64,000 nucleotides of DNA, from the NCBI GenBank assembly GCA_963770955.1, contig CAVYRK010000007.1, positions 145,769 through 209,768 on the forward strand. The letters run 5' to 3'. The position numbers and the translations under genes are program-made. How positions within the stretch are numbered: position 1 is the first letter of the stretch; each line of letters opens with the position of its first letter. This document shows, piece after piece, positions 1-64,000 of the stretch. A model generated the notes under the pieces. That model searched no databases. It was not told where the DNA came from and saw only the letters and a program-made list of their open reading frames with translations. Source of the DNA: an uncultured Actinomycetota bacterium. Lineage in GTDB: Bacteria > Actinomycetota > UBA4738.

Positions 1-138
1 CGGGATCAGGCGGATCCGGGCGTGGCTCCCCCGTGTGGATCCTCATGCCGCGGCGGAACGGCGGACGGGGCCGGACAAGCAAGGACCCCGGCGCCGCTCG
101 GCGCCGGGGTCCTGTTCACTTGCTTCTTCGTTGTCTGC

Positions 139-763
139 CTACGCCATCGCCGGAGTGACCGGAGTGGTTGTCGGGTGCTCGAACGCCCTGCCCTTGTGCC
201 AGGGGGTGCCAAGCGCCGGGAGCACGTAGCGGTCGAGGCCGTAGTAGCCGGCGTTGCGCCATGCGAGCACCAGCAGGACCGCGGCCAGGAAGAACACCGG
301 GTTGACGCCGGCGACGCCGGCCATCCCGAAGCTCATGTTCAGCATGCCGCCGAAGAACGCCGCGAGCCCGGTGAACAGCCCGAAGATCAGCGCGAGCCCG
401 ATCACGGTCTCGCCGATGGCGATGATCGGGGCCATCCAGCCGCCGCCCGTGGACAGGTAGTGCAGGAAGTTCGCGTACCAGCCGTAGTTGACGGCAGCGA
501 ACGGGTGTCCCGCGCCCTGCAGCGCGCCGGCCGCGAACCCCTTCAGCGCCGCCGAGCTCTTCAGCCAGGAGTCGCTGGTGTAGCCGAAGTGCCAGGTCCA
601 GAAGCCGCCGGAGGTCCCGGTGATCTTCTCCCACCCGGCGTGGAACCACTGGTAGCCGAGCCAGACCCGGACCACCAGCCAAAGCCATGCCGGCCTGGCG
701 GCTGGTGAAGAGCCACTGTGCGAACTTCGGCTCCTCGATGTTGACGGTCTCGTTCATCATCTC
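139..763 (-). CDS. DoxX-family integral membrane protein; the N-terminal ~25 aa (MMNETVNIEEPKFAQWLF...) lie in another frame at 687-763, so there is an apparent frameshift near 690
   Basis: ORF 139..675 shows hydrophobic DoxX-like segments (WLGYQWFHAGWEKI...). A strong SD GGAAGGGAGG sits 7 nt upstream of ATGATG at ~763, in a frame that joins the DoxX frame only with a 1-nt indel. Confidence 0.6.
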
Positions 764-857
764 TGCCTCCCTTCCTCTCTGGGAAGCAGCATCCGGCGTG
801 GGAAGCAAGCGCCCTACGGTCGGACGGCCCGTTCTGCGGGGGCCGTTCGGTCCGGGA

Positions 858-1517
858 TCAGGCGGATCCGGGCGTCTGGGTGTGGCGCGCGAGGTAGGCG
901 GCCGCCTCCGCGCGGCGTCCCACCTCCAGCTTGGAGAGGATGCTCGAGACGTAGTTCTTGACGGTCTTCTCGGCGAGGTGCAGCTCCTCGCCGATCTGCT
1001 TGTTGGTCTGGCCGTCGGCGACCAGGGCCAGGATGCGCTCTTCCTGCGGAGACAGCCGGGCGAGCTTGTCGTCCTTCATCAGGTGCTTGCCCCTCCGCAG
1101 GCGGTCGAGCACCGCCTTGGTGACCTGAGGATCCAGCAGGCTCTTGCCCTGGCCCACCTCCCTGATCGCCTTCACGATCTCCGTGCCCTGGATCTGCTTG
1201 AGCACGTAGCCGGAGGCGCCGGCCATGATCGAGGCGAACAGAGCCTCGTCGTCGGCGAACGACGTCAGCATCAGGACCTGGGTCTTGGGACGCTTGGCGC
1301 GGATCTCCCGCGTCGCCTCGATCCCGCTGCCGTCCGCCAGGCGGACGTCCATGACGACCACGTCGGGGCGCGTTCGCTCGGCCTCCTCGACCGCCGCGCG
1401 CACCGAGCCCGCTTCCGCGCAGATCACGATGTCGTCCGCCGCCTCGAGCAGGGCCCGGACCCCGTCCCGGACGACCTCGTGGTCGTCCACCAGCATGACG
1501 CGCAGCGGCGTGGTCAT
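858..1517 (-). CDS. dosR: LuxR/NarL-family two-component response regulator, DevR/DosR-like
   Basis: 219 aa with an N-terminal receiver (MLVDDHEVVRDGVRALLE...DVVVMDVRLADGSG) and a C-terminal LuxR HTH (LSPQEERILALVADGQTNKQIGEELHLAEKTVKNYVSSILSKL). Lies immediately downstream of a GAF-GAF kinase. Confidence 0.85.
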   Translation of the reverse strand: MTTPLRVMLVDDHEVVRDGVRALLEAADDIVICAEAGSVRAAVEEAERTRPDVVVMDVRLADGSGIEATREIRAKRPKTQVLMLTSFADDEALFASIMAGASGYVLKQIQGTEIVKAIREVGQGKSLLDPQVTKAVLDRLRRGKHLMKDDKLARLSPQEERILALVADGQTNKQIGEELHLAEKTVKNYVSSILSKLEVGRRAEAAAYLARHTQTPGSA

Positions 1518-1563
1518 GCGCCCATGCTCTCATCCCGGACGGGCTTGGCCCAACCCCGGACCG

Positions 1564-3183
1564 TCACGACCGAAAGGCGATGCGAAGGGTGGTTCCTTCC
1601 CCGGGGATCGAGGTCAGGTCCAGGGACGCCCCCATCCCCTCCGCCCGCTGGAGCATGTTGCGCAGGCCCTGCCCCGCCGGCGGCGGAGACGAGACGTCGA
1701 AGCCGCGTCCGTCGTCGTCGACCAGCAGGACGGGACCATCGTGCTCCATCGCGAGCGACACGCGCACCGTCGCCGCGCCCGCGTGACGGCCCACGTTCGA
1801 AAGTGCCTCGCGGGCGAGCTGGACGACGTCCGTGGCCTTCCCGGCGAGGGCGGCAGCAGCGCGAGGATCCACCTCGGCGACGGTGACGACCCCGGTCCGC
1901 TCGGCGAACTCGGCACCGAGCTGCCGGAGGGCGTCGTCCAGCCGCCCGCCGGCGAGGATGTCGGGGCGCAGTCCGAAGATGTAGCTGCGGAGGTCCTTGA
2001 TCACCCGGTCGAGCTCCTCGACGCCGCCCTCGATCCGCCGGGCGATGTCCTCGTCCCCGGCCAGCATCGCCGTCCCCTGGAGTCCCATGCCGACGGCGAA
2101 CAGGGACTGGATCACGCCGTCGTGCAGCTCCTTGGCGATCCGCTCCCGGTCTTCCATGAGCGTCAGGCGCTGCAGCTGGCGCTGCGCGTCTCCGAACTCG
2201 ACGGCCACGGACGCCTGTGCAGCGAACGCTTCCACCAGATCGACCTGCGCTTCTGTGAAGGGCTCCGCCCCAATGGGATTGGCGACAGACAGCGTGCCGA
2301 AGGCCTGGTTCCGGACGATCAGCGGAATGAACATCGTGGGACCCATGCGCGTCAACTCGATGAGCGCCTCGTACGCGCGCTCGTCCTCCGACGCGTTCTC
2401 GACGACGATCGGCTTCCCCAGGCTGATCACACTTCCCGAGATCGAGCCTTCGAGGGGAACGACGGTTCCCTCCAGTCCGTCGGTGTCCCTTCCGTCCGCC
2501 GCCGCGACGACGAGCGAACCATCCTGCTCCCCGTCGGGAAGCACGACCCAGGCCATCGTGGCGCCGGCGAGCTCGCGGGAGCGCGCCACCACGAGGCCGA
2601 GCGCCTCCTTCACCTCCCCGCCGGCGAGGATGGCGGTCGTCACCTCGCCCAGGGCGGCGAGCCAGCGGCCACGGCTCTCGGATTGCTCGTACAGCCGGGC
2701 ATTCGCCACCGCGATCCCCGCCTGCGCGGCCAGGATCACCAGAGACGTCTGATCCTCCTCCGTGAACGGCGACCCGCCCTGCTTCTCCGTGAGGTAGATG
2801 TTGCCGAAGACCTCGCCGCGGGCCGTCACCGGGGCGCCGAGGAACGTCCGCATCGGTGGATGGTTCGGCGGGAAGCCGACGGACCGTGGGTCGTCCGCGA
2901 TCGAGGCCAGCCGAAACGGCCTCACGTCCTTGATGAGGGCGCCGAGGACGCCCCGTCCCGTGGGAGGGTGCCCGATGGCGCGGCGTTCCTCCGGAGTGAC
3001 CCCCACGGTCACGAACTCGATGATCCGATCCCCGGGGCCGAGCACTCCCAGCGCGCCGTACCGGGCGCCGGTGAGCTCTACCCCGAGCTCGACGATGGCC
3101 TGCAGCACCAAGGGAAGGGACAACTCCGACGAGAGCGCGAGCCCCGCCTCCAGCAGCACATCCCTTTGATCTCGCCCGGCCAT
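1564..3183 (-). CDS. dosS: Sensor histidine kinase with tandem GAF domains, DevS/DosS/DosT-like
   Basis: 539 aa with two GAF-like regions followed by a HisKA_3 region (ERIAKELHDGVIQSLF) and HATPase_c (GRGFDVSS...GLRNMLQRAEGMGASLDL). Adjacent to the LuxR-type regulator. Confidence 0.85.
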   Translation of the reverse strand: MAGRDQRDVLLEAGLALSSELSLPLVLQAIVELGVELTGARYGALGVLGPGDRIIEFVTVGVTPEERRAIGHPPTGRGVLGALIKDVRPFRLASIADDPRSVGFPPNHPPMRTFLGAPVTARGEVFGNIYLTEKQGGSPFTEEDQTSLVILAAQAGIAVANARLYEQSESRGRWLAALGEVTTAILAGGEVKEALGLVVARSRELAGATMAWVVLPDGEQDGSLVVAAADGRDTDGLEGTVVPLEGSISGSVISLGKPIVVENASEDERAYEALIELTRMGPTMFIPLIVRNQAFGTLSVANPIGAEPFTEAQVDLVEAFAAQASVAVEFGDAQRQLQRLTLMEDRERIAKELHDGVIQSLFAVGMGLQGTAMLAGDEDIARRIEGGVEELDRVIKDLRSYIFGLRPDILAGGRLDDALRQLGAEFAERTGVVTVAEVDPRAAAALAGKATDVVQLAREALSNVGRHAGAATVRVSLAMEHDGPVLLVDDDGRGFDVSSPPPAGQGLRNMLQRAEGMGASLDLTSIPGEGTTLRIAFRS

Positions 3184-3222
3184 GGCACCTCGGGCCGGAG
3201 ACTACCATCGGCCGCCCGGTGC

Positions 3223-3651
3223 TCAGGTCGCCGGATGTGCCTTCGACACGGCGCGATCCAGCGCCCGCAGCACCGCGCGGCTCGATGGTGGGCGGCGAAC
3301 GATCATCGCGCCCTCGCCGCGCAGGAGCGAGGCTTCCTCGCCCGGCTCGACGATGGCGACGAGCGCGAGACCCAGGTCCCGGTACAGCAGCGCCAACTGC
3401 CATCCGGTCGCTCCGCCGTAGAGCTCGTCTCCGAGCAGGACGGTGTCCAGCACGACGGCGTCGGCGCCCGAGGCCAATGGACACGTCCCGGTCCGCACGC
3501 CGACGCAGGCGTCGTCCGGGCTCGGCCCCGGGCAGGCGAGCACCTCGTGACCGGCCGTCTCGAGGGATCGTCCGATCTCGTCCCGGACGCGCTCGTCGGC
3601 GGCGACCAGCAGGACGCGAACTGAAGCCTTTCCCCTCACGTGCTGTCTCAT
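3223..3651 (-). CDS. Stand-alone receiver-like (REC) domain protein, possibly atypical, 40 nt upstream of dosS
   Basis: MRQHVRGKASVRVLLVAADERVRDEIGRSLETAGHEVL...AVVLDTVL resembles a CheY-like receiver fold. Same strand and tight spacing to dosS. Confidence 0.4.
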   Translation of the reverse strand: MRQHVRGKASVRVLLVAADERVRDEIGRSLETAGHEVLACPGPSPDDACVGVRTGTCPLASGADAVVLDTVLLGDELYGGATGWQLALLYRDLGLALVAIVEPGEEASLLRGEGAMIVRRPPSSRAVLRALDRAVSKAHPAT

Positions 3652-3696
3652 GTCACCCCAGCGTCGGTCGCGAGGCGTTGCCGGCCAAGGGTCGAG

Positions 3697-3717
3697 GGTC
3701 CCGCCGAAGGAGGGACC
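3697..3717. promoter_or_regulatory. Perfect inverted repeat GGTCCC-N9-GGGACC, 45-65 nt upstream of the REC-dosS-dosR operon start; candidate operator
   Basis: Read directly: GGTCCCgccgaaggaGGGACC. Similar GTCCC-N9-GGGACC and GGACCC-N9-GGGTCC elements occur at 34875-34943. Confidence 0.3.
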
Positions 3718-3735
3718 AAGCACCGTTCGCAAACG

Positions 3736-3757
3736 CGGAGCGGGGGGCGAGCGCCCC
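3736..3757 (-). terminator. Perfect GC hairpin (GCGGGGGGCG-ag-CGCCCCCCGC) just 3' of the COG2403 gene; intrinsic-terminator-like
   Basis: 10-bp perfect inverted repeat with a 2-nt loop read directly from the sequence. On the minus strand it is followed by TCCGCGTTTG, a weak U-tract. Confidence 0.4.
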
Positions 3758-3784
3758 CCGCTCGAGCGTCCGGTCCGGCGTCGG

Positions 3785-5107
3785 TCACGCGACGGCGACC
3801 GAGAGCACCGGCGCCACGATGTCCTTCAGCGTGGGAACCCCCGGCAGCTCCCGCAGCGAGTACGTGACCCGGACCGCGGGACGCGGGATGCGGATCAGGT
3901 GCCGGAGGTCGATCGGGGTCGCCACGACCACCACCTCGCAGTCGGTCGCCGCGATGGCGGCTTCGAGCTCTGCGAGCTGCCCGGGCGAGTAGCCCTCGGC
4001 GGGAAGGACGGGGCCGACGTCGTACCTGTCGAACACGGCCTTCAGCGAGCCGGTGACGAACGGGCGCGGGTCGACGATCTCCTTCGCGCCGGCCCGCTGG
4101 GCCGCCACCACCCCGGCGCCGTACTTCATCCCTCCGTGGGTGAGGGTCGGACCGTCCTCGATGACCAGGACGCGCCGCCCCGCGATCGGCACGTCTCCCT
4201 CGATCCTCAGCGTGCTCTCCGCTCGGATCACCTCGGCGGAGGGATTGAGGTGGCGGATCGTCCGCTCCAGGGTCTCGACGGCCTCGGGCGTGGCGGCGTC
4301 GACCTTGTTGATCACCACGACGTCGGCCATCCGGAGGGCCGCCTCGCCCGGGTGGAACAACGTCTCGTCGCCCGTGCGAAGGGGATCCGCGACCACGATC
4401 AGGAGGTTCGGGCGGTAGAAGGGCAGGTCGTTGTTCCCGCCGTCCCACAGGAGCACGTCGCACTCCGTCTGGGCCCGTTCCAGGATCGCGCCGTAGTCCA
4501 CCCCGGCGTACACGACGGTCCCGCTCCGGATGTGGTGCTCGTACTCCTCCCGTTCCTCCACCGTGACCCGCGCGATGTCGAGGTCCTCGAGCGAGGCGAA
4601 TCGCTGGATGCGCTCGGCCACTAGGTCCCCGTAGGGCATCGGATGTCGCACGACGACCGGGCGGAGTCCCGCGGATCGCACGATCTCGGCGATGGCCCGC
4701 GTCGTCTGGCTCTTGCCGGCGCCCGTGCGGACCGCGCAGACGGCGATCACCGGCACGTTCGCCGGCAGCATCGTCGCATCCGGTCCGAGCAACGTGAAGC
4801 TCGCGCCGGCGGCGAGCGCCTTGCTCGCCCGGTGCATCACGTACTCGTGCGAGACGTCGGAGTAGCTGAACACCACCTCGTCGACCTTGAGCTCCCCGAC
4901 GAGCTCCTCCATCCGCTCCTCCGGATAGATGGGGATCCCGAGCGGATAGCCCTCGCCGGCCAGCTCGGCCGGGTACGTCCGGTCGTCGATGAACGGTATC
5001 TGCGCGGCGGTGAAGGCCACGACCTCCACGTCTCGGTCGTCGCGGAACACGACGTTGAAGTTGTGGAAGTCGCGTCCCGCGGCTCCCATGATGAGCACTC
5101 GCTTCAT
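3785..5107 (-). CDS. COG2403-family P-loop protein (cyclic 2,3-diphosphoglycerate synthetase-like)
   Basis: 440 aa. A Walker A-like motif GAGKSQTT follows an N-terminal Rossmann-like MKRVLIMGAAGRDFHNF; size and architecture fit the cDPG-synthetase/COG2403 family. Identity rests on memory of the family and is not verified. Confidence 0.5.
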   Translation of the reverse strand: MKRVLIMGAAGRDFHNFNVVFRDDRDVEVVAFTAAQIPFIDDRTYPAELAGEGYPLGIPIYPEERMEELVGELKVDEVVFSYSDVSHEYVMHRASKALAAGASFTLLGPDATMLPANVPVIAVCAVRTGAGKSQTTRAIAEIVRSAGLRPVVVRHPMPYGDLVAERIQRFASLEDLDIARVTVEEREEYEHHIRSGTVVYAGVDYGAILERAQTECDVLLWDGGNNDLPFYRPNLLIVVADPLRTGDETLFHPGEAALRMADVVVINKVDAATPEAVETLERTIRHLNPSAEVIRAESTLRIEGDVPIAGRRVLVIEDGPTLTHGGMKYGAGVVAAQRAGAKEIVDPRPFVTGSLKAVFDRYDVGPVLPAEGYSPGQLAELEAAIAATDCEVVVVATPIDLRHLIRIPRPAVRVTYSLRELPGVPTLKDIVAPVLSVAVA

Positions 5108-5140
5108 CGTCCCTCACTCCCTTTCTCTCATTGCATCGCC

Positions 5141-6674
5141 TCAGAGCGCGCCACGCCGTTCCCGATCGACAGGTCGGCGCGGCGCCTCCTCCAGCGTGAC
5201 GACGCCCATGCGCTCGAGCTCCACGGCGTGCCGGCGCTCGATCTCGGCGTGCTGGCGCCAGCGCATCAGCACGTAGACGGGGATGCCTGCCATCAGCAGC
5301 AGGAAGCCCCATGCGATCGTCTTCTCGCCCGAGCCCACCATCGCCCAGAACGCGTACCCGAAGCCCAGCAGCGCGATGATCGCGTCACGCACCAGCGACC
5401 GGCCGGCGAACCGGTCCGGCTCGCGGATCATCAGGACCAGGTGCGAGGCGGCGGCAAACGCGTACGGAACCAGCGTCGTCAGTGTGGCCAGGAGGATGAC
5501 GTTCCAGAACTGGTCCACCAGGCTCTTGCTGGAGTAGACCAGCATCAGCCCGCTGACCAGCACCGAGGAGACCACCAATCCGAACACGGGCGTGCGGCTC
5601 TTCCCGTTCACCACTCCGAACCGCTTGGGGAACAACCCATCCTGCGCGGCGGCCAGCGGAATGCGGCCCTGGATCAAGATCCAGCCGTTCAGGGCTCCGA
5701 ACGTGGAGATCAGCGCCACGAGCGCCACGAGCTTCTCCCATGTCAACCCGAGGAAGCTGCCCGTCCCGAACATCTCACGGGCGGCGTCGGCGAACGGGGC
5801 CGTCGACCCGGCCAGCTGCGCCATGGGGAGCACCCCCATGACGGCGATCGTCGCCAGCACGTAGACAACGGTCGTCGCGAGCGTGCCGAAGATCGTCGCG
5901 CGGGGGATGGTCTTCTTCGGCTCGCGGACCTCCTCGGCCGGCACCGTCGCCGATTCGAGGCCGATGAAGGCCCAGAGCGTCAGCGCGGCAGCGGCCGTGA
6001 TGCCGCCGATCATTCCGTCCCCCGTCCCCAATCCGTGGGGGGCGAAGGGCGTGAAGTGCGCTCCGTGGAGGAAGAAGAGCCCGGCGATGCCGATGCCCAG
6101 CAACGGAACGAACTTTAGGACGGTCGTGACGACCTGCACGACGTCCGGTCTGGCGGACGCCGACCGAGTTGACGAGCGTCAGGAGCCAGATCAGGCCGAT
6201 GCCGACCAGCGACGCCAGCAGATTGTTGTCGAGCACCGCGGGCCAGAACACCCCGAGGTAGGCAACGAACGCGACCGCGATGGCCGCGTTGCCGACCCAG
6301 GCGGCGATCCAGTACCCCCACGCGGTCCAGAAGCCGGCGAAATCACCGAATGCCCGGTGGGCGTAGGCGTACGGCCCGCCGGTCCGCGGATACGTGCGGC
6401 CCAACGTGGCGAACACCAGCGCGAGGAGCATCGCCCCGATGCCCGTGAACGCCCAGGCCAGGATCGAGCTCGAACCCGAGATCAGCACGACCGCGGCGAG
6501 CGACGCGGGCAGCAGGAAGACCCCGGAGCCGATCATGTTCCCGACGACGAGCGCCGTGGACATCCACGTTCCGAGGTCCCGCCTCAGCTCGGGCGACGTG
6601 TGCTCGGTCGGGATCGGGGGATTCTTCGTGCGTTCCATGACGATCCCTCCCTTCGCGGGGCGTGTCCACCCCAC
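5141..6674 (-). CDS. APC-superfamily amino-acid permease/antiporter; apparent frameshift near 6120-6170 splits it into two ORFs
   Basis: ORF 5775..6674 carries APC N-terminal TM helices (GSGVFLLPASLA...). ORF 5141..6139 carries the remaining TM helices and C-terminus. The two frames overlap over ~6120-6170 (exact point not resolved by eye). Confidence 0.75.
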
Positions 6675-6751
6675 GCATTCATGCTGGATCGCCGGTGTCC
6701 GGCCCGGTCCGCCGAAGGTCCCCCGACGGGGGGGACCCGTGTGAGGGCGTG

Positions 6752-9473
6752 TCAGACGCGCCGCGCGCTGATGGGCGGCGGCTTCGGGATGGACTCGAGC
6801 CGGATGCGGGCGTCGACCACCACCGCCCCGTGCTCGAGCACCATCACGGGGTTCAGATCCATCTCGGCGATCTCGGGATGCGCTTCGACCAGGGCCCCGA
6901 CACGCAGGACGAGCTCCTCGAGCGCCGCGACGTCCGCCTTCGGGGCCCCCCGGTACCCGTCGAGCAGCGGGAAGGTGCCGAGGGAGCGCACCATGTCGTG
7001 GACGTTGCGGTCGGTGATCGGGGTGATGCGAACGGCGACGTCCTTCAGCAGCTCCGCCGCCGTCCCGCCGGCGCCGCAGGCAACGACCGGACCGAACACG
7101 GGGTCGTGCACCACCCCGACGAGCATCTCGATCCCGCCCGTGATCATGCGCTGCACGAGGAACCCGGTCGGGTGAAGCCCCTCGTCGACGAGCCGGGCGG
7201 ACATCTCCCGCGCGGCGGCCGTCACCCGCCGCCGTCCCCGGAGGCCGAGGCGGACCAAGCCCGCTTCCGTCTTGTGCGTCATCCCGGGCACGACTGTCTT
7301 GAGCGCGACGGGGCCACGCATGTCCTCGGCCACCCGGCCCGCCTTCGCGGCCGACGACACCGTCGCCTCCTCGACCCGCGTCACGCCGTAGCAGTCGAGC
7401 AGCACGGCGATGTCCTCCGGGGACAGCCAGCCGCCCCCGCGGTCGAGCGCGTCCGCGACCAGGCCTGCCGCCTGGTCGGCGCGAAGGTCGTCGAACACGC
7501 GGACGGTCCCCTCGGGCTGCTCCCGCCAGGTGGCGTAGTCCACCGCCCGGGCGAGTCCGTGCGCGGCGTCCTCCGGGAAGGAGAACGTGGGCAGGTGCAC
7601 CGAGCCGGGCGGATTCAGCGCGGCCGGCGGCCCGGCCGACATCATGAAGACGGTCAGGAGCGGCAGCCGCCCGCCGAGCGACGCGGCTGCCGCGCGAAGC
7701 TCCGTCGCCACGTCCACCGGATCAGTCACGAGCGGAGGGATGAAGATCGCGACGATCGCGTCGGCCACGCCGGCCTCCGCCAGGACCTCGGTGGTCCGGC
7801 GGTAGTGCTCGGCGGTGGCGGAGGCGATCATGTCGACGGGATTCGACAGGCCGGCCTCCGCGGGAAGGAACTCCGCGAGGCGTCCGCGGACCTCTTCCGG
7901 CAGCGTCGGGACTTCCAACCCCAGGCCCTCGCACGCGTCCGCGCAGAGGATGCCGGGACCTCCCGCGTTGGTCAGGATGGCCACCCGGCGGCCGCGCGGG
8001 CAGCGGCTGGTTCGCGAGCAGCGACGCGACGTCGAACAGCTCCTCCAGCGAATCGGTGCGGATGACGCCGGCCTGATGGAAGAGCGCATCCACCGTGAGG
8101 TCGGAGGACGCGAGCATCGCGCCGGTGTGCGAGGACGTCGCGCGCGCGCCCGCCGTCGAACGGCCGCTCTTGACCGCAACGATCGGCTTCGTGCGCCCGA
8201 CCCGGCGGGAGATGCGCGCGAACCGGCGCGGGTTGCCGAAGGACTCCAGGTAGAGCAGGACCAGGGACGTCCCCGGGTCGGCCTCCCAGTACGAGAGCAG
8301 GTCGTTGCTGGAGATGTCGGCCTTGTTGCCCACCGAGATGAACGACGACAGCCCGAGGCCGCGGGCCTGGGCGAGATCCATGACCGCGAGGCCGAGCGCG
8401 CCGCTCTGGGAGAGGAAGCCGATGGTGCCGGGCGGCGGAGAGAGCGGAGAGAACGTGGCGTTCAGGTTCACGTCCGGGTCGGTGTTGACGATCCCCATGC
8501 AGTTCGGCCCGATCAGCCGCATCCCCGACTCGTGGCAGATGCGGACCAGCTCCAGCTGGCGGGCCCTGCCCTCCTCCCCCGCTTCGCCGAAGCCCGCCGA
8601 GATGACCACCAGGCCCCGGACGCCGTTCTCCCCACACGCGCGCGCCACGTCGGCGACGGACGCCGCGGGAACCGCGACGACCGCCACGTCCACGGGCTCG
8701 GGAAGGTCCTCCACGCTCGCGTAGGCGCGCACCGACTGCACGACCTCCGCGCCGGGGTTCACCGGATAGACGGGACCGGTGAAGCCGCTCTCCAGCAGGT
8801 TGTGGAACAGCTCGCCGCCGATCGTGCCGCGTCTCCGTGAGGCGCCGATCACCGCGACCGAGCGCGGGTGCAGGAACAGGCGGAGCGCCGCCACGGCCGC
8901 GGTGTCCTCCCGCGCCTCGAATCGGGTGACCGCCTCGGGCGTCATCGACGTCGGGAACTCCACGAGCACCGCGCCCGGCACGCTTCGCAGCCGGACGGGG
9001 AATCCCGCCTCCCGGAACACCTCGATCATCAGATGGTTGGAGGGCATCACCTGGGCCTCGAACGTGTGAATGCCGCTGTCGGCCGCGTGCTCGGCGAGAT
9101 GCCCCACCATGAGGGTGCCCATGCCCAGCCCCTGCATCGCGTCCGCGACGGTGAACGCGACCTCGGCTCGCTCCGGCGCGGTGCGTGCGTACATGGCGTG
9201 GCCGACCACGCGGGCCTCCGGACCGTGGGTGGCGACGATCGCGTAGCGGTCGCGGTAGTCGACGTCCACGAATCGCTGCGACTCCGCCTCCAGGTTCACG
9301 GACGCGGAGAAGAAGCGCAGGTACCGCGACTCGATGGACAGGTCCTCGAGGAAGCCGGCGATCGACGCACGGTCGTCGGGTCGCACCGGACGCACGCGCA
9401 CGGTCGAGCCGTCGCGAAGCGCGAGGTCGACCTCGCGCCGCGACGGGTAGTCGGTGGGCAGGGTCTCCGTCAT
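6752..9473 (-). CDS. GNAT acetyltransferase fused to an NDP(ADP)-forming acyl-CoA synthetase (CoA-binding + ATP-grasp); PatA-like protein acetyltransferase architecture; apparent frameshift near 7980-8180
   Basis: The N-terminus has a GNAT fold (MQGLGMGTLMVGHLAEHAADSGIHTFEAQV). It is followed by a CoA-binding/succinyl-CoA-synthetase-like domain (PRSVAVIGASRRRGTIGG...GPNCMGIVN...SQSGALG), then an ATP-grasp part in the second ORF (6752..8179). The domains are contiguous only across a frame change. Confidence 0.7.
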
Positions 9474-9483
9474 GTCCGAGCGC

Positions 9484-12099
9484 TCATGCTACGCGGATGC
9501 GCGCCTCGGCCCGGACGGCGCGACGCGGAGCACCCGCGACGCGCGGACCGAACAGGCGCCGGTCGGCGCGGATGGCCAGCCAGCCGAGCGCGCCGATAGC
9601 GACGGCCAGCGCGGCGTCGGCTGCGGGAAGCGCCACGGTGCCCAGCAGGTCTCGGAGAGCCGGGACGTACAGGCCGGCCAGCGCCAGCACCAGCGATCCG
9701 GCGGCGGCCGCCGGCAGGAAGGGATTCTGCGTGGTCCACTGCCGAGCCCGCAAACCGAAGGCCACGCCCAGCTGCAGGCTGACCATCGCGACAAACACCA
9801 TGCTCTGCCATTCCTTCCCGGCGTCCAACCCCCACCGGCCCAGGACGAGCGCCGCGGCCGTCAGCACCACGCTGACGCGGAGCACCCGCTGCCACAGTCC
9901 CTGGCCCAGAACGCTCTCGTCCGGCGGGTGCGGCGGACGGAGCATCGCTCCGTCCTCGGCCGGCTCGGCACCGAGCGCCACGCCCGTCAGGCCGTGGGTG
10001 AGCAGGTTGATCCACAGGATCTGCGCGGCGAGCAGGGGAACCGTCAGCCCCACGAACGGGCCCAGGAGCATCACGAGGATCTCCGCCGCTCCGCCGGCCA
10101 TGCCGAAGACGAGGAAGCGCCGAATGTTGCCGTAGACCCTCCTGCCCTCTTCGACCGCGGCCACGACCGTCGACAGCTCGTCGTCGGCGAGGACGAGGTC
10201 GGCCGCCTGACGCGCCACCTCGGTCCCCCGGTGGCCCATCGCGACGCCGATGTCGGAGCGTCGCAGGGCGGGGCCGTCGTTCACGCCGTCGCCGGTCATC
10301 GCCACCACGTCGCCCCGGTCGCGCCACGCCTGGACGATATCGAGCTTCTGTTCCGGAGCGGTCCGTGCGAACACCCGCGGCATGGTCAGGTCGGGGACGC
10401 GGCCCTCGAGGATCTGCGCGCCGGTCACGACCTCGCCGTCCGGCTCGGACACGATGCCGACGGCCCGGGCCACCGCCCGCGCGGTCGCCGGATGGTCCCC
10501 GGTGATCAGGACCGGCGTGATCCCGGCGGACCGGCACGCGTCGACCGTCGCCCGCGCCGCGGGCTTCGGCGCATCCGCGATGGCCAGGAGGCCAAGGATG
10601 CGGAGGTCCGCGGCGATGTCCCCGGTCTCGCCCGGCGGCTCGTCCGCCGAGCCCTCGGCGATCGCCAGCACGCGATAGCCGCGGTCGGCGAACGCGTGCG
10701 CGCGTCGCACGACGTCCGCCCGGAACGCGTCCTCGCCCACGGAGCCGATGGATGAGGCCACCGACTCGGGCGATCCCTTTCGGACGACCAGGAACCGTGA
10801 TCCGTCGCGGTGCACGGTGGTCATGTGCTGCCGCTCGCTGTCGAAGGGGATCTCGTCGACGCGCGGGTACTCGTCCTCGAGGGACGCCCGAGTGACGCCG
10901 GCCTTTCCCGCAGCGGCCAGCAGGGCGACCTCGGTCGGATCACCGAGTCCCGACCAGCCGTCCCCGACCCCGGCGGGCGGGACCAGCGACGCGTCGTTGC
11001 AGAGGGCCGCGGCCGCGAGCAACCGGACGAGATCGGGAGCGTCGCGCGCGTCCAGGCGGCGACCGTCCTCCCACACGTCGCCGCGCGGCTCGTACCCCTC
11101 CCCGGTGAGCTCGACCGACCGTTGCGGCGTCCAGGCCTCCTGCACCATCATGCGCCCGGTCGTCAGCGTTCCCGTCTTGTCCGTGGCGAGGACCGTCACC
11201 GAGCCGAGCGTCTCGACCGCCGACAACCGCCGCACGATCGCGTTCCGTTCCGCCATGCGGCGCGCCCCCAGGGCCAGGCTCAGGGTCACGACCGCCGGCA
11301 GGGACTCCGGCACCGCGGCCACCGACAGACTGATGGCGGTGACCACCATCAGCTCCACCGGCTGCCCCCGGAACAGGCCGAGCACGAGTACCAGCCCGCT
11401 CAGTCCCACCACGGCCGCGGCGAGCACACGGCCGAGGTCCGCCAGCCGGCGCTGGAGCGGCGTGGCCTGCGGTCGCGTGTCCGTCAGCGCCGCGATCCGC
11501 CCGAGCGTGCTGCGGGGACCGGTTCGCGTCACCTCGGCGAGCCCACGGCCCTTGACCACCACCGTGCCGGCGGCCACTTCCTCCCCTTCGGCCTCGGTGT
11601 GCGGCCCGCGCTTGCCGACCGGCACGGACTCGCCCGTCAGGGCGGACTCGTCCACGAGGAGGGCCGAGGCCTGGAGCAGTCGCGCGTCGGCGGGGACGAC
11701 GTCGCCCTCCGCTAGGAGCACGAGGTCGCCGGGGACGAGATCGCTCGCGGCGATGTGCGATTCAACACCGTTGCGGCGAACCCGTACCGCCGGCGCAGAG
11801 AGCTCCGACAGCGCCGTCACCGCGCGATCGGCGCGGAGCTCCTGGACCACCCCGACCGCGGAGTTCGCGATGACGACCAGCGCGATGACGGCGGCATCGG
11901 TCAGGTCCCCGGTCGCGAGCGTCAGCACGCACGCCCCCAGCAACACCAGGATGAGCGGATCGCGCAACTGCGTACCGATGCTCGACCACACCGACACCCG
12001 CGGCCGGTGGCGCACCTCGTTCGGCCCGAACCGGGCGAGGCGCTCGGTGGCGTCCGCGGTGGAGAGCCCGTCCGGCCCGCGTTCGGTGGTGGCTGTCAT
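9484..12099 (-). CDS. Cation-transporting P-type ATPase (type II, Ca2+/Mg2+ class; CtpF-like)
   Basis: 872 aa from MTATTERG. Contains TGES (LTGESVP), DKTGTLT phosphorylation motif, TGDHPATA and GDGVNDGPAL. The long N-terminal extension of the called ORF is arginine-rich junk. Confidence 0.9.
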   Translation of the reverse strand: MTATTERGPDGLSTADATERLARFGPNEVRHRPRVSVWSSIGTQLRDPLILVLLGACVLTLATGDLTDAAVIALVVIANSAVGVVQELRADRAVTALSELSAPAVRVRRNGVESHIAASDLVPGDLVLLAEGDVVPADARLLQASALLVDESALTGESVPVGKRGPHTEAEGEEVAAGTVVVKGRGLAEVTRTGPRSTLGRIAALTDTRPQATPLQRRLADLGRVLAAAVVGLSGLVLVLGLFRGQPVELMVVTAISLSVAAVPESLPAVVTLSLALGARRMAERNAIVRRLSAVETLGSVTVLATDKTGTLTTGRMMVQEAWTPQRSVELTGEGYEPRGDVWEDGRRLDARDAPDLVRLLAAAALCNDASLVPPAGVGDGWSGLGDPTEVALLAAAGKAGVTRASLEDEYPRVDEIPFDSERQHMTTVHRDGSRFLVVRKGSPESVASSIGSVGEDAFRADVVRRAHAFADRGYRVLAIAEGSADEPPGETGDIAADLRILGLLAIADAPKPAARATVDACRSAGITPVLITGDHPATARAVARAVGIVSEPDGEVVTGAQILEGRVPDLTMPRVFARTAPEQKLDIVQAWRDRGDVVAMTGDGVNDGPALRRSDIGVAMGHRGTEVARQAADLVLADDELSTVVAAVEEGRRVYGNIRRFLVFGMAGGAAEILVMLLGPFVGLTVPLLAAQILWINLLTHGLTGVALGAEPAEDGAMLRPPHPPDESVLGQGLWQRVLRVSVVLTAAALVLGRWGLDAGKEWQSMVFVAMVSLQLGVAFGLRARQWTTQNPFLPAAAAGSLVLALAGLYVPALRDLLGTVALPAADAALAVAIGALGWLAIRADRRLFGPRVAGAPRRAVRAEARIRVA

Positions 12100-12304
12100 C
12101 GTCACAACTCGGCTCCATGGGCGGCCGCTCACCGCCGGTCGCCCGGCTGGGCGAAGGAGCGCGAACGGACCGCAGGTTCGATCCTCCCCGTTTCCGGAGG
12201 CGAGCCGGGGAGCCGAACGGCACCCAGCGCCACGGACCTTCTGCCCTCCCCGGTCCGCCGGACTGCACCTACCGTCGGTAGGAGAAGCACCGAGGAGGTG
12301 GCCC

Positions 12305-13066
12305 ATGAGCAAGACGGTGGAGACGGTGATGACGAGGCAGGTGGCGGTGGTGACCCCGCGCGCTCCGTTCAAGGAGATCGCCGAATTGCTCGCCGAGTAC
12401 CGCGTGAGCGCGGTGCCCGTCGTGGACGAGAACGGGGCGCTGCTCGGAATCGTCACCGAGGAGGACTTGCTGCTCAAGGAGGCCCGGCTGCAAGACGACG
12501 GCCGGCTGCTGGAAGGGCAGAGGAAGCGGCGGGAGCGCCACAAGGCCGAGGGCCTGTTTGCCACCGACCTGATGACGACCCCTGTCATCACGGTCCGCCC
12601 GGCGGCCCCGCTGGCAGAGGCCGCTCGACGGATGCACGAGCACCACGTGAAGCGTCTCCCGGTCGTCGACGCGACCGGCAAGCTGCTCGGGATCGTCAGC
12701 CGCGGGGATCTGCTCCGTGTGTTCGTGCGGCCCGATCCGTTCCTGGAGCGGGAGGTGCGCGAGGACGTGCTGCAGCGCCACTTCGCCGACCAGGCGGACG
12801 GGATCATCGCAACCGTTCACGACGGCGTCGTGCTCCTGACGGGCACGATCGAACGGCGGAGCCAGATGAACGTCCTGCTCGGGCTCATCGGGGGCGTCGA
12901 CGGTCTGGTGGGCATCGACAACCAGCTGCACGCGAGGGTCGACGACCTGGTGCGGCCGGCGTACGTCGCCGGCGCGGTCGGGTCCCTCGGCTACGCCTTC
13001 GTGCCGGGGACGGTTCCCGCCCCGGGGTCGCCCGCCGACCAGAACCGGGAACCGGCCCACCGCTGA
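12305..13066 (+). CDS. CBS-domain pair plus BON-domain protein (Hrp1/Rv2626c-like stress protein)
   Basis: MSKTVETVMTRQVAVVTPRAPFKEIAELLAEYRVSAVPVVDENGALLGIVTEEDLL... forms two CBS motifs. A C-terminal BON-like segment follows (VLLTGTIERRSQMNVLLGLIGGVDGLVGIDNQL). Divergent from the P-type ATPase. Confidence 0.8.
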   Translation: MSKTVETVMTRQVAVVTPRAPFKEIAELLAEYRVSAVPVVDENGALLGIVTEEDLLLKEARLQDDGRLLEGQRKRRERHKAEGLFATDLMTTPVITVRPAAPLAEAARRMHEHHVKRLPVVDATGKLLGIVSRGDLLRVFVRPDPFLEREVREDVLQRHFADQADGIIATVHDGVVLLTGTIERRSQMNVLLGLIGGVDGLVGIDNQLHARVDDLVRPAYVAGAVGSLGYAFVPGTVPAPGSPADQNREPAHR

Positions 13067-13082
13067 TCGAGGGAGGTGGAAG

Positions 13083-14195
13083 ATGAACATCGGACTCCCT
13101 GGAATGCACAAGGAGGCGGGCGAGCGCCGCGACTTCCTGCCCGACTTCGTCCGGCGGCTGTCGGAGGCGGGCGCCGGCGCGATCGTCCTCGAGAAGGGGT
13201 ACGGCTCGGGGATGGGCGTCGCCCCCGAGGCCTACCTCGCGGCCGCGCCGCGGGCGCGCTTCGGGTGCCTCGACGAATGCCTCGAGCAGGAGCTGGTCGC
13301 CGTCGTGCGTTGCCCCGGCGCGGGCGCGCTCAACCGCCTGCCCGCGGGGACGACCCTGCTGTCGATGCTGCACTACGGGACGTGGCCCGCCAGGACACGG
13401 TGGCTTGCCGAGCAGGGCATCCGCGCGATCAGCATGGACGGCATCGTCGACGACGACGGACGCCGGCGGGTGGAGGCCTTCGCGTCCGTCGGGTGGAACG
13501 GCGTCCGCGCCGCCTTCGCCGAGATCGCGAGGCTCCACCCGATGTTCTCCCACCCGGGCCGGGAGCCCCTGCGGGTGACGTGCCTCGGCGCCGGAGCGGT
13601 CGGGGGACACGCCATCCGCGCAGCCACGCGGTACGGAGACCCGAAGCTGCGCGAGGAGCTCGTCTCGCGCCGCGTGCCCGGCGTGGAGGTGACGGTCGCA
13701 GACTTCGACCTCACGTGGCACGAGGACTACATGCGGACGCGGCTGGAGCGTACCGACCTGCTGATCGACGCCACGCAGCGACTGGATCCCTCGCGGCCCG
13801 TGGTGCCGAATGCCTGGATCGCGAGTCTTCCCGACGGCGCCGTCATCCTCGACCTGTCGGCCGACACGTACGACCCGAGCGCGCACCCGCCCAAGACCAA
13901 GGGCATCGAAGGAATCCCGGAGGGCGACCTCGACCAGTGGGTGTTCGCGCCGACCGACCCGGCCTACGAGGACGTCCCGCCATCCGTCCCGACGGCTCAC
14001 CGCAGGGTGGCGCTGTCCTGCTACGCATGGCCGGGGCTCACGCCCCGCGAGTGCATGGCGTTGTACGGCTCACAGCTGGAGCCGTTCCTTCCCCTGATCG
14101 TCGGCGGCACGCCGACGGAGCATGACCGCGAGTCGCACGAGGGGCGCGCCCTTGCCCGAGCGGAGGTGACGACATGGCTGGCACAGGCGGCCTGA
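13083..14195 (+). CDS. Alanine dehydrogenase/PNT-family NAD(P)-binding oxidoreductase (AlaDH / saccharopine-DH / CEOS-like), copy 1
   Basis: The N-terminus MNIGLPGMHKEAGERRDFLPDFV...VLEKGYGSGMG matches the AlaDH/PNT N-terminal domain pattern. A central Rossmann motif LGAGAVGGHAIRAA is present. 370 aa. Confidence 0.65.
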   Translation: MNIGLPGMHKEAGERRDFLPDFVRRLSEAGAGAIVLEKGYGSGMGVAPEAYLAAAPRARFGCLDECLEQELVAVVRCPGAGALNRLPAGTTLLSMLHYGTWPARTRWLAEQGIRAISMDGIVDDDGRRRVEAFASVGWNGVRAAFAEIARLHPMFSHPGREPLRVTCLGAGAVGGHAIRAATRYGDPKLREELVSRRVPGVEVTVADFDLTWHEDYMRTRLERTDLLIDATQRLDPSRPVVPNAWIASLPDGAVILDLSADTYDPSAHPPKTKGIEGIPEGDLDQWVFAPTDPAYEDVPPSVPTAHRRVALSCYAWPGLTPRECMALYGSQLEPFLPLIVGGTPTEHDRESHEGRALARAEVTTWLAQAA

Positions 14196-15433
14196 CGCTG
14201 GGCTTGCCCCGGATGCACAAGGAAGCCGGCGAGCGCCGTGACTTCCTGCCCGAGTTCGTCCGGCACGTGGCTCCGCACGCCGCCGTCGTCGTCGCCGAGG
14301 CCGGCATCGGGTCGGGCATGGACCTGTCGGACGCGGACTACACCGCGATCCCGCGGACGCGGTCGGCGACGCACGACGAGGCGTACCGGCAGGACGTCGT
14401 CCTGGTGCTGCGTGCGCCGGAGGACGCGGAGCTCCGGCTGCTGCATCCGGGCGCGACGCTCGTGTCGATGCTGCACTTCCCCACCCGCCCCGAGCGCGTG
14501 CGGTGCCTCCGGCGGCTCGGCGTGGACGCGGTGAGCCTCGATTCGCTGGCGGACGACGCCGGACGGCGCCTGGTCGAGGATGCGCGCGCCGTTGCCTGGA
14601 ATGGACTGGACATCGCCTTCGGAGTGCTGGAGAAGCAGCGACCTCGATTCTGGGATCCGTATCGAGACCCCATCCGAGTGACGATCCTGGGGGCCGGCGC
14701 CGTGGGTCGCGATGCGGTCGAGGCGGCCACGAAGTACGGCGACCCGGTGCGCTTCGAGCGCGCGGAGGCAGCCGGCGTCCCTGGCGTCGAAGTCGTGACC
14801 GTCGGGCGCAACCTGTCGCGCGATGCCGTCTACCTGCGAAGGCGCCTGCGGGACACCGACATCCTGGTGGACGCGGCGGCCCGCCACGACACCCAGACCC
14901 CGGTGGTCCCGAACACCTGGATCGGCCTGCTGCCGCGGCACGCCGTCATCTGCGACCTCGCCGTCGACTGCTACGAGCTGACGGCGACGCCGCCGGTCGT
15001 CCGGGGCATCGAGGGCATCCCCGCCGGCAACCTCGACCAGCAGGTCTTCCAGCCCGACGATCCGCGATGGGAGACGATGCTTCCCAACGGCGTGCCGTCG
15101 CGACACCGCCGGACGGTCGTGTCGTGCTACTCGTGGCCCGGAGTGCGTCCGCGCGAGTGCATGGAGCTGTACGGCGAGCAGCTCGCGCCGCTGATGATCG
15201 AGCTGCTGGACCGCGGAGGGCTGGACGGGCTCCGGCCCGTGCGCTCGGCGCCGGACCGCGCGCTGCTCCGCGCGAGCCTGCGGGCTCAACCCCCGCGCAT
15301 CGCCACGAGCCGCGTCATCCGGCCCGCTCGACGGGCTCCTGCGCGGCCGGTGACGGCGCGGGCGCGATTCGCGGCTGCCGTGCCGGACGACCGGCGGCCA
15401 GCTGGTGCCGCTCCGGCCGCTGGCCGGCGGTGA
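14174..15433 (+). CDS. Alanine dehydrogenase/PNT-family oxidoreductase, copy 2 (divergent tandem paralogue of 13083..14195)
   Basis: Collinear similarity to copy 1 (LGLPRMHKEAGERRDFLPEFV..., ILGAGAVGRDAVEAATKYGDP, VVSCYSWPGVRPRECMELYGEQL). The C-terminal ~60 aa are low-complexity and the true end is uncertain. Confidence 0.6.
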   Translation: MAGTGGLTLGLPRMHKEAGERRDFLPEFVRHVAPHAAVVVAEAGIGSGMDLSDADYTAIPRTRSATHDEAYRQDVVLVLRAPEDAELRLLHPGATLVSMLHFPTRPERVRCLRRLGVDAVSLDSLADDAGRRLVEDARAVAWNGLDIAFGVLEKQRPRFWDPYRDPIRVTILGAGAVGRDAVEAATKYGDPVRFERAEAAGVPGVEVVTVGRNLSRDAVYLRRRLRDTDILVDAAARHDTQTPVVPNTWIGLLPRHAVICDLAVDCYELTATPPVVRGIEGIPAGNLDQQVFQPDDPRWETMLPNGVPSRHRRTVVSCYSWPGVRPRECMELYGEQLAPLMIELLDRGGLDGLRPVRSAPDRALLRASLRAQPPRIATSRVIRPARRAPARPVTARARFAAAVPDDRRPAGAAPAAGRR

Positions 15434-15936
15434 GCCCGCGCACGATCACCAGGAACAGGATCGAGAGGCCCGGTCACGACGTAGAGCCACCACATCCACG
15501 GCCGTGCGGAGTCCGTCCCCGCGAAGACGCCGTGCACCATCGCCAGGACGAACGCGGGCGCGGCCAGCAGGTGGAGGCGCCGCCACCAGGTGGGGCCGAC
15601 GCGCCGCCGCGACCACGACGACGCGAGGACGGTCACCATCGAATACATCGCGAGCACGCCGAACGCGGTCGCCGCGGGGTGAAACGAGGCGTGCAGCGGA
15701 ACCAGGACGTCCAGCAGCCGGAACGGCATGAACGAATCCACCAGCAGCAGGCCCACGTGCGCGCCCAGCAGCAGCAGCGCCGCCGTGGACAGGAACTGGT
15801 GGATCGTCACGGCGGTCGCCTTCGGCACGCGGGGGCCGAACACCGACGTCGTCCCGATCAGGCCCCACGCCACCGACAGGAAGAGCAGCACGTAGGCGCC
15901 GATCCCCGCGGCCCGCAACAGGATCCAGGTGGTCAT
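15286..15936 (-). CDS. Ferric-reductase-like transmembrane (heme b) domain protein; the C-terminal Ala/Arg-rich tail is probably over-called
   Basis: From MTTWILLRAAGIGAYVLLFLSVAWGLI... the protein has 4-5 TM helices with conserved His residues (HQFLSTAALLLLGAHVGL, MVHGVF). The start overlaps the apbE stop (ATGA). Confidence 0.5.
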   Translation of the reverse strand: MTTWILLRAAGIGAYVLLFLSVAWGLIGTTSVFGPRVPKATAVTIHQFLSTAALLLLGAHVGLLLVDSFMPFRLLDVLVPLHASFHPAATAFGVLAMYSMVTVLASSWSRRRVGPTWWRRLHLLAAPAFVLAMVHGVFAGTDSARPWMWWLYVVTGPLDPVPGDRARAHRRPAAGAAPAGRRSSGTAAANRARAVTGRAGARRAGRMTRLVAMRGG

Positions 15937-16841
15937 CCCGCCTCGCTCATTCCGACGTCGACGCGGAGGTCGTCTCGCACGAGGATCGCAGGGAGCCGGC
16001 CGGCGACATCGTCGCCCGCCAGGAGCGCCCACTTCGCACCCACCTCGGCCTCCGCGCACGTGGGCGCCCAGACGGTGGCCTGCAGGATCCCGGTGTGCGC
16101 CGGGAGGCCGGTCCGGGGGTCGATCAGGTGATGTCTCCCGGGGCCCCACGCGCGCGCGGTGACGCTCGATGTCGCGAGGCCCCCGGCCGCGATCCGCAGA
16201 CGGAGCAACTCGGCCGCCGCGTCGTACGGATCCTCGACGGCGATCTCGACCCCGTCGGGTGGAATGTCATCGCCGGCCAGGCGGAGGTCGCCCCCCGCGT
16301 CCACCAGCGCCCACGGGAGACGGGCGGCGGCTTCCTCCGCCGCCAGATCTGCGGCGCGCCCCTTCGCGATCCCGCCGAAGTCGAACGCCACCCCAGCCGG
16401 CAACAGGAGGTGGTGCTCGCGGACCTGCACCTCTCGCCAGCGTCCGCAGGGGACCGGCGGGTGCAGCGCAAGCCGGGCGCCGGCGATGATCTCGTCGAAG
16501 TCGCGGTCGTATCCCGCGGCGAGCAGGGCCGGCAGGACGGTCGGGTCGAACAGCCCGTCCGTGCGCGACGCTGCGTCGAGCCCGAGCAGTGTCATGTCGA
16601 GGAACTCGGCGGTGACCGCCGTCCACGCGCCCGCCCGGTCGTTCACGCGCGACAGCTCGCTGTCGCGCGTGAACCGCGTGAAGCGGTCGTTGAGCCTGGA
16701 GAAGGTCGCCTCGACCGCGTCGGCCGCGTCCCGGAACCCGGTGGCGTCCGGCGCGATCAGCCGCACCGTCGTTCCCATGGAGCGGAAGACGTGCCGTCGC
16801 GTCGGCATCGGCTCGCGCGCATCGTGCACCTCGAGGGTCAT
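15933..16841 (-). CDS. apbE: FAD:protein FMN transferase (ApbE family)
   Basis: 302 aa from MTLEVHDA. ApbE-like motifs FDFGGIAKGRAAD, ATSSVTARAW...HHLIDPRTG. Confidence 0.8.
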   Translation of the reverse strand: MTLEVHDAREPMPTRRHVFRSMGTTVRLIAPDATGFRDAADAVEATFSRLNDRFTRFTRDSELSRVNDRAGAWTAVTAEFLDMTLLGLDAASRTDGLFDPTVLPALLAAGYDRDFDEIIAGARLALHPPVPCGRWREVQVREHHLLLPAGVAFDFGGIAKGRAADLAAEEAAARLPWALVDAGGDLRLAGDDIPPDGVEIAVEDPYDAAAELLRLRIAAGGLATSSVTARAWGPGRHHLIDPRTGLPAHTGILQATVWAPTCAEAEVGAKWALLAGDDVAGRLPAILVRDDLRVDVGMSEAG

Positions 16842-17156
16842 GGGTGCGACCCTCCCGTGCTCGCCGCCGGCGGGGGCGCCGCGAATCCCGCCGTCACCAC
16901 CGCCGGCGCGCCGACCGTCACCACGCGCGGCGCGGACGAGACCACCACCCGCCGAACGACGTGGTGGATGAGCACAACCGGCCTTTGCGCCGTCGTTGCG
17001 GGCGGGGCCGCCGACGCCGGGGGCCTCGGCGCCATGGACAGGATGCCTGTGGGCAACAGGAAGCTCGCGCCGCCGGCCACCCACGTCCAGGCGCGAAGCA
17101 CCCCGCGCGACGCGCGCTTCGTACGGCGGGGAGGAGAGGGGACGACCCGCAGGTGC

Positions 17157-17468
17157 TCAGTCATCGCCGCCCTCGTGGCCGTCATCGCCAGAGCCATGGG
17201 ACCCGCCGGTGGATGTGGTCGCGGGCGCGGAGGACGTGCTCACCACCGACACGTGGGCCGGAGCGGCCGCGACGCGGCGCACCTTCGGCTTCTTCTTCAC
17301 GTGGACGGTGGTCGTGATGGTCTTGACGACCGGCGCCTGCGATGCCTGCGGCGCCTGCGACGCCGTCGCGGCCTGGCCGCCGGTGAGTCGCATCGTGTAG
17401 CCGACGATGCCGGAGAGCAGAGCCCCGACGACGCCTGCCGCCACCGTGAGCGCGGAACGCTTCTTCAC
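17157..17468 (-). CDS. Small membrane-anchored or secreted Ser/Thr/Ala-rich protein with an acidic Gly/His C-terminus (hypothetical)
   Basis: MKKRSALTVAAGVVGALLSGIVGY is a signal/TM segment. Low-complexity tail ...GGSHGSGDDGHEGGDD. Lies upstream of apbE on the same strand. Confidence 0.35.
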   Translation of the reverse strand: MKKRSALTVAAGVVGALLSGIVGYTMRLTGGQAATASQAPQASQAPVVKTITTTVHVKKKPKVRRVAAAPAHVSVVSTSSAPATTSTGGSHGSGDDGHEGGDD

Positions 17469-17569
17469 ACCCCTCGACCTCCCTTCGATCGGCCGCCCGG
17501 GAGTGCGGCCGAGGAGAAGAGGCTACGAACGAGGGGGTTATGGAATGGTCGCTCTCGGCAAGGACCGGC

Positions 17570-18268
17570 TTAAGGTTTGCCAAGACCGCTGAGCTCGCCA
17601 CCGCTCGGCCCCCTCGCGCTCCCGCCGACGTCCGTGGCGGCCGCGCGAGTGAGCAGCGCGATCACCTCATCGTCGGAGACCTCGGCGAAGTCCTCGTACC
17701 ACTCGTCCAGAGCGAGAATGAGCGGCGGGGTCTCGAGGCAGACCACGGCATCCACCTCTTCCCCCACGGCCTCCGCCGCCTCGCGCGACGAGGCCGGAAC
17801 GGCGACGATGACCCGCGCCGCGCTCCTCTTGACGGCCACGCGCGCTGCCGCCACCGCCGTGGAGCCGGTCGTGAGGCCGTCGTCCACGAGCACGACCGCG
17901 CGCCCCTCGAGGGGCACCTGCGACCGGACGGCTCGGTACCGGGCGACTTCCTGCTCGAGCGCGTGTTCTTCCGAGGCGAGGATTCCGGCGAGCCCTTCCT
18001 CGTTCACGCCCGACTCCTCGAGAAGCTGCATATTGATCACGCGCACGCCGTCCTCGGCGATGGCTCCCAGGGCAAGCTCTGATTCGCCGGGGGTGGGGAG
18101 CTTGCGAACGATCAGGACATCGAGCGGGGCACCCAGGCCACCGGCGACCTCCGCCCCGACGACGACCCCGCCCCGCGGCAACGCGAGCACGACCGACGGG
18201 CGACTCTGCAGATCCCTCAGCCGCTCGGCGAGGGCGCGGCCGGCGTCTCTCCGATCCCGAAACGGCAT
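17570..18268 (-). CDS. Phosphoribosyltransferase-domain protein (Rv0571c-like)
   Basis: PRT-type motif VVLVDDGLTTGSTAVAAARV. N-terminal MPFRDRRDAGRALAERL... is typical of the predicted PRTase family found next to DosR-regulon genes. Confidence 0.7.
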   Translation of the reverse strand: MPFRDRRDAGRALAERLRDLQSRPSVVLALPRGGVVVGAEVAGGLGAPLDVLIVRKLPTPGESELALGAIAEDGVRVINMQLLEESGVNEEGLAGILASEEHALEQEVARYRAVRSQVPLEGRAVVLVDDGLTTGSTAVAAARVAVKRSAARVIVAVPASSREAAEAVGEEVDAVVCLETPPLILALDEWYEDFAEVSDDEVIALLTRAAATDVGGSARGPSGGELSGLGKP

Positions 18269-18271
18269 CCG

Positions 18272-21091
18272 CTACGGGGCGTCGCGACGCGGCCGGCGCC
18301 GGATGACCGCTTTCCGCGCCTCTTCAGCCAGGAAGATCACGGGGATGAATGCTACGAGATAGAGCCACCATCCCGCGCCGATCGCCGCGGTCCCGAACAG
18401 GGGTTGCAGCAGGGGCAGGTAGATCAGTACCGCCGCGAAGACGACCTCGAACGCGATGCCCCACAGCAGGAAGCGGTTGCCGAACAACCCGATCCGGAAC
18501 ACGGACACGCGCTCGGTCCGGCAGGCAAACGCGTTGCCGACCTGCATCAACACGATCCCGAGAAACACGATCGTTGTGGCCTGGAGTCCGATTTCCTTCG
18601 TTGGGGCGGCGGGCTGCCCCCAGGACCACCCGTGCGACGACAAGAACAGGAAGAACGCAGAGAGGACCACCGCCGCAGCCATCCCCCCGAGGAATCCGTA
18701 TCCGCGAACGAGCGCACCGCCGGAGAGGAGCCGCTCGCCGCGCTTGCGAGGGGGCCGGGACATGACGTCGGGCTCGGCGCGCTCGACGCCGAGGGCCAGT
18801 GCGGGGAGGGTCTCGGTTCCGAGGTCGATGGCGAGGATCTGCATCACCGTGATGGGAAGCGGGATCCGAAACAGCGCGTAGAAGATGAACGGAATCGCCT
18901 CGGGCGACAGGTGGGCGAAGATGTAGACGATGAACTTGCGCATGTTGTCAAAGATGGCTCGACCTTCCTCGACGGCTCCGACGATCGTGGCGAAGTTGTC
19001 GTCGACGAGGACCATGTCGGCCGCTTCACGGGCCACGTCGGTTCCGGCGAGGCCCATCGCGACCCCGATGTCGGCTCGCTTGAGGGCCGGGGCGTCGTTC
19101 ACCCCGTCGCCGGTCACCGCGACCACCTCTCCCAGGTCCCGCAGCGCGGTCACGATCCGAAGCTTGTGCTCGGGGGTGGCGCGCGAGAAGAGCACCTGCT
19201 CGGATGCGAGGACCGCCCGCAGGTCCTCGTCCCCCATGCTCTCGAGGTCGCCGGCGTCCACCACCGTGACCGGTCCCGCGCGCACGATGCCGACCTGCCG
19301 GGCGATCGATTCCGCGGTCAGGCCGTAGTCGCCGGTGATCATGATGATCCGGATGCCGGCGATCCGGCACTTCTCCACCGCGGCCGGAACCTCGTCACGC
19401 GGCGGGTCCTGCATCCCGATCAGGCCCGCGAAGATCAACTCCTCCTCGACCGCTCCCGGAGGGATCGAGGTGATGATCGGCTCGTCCTCCGCCGGAAGGT
19501 ATCGATACGCCGTCGCGAGCACCCGCAGACCCAAGAGGGCCATCCGGTCGTTCTCCCGGACGACCCGTTCGCGCAGCTCGTCGGTGAGCGGCAGCTCCCG
19601 GCCGTCCTGCAGGGCCTCCGTGCAGTGCTCCAGAAGCTCCCGGGGCGATCCCTTCACGTACGCGACCAGCTGGCCCTCCTGCGGGAGGGCGCGGTGAATG
19701 GTGGACATGCGTTTGCGCTTGGGCTCGAAGGCCAGCTTCCGCACGACGGGCCGAAGCCGAACGTCGAACTCGCGGTCCAGCCCCGCCTTGGCGGCGGCAA
19801 CCAGAAGGGCCCCTTCCGTCGGATCCCCTGTCGTTCGCCAGCCTTCGTCCTCGTTCAGCGGACCGATCAGCTTGGCCGAGTTGCACAGGTGGCCGATCCG
19901 GAGCGCCGGATGGAAGGCGACCAGCTCGGCCTTCGTCGCAATGCGCCCGTCGATCAGGAAGTCCCCTTCCGGCGCGTACCCCACTCCCGTCACGGTGGCG
20001 AGGCGTCCCACCGCCCACACCTCCTTGACGGTCATCTGGTTCTTGGTGATGGTGCCGGTCTTGTCCGTGCAGATCACCGTGCACGAGCCGAGGGTCTCCA
20101 CCGAGGACAGCCGCTTGACGATGGCCTTCCGGGCCGCCATCCGCTGCACGCCCATCGCGAGCGCGAGGGTCATCGTGGGCAGAAGGCCCTCCGGAACGTT
20201 CGCGAGGACGATGCCGATCGCGAAGATCGCTCCGTTCCGCAGGGTCAGGCCGGCCACCAGATACCCGATGAGGAAGAACCCCACGCCCATGGCGACGGAG
20301 AGGAGCGCGACCCGCTGCGCGACGCGCCCAACCTCGACCTGGAGCGGACTCGGTTCCTGACGGACGGCCTGGGTGAGCTGGGCGATCCGACCGAACTCGG
20401 TGTGCATGCCCGTGGCCACGACGACGGCCGTCGCGTCGCCGGAGATGATCGTGCTGCCGGCGAAGACCATGTTGTGCGCCTGGATGGCCGTCTTCGGAGG
20501 CACGGGCTCGGGATCGGCGACCTTGTGCACCGGCACGGCTTCGCCGGTCAGGCTCGACTCATCGGACCGAAGATCCGCGGCATCGACGAGCCGGGCATCG
20601 GCGGAGACCTTGTCTCCTTCCTCGAGGACGAGGACGTCTCCCGGCACCAGCTCATCGGCGGGGATGCGGAGCTGTTGACCCTCTCGCCGCACGGCGGCGG
20701 CGGCGGGGAGCAGGCGCTTCAGCGCCGCCACGGCACGCTCCGCCCGATTCTCCTGGAGGAAGCCGAAGACGCCGTTCAGCACGATGACCGCGACGATGGC
20801 GACGGCGATGCCGGGCTGTCCCGAGACCAACGCGAGGACGCTTCCCGCCCACAGCAGCAACGCGAACAGATGTGTGAACTGGCCCCCCAGTCGCCGCACC
20901 CAGCTCGGGCCCGGCACCTCCTCGATGCGGTTGGGCCCCATTCTGGTCAGGCGCTCGGCCGCATCGGTCCCGGAGAGACCCGACGGGCCGGTGTCGAGCG
21001 CGTCGAACACCTCGTCCCGGCCCAGAACCGGGATGCGCCCGGGCTCACTGGGAAGGCGTGTGGCTACCGCGGCCTCGGGTCGACCCTGCAT
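18272..21091 (-). CDS. Cation-transporting P-type ATPase (type II; CtpF-like), second copy
   Basis: 939 aa with TGE (LTGEAVPV), ICTDKTGTIT, MITGDYGLTAESIAR and VTGDGVNDAPALKRADIGVAMG. Confidence 0.9.
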   Translation of the reverse strand: MQGRPEAAVATRLPSEPGRIPVLGRDEVFDALDTGPSGLSGTDAAERLTRMGPNRIEEVPGPSWVRRLGGQFTHLFALLLWAGSVLALVSGQPGIAVAIVAVIVLNGVFGFLQENRAERAVAALKRLLPAAAAVRREGQQLRIPADELVPGDVLVLEEGDKVSADARLVDAADLRSDESSLTGEAVPVHKVADPEPVPPKTAIQAHNMVFAGSTIISGDATAVVVATGMHTEFGRIAQLTQAVRQEPSPLQVEVGRVAQRVALLSVAMGVGFFLIGYLVAGLTLRNGAIFAIGIVLANVPEGLLPTMTLALAMGVQRMAARKAIVKRLSSVETLGSCTVICTDKTGTITKNQMTVKEVWAVGRLATVTGVGYAPEGDFLIDGRIATKAELVAFHPALRIGHLCNSAKLIGPLNEDEGWRTTGDPTEGALLVAAAKAGLDREFDVRLRPVVRKLAFEPKRKRMSTIHRALPQEGQLVAYVKGSPRELLEHCTEALQDGRELPLTDELRERVVRENDRMALLGLRVLATAYRYLPAEDEPIITSIPPGAVEEELIFAGLIGMQDPPRDEVPAAVEKCRIAGIRIIMITGDYGLTAESIARQVGIVRAGPVTVVDAGDLESMGDEDLRAVLASEQVLFSRATPEHKLRIVTALRDLGEVVAVTGDGVNDAPALKRADIGVAMGLAGTDVAREAADMVLVDDNFATIVGAVEEGRAIFDNMRKFIVYIFAHLSPEAIPFIFYALFRIPLPITVMQILAIDLGTETLPALALGVERAEPDVMSRPPRKRGERLLSGGALVRGYGFLGGMAAAVVLSAFFLFLSSHGWSWGQPAAPTKEIGLQATTIVFLGIVLMQVGNAFACRTERVSVFRIGLFGNRFLLWGIAFEVVFAAVLIYLPLLQPLFGTAAIGAGWWLYLVAFIPVIFLAEEARKAVIRRRPRRDAP

Positions 21092-21126
21092 TCGACCACT
21101 CTAGGGCGGGAGCCCGGACGCCTTGA

Positions 21127-22197
21127 TCAACAGATGCGAGGGAGCTGATCGCCGGACAGCAGCAGCAGCGGCCGGCTCCCGCCCAGACCGGTGCGGACGC
21201 GCACCGCGGGCTCCCCCGCTTCGACGCGGCCGACGATCGCGGCGTGCTCTCCGAGCGGATGTGCCCGGGCGGCCGCGAGCACGGCATCGGCGTCCGGGCC
21301 GTGCACCACGGCGACGCACACGCCTTCGTTGGCGACGTACAGCGGGTCGAGCCCGAGCATCTCGCACGCGCCCCGGACCGGATCGGGGATCGGGTACGCC
21401 TCCTCCTCCGTGGTGATGGCGGCGGACGAGGCCTGGGCGATCTCGTTCAGCACGCTCGCCACGCCGCCGCGCGTCGCGTCCCGGAGCGCGTGGACGTCCC
21501 CCGCCGCGAGCATCGCCCGCACGACGCCGGTCAGCGGAGCGCTGTCGCTCGCCGGCGCCCCATCGAACTCGATGCCCGCGCGGCGCGACATGACCGCCAC
21601 GCCGTGCGCCCCGATCGGCCCCGAGACCAGCACCGCGTCGCCGGGCCGCGCGCGCTCGGGCCCGAGCTCGACGCCGGCCGGAACCACCCCGACGCCTGCG
21701 GTCGTCACGTAGAGGCCGTCGGCGCTCCCCCGCTCCACCACCTTGGTGTCGCCCGTCACGAGCTCGACGCCGGCACCCTCGCAGGCCGCCGCCATCGACG
21801 CCACCACGCGGCGAAGGTCGTCCATCGGCAGGCCCTCCTCCAGGATCAGGGCCGCCGACAGGAACAGGGGCGTCGCGCCCATCATCGCCAGGTCGTTCAC
21901 CGTGCCGTTCACCGACAGGGCACCGATGTCGGACCCGGGAAAGAACCTGGGCTGCACCACGAACGCATCCGTAGTGAACGCGAGCCGCACGCCCTCGGCC
22001 TCCACGACCGCGGCGTCGCCGAGGCGCGACAGCTCGCGTCCCCCGAACGCGGGGAGGAACACCGACCGGATCAGGTCCGCGGTCAGACGGCCGCCGCTGC
22101 CGTGCCCCAGCAGCACCGACTCGCCGGCCGGGAGCGGCACGGGGCACTCCAGCGCAACCTCCGTGCCGCGCGCGTCGGCGGGCTCCCCGCGCTCCAC
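21127..22197 (-). CDS. hypE: Hydrogenase expression/formation protein HypE
   Basis: AIR-synthase-like fold and HypE motifs ([17 protein letters not shown]). The diagnostic C-terminal ...GDQLPRIC is present. GTG start overlaps the hypD stop. Confidence 0.9.
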
Positions 22198-23302
22198 TCA
22201 CGACGGTACCGTCTCGCGGCGGCGGCCGGCCAGGTAGTACGCGGCGCAGGCGCCCTCCGACGACACCATCGGGGCTCCGAGCGGGTGCTCGGGCGTGCAC
22301 TCCGTTCCGAACACCGAGCAGTGGTGCGGGCTTCGCCCTGCCCTGCAGCACCATGCCGGCGATGCACTTCTCGGACTCGGGAACCTCCTCGATCACCTCC
22401 GGGAAGCGGGCCTCGGCGTCGAACGCGCGGTAGGGCTCGGTGAGCCGGAACCCGCTGTTCGGAATCGGCCCCAGGCCCCGCCACGCGCGGTCGCACGGCT
22501 CGAACACCTCGGCGACCACCCGCATGGCGGCGGCGTTCCCCTCGCGGACCACCGAGCGGACGTACTGGTTCTCCACCTCCGCGCGCCCTTCCTCCAGTTG
22601 CAGGACGGCCATGCGGATGCCCTCCAGGAGGTCGAGCGGCTCGAACCCCGTCACGACGATCGGCACGCGGAACCGCTCGGCGATCGGCTCGTACTCCGTC
22701 CACCCCATGACCGTGCAGACGTGCCCGGGCGCCAGGAACGCCTGGACCCGGTTGCCGGGCGAGGCCAGGATCGCCAGCATCGCCGGTGGCACCAACACGT
22801 GCGCGACCAGCAGCGTGAAGTTGTCGATGCCCCGGAGCTTCGCCTGCCGAACGGCCATGGCGTTCGCCGGCGCGGTCGTCTCGAAGCCGACGGCGAAGAA
22901 CACGACCGTCCGGTCGGGGTTCGCGCGAGCGACCTCCACCGCGTCCAGCGGGGAGTACACGACGCGGACGTCGCCGCCGGCGGCCCGCGCCATGAACAGG
23001 TCCTCGCTCGAGCCGGGCACGCGCAGCATGTCGCCGAACGAGGTCAGTATCACGTCGGGCCGCTTCGCCAGCGACACGGCGCGGTCGATGACGGCGAGCG
23101 GCGTGACGCACACGGGACACCCGGGGCCGTGCACCATCTCGACCTCGTCGGGCAGGAGCTCGTCGATCCCCTGCCGCACCAGCGTATGCGTCTGCCCGCC
23201 GCAGACCTCCATGATCGTCCACGGCCGGGTGACCGTGTGCCGGATGTCGGCGAGCATGCCGCGCGCGATGCGCGAGTCGCGGTACTCGTCCACGTACCTC
23301 AC
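22198..23302 (-). CDS. hypD: Hydrogenase formation protein HypD; apparent +1 frameshift at ~22316 separates the C-terminal CPxFG...[22 protein letters not shown] segment
   Basis: N-terminus (V)RYVDEYRD... and motifs [15 protein letters not shown]. After ...LQGRAKPA the conserved [30 protein letters not shown] is found in another frame. Deleting one C restores KPAHCSVFG. Confidence 0.85.
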
Positions 23303-23580
23303 GGCGCTGCCCCCTCTCTGGCCACCGGCGGCTCCTGGGGCAGGTCGATGCCCTCGAGATTCCCCATCTCCTCCAGCAGCGCGTACGAGCGCGCTGCCTC
23401 TTCCTCGTCGACCACCGAGATCGCGAATCCGACGTGGACGATGACGAACGAGCCGACGTCCACCTCCGGCGCGTACTCCAGGCACGCCCGCCTGGTGATC
23501 CCGCCGAAGTCGACCACCCCCATGCGAAGGCCGTCCTCCGCGTAGACCTCCGTCACCTTCCCCGGCACGCCAAGGCACAT
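23299..23580 (-). CDS. hypC: Hydrogenase maturation factor HypC
   Basis: [12 protein letters not shown]... (the essential Cys2) and ~93 aa total. Overlaps the hypD start (GTGA). Confidence 0.85.
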
Positions 23581-23587
23581 GACGTCA

Positions 23588-25912
23588 TCACCTCCACTCG
23601 CTCGCCCGACCCTCACCCCGGCGGCCATGCGCCACCAGCACCTGTCCGAGGCTGATCCCTCCGTCGCCCGCGGGCGCCTGTCGCGGCACGAAGACCTGGA
23701 AATCGTTGCGCTCCAGCCGTTCCACTGTAGCGGTCAGGAGCAGATCGTTCTGGAACACTCCGCCCGCCAGGCACACGCGATCCGGGCCGCCGTCGTTCCT
23801 GATGGCGCGGCACACACCCTCGACGGCGGCGGCGACCGCGCGGTGGAACCGCATCGACACGGTGCCGGCATGCTCACCCGCGCCCAGGTCGGACACCACG
23901 GCGGCGATCACGGGCCTCGTGTCCACCAGGAACCGGCCGCCGTCACGCTCCACCGCGGCCGGATACGCTCCCGTCGCGCTCGGGTCCGCGGCCTGCTCCA
24001 GGAGGATGGCCGGCTGTCCCTCGTACGTCGCCCGGCCGCACACGCCGGCGAGCGCGGCCACGGCGTCGAACAACCGGCCCGCCGAGCTGGTGAGCGGCGA
24101 GGCCAGGCCGGTGTCGAGCTGCGCCAGCACGACGCCGCGTTCCTCGTGGGACAGTCGATCGGCGCCGCCTCCGTCCACGAGCGCGAGCGCTTCCTCCAGC
24201 ACACCGGCATCAAGGGCATGCGCCAGCGCCATGCGCTCGGGCCGCCGCACGGCGGCGTCGCCGCCCGGCTGACGCACCTGGCGCAGGTGCCCCGCGCGCT
24301 CGGCGCGCCGCTCGTCGCACACCAGGAATTCCCCGCCCCAGGCGGTTCCATCCTCGCCCAGGCCGAACCCGTCGAACGCCACGCCGAGCACCGTGCCGGT
24401 GAGGCCGTGCTCGGCCATGACGGCGGCGACGTGCGCGTGATGGTGCTGCACGGCGACCGACGGGAGGCCGAGCGACTCGGCCAGCCGTGTGGACGCGAAG
24501 TCGGGATGCAGGTCGTGGGCGACCACCTCCGGCTCGATGCCGAACAGGGCGCGGTACCGCTCCAGCGCCGCCCGGAACGCCGCGACGGTCGGTTCCGAGT
24601 CCAGGTCACCGACGTGCTGGGAGAGGAAGGCCCGGTCCCCGCTCGCCAGGCAGAAGGCCGCATGCAGCTCGGCCCCGACCCCCAGGGCCGGGATCACCTC
24701 GTGGGCGAGCCGAAGGGGCGCCGGAGCGAGCCCCCGGGCCCGGCGCATCACGGCCGGCGCGCCGCGCCAGACCCTGACGACCGAGTCGTCGTAGCGCGCG
24801 ACGATGTCCCGGTCGTGCACCAGGAAGGCGTCGGCGATGGCTCCGAGGGTCGTCGCCGCCTCGGCGTTCCCCGTGCAGATCGGCTCATCGGATCGGTTCC
24901 CGCTCGTCATCACCAGCGGGCGCCCGGCCTCGCGCAGCAGCAGATGGTGCAGCGGCGTGGAGGGCAGCATCGCCCCCTGGCGCCGGTGTCCGGGGGCCAC
25001 GGACTCCGCCAGCAGGCCGCGGTCGCGGACCAGCACGATCGGAGCGACGGCGCCGGCGAGCGCCCGCTCGTCGTCGGGGGAGAGATCGAACCGGCGGCGC
25101 GCCTCGTCGAGCGTCGCCACCATCACCGCGAACGGCTTGTCCGGGCGCGCCTTCCGAAGGCGCAGCTCGCGGACCGCCCGGTCGTTCGTGGCGTCGCACG
25201 CCAGCTGGAAGCCACCCAGGCCCTTCACGGCGACGATCGCGCCGGCACGCAGCAGCCGCGCCGCGGCCTCGATGGGATCGTCGTCCCCCGTCCCGAGCGC
25301 GCGTCCGTCGGCCGCGACCAGCGAGATTCGCGGGCCGCAGGCCGGACACGCCACCGGCTCGGCGTGGAAGCGCCGGTCCGCCGGGTCCCCGTACTCGCGC
25401 GCACAGGCCGCGCAGAGCGGAAAGGCCCGCATGCTGGTGCGCTCGCGGTCGTACGGGAGCCCTTCGATGATCGTGAACCGCGGGCCGCAGTCGGTGCAGT
25501 TCACGAACGGGTACCGGTGGCGGCGGTCGCCGGGGTCGAACAGCTCCGCGAGACAGGCGGCGCACGTGGCGACGTCCGGCGGAACCATCCGGCCCGCCTC
25601 GCCCGCCTCGCCCGCCTCGCTCGCCGCGACCACGAACGACGAGCGGCCCGTCGCGAGGGCCGGTGTGGTGCGGACCGAGTCGACGCGCGCGAGCGGCGGC
25701 GCCTCCCGGGCGATCGCGTCCGTGAAGGCCTCCAGCGCCTCCGGACGGCCTTCGGCCCGGATCTCGACCACGCCGTCCCGGTTGCGCACCCATCCCCCCA
25801 CCCCGTGGCGTTGCGCCAGCCGCCACACGTGCGGCCGGAACCCGACGCCCTGGACGACGCCGCGCACCTCGACCTCGAGCGCCCGCACGTCCGTCCGCAG
25901 CGCCTCCGTCAT
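23588..25912 (-). CDS. hypF: Carbamoyltransferase HypF
   Basis: 775 aa from MTEALRTD. N-terminal acylphosphatase (VRGVVQGVGFRPHVWRLAQRHGVGGWVRN), two CxxC Zn-finger pairs, then YrdC and Kae1-like regions. Confidence 0.9.
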   Translation of the reverse strand: MTEALRTDVRALEVEVRGVVQGVGFRPHVWRLAQRHGVGGWVRNRDGVVEIRAEGRPEALEAFTDAIAREAPPLARVDSVRTTPALATGRSSFVVAASEAGEAGEAGRMVPPDVATCAACLAELFDPGDRRHRYPFVNCTDCGPRFTIIEGLPYDRERTSMRAFPLCAACAREYGDPADRRFHAEPVACPACGPRISLVAADGRALGTGDDDPIEAAARLLRAGAIVAVKGLGGFQLACDATNDRAVRELRLRKARPDKPFAVMVATLDEARRRFDLSPDDERALAGAVAPIVLVRDRGLLAESVAPGHRRQGAMLPSTPLHHLLLREAGRPLVMTSGNRSDEPICTGNAEAATTLGAIADAFLVHDRDIVARYDDSVVRVWRGAPAVMRRARGLAPAPLRLAHEVIPALGVGAELHAAFCLASGDRAFLSQHVGDLDSEPTVAAFRAALERYRALFGIEPEVVAHDLHPDFASTRLAESLGLPSVAVQHHHAHVAAVMAEHGLTGTVLGVAFDGFGLGEDGTAWGGEFLVCDERRAERAGHLRQVRQPGGDAAVRRPERMALAHALDAGVLEEALALVDGGGADRLSHEERGVVLAQLDTGLASPLTSSAGRLFDAVAALAGVCGRATYEGQPAILLEQAADPSATGAYPAAVERDGGRFLVDTRPVIAAVVSDLGAGEHAGTVSMRFHRAVAAAVEGVCRAIRNDGGPDRVCLAGGVFQNDLLLTATVERLERNDFQVFVPRQAPAGDGGISLGQVLVAHGRRGEGRASEWR

Positions 25913-26397
25913 CGGCGCGCGACCCCGGCGAGCTCTCTGGCGACGCCGGCCGCCGCGGCGGCGACGTCCGGAATCGCCGCCAGAACCGGGGGCGAGAGCG
26001 GGCTCCCGGCCGCGACGTCGCGCACCTCGACCCCGACGAACGCCACCCGGGAGGGCACGCCCACCGCCGCGGCGACCCCCACGGTCTCGGCGACCCCGAG
26101 GCCGTGCGAGGACAGCGCGGAGCGCAACCCGTCGGGAATGCCGTCGCGGAGGTCGTCCACCCGCACGACCTCTCCCGGCCGGTACGCCCCGCGCGACCGC
26201 ACCGCGTCGACGACGACGGCCGGGATTCCGTCCTGCAGCAGGTCCAGCAGCCGCAGAGGCGAGCCGGCCTCGACGACCTCGGCGCCCGGCACGTCTCGGA
26301 GCAGCCGCCGGATCTCGGCCGCGGCCGCGAGGCCGGCGCCGTCGTCGCCCGCATCGGGATTGCCGCAAGCGATCACGCGGACCGCGGCCTCGCTCAT
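25909..26397 (-). CDS. Hydrogenase maturation (C-terminal processing) endopeptidase
   Basis: [26 protein letters not shown]... is typical of HycI/HoxW-type proteases. ~162 aa. Sits between the large subunit and hypF (ATGA overlap). Confidence 0.8.
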   Translation of the reverse strand: MSEAAVRVIACGNPDAGDDGAGLAAAAEIRRLLRDVPGAEVVEAGSPLRLLDLLQDGIPAVVVDAVRSRGAYRPGEVVRVDDLRDGIPDGLRSALSSHGLGVAETVGVAAAVGVPSRVAFVGVEVRDVAAGSPLSPPVLAAIPDVAAAAAGVARELAGVARR

Positions 26398-27710
26398 TCC
26401 CGGCGCACGTCCAATCGAAGGAAGTGTGTCGCGCAGGAGATGCACGGGTCGTACGTCCGAACGAGCATCTCGCACGACAGCGCGAGCTCCGGGTCGGGTT
26501 GGTGGACGACGCCGGGAATGAACGCCCGGAGGTCCTCCTCGATGTGCCGGAGGTTCTGTGAGGTGGGCGGGACGATCTTCGCCTCGAGGATCGTGCCGTC
26601 GCCGCCCACGTCGTAGCGGTGGAAGAGGATGCCGCGAGGAGCCTCGGTCACCCAGGCGCCCCGCCCCGCCTTCGGCCGGACGTCGGCCATGGGCGGCTCG
26701 GGAGGCTCGTACGCCTCGATCAGGCGCAGCGACTCCTCCAGGGCGACCGCCGTCTCGACGACCCGGGCCGGCATCGACGCGAAGCGATCGCGCACCGCAC
26801 CCCCGTCGACGCCGAGCCGGACCGCCAGCTCGGCCGCCACCGGCGTCAGCCGGCCCCGGTTCAGGTTCAGCCGGGCGAGCGGCCCCACCATGTAGGAGCC
26901 GCCGCCGGTGAACCGGGCGTGCAGCGCGTTGGAGTGCTCGACGTGCAGCTCCTCGACGGTCGTCCTCGAACGTCGCCGCGTCGAACGCGCGGCCCTCCGT
27001 CGACGCCAGCGTCCCCTCGTTCATCGGGTACTCGTCCGGATGCACCATCGCCACCATCTCGGTCGCGAGGTCGAAGGACGGCGCCGGCAACCCCGACGCC
27101 CACTCGGCGACGTCCCGGATCGCCGCGATCGCGTCCTGCGAGTCGGCCGGACAGCGCGCGCAGGTCCCGCGGTCGCGGCGCGCGCGAGAAGCCACCCACG
27201 CGCGGAGACACCGGATGGATCTCGCGGCCGCCGATCGTGGCCAGCAGGTCGTTGCCCAGTCGCTTGATCCGCAGGCCGCGCTCGACGGCGGCCCGTTCGC
27301 GCTGCGCCATCTCGATCGCGCTGTCGTATCCGAGGAGGTCCGGCGCGGCCAGCAGGTGGACGTGGAGCATGTGGCTCTCGATCCACTCCGCGCAGTACAG
27401 CATCCTGCGCAGCTCGCGCGTCCCCGGCGGCACCTCGCACCTCGAACAGCTCTTCCAGCGCGTGCACCGCGCTCATCTGGTACGCGACCGGACAGATGCC
27501 GCAGATCCGGGGAACGATGTCGGGCACCTCCGAGAAGTGGCGCCCGGCCAGGAAGGCCTCGAAGAACCGGGGCGGCTCGTAGATGTCCAGCCGGAGGTCG
27601 ACGATCTCGTCGCCGCGAAGCCCGAGGTGCAGCGCGCCCTCGCCCTCCACGCGGGCGATGGCCGGCACCTCGATGAGGCGGTTCGGCGACGCGGGGTTCG
27701 CGTGGGTCAC
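26394..27710 (-). CDS. hyhL: NiFe hydrogenase large (alpha) subunit, group 3b type; currently broken into three frames (at least 3 indels, including a 7-bp tandem duplication at 27431-27444)
   Basis: N-terminal [12 protein letters not shown]...[14 protein letters not shown] (RxCGxC). The mid-region [23 protein letters not shown] and [16 protein letters not shown] are in different frames. The C-terminus carries the DPCxxCxxH nickel motif ([10 protein letters not shown]) followed by a cleavable tail. Confidence 0.85.
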
Positions 27711-28511
27711 GTCGCGCACCTCCCGTTCCTGCGTCCCCTCGGTCTCCGGTTCGTCGAAGGCGTCCCGGAACGCGGGCGCCCATCCGGTGATGAACCGGAA
27801 GCTGGACGCGGCCAGCGACGGGGACATCCCGAGCTGGACGAACTGGCGGCGAAGCGCCTCCACGTTGGGCGGCTGCGAGGGACCGAAGCAGCCGTAGCAC
27901 CCGCGGCCGAAGGCGGGGCACAGCGCGCCGCAGCCGGTCCGCGTGACCGGTCCGAGACACGGCTCGCCCTTGGCCACGACCACGCAGACGTACCCGCGCC
28001 GCTTGCATTCGACGCAGACCGGCACGGTCGACACGCGAGGCATGGCGCCCTGCAGCAGTGACGCGATCGCGCCGAGCAGCTGGCCGCGGTCCACCGGGCA
28101 GCCCGTCAGCTCGAGGTCCACCCGCACGTGGTCGGCGATCGGCGTGGACGTGGCGAGCGAGCTGATGTACTCGGGCGTCGGGTAGACGGCCCGCACCGTC
28201 TCGCCCGCGTCCATCCAGTTGCGGAGCGCCTGCACGCCGCCCGACGTCGCACACGCGCCGATCGTCATCAGGAACGTCGAGACCTCGCGGATATGCGCGA
28301 TCTCCTCCAGCTGCGCCGGCGTCGACACCGACCCCTCCACGATCGTCACGTCGTAGGGGCCGGGGTCCGTGTGCGAGGTCGCCTCGGTGAACTGCACGAT
28401 GTCCACGGCCGTCGCCAGGTCGAGCAGCGCCTCCTCGGCGTCCAGCAGCTGCAGCTGGCACCCGTCGCACGAGGCCATCTTGAACACCGCGATGCGCGGC
28501 CGGGCGCTCAC
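27708..28511 (-). CDS. hyhS: NiFe hydrogenase small (delta) subunit, group 3b type; reads through into the large subunit with no in-frame stop (probable indel near its 3' end)
   Basis: (V)[23 protein letters not shown]..., [14 protein letters not shown] and the distal-cluster Cys motifs [12 protein letters not shown]...[30 protein letters not shown] start overlaps the gamma stop (GTGA). Confidence 0.8.
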
Positions 28512-29383
28512 AGCTCCGCCACTCCCAACCACTCCTCGGCCGTGCTCCAGGGAAAGACCGGCCCGTCGTGACACACGAACACGGGACCGAACTGGCAGTG
28601 CCCGCACAGGCGCACGGCGCACTGCATGTTCCGTTCCATGGACACCCACACGTGGTCCGGCGAAACGCCTCGGTCGACGAGACCCTTCGCCGCGAACCGC
28701 ATCATGATCTCCGGACCGCAGACGAACGCGGTCGTCCGGTGCGGGGCGAGCCCGGCCTGCTCGTACAGCGTGGTCACCACGCCGTGGGTGAACGGCCACG
28801 CGTCGTCCGGCACGTCGACGGTCTGATGGACCTCGATGGCGCGGTCGCGGATCCAGTGGCTCCACGCGTCGAGCTGGTGCCGGTACAGCATGTGCTCGGG
28901 CCCGCGGGCGCCGACCAGGATCATCACGCGGCGGAACCGCCTCCGACGGTGGATGGCCCGGTAGATGATGGGGCGCACCGGAGCGAGCCCCAGGCCGCCG
29001 GCCACGATGAGCAGGTCGCCGCCCTCGGCCTCGTCGACCGGCCAGGGCCGCCCGTACGGACCGCGCAGCCCCAGGCGGTCACCCGGACCGATCGACCGGA
29101 ACAGGTCGGTCACCCGTCCCGTGGCCCGGATGGTGTGGGCCAGGCGCTCGGGCGCGCCGGGTCCGACGAGATCGAGATCGGCACCTCTCCGGATCCGAAG
29201 ACGTACAGCATGTTGAACTGCCCGGGCAGGAACCGGTAGGCGGCCCGCCGTTCCGGGTCCGCGATGGACAGCCAGTACGTCGCGGTGTCGGGCGTCTCCT
29301 GCACGACCCGCCGCACCACGCGCGACCGAGTCCGGCATCAGCGAAACCGCCGGAACGGCCGCCGGGGCGACGACGGTGGTCAT
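28508..29383 (-). CDS. hyhG: Hydrogenase gamma subunit (FAD/NAD(P)-binding oxidoreductase with a C-terminal 2Fe-2S site); 1-2 apparent frameshifts (~29150 and ~29330)
   Basis: The N-terminal part [45 protein letters not shown] is in ORF 29110..29319. It continues in another frame as [15 protein letters not shown]...[13 protein letters not shown]...[23 protein letters not shown]. Confidence 0.75.
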
Positions 29384-30501
29384 TCGGACGGTACGGCGGC
29401 CACGACGACCCCGTCCTCGATGCGGATGGCGGCGATCTCCTCGGTCACGTCGATCCCCACGGGACACCAGGTGATGCACCGGCCGCACCCGACGCACCCG
29501 GAGGTGCCGAACTGGTCGATCCACGACGCGAACTTGTGCGTCAGCCACTGCCGGTAGCGCGACGAGCGCGCCGTTCGGACGTCCCCACCCACGGTGTGGC
29601 TGAACTCGTCGCTGAAGCACGAGGCCCACTCGCGGGTCCGCGTCGCGGTGGTTCCCAGGATGTCGGTCGCGTCCACCACGTCGTGGCAGAAGCACGTCGG
29701 GCACGCGGACGTGCAGTTCCCGCACGCCAGGCAGCGGTCGCCCACCTCGAGCCAGCGCGGATGCTCCCGGTTGCGGTAGAGCAACCCCGGCAGGTCGCCG
29801 GTCTCCAGAGCCCGTCCCATCGCGCCGGTGGCCCGCTCGGTGACCTCCCGGTCGGCCCGTTCCTCGTCGGGGGTGGCCTCCCGGGCACCGGCCGCCAGCA
29901 GCAGCTCGGCCCCGAGCTCGGTGCCGGCGTCCGCGACGAAGCCCCCGTCCAGCTCGGTCAGGGAGACGTCGAACCCGCTCGAGCACCGGGGTCCCGTTCC
30001 CATGGACGCGCAGAAGCACGTCCCCCCGGGGAACTCGCAGTTCATCGCGACGAACACGGCGTCGCGCCGCCGTTGGGCGTACGCCGGGTCCGGGGCCGGA
30101 CCCTCCAGGAACACGCGATCCTGGACGGCCACGGCGTGCAGGTCGCAGGAACGGATGCCCACGAATGCGATCGGCCGCTCGTCCTCGGGCGTGGCGGGCT
30201 CGAATCGCAGATCGCCGTCATCGCGCGCAGCGGTGCCCAGGACCTCGCGGGCGGGAAAGAGGAAGCGCTTGGCCGAGTCCGGCCCGTGGGCGAACCCGAA
30301 CCACCGGTCGTCCGCCCGTGGGACGACCCGGTACCGGCCGGCCTCCTGCTCCTCGCCCATCCCGCGCGGAAGCTCGTCGGAGGACGAAATCTCGTCGAGC
30401 ACGATCGCCCCGTCGCGGACGGTGGGTCCGATCAGCCGGTATCCGCGGCCGACCAGATCCTCGAGCAGCCGTTCGAGTCCACTCCTGTCGACAAACCGCA
30501 T
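29380..30501 (-). CDS. hyhB: Hydrogenase beta subunit (4Fe-4S ferredoxin-type, sulfhydrogenase HydB-like)
   Basis: 373 aa with Cys-rich motifs CEFPGGTCFCASMGTGP, CLACGNCTSACPTCFCHD and CVGCGRCITWCPVGID. Confidence 0.8.
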   Translation of the reverse strand: MRFVDRSGLERLLEDLVGRGYRLIGPTVRDGAIVLDEISSSDELPRGMGEEQEAGRYRVVPRADDRWFGFAHGPDSAKRFLFPAREVLGTAARDDGDLRFEPATPEDERPIAFVGIRSCDLHAVAVQDRVFLEGPAPDPAYAQRRRDAVFVAMNCEFPGGTCFCASMGTGPRCSSGFDVSLTELDGGFVADAGTELGAELLLAAGAREATPDEERADREVTERATGAMGRALETGDLPGLLYRNREHPRWLEVGDRCLACGNCTSACPTCFCHDVVDATDILGTTATRTREWASCFSDEFSHTVGGDVRTARSSRYRQWLTHKFASWIDQFGTSGCVGCGRCITWCPVGIDVTEEIAAIRIEDGVVVAAVPSE

Positions 30502-30504
30502 CCG

Positions 30505-31126
30505 CTATCCCCGGGCACCGACCTCAGCGTCGAATTCGAAGCGTACACCCAGCACCCCCGGCACACTCCGGGCGAGCAGCTCGGCGAGCCGGCGCTCCGA
30601 CGGGCCGCCGCCTCCGGCGAGGACCACCTCGCCGCCGCGCACGATCACGTCGAAACGTCCGACCATGAAGGCCTGGTCACCGATCAGGGCCTCCACGTCC
30701 GCCTTGATCTCGGAGTCCTCGCGGACCATCGTCCGGAGCAGGTCGCGACGGCTCAGGATGCCCACCACGCGAGCCCCCGACACGATCGGGATGCGCTTCA
30801 CGCGGCGTTCGACCATCAGGCGCGCGGCCTCAGCCGCGTCCGCGTCCTCCGGGAGCGCGATCACGTCCCGCGTCATCACTTCGTCCGCCTGCATCTGGAC
30901 CCTCGACGGAGGCTCCCCGGTGGGGAGGATGTGCCGCCTCGGGTCCTCGGAGGTCTCCAGCCGAACGAGGTCGGCCTCGGACACGATCCCCACCAGCCAG
31001 CCGTCGTCCCCGACGACCGGCACCGCGCTGATCCCGCGCTCGACGAGGATCGACGCAACCTGCTTCAAGGAAGTCGTGGGCGAGACGCACACGACCGGGT
31101 GTCGACATCAGCTCCTTCACACGCAT
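30505..31126 (-). CDS. CBS-pair plus BON-domain protein, first gene of the hydrogenase transcription unit; apparent 1-nt insertion near 31098 displaces the first ~10 codons
   Basis: MRVKELMSTP is in one frame and (V)CVSPTTSLKQVASILVERGISAVPVVGDDGWLVGIVSEADL... is in the next. Removing one G from CCCGGTC joins them as ...MSTPVVCVSP.... The C-terminal BON-like segment is GGEVVLAGGGGPSERRLAELLARSVPGVLGV. Confidence 0.75.
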
Positions 31127-31266
31127 CGAACTCACCTCCGATACCATGCTCCGGCAGGCGGCTGCTCCCATCCCGGGTCCTCCGACCCGCATGCCGGAGG
31201 TCCATTGGCGGTTGGTTCCGGAGCTCGCCCGGTCCAGGCTCGAGGCGGCGCACACTGGAGGCGACC

Positions 31267-31734
31267 ATGGACACGACGCGTGACGACCGAATCACCCTCG
31301 GGACGGTGGGCGACGCGATGACGGCGACCGTCGTCACGATCGGCCCGGACGAGCCGCTGGGCGAGGCCGCGAGAACGCTGGAGCGCGCGGGCGTCTCGGG
31401 CGCTCCGGTCCTCGACGGCGATCGCGTCGTCGGGGTCCTGTCACTCCGCGACATCCTTCGCTCGACCGGCGACGGCGGCGGCCCCGTGGCGACGACCGGC
31501 CCCTGGCTCCGACACGAGCGCGACCTCGATCGCTCCGGCCGGCTGGTGGCGGACATCATGAGCCGCCGGACCGTGACGGTGCGCGCCTCGGACTCAGTGG
31601 TCGACGCGGCTGCGCGGATGCAGGCGGCCGGCGTGAACCGGGTTCCCGTGATCGACGACGACCACCATCTGGTCGGCATCCTCACCCGCGACGACATCGT
31701 CGCGGCCGTGGCGGGGTCGCGCCGTCCGGGCTGA
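31267..31734 (+). CDS. CBS-domain pair protein
   Basis: 155 aa with two CBS motifs (VGDAMTATVVTIGPDEPLGEAARTLERAGVSGAPVLDGDRVVGVLSLRDIL; VADIMSRRTVTVRASDSVVDAAARMQAAGVNRVPVIDDDHHLVGILTRDDI). Confidence 0.8.
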   Translation: MDTTRDDRITLGTVGDAMTATVVTIGPDEPLGEAARTLERAGVSGAPVLDGDRVVGVLSLRDILRSTGDGGGPVATTGPWLRHERDLDRSGRLVADIMSRRTVTVRASDSVVDAAARMQAAGVNRVPVIDDDHHLVGILTRDDIVAAVAGSRRPG

Positions 31735-31744
31735 CCGACACCGA

Positions 31745-32176
31745 TCAGGCGACGGGCACGGGCTGCACCAGCTCGACGCGAACCTCGGGCGGCTGGCGCA
31801 TCGAGTTGTGGACGGTGCACCGGTCCACGACGGCCCGGAGCCCGTCCAGGCGCTCCGGCGGGAACCCCGCGGGAAGCGCCAGATTGACGTCGATGCGCGA
31901 CACGCGTGCCGGATGCTCCGCCATCTGGAACCGGCACTGCACGCGCAGCCCGTCGGCGTCGATCTCGTGGCGCCGCATGTATCGCTCGGCGAAGTACCCG
32001 ATGCAGGCGCCGAGCGAGACGACGAACAGCTCCACCGGGGTGGGGCCGAGGTCCTGGCCACCCGCGTCGTACGGTTGGTCGGTGGTCAGGAAGTGCGCCC
32101 GCACGTCGACCACGAACGAGTCGCCGGAGGTCCAGTAGACCGAGATGCCGGAGCGGGAGGCCGTCATCGCACCCAC
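31745..32176 (-). CDS. OsmC/Ohr-family peroxiredoxin-like protein
   Basis: 143 aa. Motif GPTPVELFVVSLGACIGYFAE matches the OsmC fold and first Cys region. Confidence 0.8.
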   Translation of the reverse strand: MGAMTASRSGISVYWTSGDSFVVDVRAHFLTTDQPYDAGGQDLGPTPVELFVVSLGACIGYFAERYMRRHEIDADGLRVQCRFQMAEHPARVSRIDVNLALPAGFPPERLDGLRAVVDRCTVHNSMRQPPEVRVELVQPVPVA

Positions 32177-32177
32177 C

Positions 32178-32726
32178 TCAGATGAAGAGCGTGATGGCGT
32201 CCTGGGCTTCCATCAGCATGGTCGTCGCGCCGGCGGGCTCCGACAGCCCGTCGATCATGTCCTCACGACGGAGCCCCAGGAGGTCCATCGTCATCTGGCA
32301 GGGGACCAGCTTCACCCCGAGCGCCACGGCAGTCTGCAGCAGCTCGCCCGGGCTCGCGACCTCGTGCTCGCGGGCGAGGTGCTTCATCATCGCGGGCCCG
32401 GCCCCGGCGAAGTTCATCTTGCCGAGCTTCAGGTGCTCGATGCCCGGGCGATCCATCATCGCCATCATCTTCTGCATCCAGTCGTCGCCGGTGATCCGCA
32501 CGTCGTCCTTCACCAGGGCGAACAGCCCCCAGAAGGTGAAGAACACCGTGGTGTCCATCCCCATGGCCGCGCCCGTGGTCGCCAGGATCATCTGCGGCCA
32601 CACCTTGTCCAGGTCGCCGCTCCACGCGATGATCACCAGCTTCTGGTGGGGAACGTGCTCGTGCGTATGCGCCGGGACCGGCGTCTCCTGCTCTCGGACC
32701 GCTTCATCGATCGCCACGTGACTCAC
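32178..32726 (-). CDS. DsrE/DsrF-like sulfur-relay family protein (copy A)
   Basis: KLVIIAWSGDLDKVWPQMILATTGAAMGMDTTVFFTFWGL...GVKLVPCQMTMDLLGL matches the DsrE/YchN fold. The probable GTG start overlaps the tusA stop (GTGA); the upstream 26 codons of the called ORF are likely not translated. Confidence 0.65.
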   Translation of the reverse strand: MSHVAIDEAVREQETPVPAHTHEHVPHQKLVIIAWSGDLDKVWPQMILATTGAAMGMDTTVFFTFWGLFALVKDDVRITGDDWMQKMMAMMDRPGIEHLKLGKMNFAGAGPAMMKHLAREHEVASPGELLQTAVALGVKLVPCQMTMDLLGLRREDMIDGLSEPAGATTMLMEAQDAITLFI

Positions 32727-32956
32727 CCCTTCCTCAACAGGAAGCGGAACACGCCCGCCTCCTCGGTCTGCTCGACGAGCTCGTTGCGCGTGGCCCGGCA
32801 CCAAGCCGAGAAGTCCGGCACCGACCCGGGGTCGGTCGCCAGCACCTCGACGACGTCACCGGTCGCACACTCCTTCATTGCCAGCGCCGTCTTGACGATC
32901 GGCATCGGACAGGCAAGGCCCTTCAGATCCAACTGCTTGGCGATCGTCACGCTCAT
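32723..32956 (-). CDS. tusA: TusA-like sulfurtransferase (SirA/YedF family), copy A
   Basis: 77 aa with the CPxP motif (LDLKGLACPMPIVK). Confidence 0.8.
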   Translation of the reverse strand: MSVTIAKQLDLKGLACPMPIVKTALAMKECATGDVVEVLATDPGSVPDFSAWCRATRNELVEQTEEAGVFRFLLRKG

Positions 32957-32969
32957 TTGCGCCCTCCTC

Positions 32970-34118
32970 TCACATGGCCCGTTCCGGGATCCGGCCTTGC
33001 GGCACGGTCACCCAGTACAGGCGGTTGAACATCCACTTGGCCGAGTGCCACAGCGCCGAGGGCGCCGGCGGCACCGGCGGGTGCTCGTAGTCGAATCGAA
33101 GCGCGGTGGCCTTGCGGCCGCCCGTCTCCAGGAAGCACATGACGCGCCCGCCGTAGTTGGTCCGCGGGGCCGTCCCCCGGACCAGGGACGCGATGCGGCT
33201 CGCGACGACCGGCGCCTCGAAGTGCGCCGTCGACCCGCTCTTGCTGATCGGGAGGTTCGTCGCGTCGCCCAGGGCGAAGATGCGCTCCCGCCCCTCGACC
33301 TGCAGCGTGTGCCGGTCGGTCGGGACCCATCCGCCCGCGTCGCCGAGTCCAGCGTCCTCGATGACCTGTTGCCCCCGGTGGGGCGGCACCAGGACGAGAA
33401 GGTCGTATTCGGCCTTCTCGCCCTCGAGCGACTCGACGGTCCCCGCGTCCGGATCCACCGACTCGACGTTGAAGAACGTCTGGAGCCCGATGCCCCGGCG
33501 CTCCATGATCGGCTGGACCAGCTTCGAGGCCGGCTCCACCGTGAACGCGCGGCTGAGCGGCGACAGCAGCGTCACCTCGCTCCGGTCGCGAATCCCCCTG
33601 CGGCGCAGTTGCTCCTCGATCAGCAACACGTACTCGACCGGCGCGGGCGGGCACTTGTAGGGAATGCCGGCCACGCCGACCAGGAGGCGGCCGCCGCGAA
33701 ACGCGCGCGCGGCCTCGCGGAGGCGCAGCGCGCCGTCCAGTGAATAGAAGTGGTGCGCGCCCTCGACCATCCCCGGCACGTTCTCGGGAAGCAGGCGAGC
33801 TCCGGTGGCCAGGACCAGGTAGTCGTACGGCACGGTCGACCCGTGCTCGAGCCGGACCACGCCCTCCCCGGTGTCGATCGCCGCTGCGGCCTCCACCGCC
33901 AGCTCGACGCCCGGTCGCAGCAGGCCTCGCTCGTCGCGGGACAGCCACCGGCCGTTCGCCTGGCCGAGCGCGACGTACAGGAAACCCGGCTGGTACTCGT
34001 GCATCCCCGTGGGGTCGACCACGGTGACGCGGGCGTCACGGCCGAGTTGGCGGTCCAGCAGGTTGGCGACCAGGGTCCCTCCGACCCCGCCGCCCAGCAC
34101 CACGATGCGCGCCGGCAT
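32970..34118 (-). CDS. sqr: Sulfide:quinone oxidoreductase (FAD-dependent pyridine nucleotide-disulfide oxidoreductase)
   Basis: N-terminal FAD site IVVLGGGVGGTLVANLL. Conserved KCPPAP cysteine motif and a second Rossmann region (ALGDATNLP). 382 aa. Confidence 0.8.
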   Translation of the reverse strand: MPARIVVLGGGVGGTLVANLLDRQLGRDARVTVVDPTGMHEYQPGFLYVALGQANGRWLSRDERGLLRPGVELAVEAAAAIDTGEGVVRLEHGSTVPYDYLVLATGARLLPENVPGMVEGAHHFYSLDGALRLREAARAFRGGRLLVGVAGIPYKCPPAPVEYVLLIEEQLRRRGIRDRSEVTLLSPLSRAFTVEPASKLVQPIMERRGIGLQTFFNVESVDPDAGTVESLEGEKAEYDLLVLVPPHRGQQVIEDAGLGDAGGWVPTDRHTLQVEGRERIFALGDATNLPISKSGSTAHFEAPVVASRIASLVRGTAPRTNYGGRVMCFLETGGRKATALRFDYEHPPVPPAPSALWHSAKWMFNRLYWVTVPQGRIPERAM

Positions 34119-34124
34119 GGCGCG

Positions 34125-34364
34125 TCACCGGCTCTTCCGGATGACGAACCGCGCGAATCCATCCTCGTCGGCGACCTCGACCAGCTCGTGGCCGGCCTTG
34201 GCCGTCCAGGCGGGAATGTCGGTCCGCGACCCGGCATCGCTCGACAGGACGGCGATCACGCGTCCCACCGGCTCCTCGCGGATCGCTCCGATCAGCGACA
34301 GCAGCGGGCCCGGGCACGCCAGGCCTCGCGCGTCGATCTCCCGATCCACCTGTACGACGGTCAT
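34125..34364 (-). CDS. tusA: TusA-like sulfurtransferase, copy B
   Basis: 79 aa from MTVVQVDREIDARGLACPGPLLSL (CPxP motif). The upstream ~290 codons of the called ORF are junk. Confidence 0.8.
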   Translation of the reverse strand: MTVVQVDREIDARGLACPGPLLSLIGAIREEPVGRVIAVLSSDAGSRTDIPAWTAKAGHELVEVADEDGFARFVIRKSR

Positions 34365-34378
34365 CGATCTCACTCCTC

Positions 34379-34807
34379 TCAGATGAAGACGACCTGCCCG
34401 TCGGCGTTCACCAGGAACAACGCGACGCCGGCCACGTCGTCCACGATCGGATCCATGTCCTCCATGCCGAGCCCGAAGATCTCCATCGAGTTGGCGCACG
34501 CGTGCACGTGGACCTCGCCGACATCCTTCGCCTGCCGGAGCGTGTCGCTCCAGTGCTGGTGGCCGCGCCGTTCGCTGGCCCTCCAGAGCGCCGTGGATCC
34601 TTCGCTCCCGGCCTCGGGCGCCAGCCCGTGGTCCTTGGTGATCCGGTCGGCCTGAAACGCGTCGAGCGCCCAGTACTGCAGCAGCACGTCCACGCGCTTC
34701 CCGAGGGCGGCGGCCCCCGCGATCAGGATGGATGCGGCCGTCAACTTGTCGTCGGTTCCGGAGAACAGCACGACGGAGAACCCTTCTGGTTCCTGCTGTT
34801 CGCTCAT
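34379..34807 (-). CDS. DsrE/DsrF-like sulfur-relay family protein (copy B)
   Basis: 142 aa from MSEQQEPEGFSVVLFSGTDDKLTAASILIAGAAALGKRVDVLL...HACANSMEIFGL, a DsrE/YchN-like fold with the conserved Cys in HACANS. Confidence 0.65.
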   Translation of the reverse strand: MSEQQEPEGFSVVLFSGTDDKLTAASILIAGAAALGKRVDVLLQYWALDAFQADRITKDHGLAPEAGSEGSTALWRASERRGHQHWSDTLRQAKDVGEVHVHACANSMEIFGLGMEDMDPIVDDVAGVALFLVNADGQVVFI

Positions 34808-34874
34808 GTCCCGTTCCTTTCCGCCTTGCACGCACCCACAGTCGTTCACCGCGCACCCGGAGCGTGGGGCCGCC

Positions 34875-34943
34875 GGACCCGCATTGGAGGGGTCCAACGG
34901 CAGGACACCCGGGGGGGCCGGTCGTCCCGGACGGCGCGGGACC
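34875..34943. promoter_or_regulatory. Pair of inverted repeats in the divergent DsrE / flavodoxin-CBS promoter region: GGACCC-N9-GGGTCC (34875-34895) and GTCCC-N9-GGGACC (34924-34943)
   Basis: Read directly from the sequence. Arm sequence and 9-bp spacer are the same as the element at 3697-3717. Confidence 0.3.
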
Positions 34944-35012
34944 GACGACCCGAGGAGGGACGCGGGCCGCGGTGGATGCTCGGCGTGACCGACGACGAGG
35001 GAGGGATCGACG

Positions 35013-35537
35013 ATGCGTGCGCTCGTGGTGTTCGAGTCGGCGTTCGGGAACACGGAGAAGATCGCTCGGGCGATCCAGGAGGGCTTGACGTCGCTGGTGC
35101 CGACCCGTGCCATCGAGGTCGGCGGCGCGGCGCGCGAGCTCGGTGGCGACATCGACCTGCTCGTGGTGGGTGGGCCGACACAGGCGTTCGGCATGAGCCG
35201 GTCCGGAACGCGTCAACAGGCGGCCAAGCAGGCCGAGCACGGGGTGGTGTCGGACGGGATCGGAATCCGCGAGTGGCTCGCGGGCCTCGACGGCCCGGCC
35301 CCGCGGCTCGCCGCCGCCTTCGACACGCGCTTCAAGAAGCCCCGCTTGATCACCGGCTCGGCCGCGCGCTCCGCCGAGAAGCGGCTCCGGGAGCTCGGGT
35401 GCGGGATCGCCGCCCCGGCGGAGAGCTTCTTCGTGTCGGGGACGACCGGACCGCTCCTGGACGGCGAGGTGGAACGGGCCCGCCGGTGGGGAGAGCGACT
35501 GGGGTCGCTTGTGGAAGAGGCCGTGTCGCGATCATGA
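35013..35537 (+). CDS. Flavodoxin-like fold protein (hypothetical)
   Basis: The N-terminus MRALVVFESAFGNTEKIARAIQEGL is typical of flavodoxin-domain proteins. 174 aa. Confidence 0.55.
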   Translation: MRALVVFESAFGNTEKIARAIQEGLTSLVPTRAIEVGGAARELGGDIDLLVVGGPTQAFGMSRSGTRQQAAKQAEHGVVSDGIGIREWLAGLDGPAPRLAAAFDTRFKKPRLITGSAARSAEKRLRELGCGIAAPAESFFVSGTTGPLLDGEVERARRWGERLGSLVEEAVSRS

Positions 35538-35578
35538 TTGGGGCCCAGCCGACCGCCCATTCCCGGGGAGGAGTGACC

Positions 35579-35974
35579 ATGCCCAAGGCCGAGGACTACG
35601 TGAAGGAGCTCATGACGTCGCCGGTGGTGAACGTGGCCCCGCACGCAACGGTGGCGCAGGCCCTGCGGGCCATGATCGATCACGACATCGGTGCCGTGGT
35701 CGTGACCGAGACCGACAAGCCGCTCGGCGTGTTCACCGAGCGCGACCTGTCCCGCGGCATCCTCGACGACCCCGATCTCCTCGGCCGGCAGGTGGCAGAG
35801 GTGATGTCCTCGCCCGTCGTGACGGCGGGACCGGACGAGGAGGTCGTCTTCATCTTCCGGCGTATGGCCGAGAAGCAGATCAGGAGACTCCCGGTCGTCG
35901 ACGACGGCCACCTGATCGGCATCGTGACCGAGCGTGACCTGCTGCGGTGGGTGGACGCCGTCGCCTCGTCCTGA
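35579..35974 (+). CDS. CBS-domain pair protein (Hrp1/Rv2626c-like)
   Basis: 131 aa with two CBS motifs (ELMTSPVVNVAPHATVAQALRAMIDHDIGAVVVTETDKPLGVFTERDL; VAEVMSSPVVTAGPDEEVVFIFRRMAEKQIRRLPVVDDGHLIGIVTERDLL). A good SD GGGGAGGAG sits upstream. Confidence 0.85.
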   Translation: MPKAEDYVKELMTSPVVNVAPHATVAQALRAMIDHDIGAVVVTETDKPLGVFTERDLSRGILDDPDLLGRQVAEVMSSPVVTAGPDEEVVFIFRRMAEKQIRRLPVVDDGHLIGIVTERDLLRWVDAVASS

Positions 35975-36224
35975 TCGCTCAGCCTCCCGCAGGCTGGAGG
36001 GCCGCATCCAGCAAGCGCGTCACGTTCGCCTTCCACTGATCCGGCTCGGCGATGAGGAGGAAGGCCGCGCCCTGCGCGCCCGCGAGGGCGCGCAGGGCGC
36101 GGCGAGAGGAAGGGTCTTCATCCGACGTTCCGTCGAGCACCATCCTCGTGCTCACCTCCGGATTCACCCTGCACGAATCGGAGCGGAGTCCCTAGGGGAG
36201 AAGGTCCCGCGGTTCGGGAGTCGT

Positions 36225-36728
36225 TCAGTGCGCGGCGGCGATGCCGCCGATCGGCGATCCGTTCCCGGGGGCGGCCAGGCGTTGCTGGATGCGGCCGGCG
36301 ACACGATCCATGAAGTCCTTGATCGTCGCCTCGGCGACACGGTGCAGAAGCGCCCGATCGGCCACCCGTCCGACCATCCCGAACGGCGGCGTGTACCGGG
36401 CCGTCATCGCGAGCTGGGTGTACGCGGCTCCCATGGGCGCCACCTCGATCTCGGCATCCATCGCGGGCAGGAGGCCCTCGGCGTGCGCGGGGTGCCACGA
36501 GATGGGCTGGAGCGTCTTGAACTCCAGCCGCGCGGGCTCGCCCACCGTCACCACGACGCTGCGGCCCACCCGGACGGCTTTCCCGAAGCCCACCTCGGCC
36601 ATGCGCCGCTCGCCGCCCTCCTCGGCCGACGTGGCCAGGGCGGGCAGCCAGTCCTTCCCATCAGAGGTGAGGGCGGCGTCGACCGCCGCGAAGGGGGCCG
36701 CGATCTCGACGAAGGTGCGGACGAACAT
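36225..36728 (-). CDS. SRPBCC (Bet v1/START-like, polyketide cyclase/CoxG-type) family protein
   Basis: MFVRTFVEIAAPFAAVDAALTS... is a typical N-terminus for this fold. ~167 aa. Confidence 0.5.
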   Translation of the reverse strand: MFVRTFVEIAAPFAAVDAALTSDGKDWLPALATSAEEGGERRMAEVGFGKAVRVGRSVVVTVGEPARLEFKTLQPISWHPAHAEGLLPAMDAEIEVAPMGAAYTQLAMTARYTPPFGMVGRVADRALLHRVAEATIKDFMDRVAGRIQQRLAAPGNGSPIGGIAAAH

Positions 36729-36818
36729 GCAGGGAGCCTGGCAGGACAACCGAGCGATGCGAGGGGCCGACCGTCCCGACTTCACCGGGACCTCCTGCCC
36801 GAGCGGCGGAGAGCGGAC

Positions 36819-38114
36819 TCAGGGAGTGGGGGTCGACTGGACCGCCGGATCGCGGACCCGCTGGCCCGCGAAGAGCCCGCTCACGATCTGGATGCGCTTG
36901 CCGTCGCTGATGCCGAGGGTGACGTTCGTCTTCTGCGGCTCCTTGCCCTTCTCGAGCAGGTAGACGACGCCCGACGTCCCGTTGTCCTTGCGCTGCACCG
37001 CCGACACCGGCAGCGTGAGCGCGTCGTCGACTTCCGCGGTCACCGCCACGACGTTGGCGGGGACGCCGGGGAAGACCGACGTTCCGACGGGGAGCGTGCA
37101 GCGCAGATCGACCTCCTCCTGCAGGACGTTGGTGGCGCCCGACGTCGGAAGGTTGGCGCCGATCGACGCGAATGCGCAGTCGATCGGCTGGTCCTGGTGC
37201 GCGATCACCGCTTGAATCGAGAGCGGCGGCGTGTAGAACCGGTAGAGCTGGTCCTGGGGAACGGACGCGATCACGTCGTACTGCGCGGGAATGACCGTCA
37301 GCAGCCGCTGGCCGTTGACCACGACCTGGCCTTTGGTGACCGACAGCTGGCCCACCGTGCCCCCGATGGGCGCGGTCACGGTCTCGGTGATCGGGCTCGG
37401 GGTGGGCGTCGGCGACGGCGACGTCCCCGTGGCAGTGGGCGACGGCGTGGGCAGCGGCAGCACCGTGACGGTCGCGACCTGCTCGCCCTCCGTCACGGCG
37501 TCTCCCGGCCGGACGGCGATGTCCGAGACCGTGCCGGTCACGGGCGCGTTCACGTTCTGAGTGTTTTGGCGGACCACCACCCCGTCGAGGTTGACGGTGC
37601 TTCTGATCGAGCCCGAGGTCACCTCCGCGGAACCGCTGGACGGCGGCGGCGTGGTGCTCTGCGTGCCGACGATGATCGCCGTGATCGCGGCCAGCACCAC
37701 CAAGACCACGAGGATGAGGGCCCCCCGACGGCGGTTGGTGAGGCTCTGGCGGCCGGGAACACGGTTGGCCATGCGGGTCCAGAACGATTCCCCGGCGCCG
37801 GATTCCTCCTCTGCCGGCTCGTCGGCGAAGAGCGGCTCGGCCGGAAGCGCGCCGTCGGCCGCGAATTCGCTGAGGGCGTCGGGCCGGTCGTTGGGCTGCA
37901 CGTCGACCGGGGCGGTGTCGAGGTCTCCGGGACCGGGAGCGGGCTCGGGCTCGGGCACCGAGTCGGCGCCCATCTCGCCCAGCCCCAGGTCGGAATCCGC
38001 CTCCTCGGCCTCCGCGTCGCCGACCGGTGCGTCGATGTCAGCATCGCCCGAGTTATCCTCCTCGGCGGGAGGACCGAACAACTCGTCGTCTTCGCGTCGT
38101 CGTCGTGTGGCCAT
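36819..38114 (-). CDS. HlyD/membrane-fusion-like periplasmic adaptor protein with an acidic disordered N-terminus and one TM helix
   Basis: TM segment ALILVVLVVLAAITAIIVG. Biotinyl/lipoyl-like beta-hybrid segments follow (VTGTVSDIAVRPGDAVTEGEQVATV...; IGGTVGQLSVTKGQVVVNGQRLLTV). C-terminal beta-barrel-like region. Confidence 0.5.
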   Translation of the reverse strand: MATRRRREDDELFGPPAEEDNSGDADIDAPVGDAEAEEADSDLGLGEMGADSVPEPEPAPGPGDLDTAPVDVQPNDRPDALSEFAADGALPAEPLFADEPAEEESGAGESFWTRMANRVPGRQSLTNRRRGALILVVLVVLAAITAIIVGTQSTTPPPSSGSAEVTSGSIRSTVNLDGVVVRQNTQNVNAPVTGTVSDIAVRPGDAVTEGEQVATVTVLPLPTPSPTATGTSPSPTPTPSPITETVTAPIGGTVGQLSVTKGQVVVNGQRLLTVIPAQYDVIASVPQDQLYRFYTPPLSIQAVIAHQDQPIDCAFASIGANLPTSGATNVLQEEVDLRCTLPVGTSVFPGVPANVVAVTAEVDDALTLPVSAVQRKDNGTSGVVYLLEKGKEPQKTNVTLGISDGKRIQIVSGLFAGQRVRDPAVQSTPTP

Positions 38115-38207
38115 GGGCCATCCAGTGCCGCGCTGCCGCAGGTGACGTGCCCGGACCATCAATCCTCAACCCGGGGGAGGCGGCTCGCAACCCTCCTGGG
38201 CCGATCC

Positions 38208-39575
38208 TTACTCGCCCTCAACCCCGGCGGAACGGTCCGTGATCGCCCGCGAGCCGCGGGCTGCCACGGCGGATTCCGCCACCACGTCGAGGCCCTCCTC
38301 AAGGTCATCGTCCGAGATGACCAGCGGGATGAGGTGGCGCAGCACATTGTGGTACATGCCGCAGCCGACGGTGACCAGACCCCGGGAGATCGACTCGTGG
38401 AGCAGGGCGTCCAGGTACTCGGGGGCCGGCTCCTTGGTCTCCCGATCCCGGACGAACTCGACCCCGACCATGGCCCCGACGCCCCGGATCTCGCCCACCT
38501 CGGGCACCTCGGCGGCGATCTGCTCCCAGCGCGCGCGAAGCACCTTCCCGATCTCCTCCGAACGCTCGAGCAGGCCCTCGTCGTCGATCACCTGGAGCAC
38601 CGCGTTGGCCGCGGCGCAGGCGACCGGATTGCCCACATACGTCCCGCCGATCGCGGAAGGGCCCGGGGCGTCCATGATCTCCGGCCGGCCGACGACGGCA
38701 GACAGCGGATAGCCGGACGCAAGGGCCTTGGCAAGGACGACCACGTCCGGCCGGAAGCCGAACTGCTCGGAGGCCAGGAACGTGCCGGTGCGGCCGGTCC
38801 CGCTCTGCACCTCGTCGGCGATGACCACGATCCCGTGCCTGGTGCACTCCTCGCGGATGCCCTGCAGGAACTCCGCCGGCGGGACCACGAACCCGCCCTC
38901 GCCCTGGATCGGCTCGACGATGACGGCGGCGACCGACGTCGGGTCGACGACCGTGACGAACGCGCGCTCGAGGGCGTCGAGCGCGTCTCGCGCGGCCCGG
39001 TCCGGGTCGGGGCTGCGGTACGGGTACGCGAAGGGCAGGCGGTACGTCTCGGGAGCGAACGGGCCGAACCGCGTCTTGTAGGGCTTGTGCCGGCTGGTCA
39101 GCGACATCGTGAGGAGCGTGCGACCGTGGAACGCGCCCTCGAAGGAGATGATCGCCGGGCGGCCGGTGGCGGAACGCGCGAATTTCACCGCGTTCTCGAT
39201 GGCCTCGGCGCCGGAGTTGAACATCGCGACCTTCGCGCCCGGGATGCCGACGCGCTCGACCAGGCTCTCCGCGAGCTGCACGTACGGCTCGTACGGGATC
39301 ACGGAGAAGTCGGTGTGCGAGACGCGCGCGGCCTGCTGCTGCACGGCCTCGACGACCTTCGGATGCGAGTAGCCGACGAGCTGGCAGCCCAGGCCGGAGG
39401 AGAAGTCCAGCAGATGGTTGCCGTCGACGTCGGTGAAGCGGGCGCCCAGCGCGGAGTCGATCACGGCGGGCACGTGGATGTCCAGCGGGTCGGCGACGAC
39501 CTTCTGCTTTCGCTCGAGCACCGCTGCCGAGCGCGGGCCCGGGATGCCGGTGGTCAGGTTGATGGCATCGCCCAT
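38208..39575 (-). CDS. gabT: Class-III PLP aminotransferase, 4-aminobutyrate aminotransferase-like
   Basis: 455 aa with motifs FNSGAEAIENAVKFAR, IADEVQSGTGRTG and LAKALASGYPLSA (lysine-containing region). Confidence 0.8.
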   Translation of the reverse strand: MGDAINLTTGIPGPRSAAVLERKQKVVADPLDIHVPAVIDSALGARFTDVDGNHLLDFSSGLGCQLVGYSHPKVVEAVQQQAARVSHTDFSVIPYEPYVQLAESLVERVGIPGAKVAMFNSGAEAIENAVKFARSATGRPAIISFEGAFHGRTLLTMSLTSRHKPYKTRFGPFAPETYRLPFAYPYRSPDPDRAARDALDALERAFVTVVDPTSVAAVIVEPIQGEGGFVVPPAEFLQGIREECTRHGIVVIADEVQSGTGRTGTFLASEQFGFRPDVVVLAKALASGYPLSAVVGRPEIMDAPGPSAIGGTYVGNPVACAAANAVLQVIDDEGLLERSEEIGKVLRARWEQIAAEVPEVGEIRGVGAMVGVEFVRDRETKEPAPEYLDALLHESISRGLVTVGCGMYHNVLRHLIPLVISDDDLEEGLDVVAESAVAARGSRAITDRSAGVEGE

Positions 39576-39689
39576 CCGAACCTCCGTCGGGTGCGGCCGC
39601 GCGGCTCCGCCACGGGCGCGGATTCTTCGCTGAACGGCCGGCGCCGAGCGTACACGACGGCCTCCGGAGCCGACACCGGTTGGGACGGA

Positions 39690-39765
39690 GGGAAACCCGG
39701 GTGGCCCGAGTCGAACGGACCTACGACCTCGAAAGGTCGGCCCACCGGGAAGCCCGGGCCGGCAG
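39690..39765 (-). terminator. Extended GC-rich stem-loop 3' of glcF (between glcF and gabT)
   Basis: On the minus strand CCCGGTGGGCC...(inner hairpin CGACC-TTTCGAG-GGTCG)...GGGCCACCCGGG is followed by TTTCCC. A tRNA was considered and rejected. Confidence 0.3.
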
Positions 39766-39788
39766 ACGATAGCAGGAGCCTCGAGGGG

Positions 39789-41102
39789 TCAGAGCGACTC
39801 GCCGCGGATCGACGCCCAGAGCAACTCCATCGGGTGATAGACGGGCAGCGGCCGGCCCATCGCCTCCAGGTGTGTGGTGATCTGCAGCGCGCAGCCGGGA
39901 TTGCCCGCGACGATCGCCTCAGCTCCCGTGGCCAGCAGGTTCTCGGCCTTGCGACGCCCGAGCGCGTCGGCCGCTTCCGGCTGCAGCACGTTGTACAGGC
40001 CGGCGGAGCCGCAGCAGAGCTCCCACTCCTTCGGCTCCACGATCTCCAGCCCGGGAATCGAGCGCAGCGCCTCACGCGGTTGTGCGCGGACGCCCTGCGC
40101 GTGCGCGAGGTGGCACGCGTCGTGGTAGGCGACCCGCATCCGCACCGGGCGCCGGGGGGCCGCGACCGGCGCGCCGGCAAGGATCTCCGACACGTCCCGC
40201 ACGTGGCCCGAGAAAGCGCGAGCGCGGTCGCGCCAGCGCGGGTCGTCCTCCAGCAAGGCCCCGTACTCCTTCATCGCCGACCCGCAGCCGGCGGCGTTCA
40301 CCGCGACCAGGTCGCAGCCCTCCAGCGCCGCGATCGCGCGGCGTGCGAGCGAGCGCGCTTCCTTCTCCTCCCCCGCGTGGGAGTGCAGCGCGCCGCAGCA
40401 CCGCGGGTCGCGCGGCGCGATCACCTCGTAGCCCTCGGCGGCCAGCACCCCGGCCGTCGCCCGGTTGACGTCGGAGAAGAAGACCCGCTGCACGCACCCC
40501 TGCAGGAGCGCGACGCGGCCGCGGCGCTCGCCGGCCGCGGGCGTGCGCTCCGGCAACGGGGCACCACCCCGTGCCGGGGTCCGGGGCGCCAGCCGCGCGA
40601 GCGCGGAGAGCCGTGGGATCCGGCCGCGCGCAGTCCGTCCGCTCACGGCGCGATCCAGCCGGAGGAAACGGGCCGCCGTCAGCAGGGGGAGCGCCGCCCG
40701 CAGCCGCTTCGGATGCGGGAACAGCGCGAACACCATCCTCCGAAGGCCGCGCTCGGACCGCGAGCGCGTGTGGTTCCGCTCGACCTGCGGGCGCGCCGCC
40801 TCGATCAGCCGTCCGTACTGCACGCCCGACGGACAGGCGGTGACGCACGCCATGCATCCGAGACACCGGTCCAGGTGCGTGACCATCGCGTCGCTCATCA
40901 CGCTGCCCGGCGTGAGGCCGTCGTTCATCAGGACGATGCGGCCGCGAGGCGAGTCCATCTCCTCGCCCCACAGCACGTACGTGGGGCACGTCGGCAGGCA
41001 GAACCCGCAGTGCACGCACGCGTCGATCAGGTCCTGCCGTGGGGGGTGGAGCGCGTCGAACGCGCCCGGCCCATGCGGAACGCGCGGCTCGCCGTCGGCC
41101 AC
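39789..41102 (-). CDS. glcF: Glycolate oxidase iron-sulfur subunit GlcF
   Basis: Two 4Fe-4S motifs (CVHCGFCLPTCPT; CLGCMACVTACPS) and C-terminal CCG domains (CCGALHSH...; CCGSAGLYN). GTG start overlaps the glcE stop. Confidence 0.8.
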   Translation of the reverse strand: MADGEPRVPHGPGAFDALHPPRQDLIDACVHCGFCLPTCPTYVLWGEEMDSPRGRIVLMNDGLTPGSVMSDAMVTHLDRCLGCMACVTACPSGVQYGRLIEAARPQVERNHTRSRSERGLRRMVFALFPHPKRLRAALPLLTAARFLRLDRAVSGRTARGRIPRLSALARLAPRTPARGGAPLPERTPAAGERRGRVALLQGCVQRVFFSDVNRATAGVLAAEGYEVIAPRDPRCCGALHSHAGEEKEARSLARRAIAALEGCDLVAVNAAGCGSAMKEYGALLEDDPRWRDRARAFSGHVRDVSEILAGAPVAAPRRPVRMRVAYHDACHLAHAQGVRAQPREALRSIPGLEIVEPKEWELCCGSAGLYNVLQPEAADALGRRKAENLLATGAEAIVAGNPGCALQITTHLEAMGRPLPVYHPMELLWASIRGESL

Positions 41103-42262
41103 TACAGGCCCCCGACGAAGACACCCGGGTTGCACGCCACGGACGGGTCGAAGCGCTCCTTCACGCGGCGCATCAGCTCCACGGGTCCCGCCTCCGGACC
41201 CCACACGTCGAGCGCCGCCCGGACGTCGTCCGGCGCGTCCAGCACGACGCACGGCCGGGGCGAGAGCGCCGACCGCAGCTCTTCGATGGCCGCGGCGACA
41301 TCGGCAGGCGGACCTGCGGGCAGGGTCACCCAGCTCAGCCCGAGCCCGGCGCGCCCGACGACCCAGGCGCGGGCGCGCGCGGCTGCCCGCAGGACGGCGG
41401 GCAGGTCGGATCGCACGCCGGAGACGCGGACCACCGTGGCCTCGGCGCTCCGCTGCGCGGCGCGCTGCCCGACCCACTGGGCGTCGTCATCCTCGGCGAC
41501 GGCGACGTCCAGCCCGAGCCCGCGCATGCTCGAGGCGGCGCTCGCGACGCGCGGCGCCGTCGCCGCGCCGGCGACACGGGCAAGCACGGCCCCGCCGCCG
41601 TCCCCCCAGCGCACGTCCAGCGACTCGAGCTCGAGCGGCGACGCGGCCAGCGCGGAGACGGCCCGTCCCAGCGCGCCGGGATCCGTGCCGACGCCCGCGA
41701 CGGTGGCGCGGCCCGCCGGGAGCGGGTGCAGCCGCACCACCACCTCGACGATCATCCCCAGCGTCCCGAACGACCCGGTGAACAGCTTGGCCAGGTCGTA
41801 GCCGGCGACGTTCTTGATGACGCGGCCGCCCGACCGCGCGAGCGTGCCGTCCGCCAGCGCGACCCGTACGCCGAGCAGCAGGTCGCGGGCGGCGCCGTAC
41901 CGGTGCCGCAGCGGTCCGGAGTCGGCGCAGGCAACGACGCCGCCGACGGTCGCGGAGCCGCCCGGGTTCGGCGGATCGAGCGCCAGCATCTGGCCCGCCT
42001 CCGCGAACGCCTCCTGCGCCCGAGCCAGCGGGATGCCGGCCTGCAGGACCGCGGTCATGTCACCGGCGTTGTGCTCCAGCACCCGGTCGAGCGACTGCGT
42101 CGAGATGCCCACCACGTCCCGGTTCGGGGGCACGCCCCACGTTCGCTTCGTCTCGCCGCCCACGAACCGCACGGCCTCGCCGCCGGCGACCAGCTTCCCG
42201 AGCGTCTCCGCCGCCTCCTCCGGAGAATCGGGCGCGTACCGGACCGCGACGCCGACGGCCAC
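41102..42262 (-). CDS. glcE: Glycolate oxidase FAD-binding subunit GlcE
   Basis: 386 aa with an FAD-binding PCMH-type domain (VRFVGGETK...). Lies between glcD and glcF. Confidence 0.8.
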   Translation of the reverse strand: MAVGVAVRYAPDSPEEAAETLGKLVAGGEAVRFVGGETKRTWGVPPNRDVVGISTQSLDRVLEHNAGDMTAVLQAGIPLARAQEAFAEAGQMLALDPPNPGGSATVGGVVACADSGPLRHRYGAARDLLLGVRVALADGTLARSGGRVIKNVAGYDLAKLFTGSFGTLGMIVEVVVRLHPLPAGRATVAGVGTDPGALGRAVSALAASPLELESLDVRWGDGGGAVLARVAGAATAPRVASAASSMRGLGLDVAVAEDDDAQWVGQRAAQRSAEATVVRVSGVRSDLPAVLRAAARARAWVVGRAGLGLSWVTLPAGPPADVAAAIEELRSALSPRPCVVLDAPDDVRAALDVWGPEAGPVELMRRVKERFDPSVACNPGVFVGGL

Positions 42263-42263
42263 G

Positions 42264-43745
42264 TCAGAATCGCTCCGCGACGCCGGCGTCCTCCAGCGGG
42301 TGGCGGCGGTACGGCCCCGGCACCTCGCCGCACATCCGCGGCGTCGGCATCACCTTCCCGGGGTTGGCCAGCTGGGCGGGATCGAACGCGCACCGCAGGC
42401 GCTGGAACGCGTCGAGGTCCGCGTCCGCGAACATCAGCGGCATGGCGCCCTTCTTGTCCAGGCCGACGCCGTGTTCGCCGGTGATCGATCCACCGGCGTC
42501 GACGCACACCTGCAAGATGCTGCGGGCCAGCTCGGCCGCGCGCTCGGTCTCGCCGGGCTGCGTGCCGTCGTAGCACACCAGCGGATGCAGGTTCCCGTCG
42601 CCGGCGTGGAACACGTTCGCGACGCGCAGGCCGTGCTCGCCGGCCAGCTCCTCGATGCTCGCGAGCACCTCCGACAGCCGGGTGCGCGGGATCACCCCGT
42701 CCTGCACGTAGTAGTTGCGCGCCACGCGGCCCATCGCCGCGAAGGCGGCCTTCCTCGCCTTCCAGATCAGCTCCCGCTCGGCCGGCGACGCCGCGATGCG
42801 GATGCCGCTCGAGCCGCTCGTGCGGCAGATCGACTCGATCTCCGGCATCATCCGGTCGCATTCGGACGCCGGGCCGTCGAGCTCGACGATGAGCGCGGCG
42901 CCGACGTCCAGCGGGTAGCCGGCGTGCGTCGCCTCCTCGCACGCCTGGATGGCCAGGCGGTCCATCATCTCGATCGCGCCGGGCACGACGCCGGCGGCCA
43001 CGATCGCGGACACGGCCCCGCCTGCCTGTTCCGGCGAGTCGAAGTACGCCACGAGCGTGCGCACCGCTTCCGGAACGGGCACGACGCGCAGCGTGATCCG
43101 CGTCGCCACGCCGAGCGTGCCCTCGGACCCGACGAACGCGCCCAGCAGGTCGTAGCCGGGGCGATCCAACTCGTCGCCGCCGAGGTCGACGACCTCGCCG
43201 TCGGACAGCACGACCCGCAGTCCCGTGACGTAGTTGGTCGTGAACCCGTACTTGAAGCAGTGCGCGCCGCCCGAGTTCTCCGCGACGTTGCCACCGATCG
43301 AGCACACGACCTGGCTGGAGGGGTCCGGCGGATAGAAGTGCGTGGGCAGGGCGGCGTGCGACACCTCGACGTTCGTGACACCAGGTTCCACCTGGATGCG
43401 GCCGTCCGCGAGGTCGACGGACAGGATCCGCCGCATGCGCGACAGCGCGATCAGGACGCCCCCGGCGACGGGAACGGCGCCGCCCGACAGCCCGGTGCCG
43501 GCGCCGCGCGCGACCCAGGGGACGCCGGCGTCGTGGCATGCGCGGACGATCTCCACGACCTCCTGCTCGGACTCGGGCAGCACCACACAGCCGGGCATGA
43601 CGCGGTAGTGGAGCAGCCCGTCGGAGCGGTACGTGGCGAGCGCGGTCGGGTCGCTCAGGACGCGGCCGGGCGGCAGGGCCCCCTGCAGGGTCGCGATCAG
43701 CCTCTCGACGTCACGAGCGGTGGCCTCCACCCCCGTATCCTCCAC
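42264..43745 (-). CDS. glcD: Glycolate oxidase subunit GlcD (FAD-linked oxidase)
   Basis: 493 aa with an FAD_binding_4 region (VVLPESEQEVVEIVRACHDAGVPWVARGAGTGLSGGA) and an FAD-oxidase C-terminal domain. Confidence 0.85.
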   Translation of the reverse strand: MEDTGVEATARDVERLIATLQGALPPGRVLSDPTALATYRSDGLLHYRVMPGCVVLPESEQEVVEIVRACHDAGVPWVARGAGTGLSGGAVPVAGGVLIALSRMRRILSVDLADGRIQVEPGVTNVEVSHAALPTHFYPPDPSSQVVCSIGGNVAENSGGAHCFKYGFTTNYVTGLRVVLSDGEVVDLGGDELDRPGYDLLGAFVGSEGTLGVATRITLRVVPVPEAVRTLVAYFDSPEQAGGAVSAIVAAGVVPGAIEMMDRLAIQACEEATHAGYPLDVGAALIVELDGPASECDRMMPEIESICRTSGSSGIRIAASPAERELIWKARKAAFAAMGRVARNYYVQDGVIPRTRLSEVLASIEELAGEHGLRVANVFHAGDGNLHPLVCYDGTQPGETERAAELARSILQVCVDAGGSITGEHGVGLDKKGAMPLMFADADLDAFQRLRCAFDPAQLANPGKVMPTPRMCGEVPGPYRRHPLEDAGVAERF

Positions 43746-43767
43746 CCGCCCGGTTCCCGCCGCCCGA

Positions 43768-44706
43768 CTAGAGGATCGCGATCGGGTTGATGGGCGAGCC
43801 GGTCCCGGCGGCCAGCCGCAGCGGCGCGATCACCGTGAAGAACTCGAAGCGCCCCTCCTCGTCGCAGACGCGCGCGAGATCCTCGAGGGACAGGTTGTCC
43901 AGGAAGTGCAGGCCCATCGCGCTGATCCCGATCGCGTGGATCGGGTACGCGACCTCCCCGCACGGAGACGGGATGGTGTCGCCGTCGCCGTCGAACGCCA
44001 TCGCCGCGACCTTCGCCTCGTGGAAGAGCGGCATGGCCGTGACGTGGATGCCCGCCTTCAGGTGTGCCGCGTCCCATGGTCCTTCCTCGAGGCGCCGGCG
44101 CGCGTGGCCGGTCCGGAAGAAGACGATGTCGCCCTGCCGCAGCTCGACGCCCTGTCCGGTGAGCGCCGCCTCGATCTCGTCGCGCTCCACGGCCTCTCCC
44201 GGCTCGACCCACCTGGTGCCGCGATGCCTCGGGATGTCGATGAGGACGCCGCGGCCGACGATGCCGTCCTTCGCGGTGTCGATGGTCAGGTCGAGCGCAC
44301 CGGCCGAGCTCACGGCATCGTCGGCCGCGACACCGTTGTAGGCCGACCCCCGGTAGACCACGTGGCACAGGGCATCGATGTGCGAGATCGACTCGCCGTG
44401 GAACTCGACGCCGACGAAGTCGCCGCTGAACCGCATGTCGCCCGAGTCGCCCAGGTGGACGTCCGGCAGCAACGTCATGTGGTGCACGGCCGGCTTCGGG
44501 TTGTCGGGCCCCGCCTCGGTGTCGAGCGCCCACGAACACGACACGGAGCGCCCCGACCGGATGAGACCGGCCGCCCCCGTCACGATCTCCGGCGTGATGT
44601 GGTTGAGCGCGCCGCGCCGGTCGGCGGGGCCCCACACGCCCCAGGTGCCGCAGGCGGCGTAGACGGCGTCGAACTCCGCGCGGGTGACGGGCGCCGCGGC
44701 GGCCAT
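43768..44706 (-). CDS. Cyclase-family protein (kynurenine formamidase-like, COG1878)
   Basis: 312 aa. HxGTHxDAxxH-like region (ISHIDALCHV) and a metal-binding His cluster. Confidence 0.65.
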   Translation of the reverse strand: MAAAAPVTRAEFDAVYAACGTWGVWGPADRRGALNHITPEIVTGAAGLIRSGRSVSCSWALDTEAGPDNPKPAVHHMTLLPDVHLGDSGDMRFSGDFVGVEFHGESISHIDALCHVVYRGSAYNGVAADDAVSSAGALDLTIDTAKDGIVGRGVLIDIPRHRGTRWVEPGEAVERDEIEAALTGQGVELRQGDIVFFRTGHARRRLEEGPWDAAHLKAGIHVTAMPLFHEAKVAAMAFDGDGDTIPSPCGEVAYPIHAIGISAMGLHFLDNLSLEDLARVCDEEGRFEFFTVIAPLRLAAGTGSPINPIAIL

Positions 44707-44719
44707 CCCTCGCCCTCGC

Positions 44720-45103
44720 TCAGGCGCCGACGTAGGCGACGCAGTCGATCTCGACGAGCATCCCTTCCATGGGCAGGGTGCTGCCGACGGTGGTCCGCAC
44801 CGGGTACGGCTCCGTGAAGCGCGTCTTGTACGCCTCGTTGTATCGGGGGAACATGCCCACGTCCGAGAGGTGCACCGTGACCTTGATCACGTCCCCGAGC
44901 GACGCGCCGTCCGCCCGGAGGATCGTCTCGATGTTGTCGATCGTGCGCTGCGTCTGTTCCTCGATCGTGTCGCCGACGACCTTCCCGTCCGGCCCGAGCG
45001 GGCCCGTTCCGGTCACGTAGATGAAGTCTCCGGCGCGCCATCCCTGCGAATAGGCGCCCGCGGGGGGCGCGCCCTCCGAGGACTGGATCACGTACTTGGG
45101 CAT
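44720..45103 (-). CDS. ridA: RidA/YjgF/TdcF-family reactive-intermediate deaminase
   Basis: 127 aa with the conserved YjgF signature (GDFIYVTGTGP...; ...RTTVGSTLPMEGMLVEIDCVA). Confidence 0.85.
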   Translation of the reverse strand: MPKYVIQSSEGAPPAGAYSQGWRAGDFIYVTGTGPLGPDGKVVGDTIEEQTQRTIDNIETILRADGASLGDVIKVTVHLSDVGMFPRYNEAYKTRFTEPYPVRTTVGSTLPMEGMLVEIDCVAYVGA

Positions 45104-45152
45104 CGATGCTCCCTCCCCACGTCGGATTCCGTCGGCGTCGTTCTGCCGGGCC

Positions 45153-46304
45153 TCATTGACGGAGGCCGCGCGCGGCGACCTGCCAGACCGTTTCGACCCT
45201 GCCGTCGCGGTACCCGACCATCTCGTCCGTCAGATTGCAGCACGTGCACGCGTGGGACGGATAGAAGCGCAGCTTCTCGCCCAGGGCGACCGGCTCCTCG
45301 CTCCGTCCCATGCCGTGCTCCTCGGTCATGCGCTCGATGAACACCGGACGCCCGGCGGCCTGCGCCATCGGCGGCAGGGTGCCGTCGGCCGCGGCGGGAG
45401 CCCGGTCGCTCGAGAACGTCTTCGTCCCGCCGTCGATCGTGAGCTGGCCCTCACCCCACAGGCTGTTCACGCGGCAGAGCGCCGACAGCGCGAGCTGATC
45501 CTCCGTCGCGCTCCCCTCGTACAGGTGGGTCAGGTCGAAGAAGACGTACGTGCCGGCCCGCGACTCGGTCACGCCGGGCACCTCCGCGACGTACTTGCCC
45601 GTGAACGACGAGCCGGCCGTCACCTCCCGGACCTCCACCCCGGCGGCGCGCAGGCGCTCCGCGATGCCGACGACCACCTCGCCCTCGTGGTGGCCCTCCT
45701 CCCGCAAGCCCCGCCTCCCCGCGAAGCCGTACGAGCGGTGCGTGGTGAGCCCGTCGAACTCGACGCCGGGCAGCCCCCCGATCGCGCGCGCCAGCGACTC
45801 GACGCGCTCGACTTCCCCTTCGGGGATGCCGCCGCGGTGCAGGCCGGTGTCCACGTCGACCTGGAGGTACAGGGTGACGCCCGCCGCCTCGGCGGCGCCG
45901 GATGCCTGCCGGGCGCCCTCGCCGCCGTCCACGTTCGCCGTCACGCGGACGCCGCCCGCGGCCAGGGCGGCCACGCGGCGCCACTTCTCCTCGCCGAAGA
46001 TCGGGTACGCGAGCGCGATGTCGGCGATGCCGGCCGCGGCGAACGGCTCCGCCTCGCTGACCTTCGCGCAACAGATGCCCCGTGCCCCCGCCCGCATCTG
46101 CTGCAGCGCGATCTCGGGGACCTTGTGGGTCTTTGCGTGAACGCGAAAGGCGACACCACGGTCGTCCATCCACGACTGCCACTCGCGGATGTTGCGCTCC
46201 ATGCGGTCGAGGTCGACGAGGATGGTGGGGGTATCCAGCTCCGCGATGGGCTGCCCGATCGTGACGCGTGAGGCCTCGAGGAGCTTCGCGGGGTTCTCGG
46301 CCAC
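45153..46304 (-). CDS. PLP-dependent D-serine/D-threonine dehydratase-aldolase-like enzyme (alanine racemase N-domain fold, DSD1 family)
   Basis: From (V)AENPAKLLEASRVTIGQPIAELDTPTILVDLDRMERNI.... The PLP-lysine context is RVHAKTHK. ~384 aa. Confidence 0.65.
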   Translation of the reverse strand: MAENPAKLLEASRVTIGQPIAELDTPTILVDLDRMERNIREWQSWMDDRGVAFRVHAKTHKVPEIALQQMRAGARGICCAKVSEAEPFAAAGIADIALAYPIFGEEKWRRVAALAAGGVRVTANVDGGEGARQASGAAEAAGVTLYLQVDVDTGLHRGGIPEGEVERVESLARAIGGLPGVEFDGLTTHRSYGFAGRRGLREEGHHEGEVVVGIAERLRAAGVEVREVTAGSSFTGKYVAEVPGVTESRAGTYVFFDLTHLYEGSATEDQLALSALCRVNSLWGEGQLTIDGGTKTFSSDRAPAAADGTLPPMAQAAGRPVFIERMTEEHGMGRSEEPVALGEKLRFYPSHACTCCNLTDEMVGYRDGRVETVWQVAARGLRQ

Positions 46305-46491
46305 GGCCGCCTCCTTCCCGTCCAAGCCCGTGCGGCCGGACGGCCACGGACGCGGCGCGGCGGCGCGGGCCGGCGAACTGTAGGCACCTCCCGGAAGGAC
46401 TGTCAATCGGCGGCCCGGGAGGGAGAGAGGGAGCCGCCTCGAACGGCCGTGAACCCGGGTCAGCAAGGGCTTCCGCCCGGAACGCGCCGGG

Positions 46492-47201
46492 ATGCACACG
46501 TCATCAGTCGCCGATCAGGTCCTTGAACGCGGGCTCATGGCGGATCGGGTCGAAGTCGGAGTCGTTGGCAGCAAGCCGGCGGAGCCGCTCGCGGTACTGC
46601 TCCGTCCGGTCGAGCGCCAGTCGGAGATGCTCGATCGCGTCGGCGGTGCGCCCCGTGAGGCTCTCGCAACACGCGAGGTTGTAGAGCGGCTCGGGATACT
46701 GCGGTTTCCACGATCCGGTCGCGTCCGCGAGCGATCACCTCCGCGTACTCGCCCGACTCGTACAGGGGGTGAAGCGGCTTCCAGATCTCCCAGCCGACCG
46801 GTTCGTACGCCTTCCCAGGAACACCGCCGACCGCGACGATCGTCGTCCCCCGCTCTTCGGCGAACGCCGTCCGCCTGACGCCGGGCGGGACGAAGACGAA
46901 CGTTCCCGCGGGCGCGTTCACATGCTCACCGTCGAGCTCGAACCGTGCACGACCACGGTGGACGAGGTAGAGGTCCTCGTTCGCGTCCTCCTCCAGATCG
47001 CTCCGATCGCAGATGACCCGGCTCGCGCTCCAACTCATCGTGTTCATCGATGATCCGGTCGCCCGGGTCACGCCCCGTCCATGTGGTCACGCCGAAGGAG
47101 GTGATGCCGAAGTGGTGACGGACCGGCCGCCATTGGGAGCGACCGTCGCCGACCTCGTCGATGTCGTCGAGGTTCGCTACCGCATAGGCGCTCACGAGCA
47201 T
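46492..47201 (-). CDS. Cupin-domain protein with a C-terminal helical tail; two apparent frameshifts (~47010 and ~46720)
   Basis: The N-terminus MLVSAYAVANLDDIDEV...IIDEHDE is in ORF 46926..47201. The cupin core DLEEDANEDLYLVHRGRARFELDGEHVNAPAGTFVFVPPG is in ORF 46535..47071. The C-terminus ...KPQYPEPLYNLACCESLTGRTADAIEHLRLALDRTEQYRERLRRLAANDSDFDPIRHEPAFKDLIGD is in a third frame. Confidence 0.45.
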
Positions 47202-47287
47202 CTCCCTTCAGATTGCGAGCCGTGGCCGAAAGAAAGCGAGTGTAGCGAATGACCTATTCTCGACAGGCAACGGCGACGTGACCCGGG

Positions 47288-47746
47288 TCAGGCCCGACCC
47301 AGCGCGCGGATGGAGGCGGATGCGTCCGCGAACACATCGAGCGGGGCGAGCAGCGCGCTGAGCTCGTCCACGAGTTCCTCGTACCGCTCAGGGGACCGAT
47401 CGAGTCGAAGACGGCGTGCGCGCGCGAGTGCCTCTGTCAGCGCGTGCGCGCAACGCGTCCACTCGTCCTCCGTCTCGGGGCGGCGCCACCCGGGCATCGA
47501 CTCCCCCGCTCTGCCCAGTCGTTCCTCGAACGTCGACAGACCCACCGCGAGGGGCACGCCCGGCGTGCGACCCGAGCGGACGGACAGGACCAACGACCGC
47601 TTCGCGTCCTCGACGTGAGCGAGCGTCGCGTCGAAGGCGTGGATGGTCTCCGCGAACGCGGGATCGACGCGGGCGCGGGAGAACAGACGGAACCGTGGCA
47701 CGGCCGGATTGTACGGACGGCGGCCGTGTTCGCCACCGGCATACAA
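47288..47746 (-). CDS. Hypothetical protein
   Basis: 152-aa ORF with protein-like composition, divergent from the lipid-kinase gene. No recognisable motif. Confidence 0.3.
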   Translation of the reverse strand: MYAGGEHGRRPYNPAVPRFRLFSRARVDPAFAETIHAFDATLAHVEDAKRSLVLSVRSGRTPGVPLAVGLSTFEERLGRAGESMPGWRRPETEDEWTRCAHALTEALARARRLRLDRSPERYEELVDELSALLAPLDVFADASASIRALGRA

Positions 47747-47754
47747 TCCGCCGG

Positions 47755-48657
47755 GTGAGCCAGCTCCTGCTGATCGTGAACACGGTAGCGCAGACCGTGA
47801 CGCGCTACGCCCGGGACGTCATCACCGGCGCGCTCTCCTCCGGGTTCCGCGTCGAGGTGGGCGAGACGAAGGGGCCCGGGCACGCGGGCGAGCTCGCGAC
47901 GGGAGCGGCGGAGCGTGGCATCGACCTGGTCGTCGTGCTCGGTGGCGACGGCACGGTGAACGAGGTGGCGAACGGGCTGGCCGGGACGGGCGTGCCGATG
48001 GCCGTGCTTCCCGGCGGTGGCGCGAACGTGTTCGCGCGATCCCTGGGCCTGCCTCGCGACGCCGTCGAGGCTGCCGGCGTCCTGCTCGAACGGCTGCACG
48101 AGCCGCCCCGGCGCATCCCGCTCGGCCGTGCCGGGGATCGTTGGTTCCTGGCCAACGCGGGCGTCGGCATCGACGCCGCCATCGTCCGGCGGGTCGAGGA
48201 GCGGCAGGTCGCGAAGCGGCTCGGCGGCGACCTGTCCTTCGCGTGGTCGGGCCTTCGCGTCCTGTTCTCCGAGTACGACCGGCGCACCCCGCATCTGCGC
48301 GTGCGGATGGGAGAGTCGGACGTCGACGGCGTGTTCACGGTGATGGTGCAGAACGTCGATCCGTACACCTACCTCGGCGACCGCGCCGTTCGGTTCTGCG
48401 CGGGGGCGTCGCTGGACGGCGGCCTCGACGCCGTCGCCTTCCGGACGCTTCGGACCACGCTGGTCGCGCGCGTCGTCCGCCGGGCGCTCCGGACGGGGAA
48501 GCAGGTGCGCCGGGCCGCCGCGTACGGCCACGACCTCCCTTCGGTGCGGATCGAGGCCGACATGCCCATGCCGCTCCAGGTGGACGGCGAGTTCGTGGGC
48601 GAGATCGAGGCCGTCACGATCGAGTCGGTGCCCGGCGCGCTGCTGCTCTACGGCTGA
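47755..48657 (+). CDS. Diacylglycerol/lipid kinase catalytic-domain protein (DAGK_cat; YegS/BmrU-like)
   Basis: (V)SQLLLIVNT...GIDLVVVLGGDGTVNEVANGL is the DAGK_cat GGDGT motif. ~300 aa. Confidence 0.7.
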   Translation: MSQLLLIVNTVAQTVTRYARDVITGALSSGFRVEVGETKGPGHAGELATGAAERGIDLVVVLGGDGTVNEVANGLAGTGVPMAVLPGGGANVFARSLGLPRDAVEAAGVLLERLHEPPRRIPLGRAGDRWFLANAGVGIDAAIVRRVEERQVAKRLGGDLSFAWSGLRVLFSEYDRRTPHLRVRMGESDVDGVFTVMVQNVDPYTYLGDRAVRFCAGASLDGGLDAVAFRTLRTTLVARVVRRALRTGKQVRRAAAYGHDLPSVRIEADMPMPLQVDGEFVGEIEAVTIESVPGALLLYG

Positions 48658-49442
48658 CGGCCCGCCCGGACCTCGTCCCGGACGGGGACCGCAGCGGCCG
48701 GGTCGTTCGTGGCCACGGCATCCACGCCCATTGCGTACAGCCGGGCGATCCGGCGGGGGTCGTCCACCGTCCACGTGCCGACCAGGACGCCGGCGTCGTG
48801 GCACTCGCGGACGAAGCCCTCCCCGCCGGCTTCCACGGCATCGGCCTGCGGAAGGACGAATCGATGGCCATGCCCCTGCGCCACCCGCAGTGCCGACCCC
48901 AGGTCCGCGTCCTTCGGCGACAGCAACCCCGTGGCCAGCGCCGGCTCGAGGTCGCGCACCCGGGCGACGGCGACCGGATTGAAGGACGTGATCAGCACCG
49001 GTCCTTCGAAACCCAATTGGTCAAGCAGCTTGACCACCTGCTCGGCGGCCTGTTCGCGGCCGCCGTCGTAGCCGGGATCGCCGGGGATGTTCTTGATCTC
49101 GACGTCCAGAGCGATGCGTCCGTGCAACAGATGGAGGACCTCGTCGAACGTGGGGGTGCGCGTGCGCTCGTCGTGCCCCTCGTCGGAATCGTTGCGGCGA
49201 ATGTCGTCGAGCGTCAGCTCGTGGACGTTCGCGGAGCCGCCACGGGCGAGCGGGACATGCGAATCGTGTCGCACGACCAGGGCGTTGTCCATGGTGCAAC
49301 GCACATCGAGCTCGATCATGTCCGCGCCGGCATCGACCGCGCCGTCGAACGCGGCGAATGTGTTCTCGGGGAACGTCGAGGATGCGCCGCGGTGGGCGAC
49401 GATCACCGGCCAAACCAGTTCGCCAATTCCCGTCATACCCAT
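48648..49442 (-). CDS. Glycerophosphodiester phosphodiesterase
   Basis: 264 aa from MGMTGIGELVWPVIVAHRGAS. HRGxxxxxPENT and ELDV motifs (IVAHRGASSTFPENTFAAF; MIELDVRCT). Confidence 0.85.
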   Translation of the reverse strand: MGMTGIGELVWPVIVAHRGASSTFPENTFAAFDGAVDAGADMIELDVRCTMDNALVVRHDSHVPLARGGSANVHELTLDDIRRNDSDEGHDERTRTPTFDEVLHLLHGRIALDVEIKNIPGDPGYDGGREQAAEQVVKLLDQLGFEGPVLITSFNPVAVARVRDLEPALATGLLSPKDADLGSALRVAQGHGHRFVLPQADAVEAGGEGFVRECHDAGVLVGTWTVDDPRRIARLYAMGVDAVATNDPAAAVPVRDEVRAGRQP

Positions 49443-49472
49443 TGTGTCCGCGAGAGGGGCGTCAGTATAATC
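49443..49472 (+). promoter_or_regulatory. Candidate sigma-A-type promoter for whiB: TTGTGT-N18-TATAAT
   Basis: TTGTGT at 49443-49448 and TATAAT at 49467-49472, about 113 nt upstream of the whiB ATG. It is a rare AT-rich hexamer pair in 72% GC DNA. Confidence 0.3.
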
Positions 49473-49584
49473 CGGCGCTCCGGCGGACCGAGGAACGAGG
49501 TGGGCGGCCTCGACGGCGAGCCGAAATGGGCGGCAATCGGGAGCGGCACACTTCGGTAACGGGGCGTGCCGGAGGGGGTGGGCC

Positions 49585-49848
49585 GTGGACTGGGTGCACC
49601 GAGCGCGCTGCAAGGACGAGGACCCTGAGCTCTTCTTCCCCATCGGCACGAGCGGCCCGGCCGCGGTACAGATCGAGATGGCGAAGGCCGTCTGCGTCCA
49701 GTGCTCTGTCAAAGGTGAGTGTCTCGAGTGGGCGCTCGGGACCAACCAGGACGCGGGCGTCTGGGGCGGACTCTCCGAGGACGAGCGCCGCGCCGTGCGG
49801 CGCGCGCGACGCCGCGGCGAGATCAGTCGCTTCGCGCTGACCGGCTGA
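49585..49848 (+). CDS. whiB: WhiB-family 4Fe-4S transcriptional regulator
   Basis: 87 aa with four Cys in the C-X(n)-C-X2-C-X5-C arrangement (RARCKDEDPELFF...CVQCSVKGECLEWAL), a G(V/I)WGG turn and a basic C-terminus. Confidence 0.9.
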   Translation: MDWVHRARCKDEDPELFFPIGTSGPAAVQIEMAKAVCVQCSVKGECLEWALGTNQDAGVWGGLSEDERRAVRRARRRGEISRFALTG

Positions 49849-49849
49849 G

Positions 49850-50584
49850 TCAGACCAGGCTCGACGGGCAGAGGTCGTTCACCGGGCAGTCCTCGCACCG
49901 AGGGACCGGCGCCTTGCAGATGGCGCGCCCGTGGTCGATCAGCACGTACGTGAACCCGAACCAGTCCTCGCGCGGGATGACCTTCATCAGGTCGCGCTCG
50001 ATCTTGTCGGGGTCCGTCTGCGTGGTGAATCCCAGACGCTGCGCCAGGCGGCGGACGTGCGTGTCGACGGCGATCCCGGCGTCGGGGTCCTTTGCGTGCT
50101 CCTCCGGATACGAGTTGCCCTGGACGATGTTGGCGGTCTTTCGGGCAACGCCCGGCAGCGTGATCAGCTCGGCGATCGTCCGGGGGACCTCTCCCCCGAA
50201 GTCCTCGACGATCTTCCGGCACGCGCCCCGCACGGCTTTCGTCTTCTGGTTGAAGAACCCGGTCGGGTGCAGCTCCTCCAGCAGCTGCGCCTCGGGGACC
50301 GCCAGCCAGTCCTCCGCGGTCCGGTACTTGGGAAAGAGCGTCGCCGTCACCCGGTTCACGTTCTCGTCGGTGCTCTGCGCCGAGAGGATCGTCGCGATCA
50401 GGCACTCCAGCGGCGTGGTGAAGTGCAGCGCGACGGTCGCGGCCGGATAGGCCTCCTTCAGGCGGGCGATCACCACGGGCGCCCGCTCCTTGAGCGGCGG
50501 CACCTTCTTGCGCGGCCGCGCCTTCGGCTTGGGCCGGGGCTTCGGCTTCGCGCCGTGGGTCGCTTCCGTCTTCCGCGTCGGCAT
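49850..50584 (-). CDS. nth: Endonuclease III (DNA glycosylase/AP lyase)
   Basis: HhH-GPD motif (LPGVARKTANIV) and the C-terminal 4Fe-4S cluster C-X6-C-X2-C-X5-C (CKAPVPRCEDCPVNDLC). The Lys/Pro-rich N-terminal extension is unusual. Confidence 0.9.
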   Translation of the reverse strand: MPTRKTEATHGAKPKPRPKPKARPRKKVPPLKERAPVVIARLKEAYPAATVALHFTTPLECLIATILSAQSTDENVNRVTATLFPKYRTAEDWLAVPEAQLLEELHPTGFFNQKTKAVRGACRKIVEDFGGEVPRTIAELITLPGVARKTANIVQGNSYPEEHAKDPDAGIAVDTHVRRLAQRLGFTTQTDPDKIERDLMKVIPREDWFGFTYVLIDHGRAICKAPVPRCEDCPVNDLCPSSLV

Positions 50585-50588
50585 CCGT

Positions 50589-51386
50589 CTACCGTCCCTT
50601 GAAGTCGGGCCGGCGACGCTCCCGAAGCGCCGCGAGTCCTTCCTCGACGTCGTCGCTTCCCATGGCCTCCGCGGCCATCATGTCGAAGTCGGCGACGCGG
50701 TGCCCCTCGGTGAACGGGTCGAGGCCCCGGTGCTCGGCCACGACCCGGATTCCCCGCTTGGATGCGCGCACGGCCAGCGGCGCGCGGGAGGCCACCCGGC
50801 GGGCAAGCGCGTCCACGGCGTCGCGCACGTCGGCAGAGGGCACAGCGCGGTTGACCAGGCCCCACTCGGCGGCGGTCTCCCCGGAGAGCTCGTGACCCGA
50901 CTCGAGCAGGTCGGAGGCGCGCTTCGGGCCGGCCGCGGAGACCAGGCGCTCGATCATCTCGAAGCTGACGACGACGCCCAGGCGCGTGGCGGGGATGCCG
51001 AGGCGCGCATCGGTCGCGGCGATCGCGAGGTCGCAGGCCAGCACCAGCAGGCACCCCGCGCCGAGCGCCTCACCCGCGACGCCGGCGATGACCGGCTGCG
51101 GCTGGTTCTCCACCGCCTCGAGCAGCGCGTCGAACGAGCGGACGTAGTCGATGCCGCCGTCGCGCTCGACCGCGGCCGCCAGGTCGTCCAGGTCGGCGCC
51201 GGCGGAGAAGTCCGCCCCGGCGCCCACGAGCGTCACGACGCGGCACGCCGGGTCGGCGGCCGCCTCGCCCAGCGCCCGCAGCAGCGCGTGCCGCATGCCG
51301 GGCGAGATGGCGTTGCGGGCGTCCGGGCGGTTCAGCGTCAGCCGCCAGACGACGCCGGGCTCCGACAGAACGGGGTCCTCCGCCAT
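50589..51386 (-). CDS. Enoyl-CoA hydratase/isomerase (crotonase-fold) protein
   Basis: 265 aa from MAEDPVLSE. Crotonase motifs VVTLVGAGADFSAGADL and VIAGVAGEALGAGCLL. Confidence 0.8.
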   Translation of the reverse strand: MAEDPVLSEPGVVWRLTLNRPDARNAISPGMRHALLRALGEAAADPACRVVTLVGAGADFSAGADLDDLAAAVERDGGIDYVRSFDALLEAVENQPQPVIAGVAGEALGAGCLLVLACDLAIAATDARLGIPATRLGVVVSFEMIERLVSAAGPKRASDLLESGHELSGETAAEWGLVNRAVPSADVRDAVDALARRVASRAPLAVRASKRGIRVVAEHRGLDPFTEGHRVADFDMMAAEAMGSDDVEEGLAALRERRRPDFKGR

Positions 51387-51397
51387 GTGGCCCGAAC

Positions 51398-51970
51398 CTA
51401 GCCGGTCCCCGCCGGTCCGGCCACCGGGCCCGCGGGGTCGGCGGGCTCGACGGCCGGACCGAGCGAGTAGAGCAGCAGGCGCTGGTCGAAGAACTCGGCG
51501 TCGCGCTCGTAGGACATGCCCACCTTCTCCGCGACCCGGACCGACGCCCGGTTGTCGGGATAGATGAGCGACACGAGCCGCCGCCGCCCCCGCGGGCCGA
51601 GCCCCAAGTCGCGGATGGCGGTGGCGGCCTCCGTGGCGTAGCCCTTTCCCCAGTACGGCCGGCCGAGCAGGTAGGCCACCTCGACCTCCTCGACGCCGTC
51701 CAGGTTCCACCGGATCAGGCCGCACCAGCCGATCGGCCGGCCGGCGTTCTCCTTCGGCGTGGTCGCCGCCAGCAGGCCGTGGCCCCACCGTTCGTACTCG
51801 TCCAGGATCGTGCGAAGCGTCCGTTCGCTCTCGGCGAACGTCCGGCCGCGCGCCTCGCCCTTGCCGACGTACCGCATGACCTCGGGATCGGAAAGCACCT
51901 CGGCCAGAGCATCGAGATCCTCCATGACGAACGGCCGCAGGACGAGCCGCTCCGTCCGGACGCCCTCCAA
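51398..51970 (-). CDS. GNAT-family N-acetyltransferase (RimJ/RimL-like)
   Basis: 190 aa. RLVLRPFVMEDLDALAEVLSDPEVMRY... and WGKGYATEAATAI match the acetyl-CoA-binding motif. Confidence 0.8.
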   Translation of the reverse strand: MEGVRTERLVLRPFVMEDLDALAEVLSDPEVMRYVGKGEARGRTFAESERTLRTILDEYERWGHGLLAATTPKENAGRPIGWCGLIRWNLDGVEEVEVAYLLGRPYWGKGYATEAATAIRDLGLGPRGRRRLVSLIYPDNRASVRVAEKVGMSYERDAEFFDQRLLLYSLGPAVEPADPAGPVAGPAGTG

Positions 51971-51973
51971 GGG

Positions 51974-52975
51974 TCAGCCGCGTGGCAGGAAGCCGACGCG
52001 CTCGTAGACGGTCGCGAGGGTCTTGGACGCGATCTCCTGCGCCCGGTCCGCGCCGAGGTGCAGGACGCGCGCGATCTCGCCGGGGTCGGCGCTCAGCTCC
52101 CGGTAGCGCTCCTGGAGCGGACGGAGGAACTCGATCACGGCGTCGGCCAGGCCGTCCTTGAAGTCGCCGTATCCCTTGCCGGCGTACTCGAGCTCCACGT
52201 CGGCGACCGGACGGCCCGTCGCCACGGAGTAGACCGTCAGCAGGTTCGAGATCGCCGGCTTGTCCTCGCGGAACTCCACCTCGCGGCCCGAGTCGGTGAC
52301 CGCCGTCTTCACCTTCCTGCGCAGCACGTCCGGCGGGTCGGTCACCTTGATCGTCCCCTGAGGCGAATCGGCGGACTTCGACATCTTCGCCGTCGGTTCC
52401 TGGAAGTCCATGATCCGCGCCCCGCCTTCGGCCGGCGGGATGTCGGCCTCCGGGACGACGAACGTGTCCGGGAACGTCGCGTTGAAGCGCACGGCGACGT
52501 CGCGCGTCAGCTCGAGGTGCTGGCGCTGGTCGTCGCCGACCGGCACCCGGTCGGTCCGGTAGAGCAGGATGTCGGCCGCCATCAGCACGGGGTAGTCGAA
52601 CAGCCCGGCCGACACCAGGGCGTCGCCCCGCTTCGCCGACTTGTCCTTGAACTGGGTCATGCGGCGCAGCTCGCCGTACGCGGTGAACGCGTTCAGGATC
52701 CAGGCCAGCTCGGCGTGCTCGTGCACCTGCGACTGCGCGAACAGGATCGAGCGCTCGGGGTCGATGCCCGCCGCCAGGTAGATGGCGGCGAGGTCGAGCG
52801 TCTTCGCGCGCAGCTCCTCGGGGTCGGGGAGGCTCTCGGTGATCGCGTGCAGGTCGACGATGCAGAACACGCACTCGTCCACGTCCTGGGCCAGCACGAA
52901 GCGCCTGAGCGCCCCGATGTAGTTGCCCAGATGGATCTCGCCCGTGGGCTGGATTCCCGAGAACACCCGTGCCAT
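51974..52975 (-). CDS. trpS: Tryptophan--tRNA ligase
   Basis: From MARVFSGIQPTGEIHLGNYIGAL (HIGH-type motif). KMSKS is present as AKMSKSAD. 333 aa. Confidence 0.9.
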   Translation of the reverse strand: MARVFSGIQPTGEIHLGNYIGALRRFVLAQDVDECVFCIVDLHAITESLPDPEELRAKTLDLAAIYLAAGIDPERSILFAQSQVHEHAELAWILNAFTAYGELRRMTQFKDKSAKRGDALVSAGLFDYPVLMAADILLYRTDRVPVGDDQRQHLELTRDVAVRFNATFPDTFVVPEADIPPAEGGARIMDFQEPTAKMSKSADSPQGTIKVTDPPDVLRRKVKTAVTDSGREVEFREDKPAISNLLTVYSVATGRPVADVELEYAGKGYGDFKDGLADAVIEFLRPLQERYRELSADPGEIARVLHLGADRAQEIASKTLATVYERVGFLPRG

Positions 52976-53057
52976 CAGCCGGCTCCTTCGACAGACGCCG
53001 AGGATAGCAAGGCGGGTCTGGCGTTCCGACGATGTCCTCGAATAGTCTTCCCCCGCC

Positions 53058-53551
53058 ATGTCGGACGCGAGGGGACTCCAAGGCGTCGAGGTCTACGACG
53101 CCCGTGAGAGCCATGTGCTCGGGGTGACCGACGGCGGCTACGCCATCTGGGACCTCCGTGCCCCAGCCGCCCCCGTCGCGGGATTCCCGGGGACCGACGA
53201 CGGGCTCGAGGCCGCCGAGCTCGAGTTCGATCGGTTGGTCCGCGAGGAACGGCGCGGGCGTGATCGCTGGTCGCCGGTCCTCCGCTGGACGTTGTTCGTC
53301 ACGCTTGGCATCTGGGTCGCGGCCAGCCTCGCGCGCGGCGTCATCGAAGCTCCTCACTGAACCTCAATCGCCTCGGCTCGAGCGCCGTTCGGTGGTTCGA
53401 TTACATCGCCGTCGTCCAGACCGCTTCTTTCGCAGTCTGGATCGCCGCCCTGGTCGTCCTCGTCGCGCTGTGGCTTCGACGCAACGGCCGGGTCGTCGAG
53501 CAACGCCTCACGGGAGAGAGTCCCACGGGGCAGCGCGAAGAAGCCGACTGA
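53058..53551 (+). CDS. Hypothetical small membrane protein; two TM segments lie in different frames (possible indel near 53340-53395)
   Basis: ORF 53058..53360 ends with TM-like WTLFVTLGIWVAASLA. The next frame (53396-53551) encodes FDYIAVVQTASFAVWIAALVVLVALWLRRNG...EEAD with no start codon of its own. Confidence 0.3.
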
Positions 53552-53555
53552 GGGG

Positions 53556-54495
53556 CTACGGTCCGGACGTCTGGGGCTTCGGCGACTCGTCGACCACCAG
53601 CCGGAAGACGTCCGGGCGCGAGTAGTGGCCCACCGGGTCGAACTGGTGACGCGACGCGCGCGCCTTCGCGGGGTCGATCTCGGCGTAGAGGATGCCCTCC
53701 TCCTCCAGCAGCGGGCCGGCCAGGATCTCGCCGCCCGGCGCGACGATCGTCGAGAAGCCGCGCGACATCCAGTCGTCCTCGCCGGCCCACACCTCGCCCT
53801 TGCCCGGGATGTCGTCGGGCACGTCCGAGCCGCGCAGCAGCGGCGCCACGCCGATCACGTACAGCCGACCCTCCTTGGCGATGTGGCGGAGCGTCGCCAC
53901 CCACATGTCGCTGTTGTCCCACGTCGGCGCGACGTAGACGTCCACGCCCTTCGCGTACATGGAGTATCGCGCGAGCGGCATGTAGTTCTCCCAGCAGATC
54001 AGCCCGCCCAGCCGGCCGAACGGCGTGTCGTACACCTGCAGCGTCGAGCCGTCGCCCATGCCCCACACCAGCCGCTCGCCACCGGTCGGCATCAGCTTCC
54101 GGTGCTTCCCCAGCACGCTCCCGTCGGGGCCGAACGTGACCTGGGTGTTGTAGATCGTGCCGCCCGCCGGTTCGCTTCTCGTTGACGCCCATCGACACGT
54201 ACGCCTTCGCCTGCTTCGCCGCCTTGCCGAGCACCTCCGTCACCGGTCCCGGGATCTCGACGGCGTTCTCCAACAGCAAGGCGTACAGGTCGGTGGACGG
54301 CGGGTCCCAGGCGGGAACGCGCCAGATCCAGTCGGGGTAGGTTGGAATGAAGGTCTCGGGGAACACGATCAGCCCCGCGCCCTCGCCGCCTGCCTCCTTG
54401 ATCAACCGCACCGCCTTCTCCACCGTCGCCTCGCGGTCCAGGAACTCCGGCGTCGCCTGCACCGCCGCGGCTACCACCTTCTCGAGCGTGGCCAT
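53556..54495 (-). CDS. Carbon-nitrogen hydrolase (nitrilase/cyanide hydratase family); apparent 1-nt insertion near 54165
   Basis: The N-terminus [36 protein letters not shown]...[11 protein letters not shown] contains the catalytic-Glu region. It continues in the other frame as [34 protein letters not shown]...[13 protein letters not shown] (the catalytic Cys is in CWEN). Removing one G from a GGG run joins the two parts. Confidence 0.75.
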
Positions 54496-54506
54496 CGCTT
54501 CCTCCC

Positions 54507-55124
54507 CTATCCCTCCCGGTTCGCGGGATCGTTCTCCGGCAGCACGTCGCGCGCCCAGTCCGAGCGCTTCCAGTCCGGCACCGGCGTCTCGCATCCTTCG
54601 CGCGGCACGAACTCCGAGCGTTCCACCCGCCGCATGCGGTGCACGTAGCGCGGGCAGTTGGGGAAGACCTCCCGCGCGCGGACGCGCACGACGAACTGCG
54701 CCTCGGGCCACTCCGAGCGGAGCGGATCGTCCATGTCGATGGAGGCCTCGCCGTTCAGCCGCATCCGGTGGCCGCGTTCGAAGTCGATGAACAGCAGGCC
54801 CACGTGCGGGTTGCGCGACAGGTTGCCCATGCTCAGGTACATCCCATTGCCGTCGTAGTTGGGAAACGCGATCGTGCGCTCGTCGAGGACGCGCACGAAC
54901 CCGGGATCGCCGCCCTTGTACGAGCAGTTCGGCCGGCCTTGCTCGTCCGCCGTCGCCAGGAAGAACATGTCGGCCGATTCGATGAACGCGCGATCCCCGT
55001 CGTCGATTGTGTCGGTCCACAGCCGGTCCGCCAGACGGTCGGCGAGCCGCCGCGTGTCGAACCGGTCCTGCAGCGCGCGGCTGCCGTCGTGGTACGGGGA
55101 GTCCCCGTCGGCAGTGGCCTTCAT
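54507..55124 (-). CDS. Pyridoxamine 5'-phosphate oxidase-like FMN/F420-binding split-barrel protein
   Basis: 205 aa from MKATADGDSP. The region FIESADMFFLATADEQGRPNCSYKGG...VRVLDERTIAFPNYDGNGMYLSMGNL matches the PNPOx-like fold. Confidence 0.6.
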   Translation of the reverse strand: MKATADGDSPYHDGSRALQDRFDTRRLADRLADRLWTDTIDDGDRAFIESADMFFLATADEQGRPNCSYKGGDPGFVRVLDERTIAFPNYDGNGMYLSMGNLSRNPHVGLLFIDFERGHRMRLNGEASIDMDDPLRSEWPEAQFVVRVRAREVFPNCPRYVHRMRRVERSEFVPREGCETPVPDWKRSDWARDVLPENDPANREG

Positions 55125-55891
55125 GGAGCGCCCTCCGTCGCGGCCCCCACTCCGCGGACGCCGGAGCCGGTCAACGGTTCCTCGAACGTCTCTCCGGCCG
55201 CGAAGCTGCGCTCGTCGTCGCCGAGGATCACGCCCACGCGGCCCGACCCCTCGACCGTCCACCGGCCGTCGTCGCCGAGCATCGCCGTGTGCTCGTCGAT
55301 CGTGACGAGCCGACGGTCCGCGGGCACCGAGCGCCTGATGAGGCCCTGCAGGCCGGGGACGTATCCATTCAACGCGTCCCAGTGCGGCATGAGGAACGTG
55401 CTCGGAAACACGCCGAGCCCCGGCTGCAGCAGCGAGCCGTCGGCGTTCAGCGGGTCCCGGACCGAGCTATCGGGAGCGGATACGCCCAGGCACGCCACTC
55501 CGGCGCTGCATCCCGCGTAGGCCATGCCGCGCCGCATCTCGTCGACGATGCACGCCCACGCTGCGGTGCCGGTCAGCGTCGCCGCGAGGTACGCGGGGTT
55601 CCCGCCCGAGAAGAACACCGCGGACGCGCCTTGGAACCGTTCCAGCAGCTCCGGCCGCTCGGCGTCGGCCCGCGTCCGCAGGGGGACGACCTCGGCGGGA
55701 ATGCCGGCTTCCTCGTAGTGGCGCAGCCCCATCGAGGCCCAGCCCTCGAAGACGTCCTCGCCCTCGGGGGCGCTGGCGGTGGGAAGCACGACGATCCTCC
55801 CGTCGCCCGATCCGTGCTCCAGCAACCACCGGTCGACGGGCTCGGTCCACGGCTCGAACTCACCGGATCCGAGCAGTGCAAACGAGGGCAT
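55121..55891 (-). CDS. Peptidase S51 / type-1 glutamine-amidotransferase-like protein (dipeptidase E / cyanophycinase family)
   Basis: 256 aa. RIVVLPTASAPEG...VFFSGGNPAYL and the nucleophile context AGCSAG. Confidence 0.55.
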   Translation of the reverse strand: MPSFALLGSGEFEPWTEPVDRWLLEHGSGDGRIVVLPTASAPEGEDVFEGWASMGLRHYEEAGIPAEVVPLRTRADAERPELLERFQGASAVFFSGGNPAYLAATLTGTAAWACIVDEMRRGMAYAGCSAGVACLGVSAPDSSVRDPLNADGSLLQPGLGVFPSTFLMPHWDALNGYVPGLQGLIRRSVPADRRLVTIDEHTAMLGDDGRWTVEGSGRVGVILGDDERSFAAGETFEEPLTGSGVRGVGAATEGAP

Positions 55892-55941
55892 GACGTGCAG
55901 AGTATGGCAGCAGGGCGGCGGGACGGGAGCCGCGCGACGGT

Positions 55942-56133
55942 TCAGGTGGTCGGCTGGACCAGGTCCTCGGCGAGCTTCTCGATGGCCTCCGCCGGAAACC
56001 GCCGGTGCCCGCCCAGCGTGCGGGAGTGCGGCAGCTTCCCGTCCTTCGCCCAGCGGGTCACGGTCTTGGGCGACACATGCAGCAAGACCGCTACATCGGA
56101 CGTCTTCAGATAGCGCTCGACCTTCTCGGGCAC
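55942..56133 (-). CDS. bldC: BldC-like small MerR/excisionase-family DNA-binding protein
   Basis: 63 aa. LKTSDVAVLLHVSPKTVTRWAKDGKLPHSRTLGGHRRFPAEAI closely matches the Streptomyces BldC core (PKTVTRWAK.GKL...RTLGGHRR). Confidence 0.8.
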   Translation of the reverse strand: MPEKVERYLKTSDVAVLLHVSPKTVTRWAKDGKLPHSRTLGGHRRFPAEAIEKLAEDLVQPTT

Positions 56134-56263
56134 GTGCGACCCCTCCTCAATTTGATGCTGCGGGCATCAGTTCACCGGACGTTTACCACAGACTCGCGTC
56201 CTGAGCGAACTTCTTTCAGTATGCGAGACTCGGGCAGCTTGTCCAGAGGATCGTGCCCCCGGG

Positions 56264-56449
56264 TCAGGCTTCCCCTTGGGCGAGCCTCTTCCCCCGGTAG
56301 GTGGGGAACTTGAGATCCGCGTGCTGCCAGCACATGGAGCTCAGGTTGTAGATCGAGAGAGTGGTGGCGCAGTCCGGCGCCGAGCACGTCCGAGCGGGTT
56401 CCTCGGTCTGCGACGGCTGCGGCAACTTCCCCGGTCGGCTTCCCTTCAT
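56264..56449 (-). CDS. Small Cys-containing hypothetical protein (possible zinc-ribbon), upstream of bldC
   Basis: 61-aa ORF with the segment CSAPDCATT...CWQH. Called only because it fills an otherwise empty gap between bldC and rshA. Confidence 0.2.
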   Translation of the reverse strand: MKGSRPGKLPQPSQTEEPARTCSAPDCATTLSIYNLSSMCWQHADLKFPTYRGKRLAQGEA

Positions 56450-56577
56450 GACTCGATGCGGGCTCGGAGCCCTCCTCCATCAGAGCTATTCGTCCGGTGC
56501 GGGCCGATCGGTTTCGCCCGATCGTCCGGAGGATGTGGAGAATCCCTGACGGAACGGCGAGGACGCCCGGTCCGGCG

Positions 56578-56841
56578 TCAGACGACCGTGCCGCCGGGGT
56601 TGGTCTGCTCGAGCTCGATCGCTCGCCGGACCTTCCCGAGCAGGTGCTCGGGCGGCGTGTGCGCGTACTCGCACTTGGTCCGGACGATCTCCTTCAGCCG
56701 GCGCTGGAAGTCGGCCCGGTCCAGGCACGACCCGCACCCCGAGATGTGCTGGGCGAGGTGCGCCGAACGGGACGGATCGAGCTCCCCGTCGATGAAGTGC
56801 TCGATCTCGTGCAGCACGTCTTCGCAGCTAATCTCTGACAA
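56578..56841 (-). CDS. rshA: Zinc-associated anti-sigma factor (ZAS family, RshA/RsrA-like)
   Basis: 87 aa with the HxxxCxxC ZAS motif (HISGCGSC) plus upstream Cys and His residues. Overlaps the sigma-factor gene by 14 nt. Confidence 0.8.
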
Positions 56842-57433
56842 GACCCCGCTCCCTGACCTTGTCCCACAACGCCTTCTCGAGCGCCTTTCTTCCTCGATGC
56901 AGGCGCGACATCACCGTTCCGATCGGAACGCCCATGATCTCGGCGATCTCCTTGTAGGAGAAGCCCTCCACGTCGGCCAGCATGACCGCCTCGCGGAACT
57001 GCTCGGGGAGGTTCCCGAGCGCGTCCTGGACGTCCTCGTCGGGCAGCGATTCGATCACGGTCGCTTCGGCCGAGGGCTCGGTGCCGCCGCGGGCCATGCG
57101 CGAGTACAGGTACCAGTCCTCGATCTCGTCTTCCGAGATCGTCTGCGGCTCGCGTTGCTTCTTGCGGTAGGTGTTGATGAAGGTGTTCATGAGGATCCGG
57201 TAGAGCCACGCCTTGAGGTTCGTGCCGGGCTGGAACTGATGGAATCCCCGGTAGGCGCGCAGGTACGTCTCCTGGACCAGATCCTCGGCATCGGCCGCGT
57301 TGCGGGTGAGCCGGTACGCCGACGAGTACATCCCCTGCAGCAGGGGCATGACCTCCTGCTCGAACCGGGCGTCCAGCTCGGCCTGATCGGGTCGCGCCAT
57401 CTCCTCCGAGGCGGCCTCCGCGTTCGTGCTCAT
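56828..57433 (-). CDS. sigH: ECF (group 4) RNA polymerase sigma factor, SigH/SigR-like
   Basis: 201 aa with region 2 ([16 protein letters not shown]) and region 4 ([40 protein letters not shown]). Paired with a ZAS anti-sigma factor. Confidence 0.85.
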
Positions 57434-57719
57434 CGACTCAGCAACCGGCTTCCATGTGTTCGTGCATGGTACCTCGCCCGTCGCTCACCGAAGACGGCGC
57501 CCGGCTGGGGTGGAACCGCGTTCGTGCCGATAGGAACCGGACCGGCCCGCGCATGGGCTCCGGGCACGAACCATGCGCCGTCGCCGCAGGTCAAGGGCAA
57601 CATCGAACCGAACGCCTTATGGAACCGAATCAGCACACAACGATTCGGTCGCAGGGTGGGAAGATGTAGCGTGCAGTTGCGAAACAATGAGCGAGCACAA
57701 GCGGGGGACGTGAACAGAC

Positions 57720-59807
57720 ATGGCGAATGAAGGCAAGGATCGCCGCGGACGCTGGGAAGGCTTCAACCTCGGCAACAGCGGCGGCGGCAACGGCGGGCAG
57801 CCTCCGGCGCGCAGCCCGTGGCGCTTCTCGCTCGTCTACGTCCTGATCGCGCTCGCCATCCTCCTGCTGGTGGCCAATCCATTCGGCCGCCAGACGCGCA
57901 AGGTCTCCATCAACGAGTTCTACGGCCAGATCCGCCAGGGGACCGTCAAGGAAGTCAACATGTCGCCCACGTCCATCGGATGGACGACGACCAACGGCGA
58001 CCACTTCTCCACCGCGCTGCCGCCGCAGTTCCAGACCAACGACCTGCTCGACCAGCTCCGCCAGGAGGGCGTGCCGGTCTTCACGGAGGGCCAGAGCATC
58101 TGGCCGACCGTGGTGTCCTACGTCATCTGGTTCGGCCTGCTCATCGGCGTGTACCTGTTCATCATCCGGCGGATGGCGGGCGGTGGCGCCGTCAACGCCC
58201 TCAACCTCGGCAAGAACCGGGTGAAGATCTACGACCGCAAGGAGATGAAGACCACGTTCAGCGACGTGGCCGGCGTCGAGGAAGCGGTCGAGGAGCTCCG
58301 CGAGGTCGTCGACTTCCTGAAGAACCCGAAGAAGTACCAACGCCTGGGCGGCCGCATTCCGAAGGGCGTGCTGCTGCTCGGTCCACCGGGATGCGGCAAG
58401 ACGCTCCTGGCGCGCGCGGTGGCCGGCGAGGCCGCCGTGCCGTTCTTCTTCATGTCGGGCTCGGAGTTCGTGGAGATGTTCGTCGGCCTGGGCGCGGCGC
58501 GCGTGCGCGAGCTGTTCAGCCAGGCGAAGGAGAAGGCGCCCTGCCTGGTGTTCCTGGACGAGCTCGACACCATCGGCAAGTCGCGCGCGGGCGCGCTCGG
58601 CGGCTCGCTCGGCTCGCACGACGAGCGCGAGCAGACGCTGAACCAATTGCTGGTGGAGATGGACGGGTTCGACTCGTCCAAGGGCGTGATCATCATGGCG
58701 GCCACCAACCGGTCGGACGTGCTCGACCCGGCGCTGACGCGGCCGGGCCGGTTCGACCGCCAGGTGGTCGTCGACCCGCCCGACCTCAACGGCCGCCAGG
58801 AGATCCTCAAGGTGCACACGCGCGGCGTGGCGATGGACCCGACCGTGAACCTCCGCACGCTGGCCGCGCGGACGCCGGGGTTCACCGGCGCCGACCTCGC
58901 CAACGTGGTCAACGAGGCCGCCCTGCTGGCGGCCCGGCGGGAGAAGAACTCCGTCGAGATGGCCGAGCTCGAGGAGGCCATCGACCGGACCGTGGCCGGG
59001 CTCGAGCGCAAGAGCCGCGTCCTGTCGCCGAAGGAGAAGCGCCGTGTTGCCGTCCACGAGATGGGGCACGCGCTGGCCGCACTGCGCTGCAAGAACATCG
59101 ACCCCGTGCACCGCGTGTCCATCGTTCCCCGCGGCGCCGCCGCGCTGGGCATGACCATGGTCCGCCCGCTCGAGGACCGCCACATCATGACCAAGGACGA
59201 GCTGGAGGATCGCATGACGTTCGCGCTCGGCGGCAGGTCTGCCGAGGAGATCGTCTTCGGGGACCTGTCCACCGGCGCGGCCGACGACCTGCACCGCGCC
59301 ACCGACATCGCCCGCGCGATGATCGTCGACTACGGGATGAGCGCGAAGCTCGGCCCGGTCGCGTTCGGCGAGAACGGGCGGGCCGAGCGCATGATGTTGT
59401 TCCCGGGCCAGGGCCCGCAACTGGCCGCCGGGACCGCGCAGACCATCGACGAGGAGATCCGCGAGCTGGTCGACAAGGCGCGCGACAGATCGATGGCGAC
59501 GCTGGAGGACGACCGCGACCTGCTCGACCGCCTCTCCGAGGTGCTGATCGCCCGCGAGGTCATCGACGGCGACGAGCTCCGCCGCTGGGTGGACGGCGAG
59601 CAGCTGATCCCGACCATCGATGAGCTCGAACAGGAGCTCGAGGAGCGCCGCACCGCCAACGGCCAAGAGGCAACCCCCCCGCGGCCCGAGATCGTGGCGG
59701 CCGAGCAGGCGCCGACCGAGCCGCTGCCCGCCAACGGCGACGATCCGTCGGCGGAGCGCGAGCGGGTCACGCCGGCGGGCGACTCGACCCCGCCGAGGCC
59801 CGACTAG
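57720..59807 (+). CDS. ftsH: ATP-dependent zinc metalloprotease FtsH
   Basis: 695 aa with two N-terminal TM helices, an AAA+ module ([18 protein letters not shown]; [10 protein letters not shown]) and the zinc motif HEMGHAL. Confidence 0.95.
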
Positions 59808-60721
59808 CTCGTCTCGCGTTCGCCGCCGGCCACCGTCAGGTCGTGGCGGCCGCGCCAGCGGTCGAGGAACCGGTAGAAGTTCCGCTTCGACAGCCGTTCC
59901 CGGTCGGCCTCGGACGTGGAGGACCACATGCGGTGCACGTGCCGCGTCACCGGGACGTCCGTGACGACCGCGCGGAGCCCCCGCTCTTTGATCTGGAACG
60001 ACAGCTCGATGTCGGCGGTCCGGTAGAACTTGAACCCGCGGTCGAAGCGCAGGCCGTCCGCGACCTCGCTTCGGCGAACCGCCAGGAGGTACGCCTCGAT
60101 CGCGTCGACGTCCGGTCCGGCCGACTCCCGGAACTCGCGCAGGTCGTCGGTGACGATGCCGAACGGACCGGTGACGCCGACGGTGGCATCGCGGAGCGAC
60201 TCGGCGAGCGGACCGATCGCGTCGCCGGTCGCCTCCACCGAGCCGTCCACGATCAGCACGACCTCGCCGAGCGAGCGCACCAGACCGGCGTTGCGCGCGT
60301 CTCCCCAGCCGGTCCCGGGAACCAGCGGCACGACGTCGCACCCCCCCGGCCACGCACGGTCCACGCCGGTCACGTCGACGACCACGTGCTGCACCGACCG
60401 CGCGCCCCGATGCCTCTCGAACGATTCGATCCCGCGCTCCACGTCCTCGGACCAGCCTTGGACCAGCCAGTGCGCGGTCGCATCGAACTCCGCCGGGCGC
60501 TCCAGCAGGGACGTGACGTCGGCCGGACGCAGCCGCGCCGCGGGCCCCGGCGCGGGCGCCTCCGCCGGACCGAGCTGTGGCCCCTCCGGCGTGTCGGTGA
60601 CGGCGTACCCGGCGTCGAGGATCCGGTCGCGCAGCGCGTCGGCGGCGGCGAAGTCCCGGCGCGTTCGCGCCTCCTCCCGCTCGGCCGCGAGGCGGCGCAC
60701 CTCGTCCGGGATGCCGCTCAC
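59804..60721 (-). CDS. Family-2 glycosyltransferase with an N-terminal CysRS-C-terminal-like (RDFAAADALRDRL) helical domain
   Basis: From (V)SGIPDEVRRLAAEREEARTRRDFAAADALRDRILDAGYAVTDTPEGPQ. Followed by a GT-A-like region (VVVDVTG...LIVDGS...). The GTG start overlaps the upstream stop (GTGA). Confidence 0.6.
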   Translation of the reverse strand: MSGIPDEVRRLAAEREEARTRRDFAAADALRDRILDAGYAVTDTPEGPQLGPAEAPAPGPAARLRPADVTSLLERPAEFDATAHWLVQGWSEDVERGIESFERHRGARSVQHVVVDVTGVDRAWPGGCDVVPLVPGTGWGDARNAGLVRSLGEVVLIVDGSVEATGDAIGPLAESLRDATVGVTGPFGIVTDDLREFRESAGPDVDAIEAYLLAVRRSEVADGLRFDRGFKFYRTADIELSFQIKERGLRAVVTDVPVTRHVHRMWSSTSEADRERLSKRNFYRFLDRWRGRHDLTVAGGERETS

Positions 60722-61488
60722 ACGCGGGCCTCGACGTCTTCGAGGAACGTGAGCACGGCGCCGTCCGCCGCCTCGGCTTGCTCCGAGTGGTAGAGATGCC
60801 CCGCGCTCTCCAGCAGGGCGAGCCGCGCCCCCGGGACGAGCGCAGCCATCCGGCGCGCGTTCTCCACCGGAACCAGCCGGTCCTCCGTCCCGTGCAGAAT
60901 CAGTGTGGGACAGGCGATGTCGCCGATGCGGTCCCAGGCGTCCCATTCCTGCATCGCCTCCCACTGCCGGCGACGGGCGAGCGGTTGCTGCGGCGTCGCG
61001 GACCCGACGCGCAGGTCCTCGGCGACGTGCTCCGGATGCTCCCGGGCGAAGCGCTCGGAGTACAGGAGCTCGTACGGCCGGCTCTTCGCGGCGCGCGCCG
61101 CCGAATGGGCCGCGCGCCGCGGCCCCGCGTTCGTGCAGGCGAGCACGAGCGACCGGACGCGGCCGGGGTGCGTCAGCGCCGCCTCCATGGCCACCATGCC
61201 ACCGAACGACTGGCCGTAGAGGTGCCCCCGGTCGGCGCCGATCTCGTCGAGCATCGCCACCGCGTCCTCCACGAAGGCCCCCATCGTCACGGCCTCGTCC
61301 GGCATCGACGAGCGCCCGTTGCCGCGGTGGTCGTACGCGACGACCCGGTGTCGCGCGGCCAGCGTGGGGACGTTGCGGCGCCATCCCGGGATGTCGCCGC
61401 CCATCCCCTCCAGCAGCAGCAGGAGCGGGCCGTCTCCGTGCGACTCGTAATACAGGCGCACGCCGTCGGGTAGGTCGACGAAGGGCAC
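60718..61488 (-). CDS. Alpha/beta-fold hydrolase
   Basis: 256 aa with the nucleophile elbow GQSFGG and an HGxxD motif (ILHGTEDRLVP). Confidence 0.75.
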   Translation of the reverse strand: MPFVDLPDGVRLYYESHGDGPLLLLLEGMGGDIPGWRRNVPTLAARHRVVAYDHRGNGRSSMPDEAVTMGAFVEDAVAMLDEIGADRGHLYGQSFGGMVAMEAALTHPGRVRSLVLACTNAGPRRAAHSAARAAKSRPYELLYSERFAREHPEHVAEDLRVGSATPQQPLARRRQWEAMQEWDAWDRIGDIACPTLILHGTEDRLVPVENARRMAALVPGARLALLESAGHLYHSEQAEAADGAVLTFLEDVEARV

Positions 61489-61498
61489 GCGCCCGAGC

Positions 61499-62500
61499 CT
61501 ACGACGGCGCGAGCGATTCGATGATCGAGCGCTGATTCGCCTCGATCCGATCGGGAGACGGCCCGATCCAGGCTCCCCCGAGGATCACGCGGTCGGCCGC
61601 GCCGCCGTAGGCGGCGAGCTTCTCCCGGCACTCCTCCGCGGTGCCGGCAACGGCGAGCACCTTGGCCATCGGACGGGCCAGCCGGGCCATCTCGGCGTGA
61701 TCGCCCTGCACGAACGCCCGGCGAATGGGCTCCTGCAGGTCCGCGAAGCCGTGCGCCTCCAGGACGGGCAGGTACGTCCGCGTCGTCGCGTAGAAGGCCA
61801 CCTGCGCCGCCGCCTCCCGCAACGCCTCGTCCCGATCCGGAGACAGCTGCACGATGAGGCTCGTGGTGACCTCGACGTCGGCGGGGTTGCGGCCTGCATC
61901 GCGCGCGCCGCGCTCGGCGGCCGGGCGCAGCACGTCGCGGACCCAACCGGGACTGGTCATCGGATGTCCGATGACGCCGTCCGCCGCGCGGGCGGCCGAC
62001 TCGACCATCCGCTCGTTCACGGCGGCCACGTGGATCGGGATCGGACCCGGGGCTGGCCCCGCTCCCGGGAACGGCGCCATGGAGAGCGAGTAGAAGCGGC
62101 CACGGTGATCGACCGCGCCGGTGGCGAATCCATCGAGAACAGCGCGGACGGCGCGCACGTATTCCTCCATCTTCGGGGCGGGGTGCTCGAACGGCACCGA
62201 GAAACGCTGCTCGTTGACGCGCTTCACCTGCGAGCCGAGCCCCAGGATGAACCGGCCGCCGGAGAGCTCCGCCAGGTCCCGAGCCGCCATGGCCGTGACG
62301 GCCGGCGACCGGGGAAACGCGAGGGCGATACCCGTTCCGATGGTGACGCGTTGCGTCGCCGTGGCGGCCACCGCCGCCTGGACGAATCCCGTGCGGGCCG
62401 TCTCGGCGCACCAGACGCTCTCGAACCCGGCGTCCTCGGCGCGACGGGCAAGCGCCCCCAGCTCCCGCAGGTCTCCGCCGAGAGCGACGCCGAGCCGCAC
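61499..62500 (-). CDS. Luciferase-like monooxygenase (LLM) class, F420-dependent oxidoreductase family
   Basis: 333 aa with a TIM-barrel LLM signature (MRLGVALGGDLRELGALARRAEDAGFESVWCAE...). Confidence 0.75.
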   Translation of the reverse strand: MRLGVALGGDLRELGALARRAEDAGFESVWCAETARTGFVQAAVAATATQRVTIGTGIALAFPRSPAVTAMAARDLAELSGGRFILGLGSQVKRVNEQRFSVPFEHPAPKMEEYVRAVRAVLDGFATGAVDHRGRFYSLSMAPFPGAGPAPGPIPIHVAAVNERMVESAARAADGVIGHPMTSPGWVRDVLRPAAERGARDAGRNPADVEVTTSLIVQLSPDRDEALREAAAQVAFYATTRTYLPVLEAHGFADLQEPIRRAFVQGDHAEMARLARPMAKVLAVAGTAEECREKLAAYGGAADRVILGGAWIGPSPDRIEANQRSIIESLAPS

Positions 62501-62515
62501 GCCAGCCGTGCGCCT

Positions 62516-62941
62516 CTAGTCGGTCGGCTCGGGCTTCGTCGCGTTGCGCAGCCGGGTCGCCAGGGCGACGAGCATCTTCTGCGAGATCGACGGGTACTGC
62601 TCGAGCACCCCGCGGAAGACCCAGGCGGTCAGGCCGAGCATCGAGACGTCGGTGTTGGCCACCACGTCCGCCGACCGCGGGCCGCCGTCCAGCAGCGATA
62701 TCTCGCCGAAGAAGTCGCCCGGCCCAAGCGTGCCACGCTTACGGCCGTTCACCAGGACGTCGGCCGTCCCGTCCACCAGGAGGAAGAACCCGACCCCGGG
62801 CTCGCCAGTGCGGGCGAGCACGGATCCCTCGCGACGCTGGACCTCCTTCGCCGCCCGCGCGATCGCGGCGATCTCCCGCTGGGAGCATCCCGAGAACAGC
62901 GGGACGCGGGAGAGCAGCTCCGTGATTTCGGCCTTCGTCAC
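62516..62941 (-). CDS. Cyclic-nucleotide-binding domain protein
   Basis: The cNMP-binding signature GDFFGEISLL and the preceding beta-roll are present. Starts at GTG/TTG (…VTKAEITELLSRVPLFSG). Confidence 0.6.
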   Translation of the reverse strand: MTKAEITELLSRVPLFSGCSQREIAAIARAAKEVQRREGSVLARTGEPGVGFFLLVDGTADVLVNGRKRGTLGPGDFFGEISLLDGGPRSADVVANTDVSMLGLTAWVFRGVLEQYPSISQKMLVALATRLRNATKPEPTD

Positions 62942-63250
62942 CAGACCCCTCCTTGGACTCCCCTCGGCCTCCGGTCGCCGGATTCTATGCGATCCGGCCT
63001 CGGATGCAGAATGCGCCCCCGCGCGGTGCCCGTCGCCGCCAGACGAAGGACCCTGGGGACCAGGGGCGATGGGCACCAGGGTAACCTCGACACCGCTCGC
63101 ACACTGGCTTCATCGATCAAAGGACCTGTGCTTGCCGAAACCGCGGAACTGGACGTTCGGGGCGGAGGGCGTCACGATATTCTTCGGCATGCGCGAACGG
63201 GCGAACGACGGAATCACCCCGTCCTCGAGCCCCGGGGACGTCCCACGGCC

Positions 63251-64000
63251 GTGACCGCGCGCCCGCCGGCGCCGCTGGAATCCGCCCCTCCCGCACTCGA
63301 CCACGTCGGTGCGCTCGACGGTATGCGAGGGCTCGCCGTGGTGCTGGTCTTCCTCTTCCACCTCGGGGTTCCCGGCTTCGCGGCCGGGTTCCTGGGCGTG
63401 GACGTCTTCTTCGTCCTGTCCGGGTTCCTCATCACCAGCCTGTTGCTGGCCGAGATGCGTGCGACCGGACGGGTCTCCGTGACTCGCTTCTGGGCCCGCA
63501 GGGTCCGGCGCCTGATGCCGGCCCTGGCCGTGCTGTTGCTGGTGGTCGCCGCGGTCACGGCGCGAACGGCGACGTTCAGCGAACGATCCTCCATGCGTGG
63601 CGACATGCTGGCCACCACCACCTACGTGGCCAACTGGCATCTCATCCAGACCAGCAGCTACTTCGCGAACAACGGTGATCCCAATCCGCTCCAGCACACC
63701 TGGTCCCTGGCCATCGAAGAGCAGTTCTACCTGCTGTGGCCGCTGCTGCTGTTGCTGGCCGTCTGGCTCCTCAAGCGGCCGCGCGCCGTCGTGGGAACGC
63801 TCGCGGTTGCCGGCGCAGTGGCGTCGGCCGTGGCGCTCGGGTGGCTCTTCTCCCGGGCCGGGGTGGACCGGGCCTACATGGGAACGGACGCCCGGATCTT
63901 CGAACCCCTGATCGGGGCGCTCGGCGCCGTCCTCCTGGCCGGGCCGAGAGGCCGGCGGCTCGCGGGACGGTTCGGCTCCCTCCCGATGCTGGTGGGTGCC
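63251..64000 (+). CDS. Acyltransferase family 3 (OafA/YrhL-like membrane O-acyltransferase), 5' portion; runs off the window end
   Basis: My own translation from GTG at 63251 gives LDGMRGLAVVLVFLFHLG...VDVFFVLSGFLITSLL...WSLAIEEQFYLLWPLL with no stop up to 64000. These are the canonical AT3 motifs. Confidence 0.7.
   Translation, partial: MTARPPAPLESAPPALDHVGALDGMRGLAVVLVFLFHLGVPGFAAGFLGVDVFFVLSGFLITSLLLAEMRATGRVSVTRFWARRVRRLMPALAVLLLVVAAVTARTATFSERSSMRGDMLATTTYVANWHLIQTSSYFANNGDPNPLQHTWSLAIEEQFYLLWPLLLLLAVWLLKRPRAVVGTLAVAGAVASAVALGWLFSRAGVDRAYMGTDARIFEPLIGALGAVLLAGPRGRRLAGRFGSLPMLVGA

Follow-up and report, generated by a model that had tools for sequence, protein, structure and literature searches.

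The 64 kb of DNA analysed here (the window) probably carry a genuine locus for a soluble [NiFe]-hydrogenase of group 3b (Hyh or sulfhydrogenase type). The eight frame breaks of the locus are most likely assembly errors, and it is probably induced under oxygen limitation. The host, whose DNA has about 72% G+C, is an uncultured and deeply divergent member of the Actinomycetota; the best identity of its HypF to any GTDB representative is 68%.

Read along the minus strand, the genes of the cluster are CBS-CBS-BON, hyhB, hyhG, hyhS, hyhL, an endopeptidase, hypF, hypC, hypD, hypE, a P2-type ATPase and a phosphoribosyltransferase (PRT). All twelve gene families named in an earlier note on this DNA were recovered by Pfam, NCBIfam and tblastn with intact orthologues, on that strand and in that order, and the tight co-directional arrangement which it described is borne out, neighbouring genes either overlapping by 4 nt or being separated by 0-35 nt when read from the sequence. 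The overlaps are ATGA at hyhB/hyhG (29383-29380), hyhL/protease (26397-26394) and protease/hypF (25912-25909), and GTGA at hyhG/hyhS (28511-28508) and hypC/hypD (23302-23299). Gaps measure 3 nt between CBS-BON (stop at 30505) and hyhB (ATG at 30501), 7 nt between hypF and hypC, 0 nt between hypD (TGA at 22198) and hypE (GTG at 22197), 35 nt between hypE and the ATPase and 3 nt between the ATPase and PRT. No terminator-like sites and no significant hairpins were found in the gaps of the cluster.

The four structural genes, all on the minus strand, are predicted to encode a heterotetramer. The beta subunit gene hyhB (29380..30501) is intact and encodes an AsrA-like 4Fe-4S dicluster protein (Pfam Fer4_22), with a single-frame tblastn match over residues 1-363 of 374 of its orthologue and with the sulfhydrogenase subunits ShyB/HydB as top NCBIfam matches. 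The gene for the gamma subunit, hyhG (28508..29383), is frame-broken; the stitched protein, with FAD/NAD(P)-binding and Fe-S domains (Pfam NAD_binding_1 and DHODB_Fe-S_bind), matches HydG/ShyC (NCBIfam). The delta or small subunit gene hyhS (27707..28511, GTG start at 28511) matches Oxidored_q6 in Pfam and ShyD/HydD in NCBIfam. The alpha or large subunit gene hyhL (26394..27710) is also frame-broken; the L1 and L2 motifs to which the earlier note had pointed are both there, RICGIC at 27477-27509 and DPCISCATH at 26421-26450, the latter ahead of a C-terminal extension of 9 residues. Stitched HyhL shares 91% identity with an intact homologue of 437 aa (P0001) along its full length (100%), and hundreds of HyhL homologues are annotated as sulfhydrogenase alpha. 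The best PDB matches of HyhL are the sulfhydrogenase I alpha structures 9nez, 9e15 and 5yxy (E = 1e-62 to 3e-59, the former over residues 14-432 of 437), whereas matches to other groups are weaker (group 3d, 1e-47; groups 3a and 3c, 1e-42 or weaker). Sulfhydrogenases are thus the top solved-structure or NCBIfam matches of all four subunits, which supports the group 3b identity. HyhL would hold the Ni-Fe site, with the CxxC pairs of RICGIC and DPCISC as ligands, and HyhS the Fe-S clusters; HyhG would bind FAD and NAD(P)H, and HyhB would be the AsrA-like Fe-S subunit. Such an enzyme is predicted to couple NAD(P)H and H2 reversibly.

A dedicated maturation set, composed of the protease and hypFCDE, is present as had been proposed. 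The maturation endopeptidase of the HycI/HybD superfamily (25909..26397; Pfam HycI, TIGR00072) is intact and would cut the 9-residue tail of HyhL after DPCISCATH. The products of hypF (23588..25912; Acylphosphatase, two zf-HYPF, Sua5_yciO_yrdC, HypF_C and HypF_C_2 domains, a single frame in tblastn), hypC (23299..23580; HupF_HypC, tblastn), hypD (22198..23302) and hypE (21127..22197; AIRS and AIRS_C, tblastn) would assemble the Fe(CN)2CO moiety; hypF, hypC and hypE are intact, while hypD is frame-broken and its stitched protein spans positions 3-348 of 351 of the HypD profile (Pfam). The absence of hypA and hypB from the window was confirmed over its 64 kb, in a search which is sound because the same queries detect both genes in other loci. 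None of eleven related group-3b-type loci has hypA or hypB nearby, so that their absence near the locus is the norm for this clade, and nickel insertion (HypA/HypB) would be encoded elsewhere, as in related genomes.

What had been overlooked is that five of the 12-13 genes in the cluster are frame-broken as sequenced. The eight breaks are found in CBS-BON (one), hyhG (two), the tail of hyhS (one), hyhL (three) and hypD (one). In hyhL, readable as four collinear pieces in frames f0/f2/f1/f0, DNA alignment with the closely related loci L003 and L004 places one extra C at 27437, another at about 27140 and an extra G at 26961. In hyhG the three-frame view shows a shift from f2 to f1 near 29320 and one from f1 back to f2 near 29155, and orthologue residues 21-81 and 78-294 match in different frames by tblastn. 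Alignment with L085 and L087 shows an extra G in hypD at 22327, just ahead of the C-terminal CX14CX6CX16C motif. The CBS-CBS-BON gene (30505..31126, minus strand; two CBS domains and BON in Pfam) has a +1 break near 31097, and its longest open reading frame as sequenced starts at GTG 31092. The proposed start at ATG 31126 stands, as it has a GGAGG ribosome-binding site 6 nt upstream and its N-terminus (MRVKELMSTP, then VVCVSPTT) is backed by a paralogue at 35525, VKELMTSPVVNV; the frame of this start, however, differs from that of the rest of the gene. The hyhS tail carries a net +1 nt, with the extra base within 27712-27744 and a 4-nt length difference from L003. The conserved GTGA at the hyhS/hyhL junction (27710-27707) is kept but is out of frame; the expected TGA stop (27709-27707) is therefore not read and S runs into hyhL.

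That hyhS and hyhL share a frame with no intervening stop would fit a natural HyhS-HyhL fusion which, together with programmed +1 frameshifting, gives active proteins. The shifts also sum to zero in hyhL (three) and in hyhG (two), and the C-terminal parts therefore regain the starting frame. However, relatives have separate S and L genes joined by the conserved GTGA overlap, none of the shifts is common to any relative, no slippery or stimulatory motif is common to the sites and identical breaks occur in unrelated genes; functional frameshifting or fusion is very unlikely, close to negligible.

Four further breaks elsewhere in the window, in permease, acyl-CoA synthetase-like, ferric-reductase-like and nitrilase genes, bring the total to twelve, of which eleven behave as +1 insertions (P = 0.003). 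The four base-exact breaks are single extra G or C residues between unlike bases, outside homopolymer runs. The 13.5-kb cluster holds eight of the twelve (P about 9e-4), six of them within 2.4 kb of hyhG-S-L (P about 2e-6), and because of this concentration in structural genes decay of the locus stays a rival, i.e. the breaks would be real, the hydrogenase inactivated in this lineage and hyhG, hyhS, hyhL, hypD and CBS-BON on their way to pseudogenes, in a genome with other broken accessory genes. It would agree with decay that all broken genes outside the cluster, the permease and the nitrilase among them, are dispensable in type, while full Pfam domains are matched by TrpRS, FtsH and Nth, and that in HyhL (15:7) and HypD (19:8) the amino-acid changes unique to the window lineage outnumber those unique to its sister. 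In the same relative-rate test, however, the unbroken HypE has a similar excess (23:15), so that no acceleration is specific to the broken genes. The broken genes contain no nonsense codons and no deletions and retain all motif residues, HyhL being as close to its intact homologue as given above. Spontaneous mutation favours deletions and slippage, which is unlike the events seen here, most of which are insertions that do not duplicate the adjacent base. The same defect is also found in L008, a publicly available MAG of this clade built from long reads, where hypD is broken by one inserted G. We consider decay unlikely, if less so than frameshifting; most likely the breaks are not biology but erroneous single-base insertions left uncorrected in the assembly.

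Comparison with relatives shows a nine-gene core, hyhBGSL-protease-hypFCDE, in the same order and with 4-nt overlaps (L001, L002 in part, L005-L008, L165 and L166), and judged by gene order the conserved unit is this core only. In the closest relatives (L086 and L087, with HypE 80-82% identical) a convergent AlaDh_PNT-like pair and a DosS-like kinase come after hypE; the AlaDh_PNT-like pair is present in the window 5.8 kb further on. The minus-strand ATPase (18272..21091; Pfam) has PEGL at residue 300, DKTGT at 343 and GDGVND at 661 but no CPx motif, with types IIA2, IIC and IIA1 as best NCBIfam matches; it is thus P2-type and no nickel supplier. The PRT-domain protein (17570..18268, minus strand; Pfam Pribosyltran) is unlinked to hyp genes in relatives, except for a 39%-identity match in L028. 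Neither gene follows hypE in any relative examined (L085-L087, L005-L008), and the two look like a lineage-specific addition, as far as gene content indicates.

It had been suggested that sensor, hydrogenase, maturation proteins and pump are co-expressed as one functional unit, which the restriction of conservation to the nine-gene core does not support. An obligatory operon of all cluster genes, with the CBS-BON sensor, hydrogenase, maturation proteins and cation pump cooperating, would account for the close spacing and the lack of terminator-like sites; a CBS-BON orthologue (56% identity) also lies co-directionally upstream of hyh in one relative (L166), the only one in which it recurs, and the window has a second ATPase/CBS-BON pair. 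We nevertheless find it improbable, as the ATPase and PRT are missing after hypE even in the closest relatives, the ATPase has no metal-binding CPx motif and co-directional genes run past PRT. Three further minus-strand genes, with gaps of 47 and 72 nt, extend as far as 15315; the proposed 3' limit therefore has no special status and is arbitrary.

Upstream of the cluster, a divergent promoter region (31127..31266) separates CBS-BON/hyh from a plus-strand CBS-pair gene (31267..31734; two CBS domains in Pfam), whose PDB matches include, though not at the top, Rv2626c (E = 2e-7). Next to it on the minus strand is a sulfur-trafficking module (31745..34807; Pfam) of OsmC, DsrE2, TusA, an SQR/FCSD-like flavoprotein, TusA and a DsrE2-like protein, families which adjoin hyp or hyh genes in L075, L135, L139/L140, L142, L150, L161 and L166. 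The neighbourhood also holds further CBS proteins, the second ATPase and a two-component system of the DosT/DevS-DevR oxygen/redox type, both of its genes on the minus strand: a GAF-GAF histidine kinase (1564-3201; Pfam; GAF-A against PDB 2vzw, E = 1e-47, and 2w3d, 3e-43), whose 65%-identical orthologue in L087 is a neighbour of hypE, and a DevR/DosR-like response regulator (858-1529; Pfam; PDB 3c3w DevR, E = 6.5e-55).

Two divergent promoter regions of the window contain Dev-box-like palindromes with GGG(A/T)C half-sites. The one at 31175-31188, GGGTCCTCCGACCC, precedes the CBS-BON ATG by 49 nt and retains G3-G5 and C7 of both half-sites at the correct spacing (Dev box as in PMC3177182). All three matches to GGGWC-N4-GWCCC, a motif relaxed after inspection of the data, are intergenic (intergenic DNA is 6.7% of the window), and in L002 such a palindrome lies 84 nt upstream of hyhB. 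Neither the strict DosR box (GGGAC-N4-GTCCC, one mismatch or fewer) nor a motif derived from relatives is enriched in the window. By analogy, the DosT/DevS- and DevR-like proteins together with the palindromes in the hyh promoter region point to hypoxia control as for Hyd3 of M. smegmatis, which is induced at low oxygen and adjoins a devR cluster (PMC2799521); the cluster would probably be switched on under oxygen limitation and, as in that species, shed excess reductant as H2.

An NAD(P)H-linked [NiFe]-hydrogenase cluster with maturation genes is of an ordinary, already known kind. The heterotetramer architecture is common with sulfhydrogenase I of P. furiosus/Thermococcus (HydBGDA), the Hyd/Shy models of which are the best NCBIfam matches of all four subunits; unlike the archaeal enzyme, that of the window scores 243 bits against archaeal equivalog cut-offs of 700-880 and is therefore a distant bacterial relative, for which sulfur-reducing activity should not be claimed from this similarity. 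Group 3b Hyd3/Hyh of M. smegmatis (MSMEG_3931-3927) has the same beta-gamma-delta-alpha genes followed by an M52-type peptidase, an actinobacterial host and a neighbouring devR cluster of DosR-regulon-like genes. The window differs from it by hypFCDE directly after the protease, by CBS-CBS-BON in first place, by the P2-type ATPase and PRT after hypE and by the five genes frame-broken as sequenced. With the DevR/DosR regulon of M. tuberculosis (ctpF/Rv1997, hrp1/Rv2626c, Rv0571c, devRS) the difference is in the boxes, the half-sites here being GGG(A/T)C and the strict box unenriched. The likeness is at the family level: P2-type ATPase, CBS-pair, PRT-domain, heme-GAF kinase and NarL-type regulator all flank the window hydrogenase, and in M. 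tuberculosis ctpF, Rv2626c (CBS) and Rv0571c (PRT) have DevR-bound promoters (PMC3177182, PMC7753917).

The G+C content of the window is about 72%, so that raw lists of open reading frames are crowded with spurious frames; true frames were picked by the GC content of the third codon position (GC3), and each gene was then confirmed by profile searches. The hyh/hyp cluster (17570-31126, gene assignments based on Pfam and NCBIfam) lies entirely on the minus strand. From its 5' end it is composed of a CBS-CBS-BON gene (30505-31126), the hydrogenase genes hyhB (29380-30501; Fer4_22, NCBIfam match ShyB), hyhG (28508-29383; NAD_binding_1 and DHODB_Fe-S_bind, NCBIfam match HydG), hyhS (27707-28511; Oxidored_q6, NCBIfam match ShyD) and hyhL (26394-27710; best NCBIfam matches ShyA and HydA), a HycI-type endopeptidase (25909-26397), the maturation genes hypF (23588-25912), hypC (23299-23580), hypD (22198-23302) and hypE (21127-22197), a P-type ATPase (18272-21091) and a phosphoribosyltransferase-domain protein (PRT, 17570-18268). 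Neighbouring genes share 4-nt ATGA or GTGA overlaps or else are separated by gaps of 0, 3, 3, 7 and 35 nt, and with this the gene list, order and tight spacing of the earlier note, made from the sequence alone, were borne out. The best identity for HypF among GTDB representatives was 68%. Rfam and tRNA scans of the whole window gave no matches, and a stretch of about 1 kb (46735-47746) has neither a confident coding frame by GC3 nor a match of either kind.

Judged from its sequence, the locus is a typical group 3b [NiFe]-hydrogenase with maturation genes in a DosS/DosR-type neighbourhood, one further actinobacterial cluster for a well-known class. In comparison to PDB the top matches of HyhL are the alpha subunits of the Pyrococcus/Thermococcus sulfhydrogenase I (E = 1e-62 to 3e-59), followed by group 3d (1e-47 to 1e-45) and groups 3a/3c (1e-42 or weaker). 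The best NCBIfam models for all four subunits are those of the sulfhydrogenases Hyd/Shy, and many database homologues of HyhL carry the annotation sulfhydrogenase alpha. The subunit set, an AsrA-like Fe-S beta, an FAD/NAD(P)-binding gamma, a small delta and a large alpha subunit, is the group 3b architecture, and together these data support this assignment. The two large-subunit motifs reported before are also present, L1 RICGIC at 27477-27509 and L2 DPCISC at 26421-26450; it takes three corrections of the frame to bring them into a single protein. The C-terminus of HyhL (DPCISCATH/FLRLDVRRE) is compatible with cleavage by the adjoining endopeptidase.

As sequenced, the cluster contains eight frame breaks in five of its thirteen genes (CBS-BON, hyhG, hyhS, hyhL and hypD), which were overlooked in the earlier note; one reading frame each suffices for hyhB, the protease, hypF, hypC, hypE, the ATPase and PRT. 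Of the structural genes, hyhG has two breaks, the tail of hyhS one and hyhL three, and the frames of these subunits are not intact as sequenced. When compared to intact homologues hyhL falls into four pieces, which are collinear but change frame (f0, f2, f1, f0), and DNA alignment with two loci of close relatives (L003, protein 91% identical, and L004) placed each break at one extra base (C, 27437; C, about 27140; G, 26961), and no homopolymer run is lengthened by any of the three. Two shifts are required in hyhG, near 29320 and near 29155, and in hypD an extra G at 22327 stands directly before the CX14CX6CX16C motif. The variable tail of hyhS has a net +1 nt relative to L003, which puts the conserved GTGA overlap (27710-27707) out of register, so that hyhS runs in frame into hyhL. 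Two functional readings, a natural fusion of S and L and programmed frameshifting, were considered and rejected, since in relatives S and L are separate and the shifts do not occur. At the 5' end, position 31126 stands as the true start ATG, while its frame differs by one from the remaining CBS-BON; the peptide beginning there, MRVKELMSTP, is judged from the reading of a paralogue, VKELMTSPVVNV, to be the true N-terminus. Elsewhere in the window the frame-segmentation screen picked up four further breaks, all in unrelated genes and all acting as +1 insertions: at about 6150 in an amino-acid permease, at about 7995 in a GNAT-fused acyl-CoA synthetase-like gene, at about 15475 in a ferric-reductase-like membrane protein and at about 54165 in a nitrilase.

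Any gene caller would report the five cluster genes as pseudogenes or mis-fused (HyhS-HyhL), and functional inference for this genome therefore hinges on whether the indels are real. We consider uncorrected consensus or assembly errors the probable origin of the breaks. Eleven of the twelve are of the +1 type (P = 0.003), all four base-resolved ones are a G or C placed between unlike bases, and there are neither nonsense codons nor deletions, nor has any catalytic residue been lost. In the same direction point the stitched HyhL, i.e. the translation joined across the breaks, which from end to end shares 91% identity with an intact protein, and L008, a locus from the same clade (public long-read MAG), in which hypD is split by one inserted G (GGC[G]GGC, about 12855). 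That the breaks are real and the genes genuine pseudogenes appears unlikely to us, even if the breaks are clustered, with eight of the twelve in the cluster and six within 2.4 kb of hyhG-S-L (P ~2e-6), and decay of the structural genes would produce the same uneven distribution. In a relative-rate test the ratio of window-unique to sister-unique changes was 15:7 for HyhL and 19:8 for HypD, as compared to 23:15 for the unbroken HypE; the broken genes show no acceleration of their own, and because the unbroken control has the same lineage excess this test cannot separate error from decay. There is also a lesson on data quality, in that a reading at the level of protein motifs can pass over frameshifts unnoticed. 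In the locus of another public long-read MAG relative (L013) hypE is found in two frames, at about 15840.

The nickel insertion genes hypA and hypB were not found in the 64-kb window, which confirms their absence as noted earlier; the search is valid because identical queries find both genes in other loci. In the flanks of group-3b-type loci they were present in none of eleven, and hypB was found in 34 of the 167 collected loci overall. In M. smegmatis the two genes are sited elsewhere (MSMEG_2721-2722; PMC2799521). Absence of hypA and hypB beside the cluster is normal. A cobW/HypB/UreG-domain protein (3785-5113) was rejected as a HypB substitute, as it gives weak partial matches (Pfam E = 7e-6, ZigA E = 2.5e-4) and has no linkage to hyh in relatives. 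This protein, encoded on the minus strand, has 442 amino acids, its weak partial match is to the CobW/HypB/UreG G3E GTPases, and an orthologue with 58% identity is found in a relative's locus (L061). The ATPase of the cluster was likewise rejected as a P1B nickel/cobalt pump: CPC, CPH and SPC motifs are missing, PEGL, DKTGT and GDGVND are present, its Pfam domains are Cation_ATPase_N and Cation_ATPase_C and its best NCBIfam models are those of types IIA and IIC. It is a P2-type ATPase without CPx and therefore not a nickel pump.

Co-transcription of the cluster, as was claimed for it, is possible. A consensus scan detected no sigma-70 promoter-like sites in the cluster and an intrinsic-terminator scan one site, in hypD, against 2.1 expected by chance, both scans being weak for high-GC actinobacteria. 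Folding z-scores were about 0 in the hypE-ATPase gap, in the region past PRT and in the ORF/ApbE and end-of-string regions. The 13-gene functional unit of the earlier note is not reflected in conservation, which stops at the nine-gene core hyhBGSL-protease-hypFCDE, found with the same overlaps in the relatives' loci L001, L005-L008, L165 and L166, plus possibly CBS-BON. A co-directional CBS-BON orthologue (56% identity) upstream of hyhB is found only in L166, where a pyruvate:ferredoxin oxidoreductase (PFOR) and a DHO_dh-like gene (2514-7129) separate it from hyhB, an arrangement in keeping with a hydrogenase that disposes of reductant in fermentation. At the other end, ATPase and PRT genes next to the cluster are absent from all relatives examined. 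In the closest ones (L086 and L087; HypE identity 80-82%) two AlaDh_PNT-like genes, in tandem and convergent, come next after hypE, with a DosS-like kinase behind them; the counterparts of pair and kinase are located in the window at 12870-15433 (plus strand) and 1564-3201, respectively. The pair marks where the cluster ended downstream in the ancestral state. As the pair follows hypE in relatives, the block composed of ATPase, PRT, ORF, ApbE and the ferric-reductase-like gene (21091 down to 15315) looks like an insertion after hypE, and PRT, given before as the 3' end, has no special status, since co-directional genes continue past it to 15315. The AlaDh_PNT-like tandem pair adjoins hyh/hyp in three relatives (L002, 15159-17476; L086; L087, 3803-6066), with identities of 46-70%.

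Beside the cluster, on the minus strand, is found a series of sulfur-trafficking genes (31745-34807), OsmC-DsrE2-TusA-SQR/FCSD-like-TusA-DsrE2. TusA, DsrE2 and SQR-like genes occur directly past hypE in about seven loci of other phyla (L075, L135, L139, L140, L142, L150, L161), and in L166 the sulfur genes are divergent from CBS-BON-PFOR-hyh, with 73% identity for the SQR-like protein. Recurrence of these genes next to hyp/hyh is a lead on the long-debated physiological role of the 'sulfhydrogenases'. We hold it very improbable that the hydrogenase is part of a conserved, DevR-type-controlled module linking H2 metabolism and sulfur trafficking. If functional, such a module would represent a bacterial group 3b enzyme acting in vivo with persulfide/polysulfide carriers, in a true 'sulfhydrogenase' pathway in which the CBS-BON protein would be the switch that senses nucleotides.

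Two genes on the minus strand encode a two-component system of the DosT/DevS-DevR kind: a DosT/DevS-like GAF-GAF-HisKA_3 kinase (1564-3201) and a DevR/DosR-like, NarL-type response regulator (858-1529). In PDB the best matches are the M. tuberculosis proteins: for the GAF-A domain of the kinase the corresponding heme-binding domains of DosT (2vzw, E = 1e-47) and DevS (about 1e-44), and for the regulator full-length DevR/DosR (3c3w, E = 6.5e-55), with the runner-up ten orders of magnitude weaker. The strict DosR box with up to one mismatch is not enriched in the window (10 observed, 9.4 expected), nor is a motif defined from the relatives only, GGACCTTSGRCCC (17 observed, 15 expected). The relaxed form GGGWC-N4-GWCCC, which was defined post hoc and retains the Dev-box positions reported as critical, has three matches in the window versus 1.45 expected, all three intergenic (intergenic DNA is 6.7% of the window). 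One is located 49 nt upstream of CBS-BON, another, accompanied by two near-copies, in the divergent region 34808-35012, and the third in front of the kinase operon; in a relative's locus, L002, the relaxed palindrome lies 84 nt upstream of hyhB. The palindrome GGGTCCTCCGACCC, a candidate DevR-type box, includes positions G5 and C7. As candidate DevR-type sites the relaxed palindromes are suggestive. A perfect GC-rich hairpin, GCGGGGGGCGAGCGCCCCCCGC, is found at 3735-3760, where the cobW-like gene has just ended; this probable terminator fits the relaxed palindrome too and is therefore a false positive of that search. The region 34808-35012, flanked by a DsrE2-like gene (ATG 34807) and by a divergent flavodoxin-like gene (ATG 35013) with a CBS-pair gene behind it, carries GGGNC-N4-GNCCC three times within 85 nt (34867, 34915, 34938), an array reminiscent of the Dev boxes that stand in tandem at DevR promoters.

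Near the hydrogenase are found two P2-type ATPases, two CBS-CBS-BON genes, two CBS-pair genes and one PRT. The second ATPase (9484-12073, minus strand) shares 39% identity with the first and is divergent from the second CBS-CBS-BON gene (12320-13064, plus strand), and between them, at 12234, is GGACCTTCTGCCC, a near-match to a motif upstream of the relatives' hyhB. In M. tuberculosis ctpF, Rv2626c and Rv0571c, encoding a P-type ATPase, a CBS-pair protein and a PRT, respectively, have footprinted DevR sites (PMC3177182, PMC7753917), and in M. smegmatis the group 3b hydrogenase Hyd3 is induced at low oxygen and adjoins a devR cluster (PMC2799521). With a DosT/DevS-DevR-like system near the hydrogenase, fermentative H2 production induced by hypoxia, as pictured for mycobacteria, may extend to an uncultured and deeply divergent lineage of Actinomycetota.

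Follow-up and report, generated by a model that had tools for sequence, protein, structure and literature searches.

A conserved operon combining a type III-like sulfide:quinone oxidoreductase with TusA and DsrE-family carriers in an uncultured Actinomycetota bacterium

Gene content and organisation

A gene for a putative sulfide:quinone oxidoreductase (SQR) that is enclosed on both sides by genes of the sulfur carrier families TusA and DsrE raises the question of whether these genes form a functional unit and, if so, to which proteins the sulfur is passed. Such an arrangement was found in the 64-kb window (the whole stretch of DNA analysed) of an uncultured Actinomycetota bacterium. Domains were called with Pfam, and the bit scores were compared with the Pfam gathering cut-offs (PF02566, 27.5; PF13686, 25; PF02635, 22.7; PF01206, 28.6; PF07992, 26.1). 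The features are the following.

34379-34807, minus strand: DsrE_A, 142 aa, DsrE2B-like sulfur carrier, first gene of the operon (PF13686, 41.0 bits)
34125-34364, minus strand: TusA_A, 79 aa, TusA-family carrier (PF01206, 73.7 bits; CPGP)
32970-34118, minus strand: SQR-like FAD flavoprotein, 382 aa, type III-like (PF07992, 75.6 bits)
32723-32956, minus strand: TusA_B, 77 aa, TusA-family carrier (PF01206, 85.2 bits; CPMP)
32178-32726, minus strand: DsrE_B, 182 aa, PF13686/DsrE2-like carrier (PF13686, 156.3 bits)
31745-32167, minus strand: OsmC-family protein, 140 aa, last gene of the operon (PF02566, 55.9 bits)
34808-35012, no strand: divergent intergenic region of 205 bp, presumed to bear the promoter, with an imperfect inverted repeat
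35013-35537, plus strand: flavodoxin-like protein, 174 aa, divergent neighbour (PF00258 sub-threshold, 21 against 25 bits)
35534-35974, plus strand: protein with a pair of CBS domains, neighbour (PF00571, 113 bits, two CBS domains)

The initial annotation had named the six minus-strand genes as DsrE-TusA, SQR and TusA-DsrE plus OsmC, and all six ORFs do carry the corresponding domains. They are a single operon (31745-34807, in the order DsrE_A, TusA_A, SQR, TusA_B, DsrE_B, OsmC), since the intergenic distances read from the sequence are 14, 6 and 13 nt, a 4-nt overlap and 10 nt. Of the two divergent genes that it had also named, the CBS gene is secure, with a start at either 35534 or 35579, whereas the flavodoxin assignment rests on sub-threshold matches; this second gene is best treated as a neighbour of the operon and only a candidate associate.

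The SQR-like flavoprotein

The flavoprotein has a GGGVGG sequence at residues 9-14 and the KCPPAP motif, already noticed in the initial annotation, at residues 155-160. It contains just two cysteines, Cys156 (codon 33651-33653) and Cys328 (codon 33135-33137), which are kept in 81/82 and 82/82 orthologues, respectively. The sole NCBIfam SQR model matched was NF049943, the type III selenoprotein subtype (348.7 bits, E 4e-104, cut-off 525), and human SQOR aligned over residues 5-353 (E 6e-40) with both cysteines in register. The protein is predicted to be a type III-like SQR. Type III SQR activity was reportedly described by Lencina et al. in 2013 and by Han & Perner in 2016 outside operons of this kind, with no mention of a requirement for TusA, which tells against the pathway proposed below. 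Enzymes of this type reduce quinones (PMC10205796), which favours a role in sulfide oxidation; against it, SQR activity was undetectable in membranes for the type III SQR of C. tepidum (PMC4584964).

Aromatic residues abound at the C-terminus (WHSAKWMFNRLYWVTV). Two features of this end weaken the case for membrane attachment: it is about 25 residues shorter than that of human SQOR, and the hydrophobic moment of the last helix is a moderate 0.29. The AF2 model (pLDDT 46) was too poor for use. The orthologues share the C-terminal motif wH..K..FN..YW.tVP.GR, and this conservation fits a helix lying at the membrane interface.

The flavoprotein might instead not be a quinone-reducing sulfide oxidase at all, acting as a TusA-persulfide or polysulfide oxidoreductase or using a soluble electron partner such as the flavodoxin-like protein; if so, it would belong in this genome to a redox module for hypoxia or dormancy. 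Besides the shortened C-terminus, this idea draws on the setting of the operon, whose surroundings in the window include CBS-domain genes, a group-3b-like NiFe hydrogenase and a DosS/DosR-like two-component system, and on flavodoxin-like homologues found no more than 6 kb from the cluster in 7/81 related loci, once (locus L059) directly after SQR. That context of flavodoxin and hydrogenase is, however, unconserved across the loci, inspection of the sequence revealed no second GxGxxG motif that could bind the dinucleotide NAD(P)H, the region around KCPPAP resembles that of SQRs and the C-terminal motif suits an interfacial membrane helix. Moreover, sulfur reduction with menaquinol is thermodynamically uphill, as established redox potentials indicate. 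In its favour, type III is the SQR type of which least is understood in bacteria, and no SQR activity was seen with the C. tepidum enzyme (PMC4584964); all the same, we find this alternative improbable.

The sulfur carriers and the OsmC protein

Both DsrE proteins pass PF13686 (DrsE_2). With the DsrE model PF02635, DsrE_B is marginal (22.8 bits for a cut-off of 22.7) and DsrE_A fails (16.6 bits). DsrE_A matched no NCBIfam model; its predicted active-site cysteine, Cys104 (codon 34496-34498), is kept in 72/72 orthologues. Its best PDB match was 2QS7, which we take to be SSO1126 (E 3.5e-23, cysteine aligned). The 2QS7 protein, the closest solved relative of DsrE_A, has been classed as DsrE2B (PMC11094781). 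DsrE_B starts with a GTG that overlaps the stop codon of TusA_B (GTGA), has no evident transmembrane segment, and carries its predicted active-site cysteine at Cys143 (codon 32298-32300), kept in 66/66 orthologues. It reached 91 bits with the NCBIfam DsrE2 equivalog, whose cut-off is 210, and matched 2QS7 (E 1.5e-17) and 3PNX (E 1.5e-16) in the PDB.

In TusA_A, whose stop codon lies 6 nt ahead of the SQR start codon, the cysteine of the CPGP motif is Cys17 (kept in 79/79 orthologues). That of the CPMP motif in TusA_B is Cys16 (70/70), Cys30 and Cys53 being unconserved. The predicted active-site cysteines are thus essentially invariant across 66-82 orthologues. The OsmC protein has Cys55 and Cys117, both kept in 12/12 orthologues, and its gene adjoins the cluster in just 10/81 other loci; we count OsmC as accessory to the set.

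Persulfide relays from TusA to DsrE are established in A. vinosum (PMC4175335, PMC11094781), which speaks for a relay here, while the DsrE2B of M. cuprina, the type closest to DsrE_A, speaks against it: none of the sulfur compounds offered reacted with it, and neither TusA nor DsrE3A transferred anything to it (PMC4175335). The cargo could also be thiosulfonate (-S-SO3-) instead of persulfide, for instance if the SQR had sulfite as acceptor or if tetrathionate were the substrate. The TusA and DsrE3A of M. cuprina do bind thiosulfonate derived from tetrathionate and are unreactive with NaSH, GSSH and polysulfide (PMC4175335). Both DsrE proteins of the operon are nevertheless DsrE2-like (PF13686), with one conserved cysteine each and lacking the Cys-x7-Cys of DsrE3A, and the annotated neighbours include no gene identified as TQO or tetrathionate hydrolase; a DoxX-family ORF lies 31 kb from the operon. 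Human-type SQRs can use sulfite as sulfane acceptor, a point in favour of this alternative. On balance, we give thiosulfonate transfer little credence.

Conservation in related loci

The operon was compared with 81 related loci, 79 of which have the upstream sequence that makes the position of TusA_A testable. TusA_A is directly upstream of SQR in all 79, with a median gap of 6 nt (20 nt or less in 67/78). The survey for the five core genes found them together in 66/81 loci, in two gene orders. Phyla with the full set include Actinomycetota, Chloroflexota and Dormibacterota, among others, and parts of it are present in Nitrososphaeria, Acidimicrobiia and haloarchaea. The set is real, its conservation extends across phyla and, given this recurrence, the pattern is far from chance.

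The mirror order on which the initial annotation had based a "mirror-duplicate" is only one of the two common orders, the other, in Chloroflexota, being DsrE_A-TusA_B-DsrE_B-TusA_A-SQR. Nor are the copies recent duplicates. The A and B proteins share 27% identity for DsrE and 39% for TusA, and in nearest-neighbour tests the closest relative always fell within the same A or B group (138/138 and 149/149). Judged by their sequences, the copies are ancient paralogues, each forming an orthologous group across phyla, and the two pairs are separable modules, only one of them being present in some lineages. A chance juxtaposition or recent local duplication devoid of functional meaning, for which nothing but the mirror-like gene order can be said, is refuted by these conservation data, to which the overlapping or closely spaced genes (14 nt or less) add weight; we regard it as practically ruled out.

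Comparison with known systems

A simpler three-gene form, in which SQR is linked with TusA and DsrE, has been published before, so the proposal that this is not a described operon type is not supported. Schmitz et al. (2023) reported that MFUM_v2_0219-21, encoding a type III SQR, TusA and DsrE2, are up-regulated in sulfide-adapted Methylacidiphilum fumariolicum SolV, whose adapted cells oxidise H2S to S0 (PMC10205796), which supports a role in sulfide oxidation. By gene types and order this operon corresponds to the SQR-TusA_B-DsrE_B half of ours and is tied to sulfide exposure and H2S oxidation; the window adds the upstream pair DsrE_A-TusA_A and the OsmC gene. In the "sulfur island" of Metallosphaera cuprina, Liu et al. 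(2014) described Mcup_1722 (TusA), Mcup_1723 (SQR) and Mcup_1724 (DsrE4), the DsrE4 group being defined by its position downstream of SQR (PMC4175335). The likeness is one of gene order, with SQR standing between a TusA gene and a DsrE-family gene, but there is a single carrier of each kind, in a thermoacidophilic archaeon with TQO and sulfate-transporter genes around.

SQR is also co-located with TusA and DsrE-like modules in cst-like operons. The CstA of S. aureus is a rhodanese-TusA-DsrE/TusD fusion in the sqr-containing operon cstR-cstA-cstB-sqr, and YrkE and YrkI, from yrkD-J of B. licheniformis and B. subtilis, are DsrE and TusA homologues beside sqr-pdo (PMC9918477, PMC9163753). These operons are controlled by a CstR-type repressor of the CsoR family, and a comparable gene stands beside the cluster in loci L001 and L021. 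Their SQR, however, is of type II and about 26% identical to our flavoprotein, and they always hold persulfide dioxygenase (PDO), rhodanese domains and TauE, none of which was found in the window. The rhd-tusA-dsrE2 genes of A. vinosum and the sHdr-linked TusA/DsrE3 share the cysteine-persulfide relay between TusA and a DsrE-family trimer (PMC11094781), and DsrE_B weakly matches the NCBIfam DsrE2 model. Differences are that no Dsr, sHdr, LbpA or rhodanese genes lie near our operon, and that DsrE_B scores below the DsrE2 cut-off (91 against 210 bits) and lacks the membrane helices ascribed to DsrE2A.

In the RefSeq-annotated locus HISP_RS17695-17730 of Haloarcula hispanica pHH406, the gene of an A-type TusA (44% identity) runs into the start of that for the homologous flavoprotein (42%), followed by a convergent B-type TusA (52%), which is paired with a B-type DsrE (34%). 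DsrE_A and OsmC are missing, and DUF1641, an MBL-fold (rhodanese-PDO-like) protein and two YeeE/YedE genes are adjacent; the MBL-fold protein and YeeE/YedE are a candidate sulfur sink and transporter that the window lacks.

Regulation and wider neighbourhood

The inverted repeat of the divergent region (34915-34951) has 15-nt arms that are 73% complementary. No sigma-70 consensus and no motif shared with the related loci were found in this region (34808-35012), and a DosR-box-like pattern matched at chance level across the window. Near the operon no CstR or ArsR homologue was found. Among the relatives, a CsoR-family gene that runs divergently was seen in L001 and L021; its product, a putative regulator that resembles CstR, has Cys-x28-Cys and a Gln at the copper-binding His position. 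Chloroflexota loci carry a gene of the ArsR family whose product has a single conserved Cys. These regulators look like thiol or persulfide sensors, in agreement with sulfide oxidation and sulfane-sulfur handling.

The initial annotation had seen neither persulfide dioxygenase nor rhodanese here, and tblastn with haloarchaeal and Chlorohelix queries detected neither these nor YeeE in the 64-kb window. Membership of an hdr-like locus was likewise not seen, with no hdr-like or LbpA genes in the Pfam-annotated flanks, which cover some 6 kb towards the hydrogenase and some 12 kb in the opposite direction. A CCG-domain protein at 39789-41102 adjoins GlcD/GlcE-type FAD proteins and thus looks like a subunit of glycolate oxidase rather than of Hdr. 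That no sulfur sink (PDO, rhodanese, TauE, YeeE or sHdr) was found near the operon weighs against sulfide oxidation. It also leaves room for assimilation instead of detoxification, in which the SQR would load TusA with persulfide for biosynthetic thiolation (Fe-S clusters, molybdenum cofactor, tRNA, other thio-cofactors) and the DsrE proteins would buffer or store it. It is established that E. coli TusA donates persulfide for the thiolation of tRNA and for Moco synthesis (PMC4175335), and the CsoR-like regulator of L001 has as its neighbour, divergent from the cluster, a gene for a class V aminotransferase (cysteine-desulfurase-like). This desulfurase neighbour (family F54), however, occurs in just 2/81 loci. 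The Chlorohelix and haloarchaeal versions adjoin an MBL-fold PDO-like protein, YeeE, rhodanese, glutaredoxin and TrxB, a company typical of detoxification or oxidation, and the SolV operon responds to toxic sulfide (PMC10205796). Assimilation therefore seems unlikely, although it is the alternative that we would take most seriously.

Proposed pathway

We are inclined to believe that the operon probably serves sulfide oxidation and sulfane-sulfur handling, with sulfur passing from SQR to TusA_A and on to the DsrE2-family carriers. A relay of this kind, proposed in the initial annotation, is a reasonable reading, and the interpretation as a whole is partly supported. The gene pattern has proved to be common but not, as that annotation allowed, already characterised in biochemical terms, and the searchable literature yielded no experiment in which sulfur transfer between SQR and TusA was tested biochemically, which counts against the proposal.

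From homology and the published activity of type III SQRs, the Cys156/Cys328 pair beside the FAD would oxidise HS-, delivering two electrons to the quinone pool, presumably menaquinone, and the sulfur would be held on the SQR as a cysteine persulfide or trisulfide. Gene context suggests that the sulfane sulfur would then go to Cys17 of TusA_A, whose gene is almost always translationally coupled to that of the SQR, rather than leave as polysulfide or be taken up by a small thiol or rhodanese. TusA_A may in turn hand it to DsrE_A (Cys104) and also, through TusA_B (Cys16), to DsrE_B (Cys143). More speculatively, OsmC (Cys55/Cys117) could be an optional thiol-dependent reductase or peroxidase that guards against or resolves reactive per- and polysulfide species.

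The 64-kb window does not encode the final fate of the sulfur. The B pair would probably connect to whatever sulfur consumer the host has; candidates are, in haloarchaea, the neighbouring MBL-fold (persulfide-dioxygenase-like) protein together with YeeE and, in Chlorohelix, rhodanese, glutaredoxin and TrxB.

Organisation of the operon

Six genes forming a single operon are crowded into positions 34807-31745 on the minus strand of the window, whose G+C content is about 71%. They encode a sulfide:quinone oxidoreductase (SQR)-like flavoprotein, a TusA and a DsrE-like carrier on either side of it, and an OsmC protein:

34379-34807, minus strand, DsrE_A (142 aa), PF13686 DrsE_2, 41.0 bits (cut-off 25)
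34125-34364, minus strand, TusA_A (79 aa), PF01206, 73.7 bits
32970-34118, minus strand, SQR-like flavoprotein (382 aa), PF07992 Pyr_redox_2, 75.6 bits
32723-32956, minus strand, TusA_B (77 aa), PF01206, 85.2 bits
32178-32726, minus strand, DsrE_B (182 aa), PF13686 DrsE_2, 156.3 bits (cut-off 25)
31745-32167, minus strand, OsmC (140 aa), PF02566, 55.9 bits (cut-off 27.5)

All six proteins passed the Pfam gathering thresholds. From DsrE_A to OsmC the genes are separated by 14, 6 and 13 nt, a 4-nt overlap and 10 nt, the GTG start of DsrE_B overlapping the stop codon of TusA_B. A divergent intergenic region of 205 bp precedes the operon, and a convergent CBS gene whose end is at 31734 follows it. 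Since the minus-strand ORFs, their Pfam matches and the KCPPAP motif of the flavoprotein all check out, the six-gene module described in the initial annotation is real. Of the two kinds of divergent neighbour named there, the CBS protein gave a solid match, whereas the flavodoxin-like ORF gave sub-threshold flavodoxin matches only.

The SQR-like flavoprotein

In its affinities the window is nearest to uncultured Actinomycetota: the closest named relatives of the flavoprotein (SQR hereafter), with 72-79% identity, come from metagenome-assembled genomes that bear the label Actinomycetota or Actinomycetes. Its Rossmann FAD motif GxGxxG is present as GGGVGG (residues 9-14), invariant in a 15-sequence alignment, and KCPPAP occupies residues 155-160. 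The only two cysteines of the protein are Cys156 in KCPPAP and Cys328 in VMCFLETG; they align with both catalytic cysteines of human SQOR (Cys201/Cys379), and 81/82 and 82/82 homologues, respectively, retain them. The third cysteine, which in type I enzymes makes the covalent link to FAD, is absent, and the absence of this FAD-linking cysteine is a type III trait.

Of the NCBIfam SQR models, that for the type III selenoprotein subtype alone gave a match. It aligned over nearly the entire length of the protein with 348.7 bits (E 4e-104), short of the 525-bit cut-off of that model. Among solved structures the best match was human SQOR, a type II enzyme (140 bits, E 6e-40); other SQR types scored lower (type V 88 bits, type I 66-75 bits), FCSD was also far lower, and the Staphylococcus type II Sqr is about 26% identical. 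From these model and pairwise scores the protein is put down as putatively type III-like in the scheme of Marcia et al. 2010. In type III enzymes the catalytic pair has been called "Cys159/Cys339" (PMC13047784), and the bacterial members are described as the least understood type of SQR (PMC10205796, PMC4584964).

Compared with human SQOR, about 25 residues are missing at the C-terminus, where the protein closes with a conserved segment rich in aromatic residues (wH..K..FN..YW.tVP.GR); a single helix is predicted there at residues 355-371. With a hydrophobic moment of only 0.29, this segment could perhaps be an interfacial membrane helix. The 15-sequence alignment, all of whose members share at least 76% identity, gave an AlphaFold2 model of too low confidence to be used (mean pLDDT 46, pTM 0.40).

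TusA and DsrE carriers and OsmC

TusA_A carries a CPGP motif whose Cys17 is kept in 79/79 homologues, and TusA_B a CPMP motif whose Cys16 is kept in 70/70. Both scored below the 78-bit cut-off of the NCBIfam model for the E. coli TusA equivalog (43 and 51 bits, respectively) and are therefore regarded as TusA family members, not as E. coli-type TusA equivalogs.

The reading of the two flanking ORFs as DsrE-like was borne out by HMM search, both lying above the PF13686 cut-off, with active-site cysteines that align with those of solved relatives. The predicted active-site residues are Cys104 in DsrE_A (72/72 homologues) and Cys143 in DsrE_B (66/66). The closest solved relative of both is 2QS7, which is of the Sulfolobus DsrE2B type (PMC11094781), joined in the case of DsrE_B by 3PNX. 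The NCBIfam DsrE2 equivalog NF047629 was not reached by DsrE_B (91.1 bits, cut-off 210), and DsrE_A gave no match to it. In OsmC, Cys55 and Cys117 are both kept in 12/12 homologues, and the NCBIfam model for OsmC-related (seleno)proteins scored 42.9 bits, below its 95-bit cut-off.

Conservation of the gene cluster

GTDB species-representative genomes were scanned with patterns drawn from SQR, and at least 523 of them contain a confirmed relative; related protein clusters number more than 5,000. The six window proteins were mapped onto 81 loci, namely the best 80 of the at least 523 matches plus one from a 3-Mb genome (L001-L081). The mirror order DsrE_A-TusA_A-SQR-TusA_B-DsrE_B was found in 35/81 loci, belonging to Actinomycetota, Dormibacterota and some Limnocylindria, and the order DsrE_A-TusA_B-DsrE_B-TusA_A-SQR in 31/81, all from Chloroflexota, so that the five core genes recur in two arrangements. 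Smaller sets consist of DsrE_A-TusA_A-SQR alone (6/81; Nitrososphaeria, Acidimicrobiia and some Chloroflexota) and TusA_A-SQR alone (3/81, Chloroflexus islandicus among them). The remaining six were left unclassed: five are truncated where their contig stops (L018, L028, L044, L070, L075), and in L024 no DsrE_A was detected. OsmC is adjacent in ten loci, nine with the mirror order and the 5'-truncated L018.

TusA_A lies directly upstream of SQR in 79/79 loci having upstream sequence. The gap between the two genes has a median of 6 nt and is 20 nt or less in 67/78 loci, with eight overlaps. The gene set is strongly conserved, and it is functionally coherent.

The initial annotation had also spoken of a mirror duplication, a description that we abandon. 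DsrE_A and DsrE_B are only 27% identical and TusA_A and TusA_B 39%, values that rule out a recent local duplication of the carrier pair, and the copies fall into separate orthologous groups, the nearest neighbour of every sequence lying within its own A or B group (138/138 and 149/149). Chance and recent duplication are both excluded and, judging from these comparisons, pairs A and B are separable carrier modules of ancient origin.

The modules were also found in cultured organisms. In Haloarcula hispanica pHH406 (L083, record 72292-77675) an A-type TusA overlaps the start of the flavoprotein gene, which is followed by DUF1641; downstream come TusA and DsrE genes of the B type, convergently oriented, then those for an MBL-fold, rhodanese-PDO-like protein and two YeeE/YedE proteins. 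A thioredoxin is also present there among the candidate sulfur sinks. A Chlorohelix plasmid (L082) carries TusA-SQR-rhodanese-glutaredoxin plus a TusA, an A-type DsrE and TrxB. The neighbours in both loci are candidate sulfur sinks, and both organisms are possible experimental hosts.

In more distant proteobacterial homologues (about 35% identity) the partner is DUF1641 and TusA is missing, hence coupling to TusA marks only part of a wider enzyme family. On a Burkholderia thailandensis plasmid (L084) and on P. aeruginosa pKLC102 (L085) the homologue is followed by DUF1641, with neither TusA nor DsrE. PLSDB types pKLC102 as conjugative, and integrating-conjugative-element genes adjoin its locus.

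Comparison with published systems

The initial annotation held that this was not a described operon type. This claim of novelty was overstated, because the core three-gene module has been published: SQR is linked with TusA and DsrE in M. cuprina (Mcup_1722-1724; Liu et al. 2014, PMC4175335), in M. fumariolicum and in S. aureus. In M. fumariolicum SolV the genes MFUM_v2_0219-21, encoding a type III SQR, TusA and DsrE2, are up about 1.7-fold in sulfide-adapted cells (Schmitz et al. 2023, PMC10205796), which oxidise H2S to S0 (PMC10205796). The orthology of MFUM_v2_0219-21 and Mcup_1722-24 to the window operon is one of family assignment and gene order only. DsrE4 is defined by its gene position downstream of SQR (PMC4175335), and it is by position that DsrE_B, whose gene follows SQR in the operon with only TusA_B in between, can be likened to it.

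The cst operon of S. aureus, which contains sqr, encodes CstA, a fusion of rhodanese, TusA and DsrE/TusD, and in Bacillus the DsrE and TusA homologues YrkE and YrkI, of unassigned function, are encoded beside sqr-pdo (PMC9918477, PMC9163753). The cst operon holds CstR, the persulfide dioxygenase CstB, a rhodanese and TauE alongside SQR, a set not seen at the window operon. Homologues of MBL-PDO, rhodanese, YeeE, DUF1641, Grx and TrxB were not found by tblastn of the 64-kb window, and TauE was not found among the annotated neighbours of the operon. The absence of a persulfide dioxygenase and a rhodanese, as first noticed, is thereby upheld.

A further candidate was an hdr-like (sHdr) sulfur-oxidation locus (hdrC1B1A-hyp-hdrC2B2 with lbpA), which is ruled out by the annotated flanks (roughly 6 kb and 12 kb to the two sides), where neither hdr-like nor LbpA genes occur and the sole CCG-domain protein adjoins GlcD/GlcE FAD-oxidase subunits. 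The parent type being known, what is new here is the presence of two carrier pairs and OsmC without a persulfide dioxygenase or rhodanese; no description of the five-gene arrangement with two carrier pairs was found in the literature searched.

Neighbourhood and regulation

The genes flanking the operon encode CBS and CBS-BON proteins, the flavodoxin-like protein, a NiFe hydrogenase with maturation genes, SRPBCC and HlyD-like proteins, a class III aminotransferase and GlcDEF. The hydrogenase cluster (25909-30501), which is group-3b-like, lies about 1.2 kb past the end of OsmC, beyond two CBS genes, and comprises four subunits (Fer4_22, NAD_binding_1/DHODB Fe-S, Oxidored_q6 small and NiFeSe large) plus a HycI protease. 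The large-subunit gene (26394-27698, minus strand) switches reading frame three times, and is therefore a pseudogene or affected by assembly indels. Two long high-GC3 ORFs on the minus strand (6752-8089 and 7722-9473), overlapping by about 370 nt, may be another frameshifted gene, which would fit assembly indel errors.

At 858-3183 on the minus strand a sensor kinase (two GAF domains, HisKA_3, HATPase) lies beside a NarL/LuxR-type response regulator, a pair that resembles mycobacterial DosS/DosR. Together with the CBS genes and the hydrogenase, this gives the window the look of a hypoxia- or dormancy-type island. A DoxX-family membrane ORF was seen 31 kb from the operon (139-675, minus strand; weak Pfam match of 24.3 bits); elsewhere, DoxX/DoxD proteins are tied to thiosulfate:quinone oxidoreductase and thiol homeostasis. 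Homologues of the flavodoxin-like ORF (35013-35537) occur within 6 kb of the cluster in 7/81 loci (L002, L043, L057, L059, L071, L077, L081), straight after SQR in L059 and upstream on the same strand in L002, a repeated but loose association.

The divergent promoter region contains an imperfect inverted repeat at 34915-34951, GGGCCGGTCGTCCCG-N7-CGGGACCGACGACCC, made of two one-mismatch matches to GGGACN4GTCCC. This DosR-box-like sequence is not enriched window-wide (10 matches against 9.4 expected), and, that count being at chance, the repeat is no more than a faint hint of a regulator site. K-mer counting over 37 actinobacterial-type loci gave no convincing shared operator upstream of DsrE_A, and k-mer matches in Chloroflexota, considered as an operator, proved to be coding sequence of an ArsR gene. 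A promoter and terminator scan returned no sigma-70 promoter and one terminator-like site, which is intragenic.

No CstR-like (CsoR) or ArsR-like regulator was detected by tblastn of the 64-kb window with queries from related loci. In the Chloroflexota loci (L039-L081; for example L047, 3688-4077) a co-directional ArsR-family gene heads the cluster. Its product has a single conserved cysteine in 24/26 sequences and may sense sulfane sulfur in the manner of SqrR/BigR, with one cysteine in place of two. A divergent CsoR-family (PF02583) gene is found in L001 (4863-5168) and L021 (4919-5188); the protein, with two cysteines 29 residues apart and Gln replacing the copper-binding His, resembles CstR. 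In L001 this gene is followed by one for a class V aminotransferase (cysteine-desulfurase-like). The ArsR- and CsoR-family neighbours would fit thiol- or persulfide-responsive control.

Proposed function

We suggest, as a reading that we somewhat favour, that the operon encodes a sulfide-oxidation relay from SQR through TusA_A to the DsrE carriers. By homology and published type III activity, SQR would oxidise sulfide at Cys156/Cys328 and FAD, with the quinone pool taking up the electrons; a redox role that bypasses quinones or is directed at TusA, to which the hypoxia-type neighbourhood might be tied, seems to us quite unlikely. The enzyme-bound sulfane sulfur would then be taken by Cys17 of TusA_A, a role proposed because the adjacency of this gene to SQR is invariant and translationally coupled. 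From there the sulfur may pass to DsrE_A and, via TusA_B, to DsrE_B; that these carriers move thiosulfonate and not persulfide is a reading to which we give little credence. OsmC might act, speculatively, as an optional thiol-dependent protective or resolving enzyme. The sulfur sink is not encoded in the window, and an assimilatory role for the operon is improbable, if slightly less so than the two alternatives just mentioned.

Points that speak against the relay or limit it are that M. cuprina DsrE2B was inert in vitro (PMC4175335), that the C. tepidum type III SQR was inactive in membranes (PMC4584964), and that membrane binding is only putative. No test of sulfur transfer from SQR to TusA was found in the literature searched.

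The known acceptors of SQR-made sulfane sulfur are rhodaneses and small thiols. Which acceptor serves prokaryotic SQRs, and how toxic cytoplasmic polysulfide is avoided, is a partly answered question. The constant adjacency of TusA_A, the two TusA/DsrE2 modules with invariant cysteines and the wide spread of the cluster make it testable that TusA is a direct partner of SQR, and the value of the finding lies in this idea of TusA as a dedicated sulfane acceptor for this SQR subclass. Such testing could be done in cultured carriers annotated in RefSeq, Haloarcula hispanica pHH406 being one.

More tentatively, and with doubts outweighing our confidence, we propose a subclass of TusA-coupled type III SQR, marked by PYKCPPAP and a coupled upstream A-type TusA, in which two DsrE2-family carriers partition the sulfur and H2S is converted to protein persulfide without persulfide dioxygenase or rhodanese. 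Such a subclass would be widespread in soil Actinomycetota, Chloroflexota and Dormibacterota, some Nitrososphaeria and haloarchaea, and its route could serve sulfide scavenging, assimilation or persistence energy metabolism. Should the relay prove true, sulfide detoxification in abundant soil phyla would gain a branch that runs through protein persulfide.
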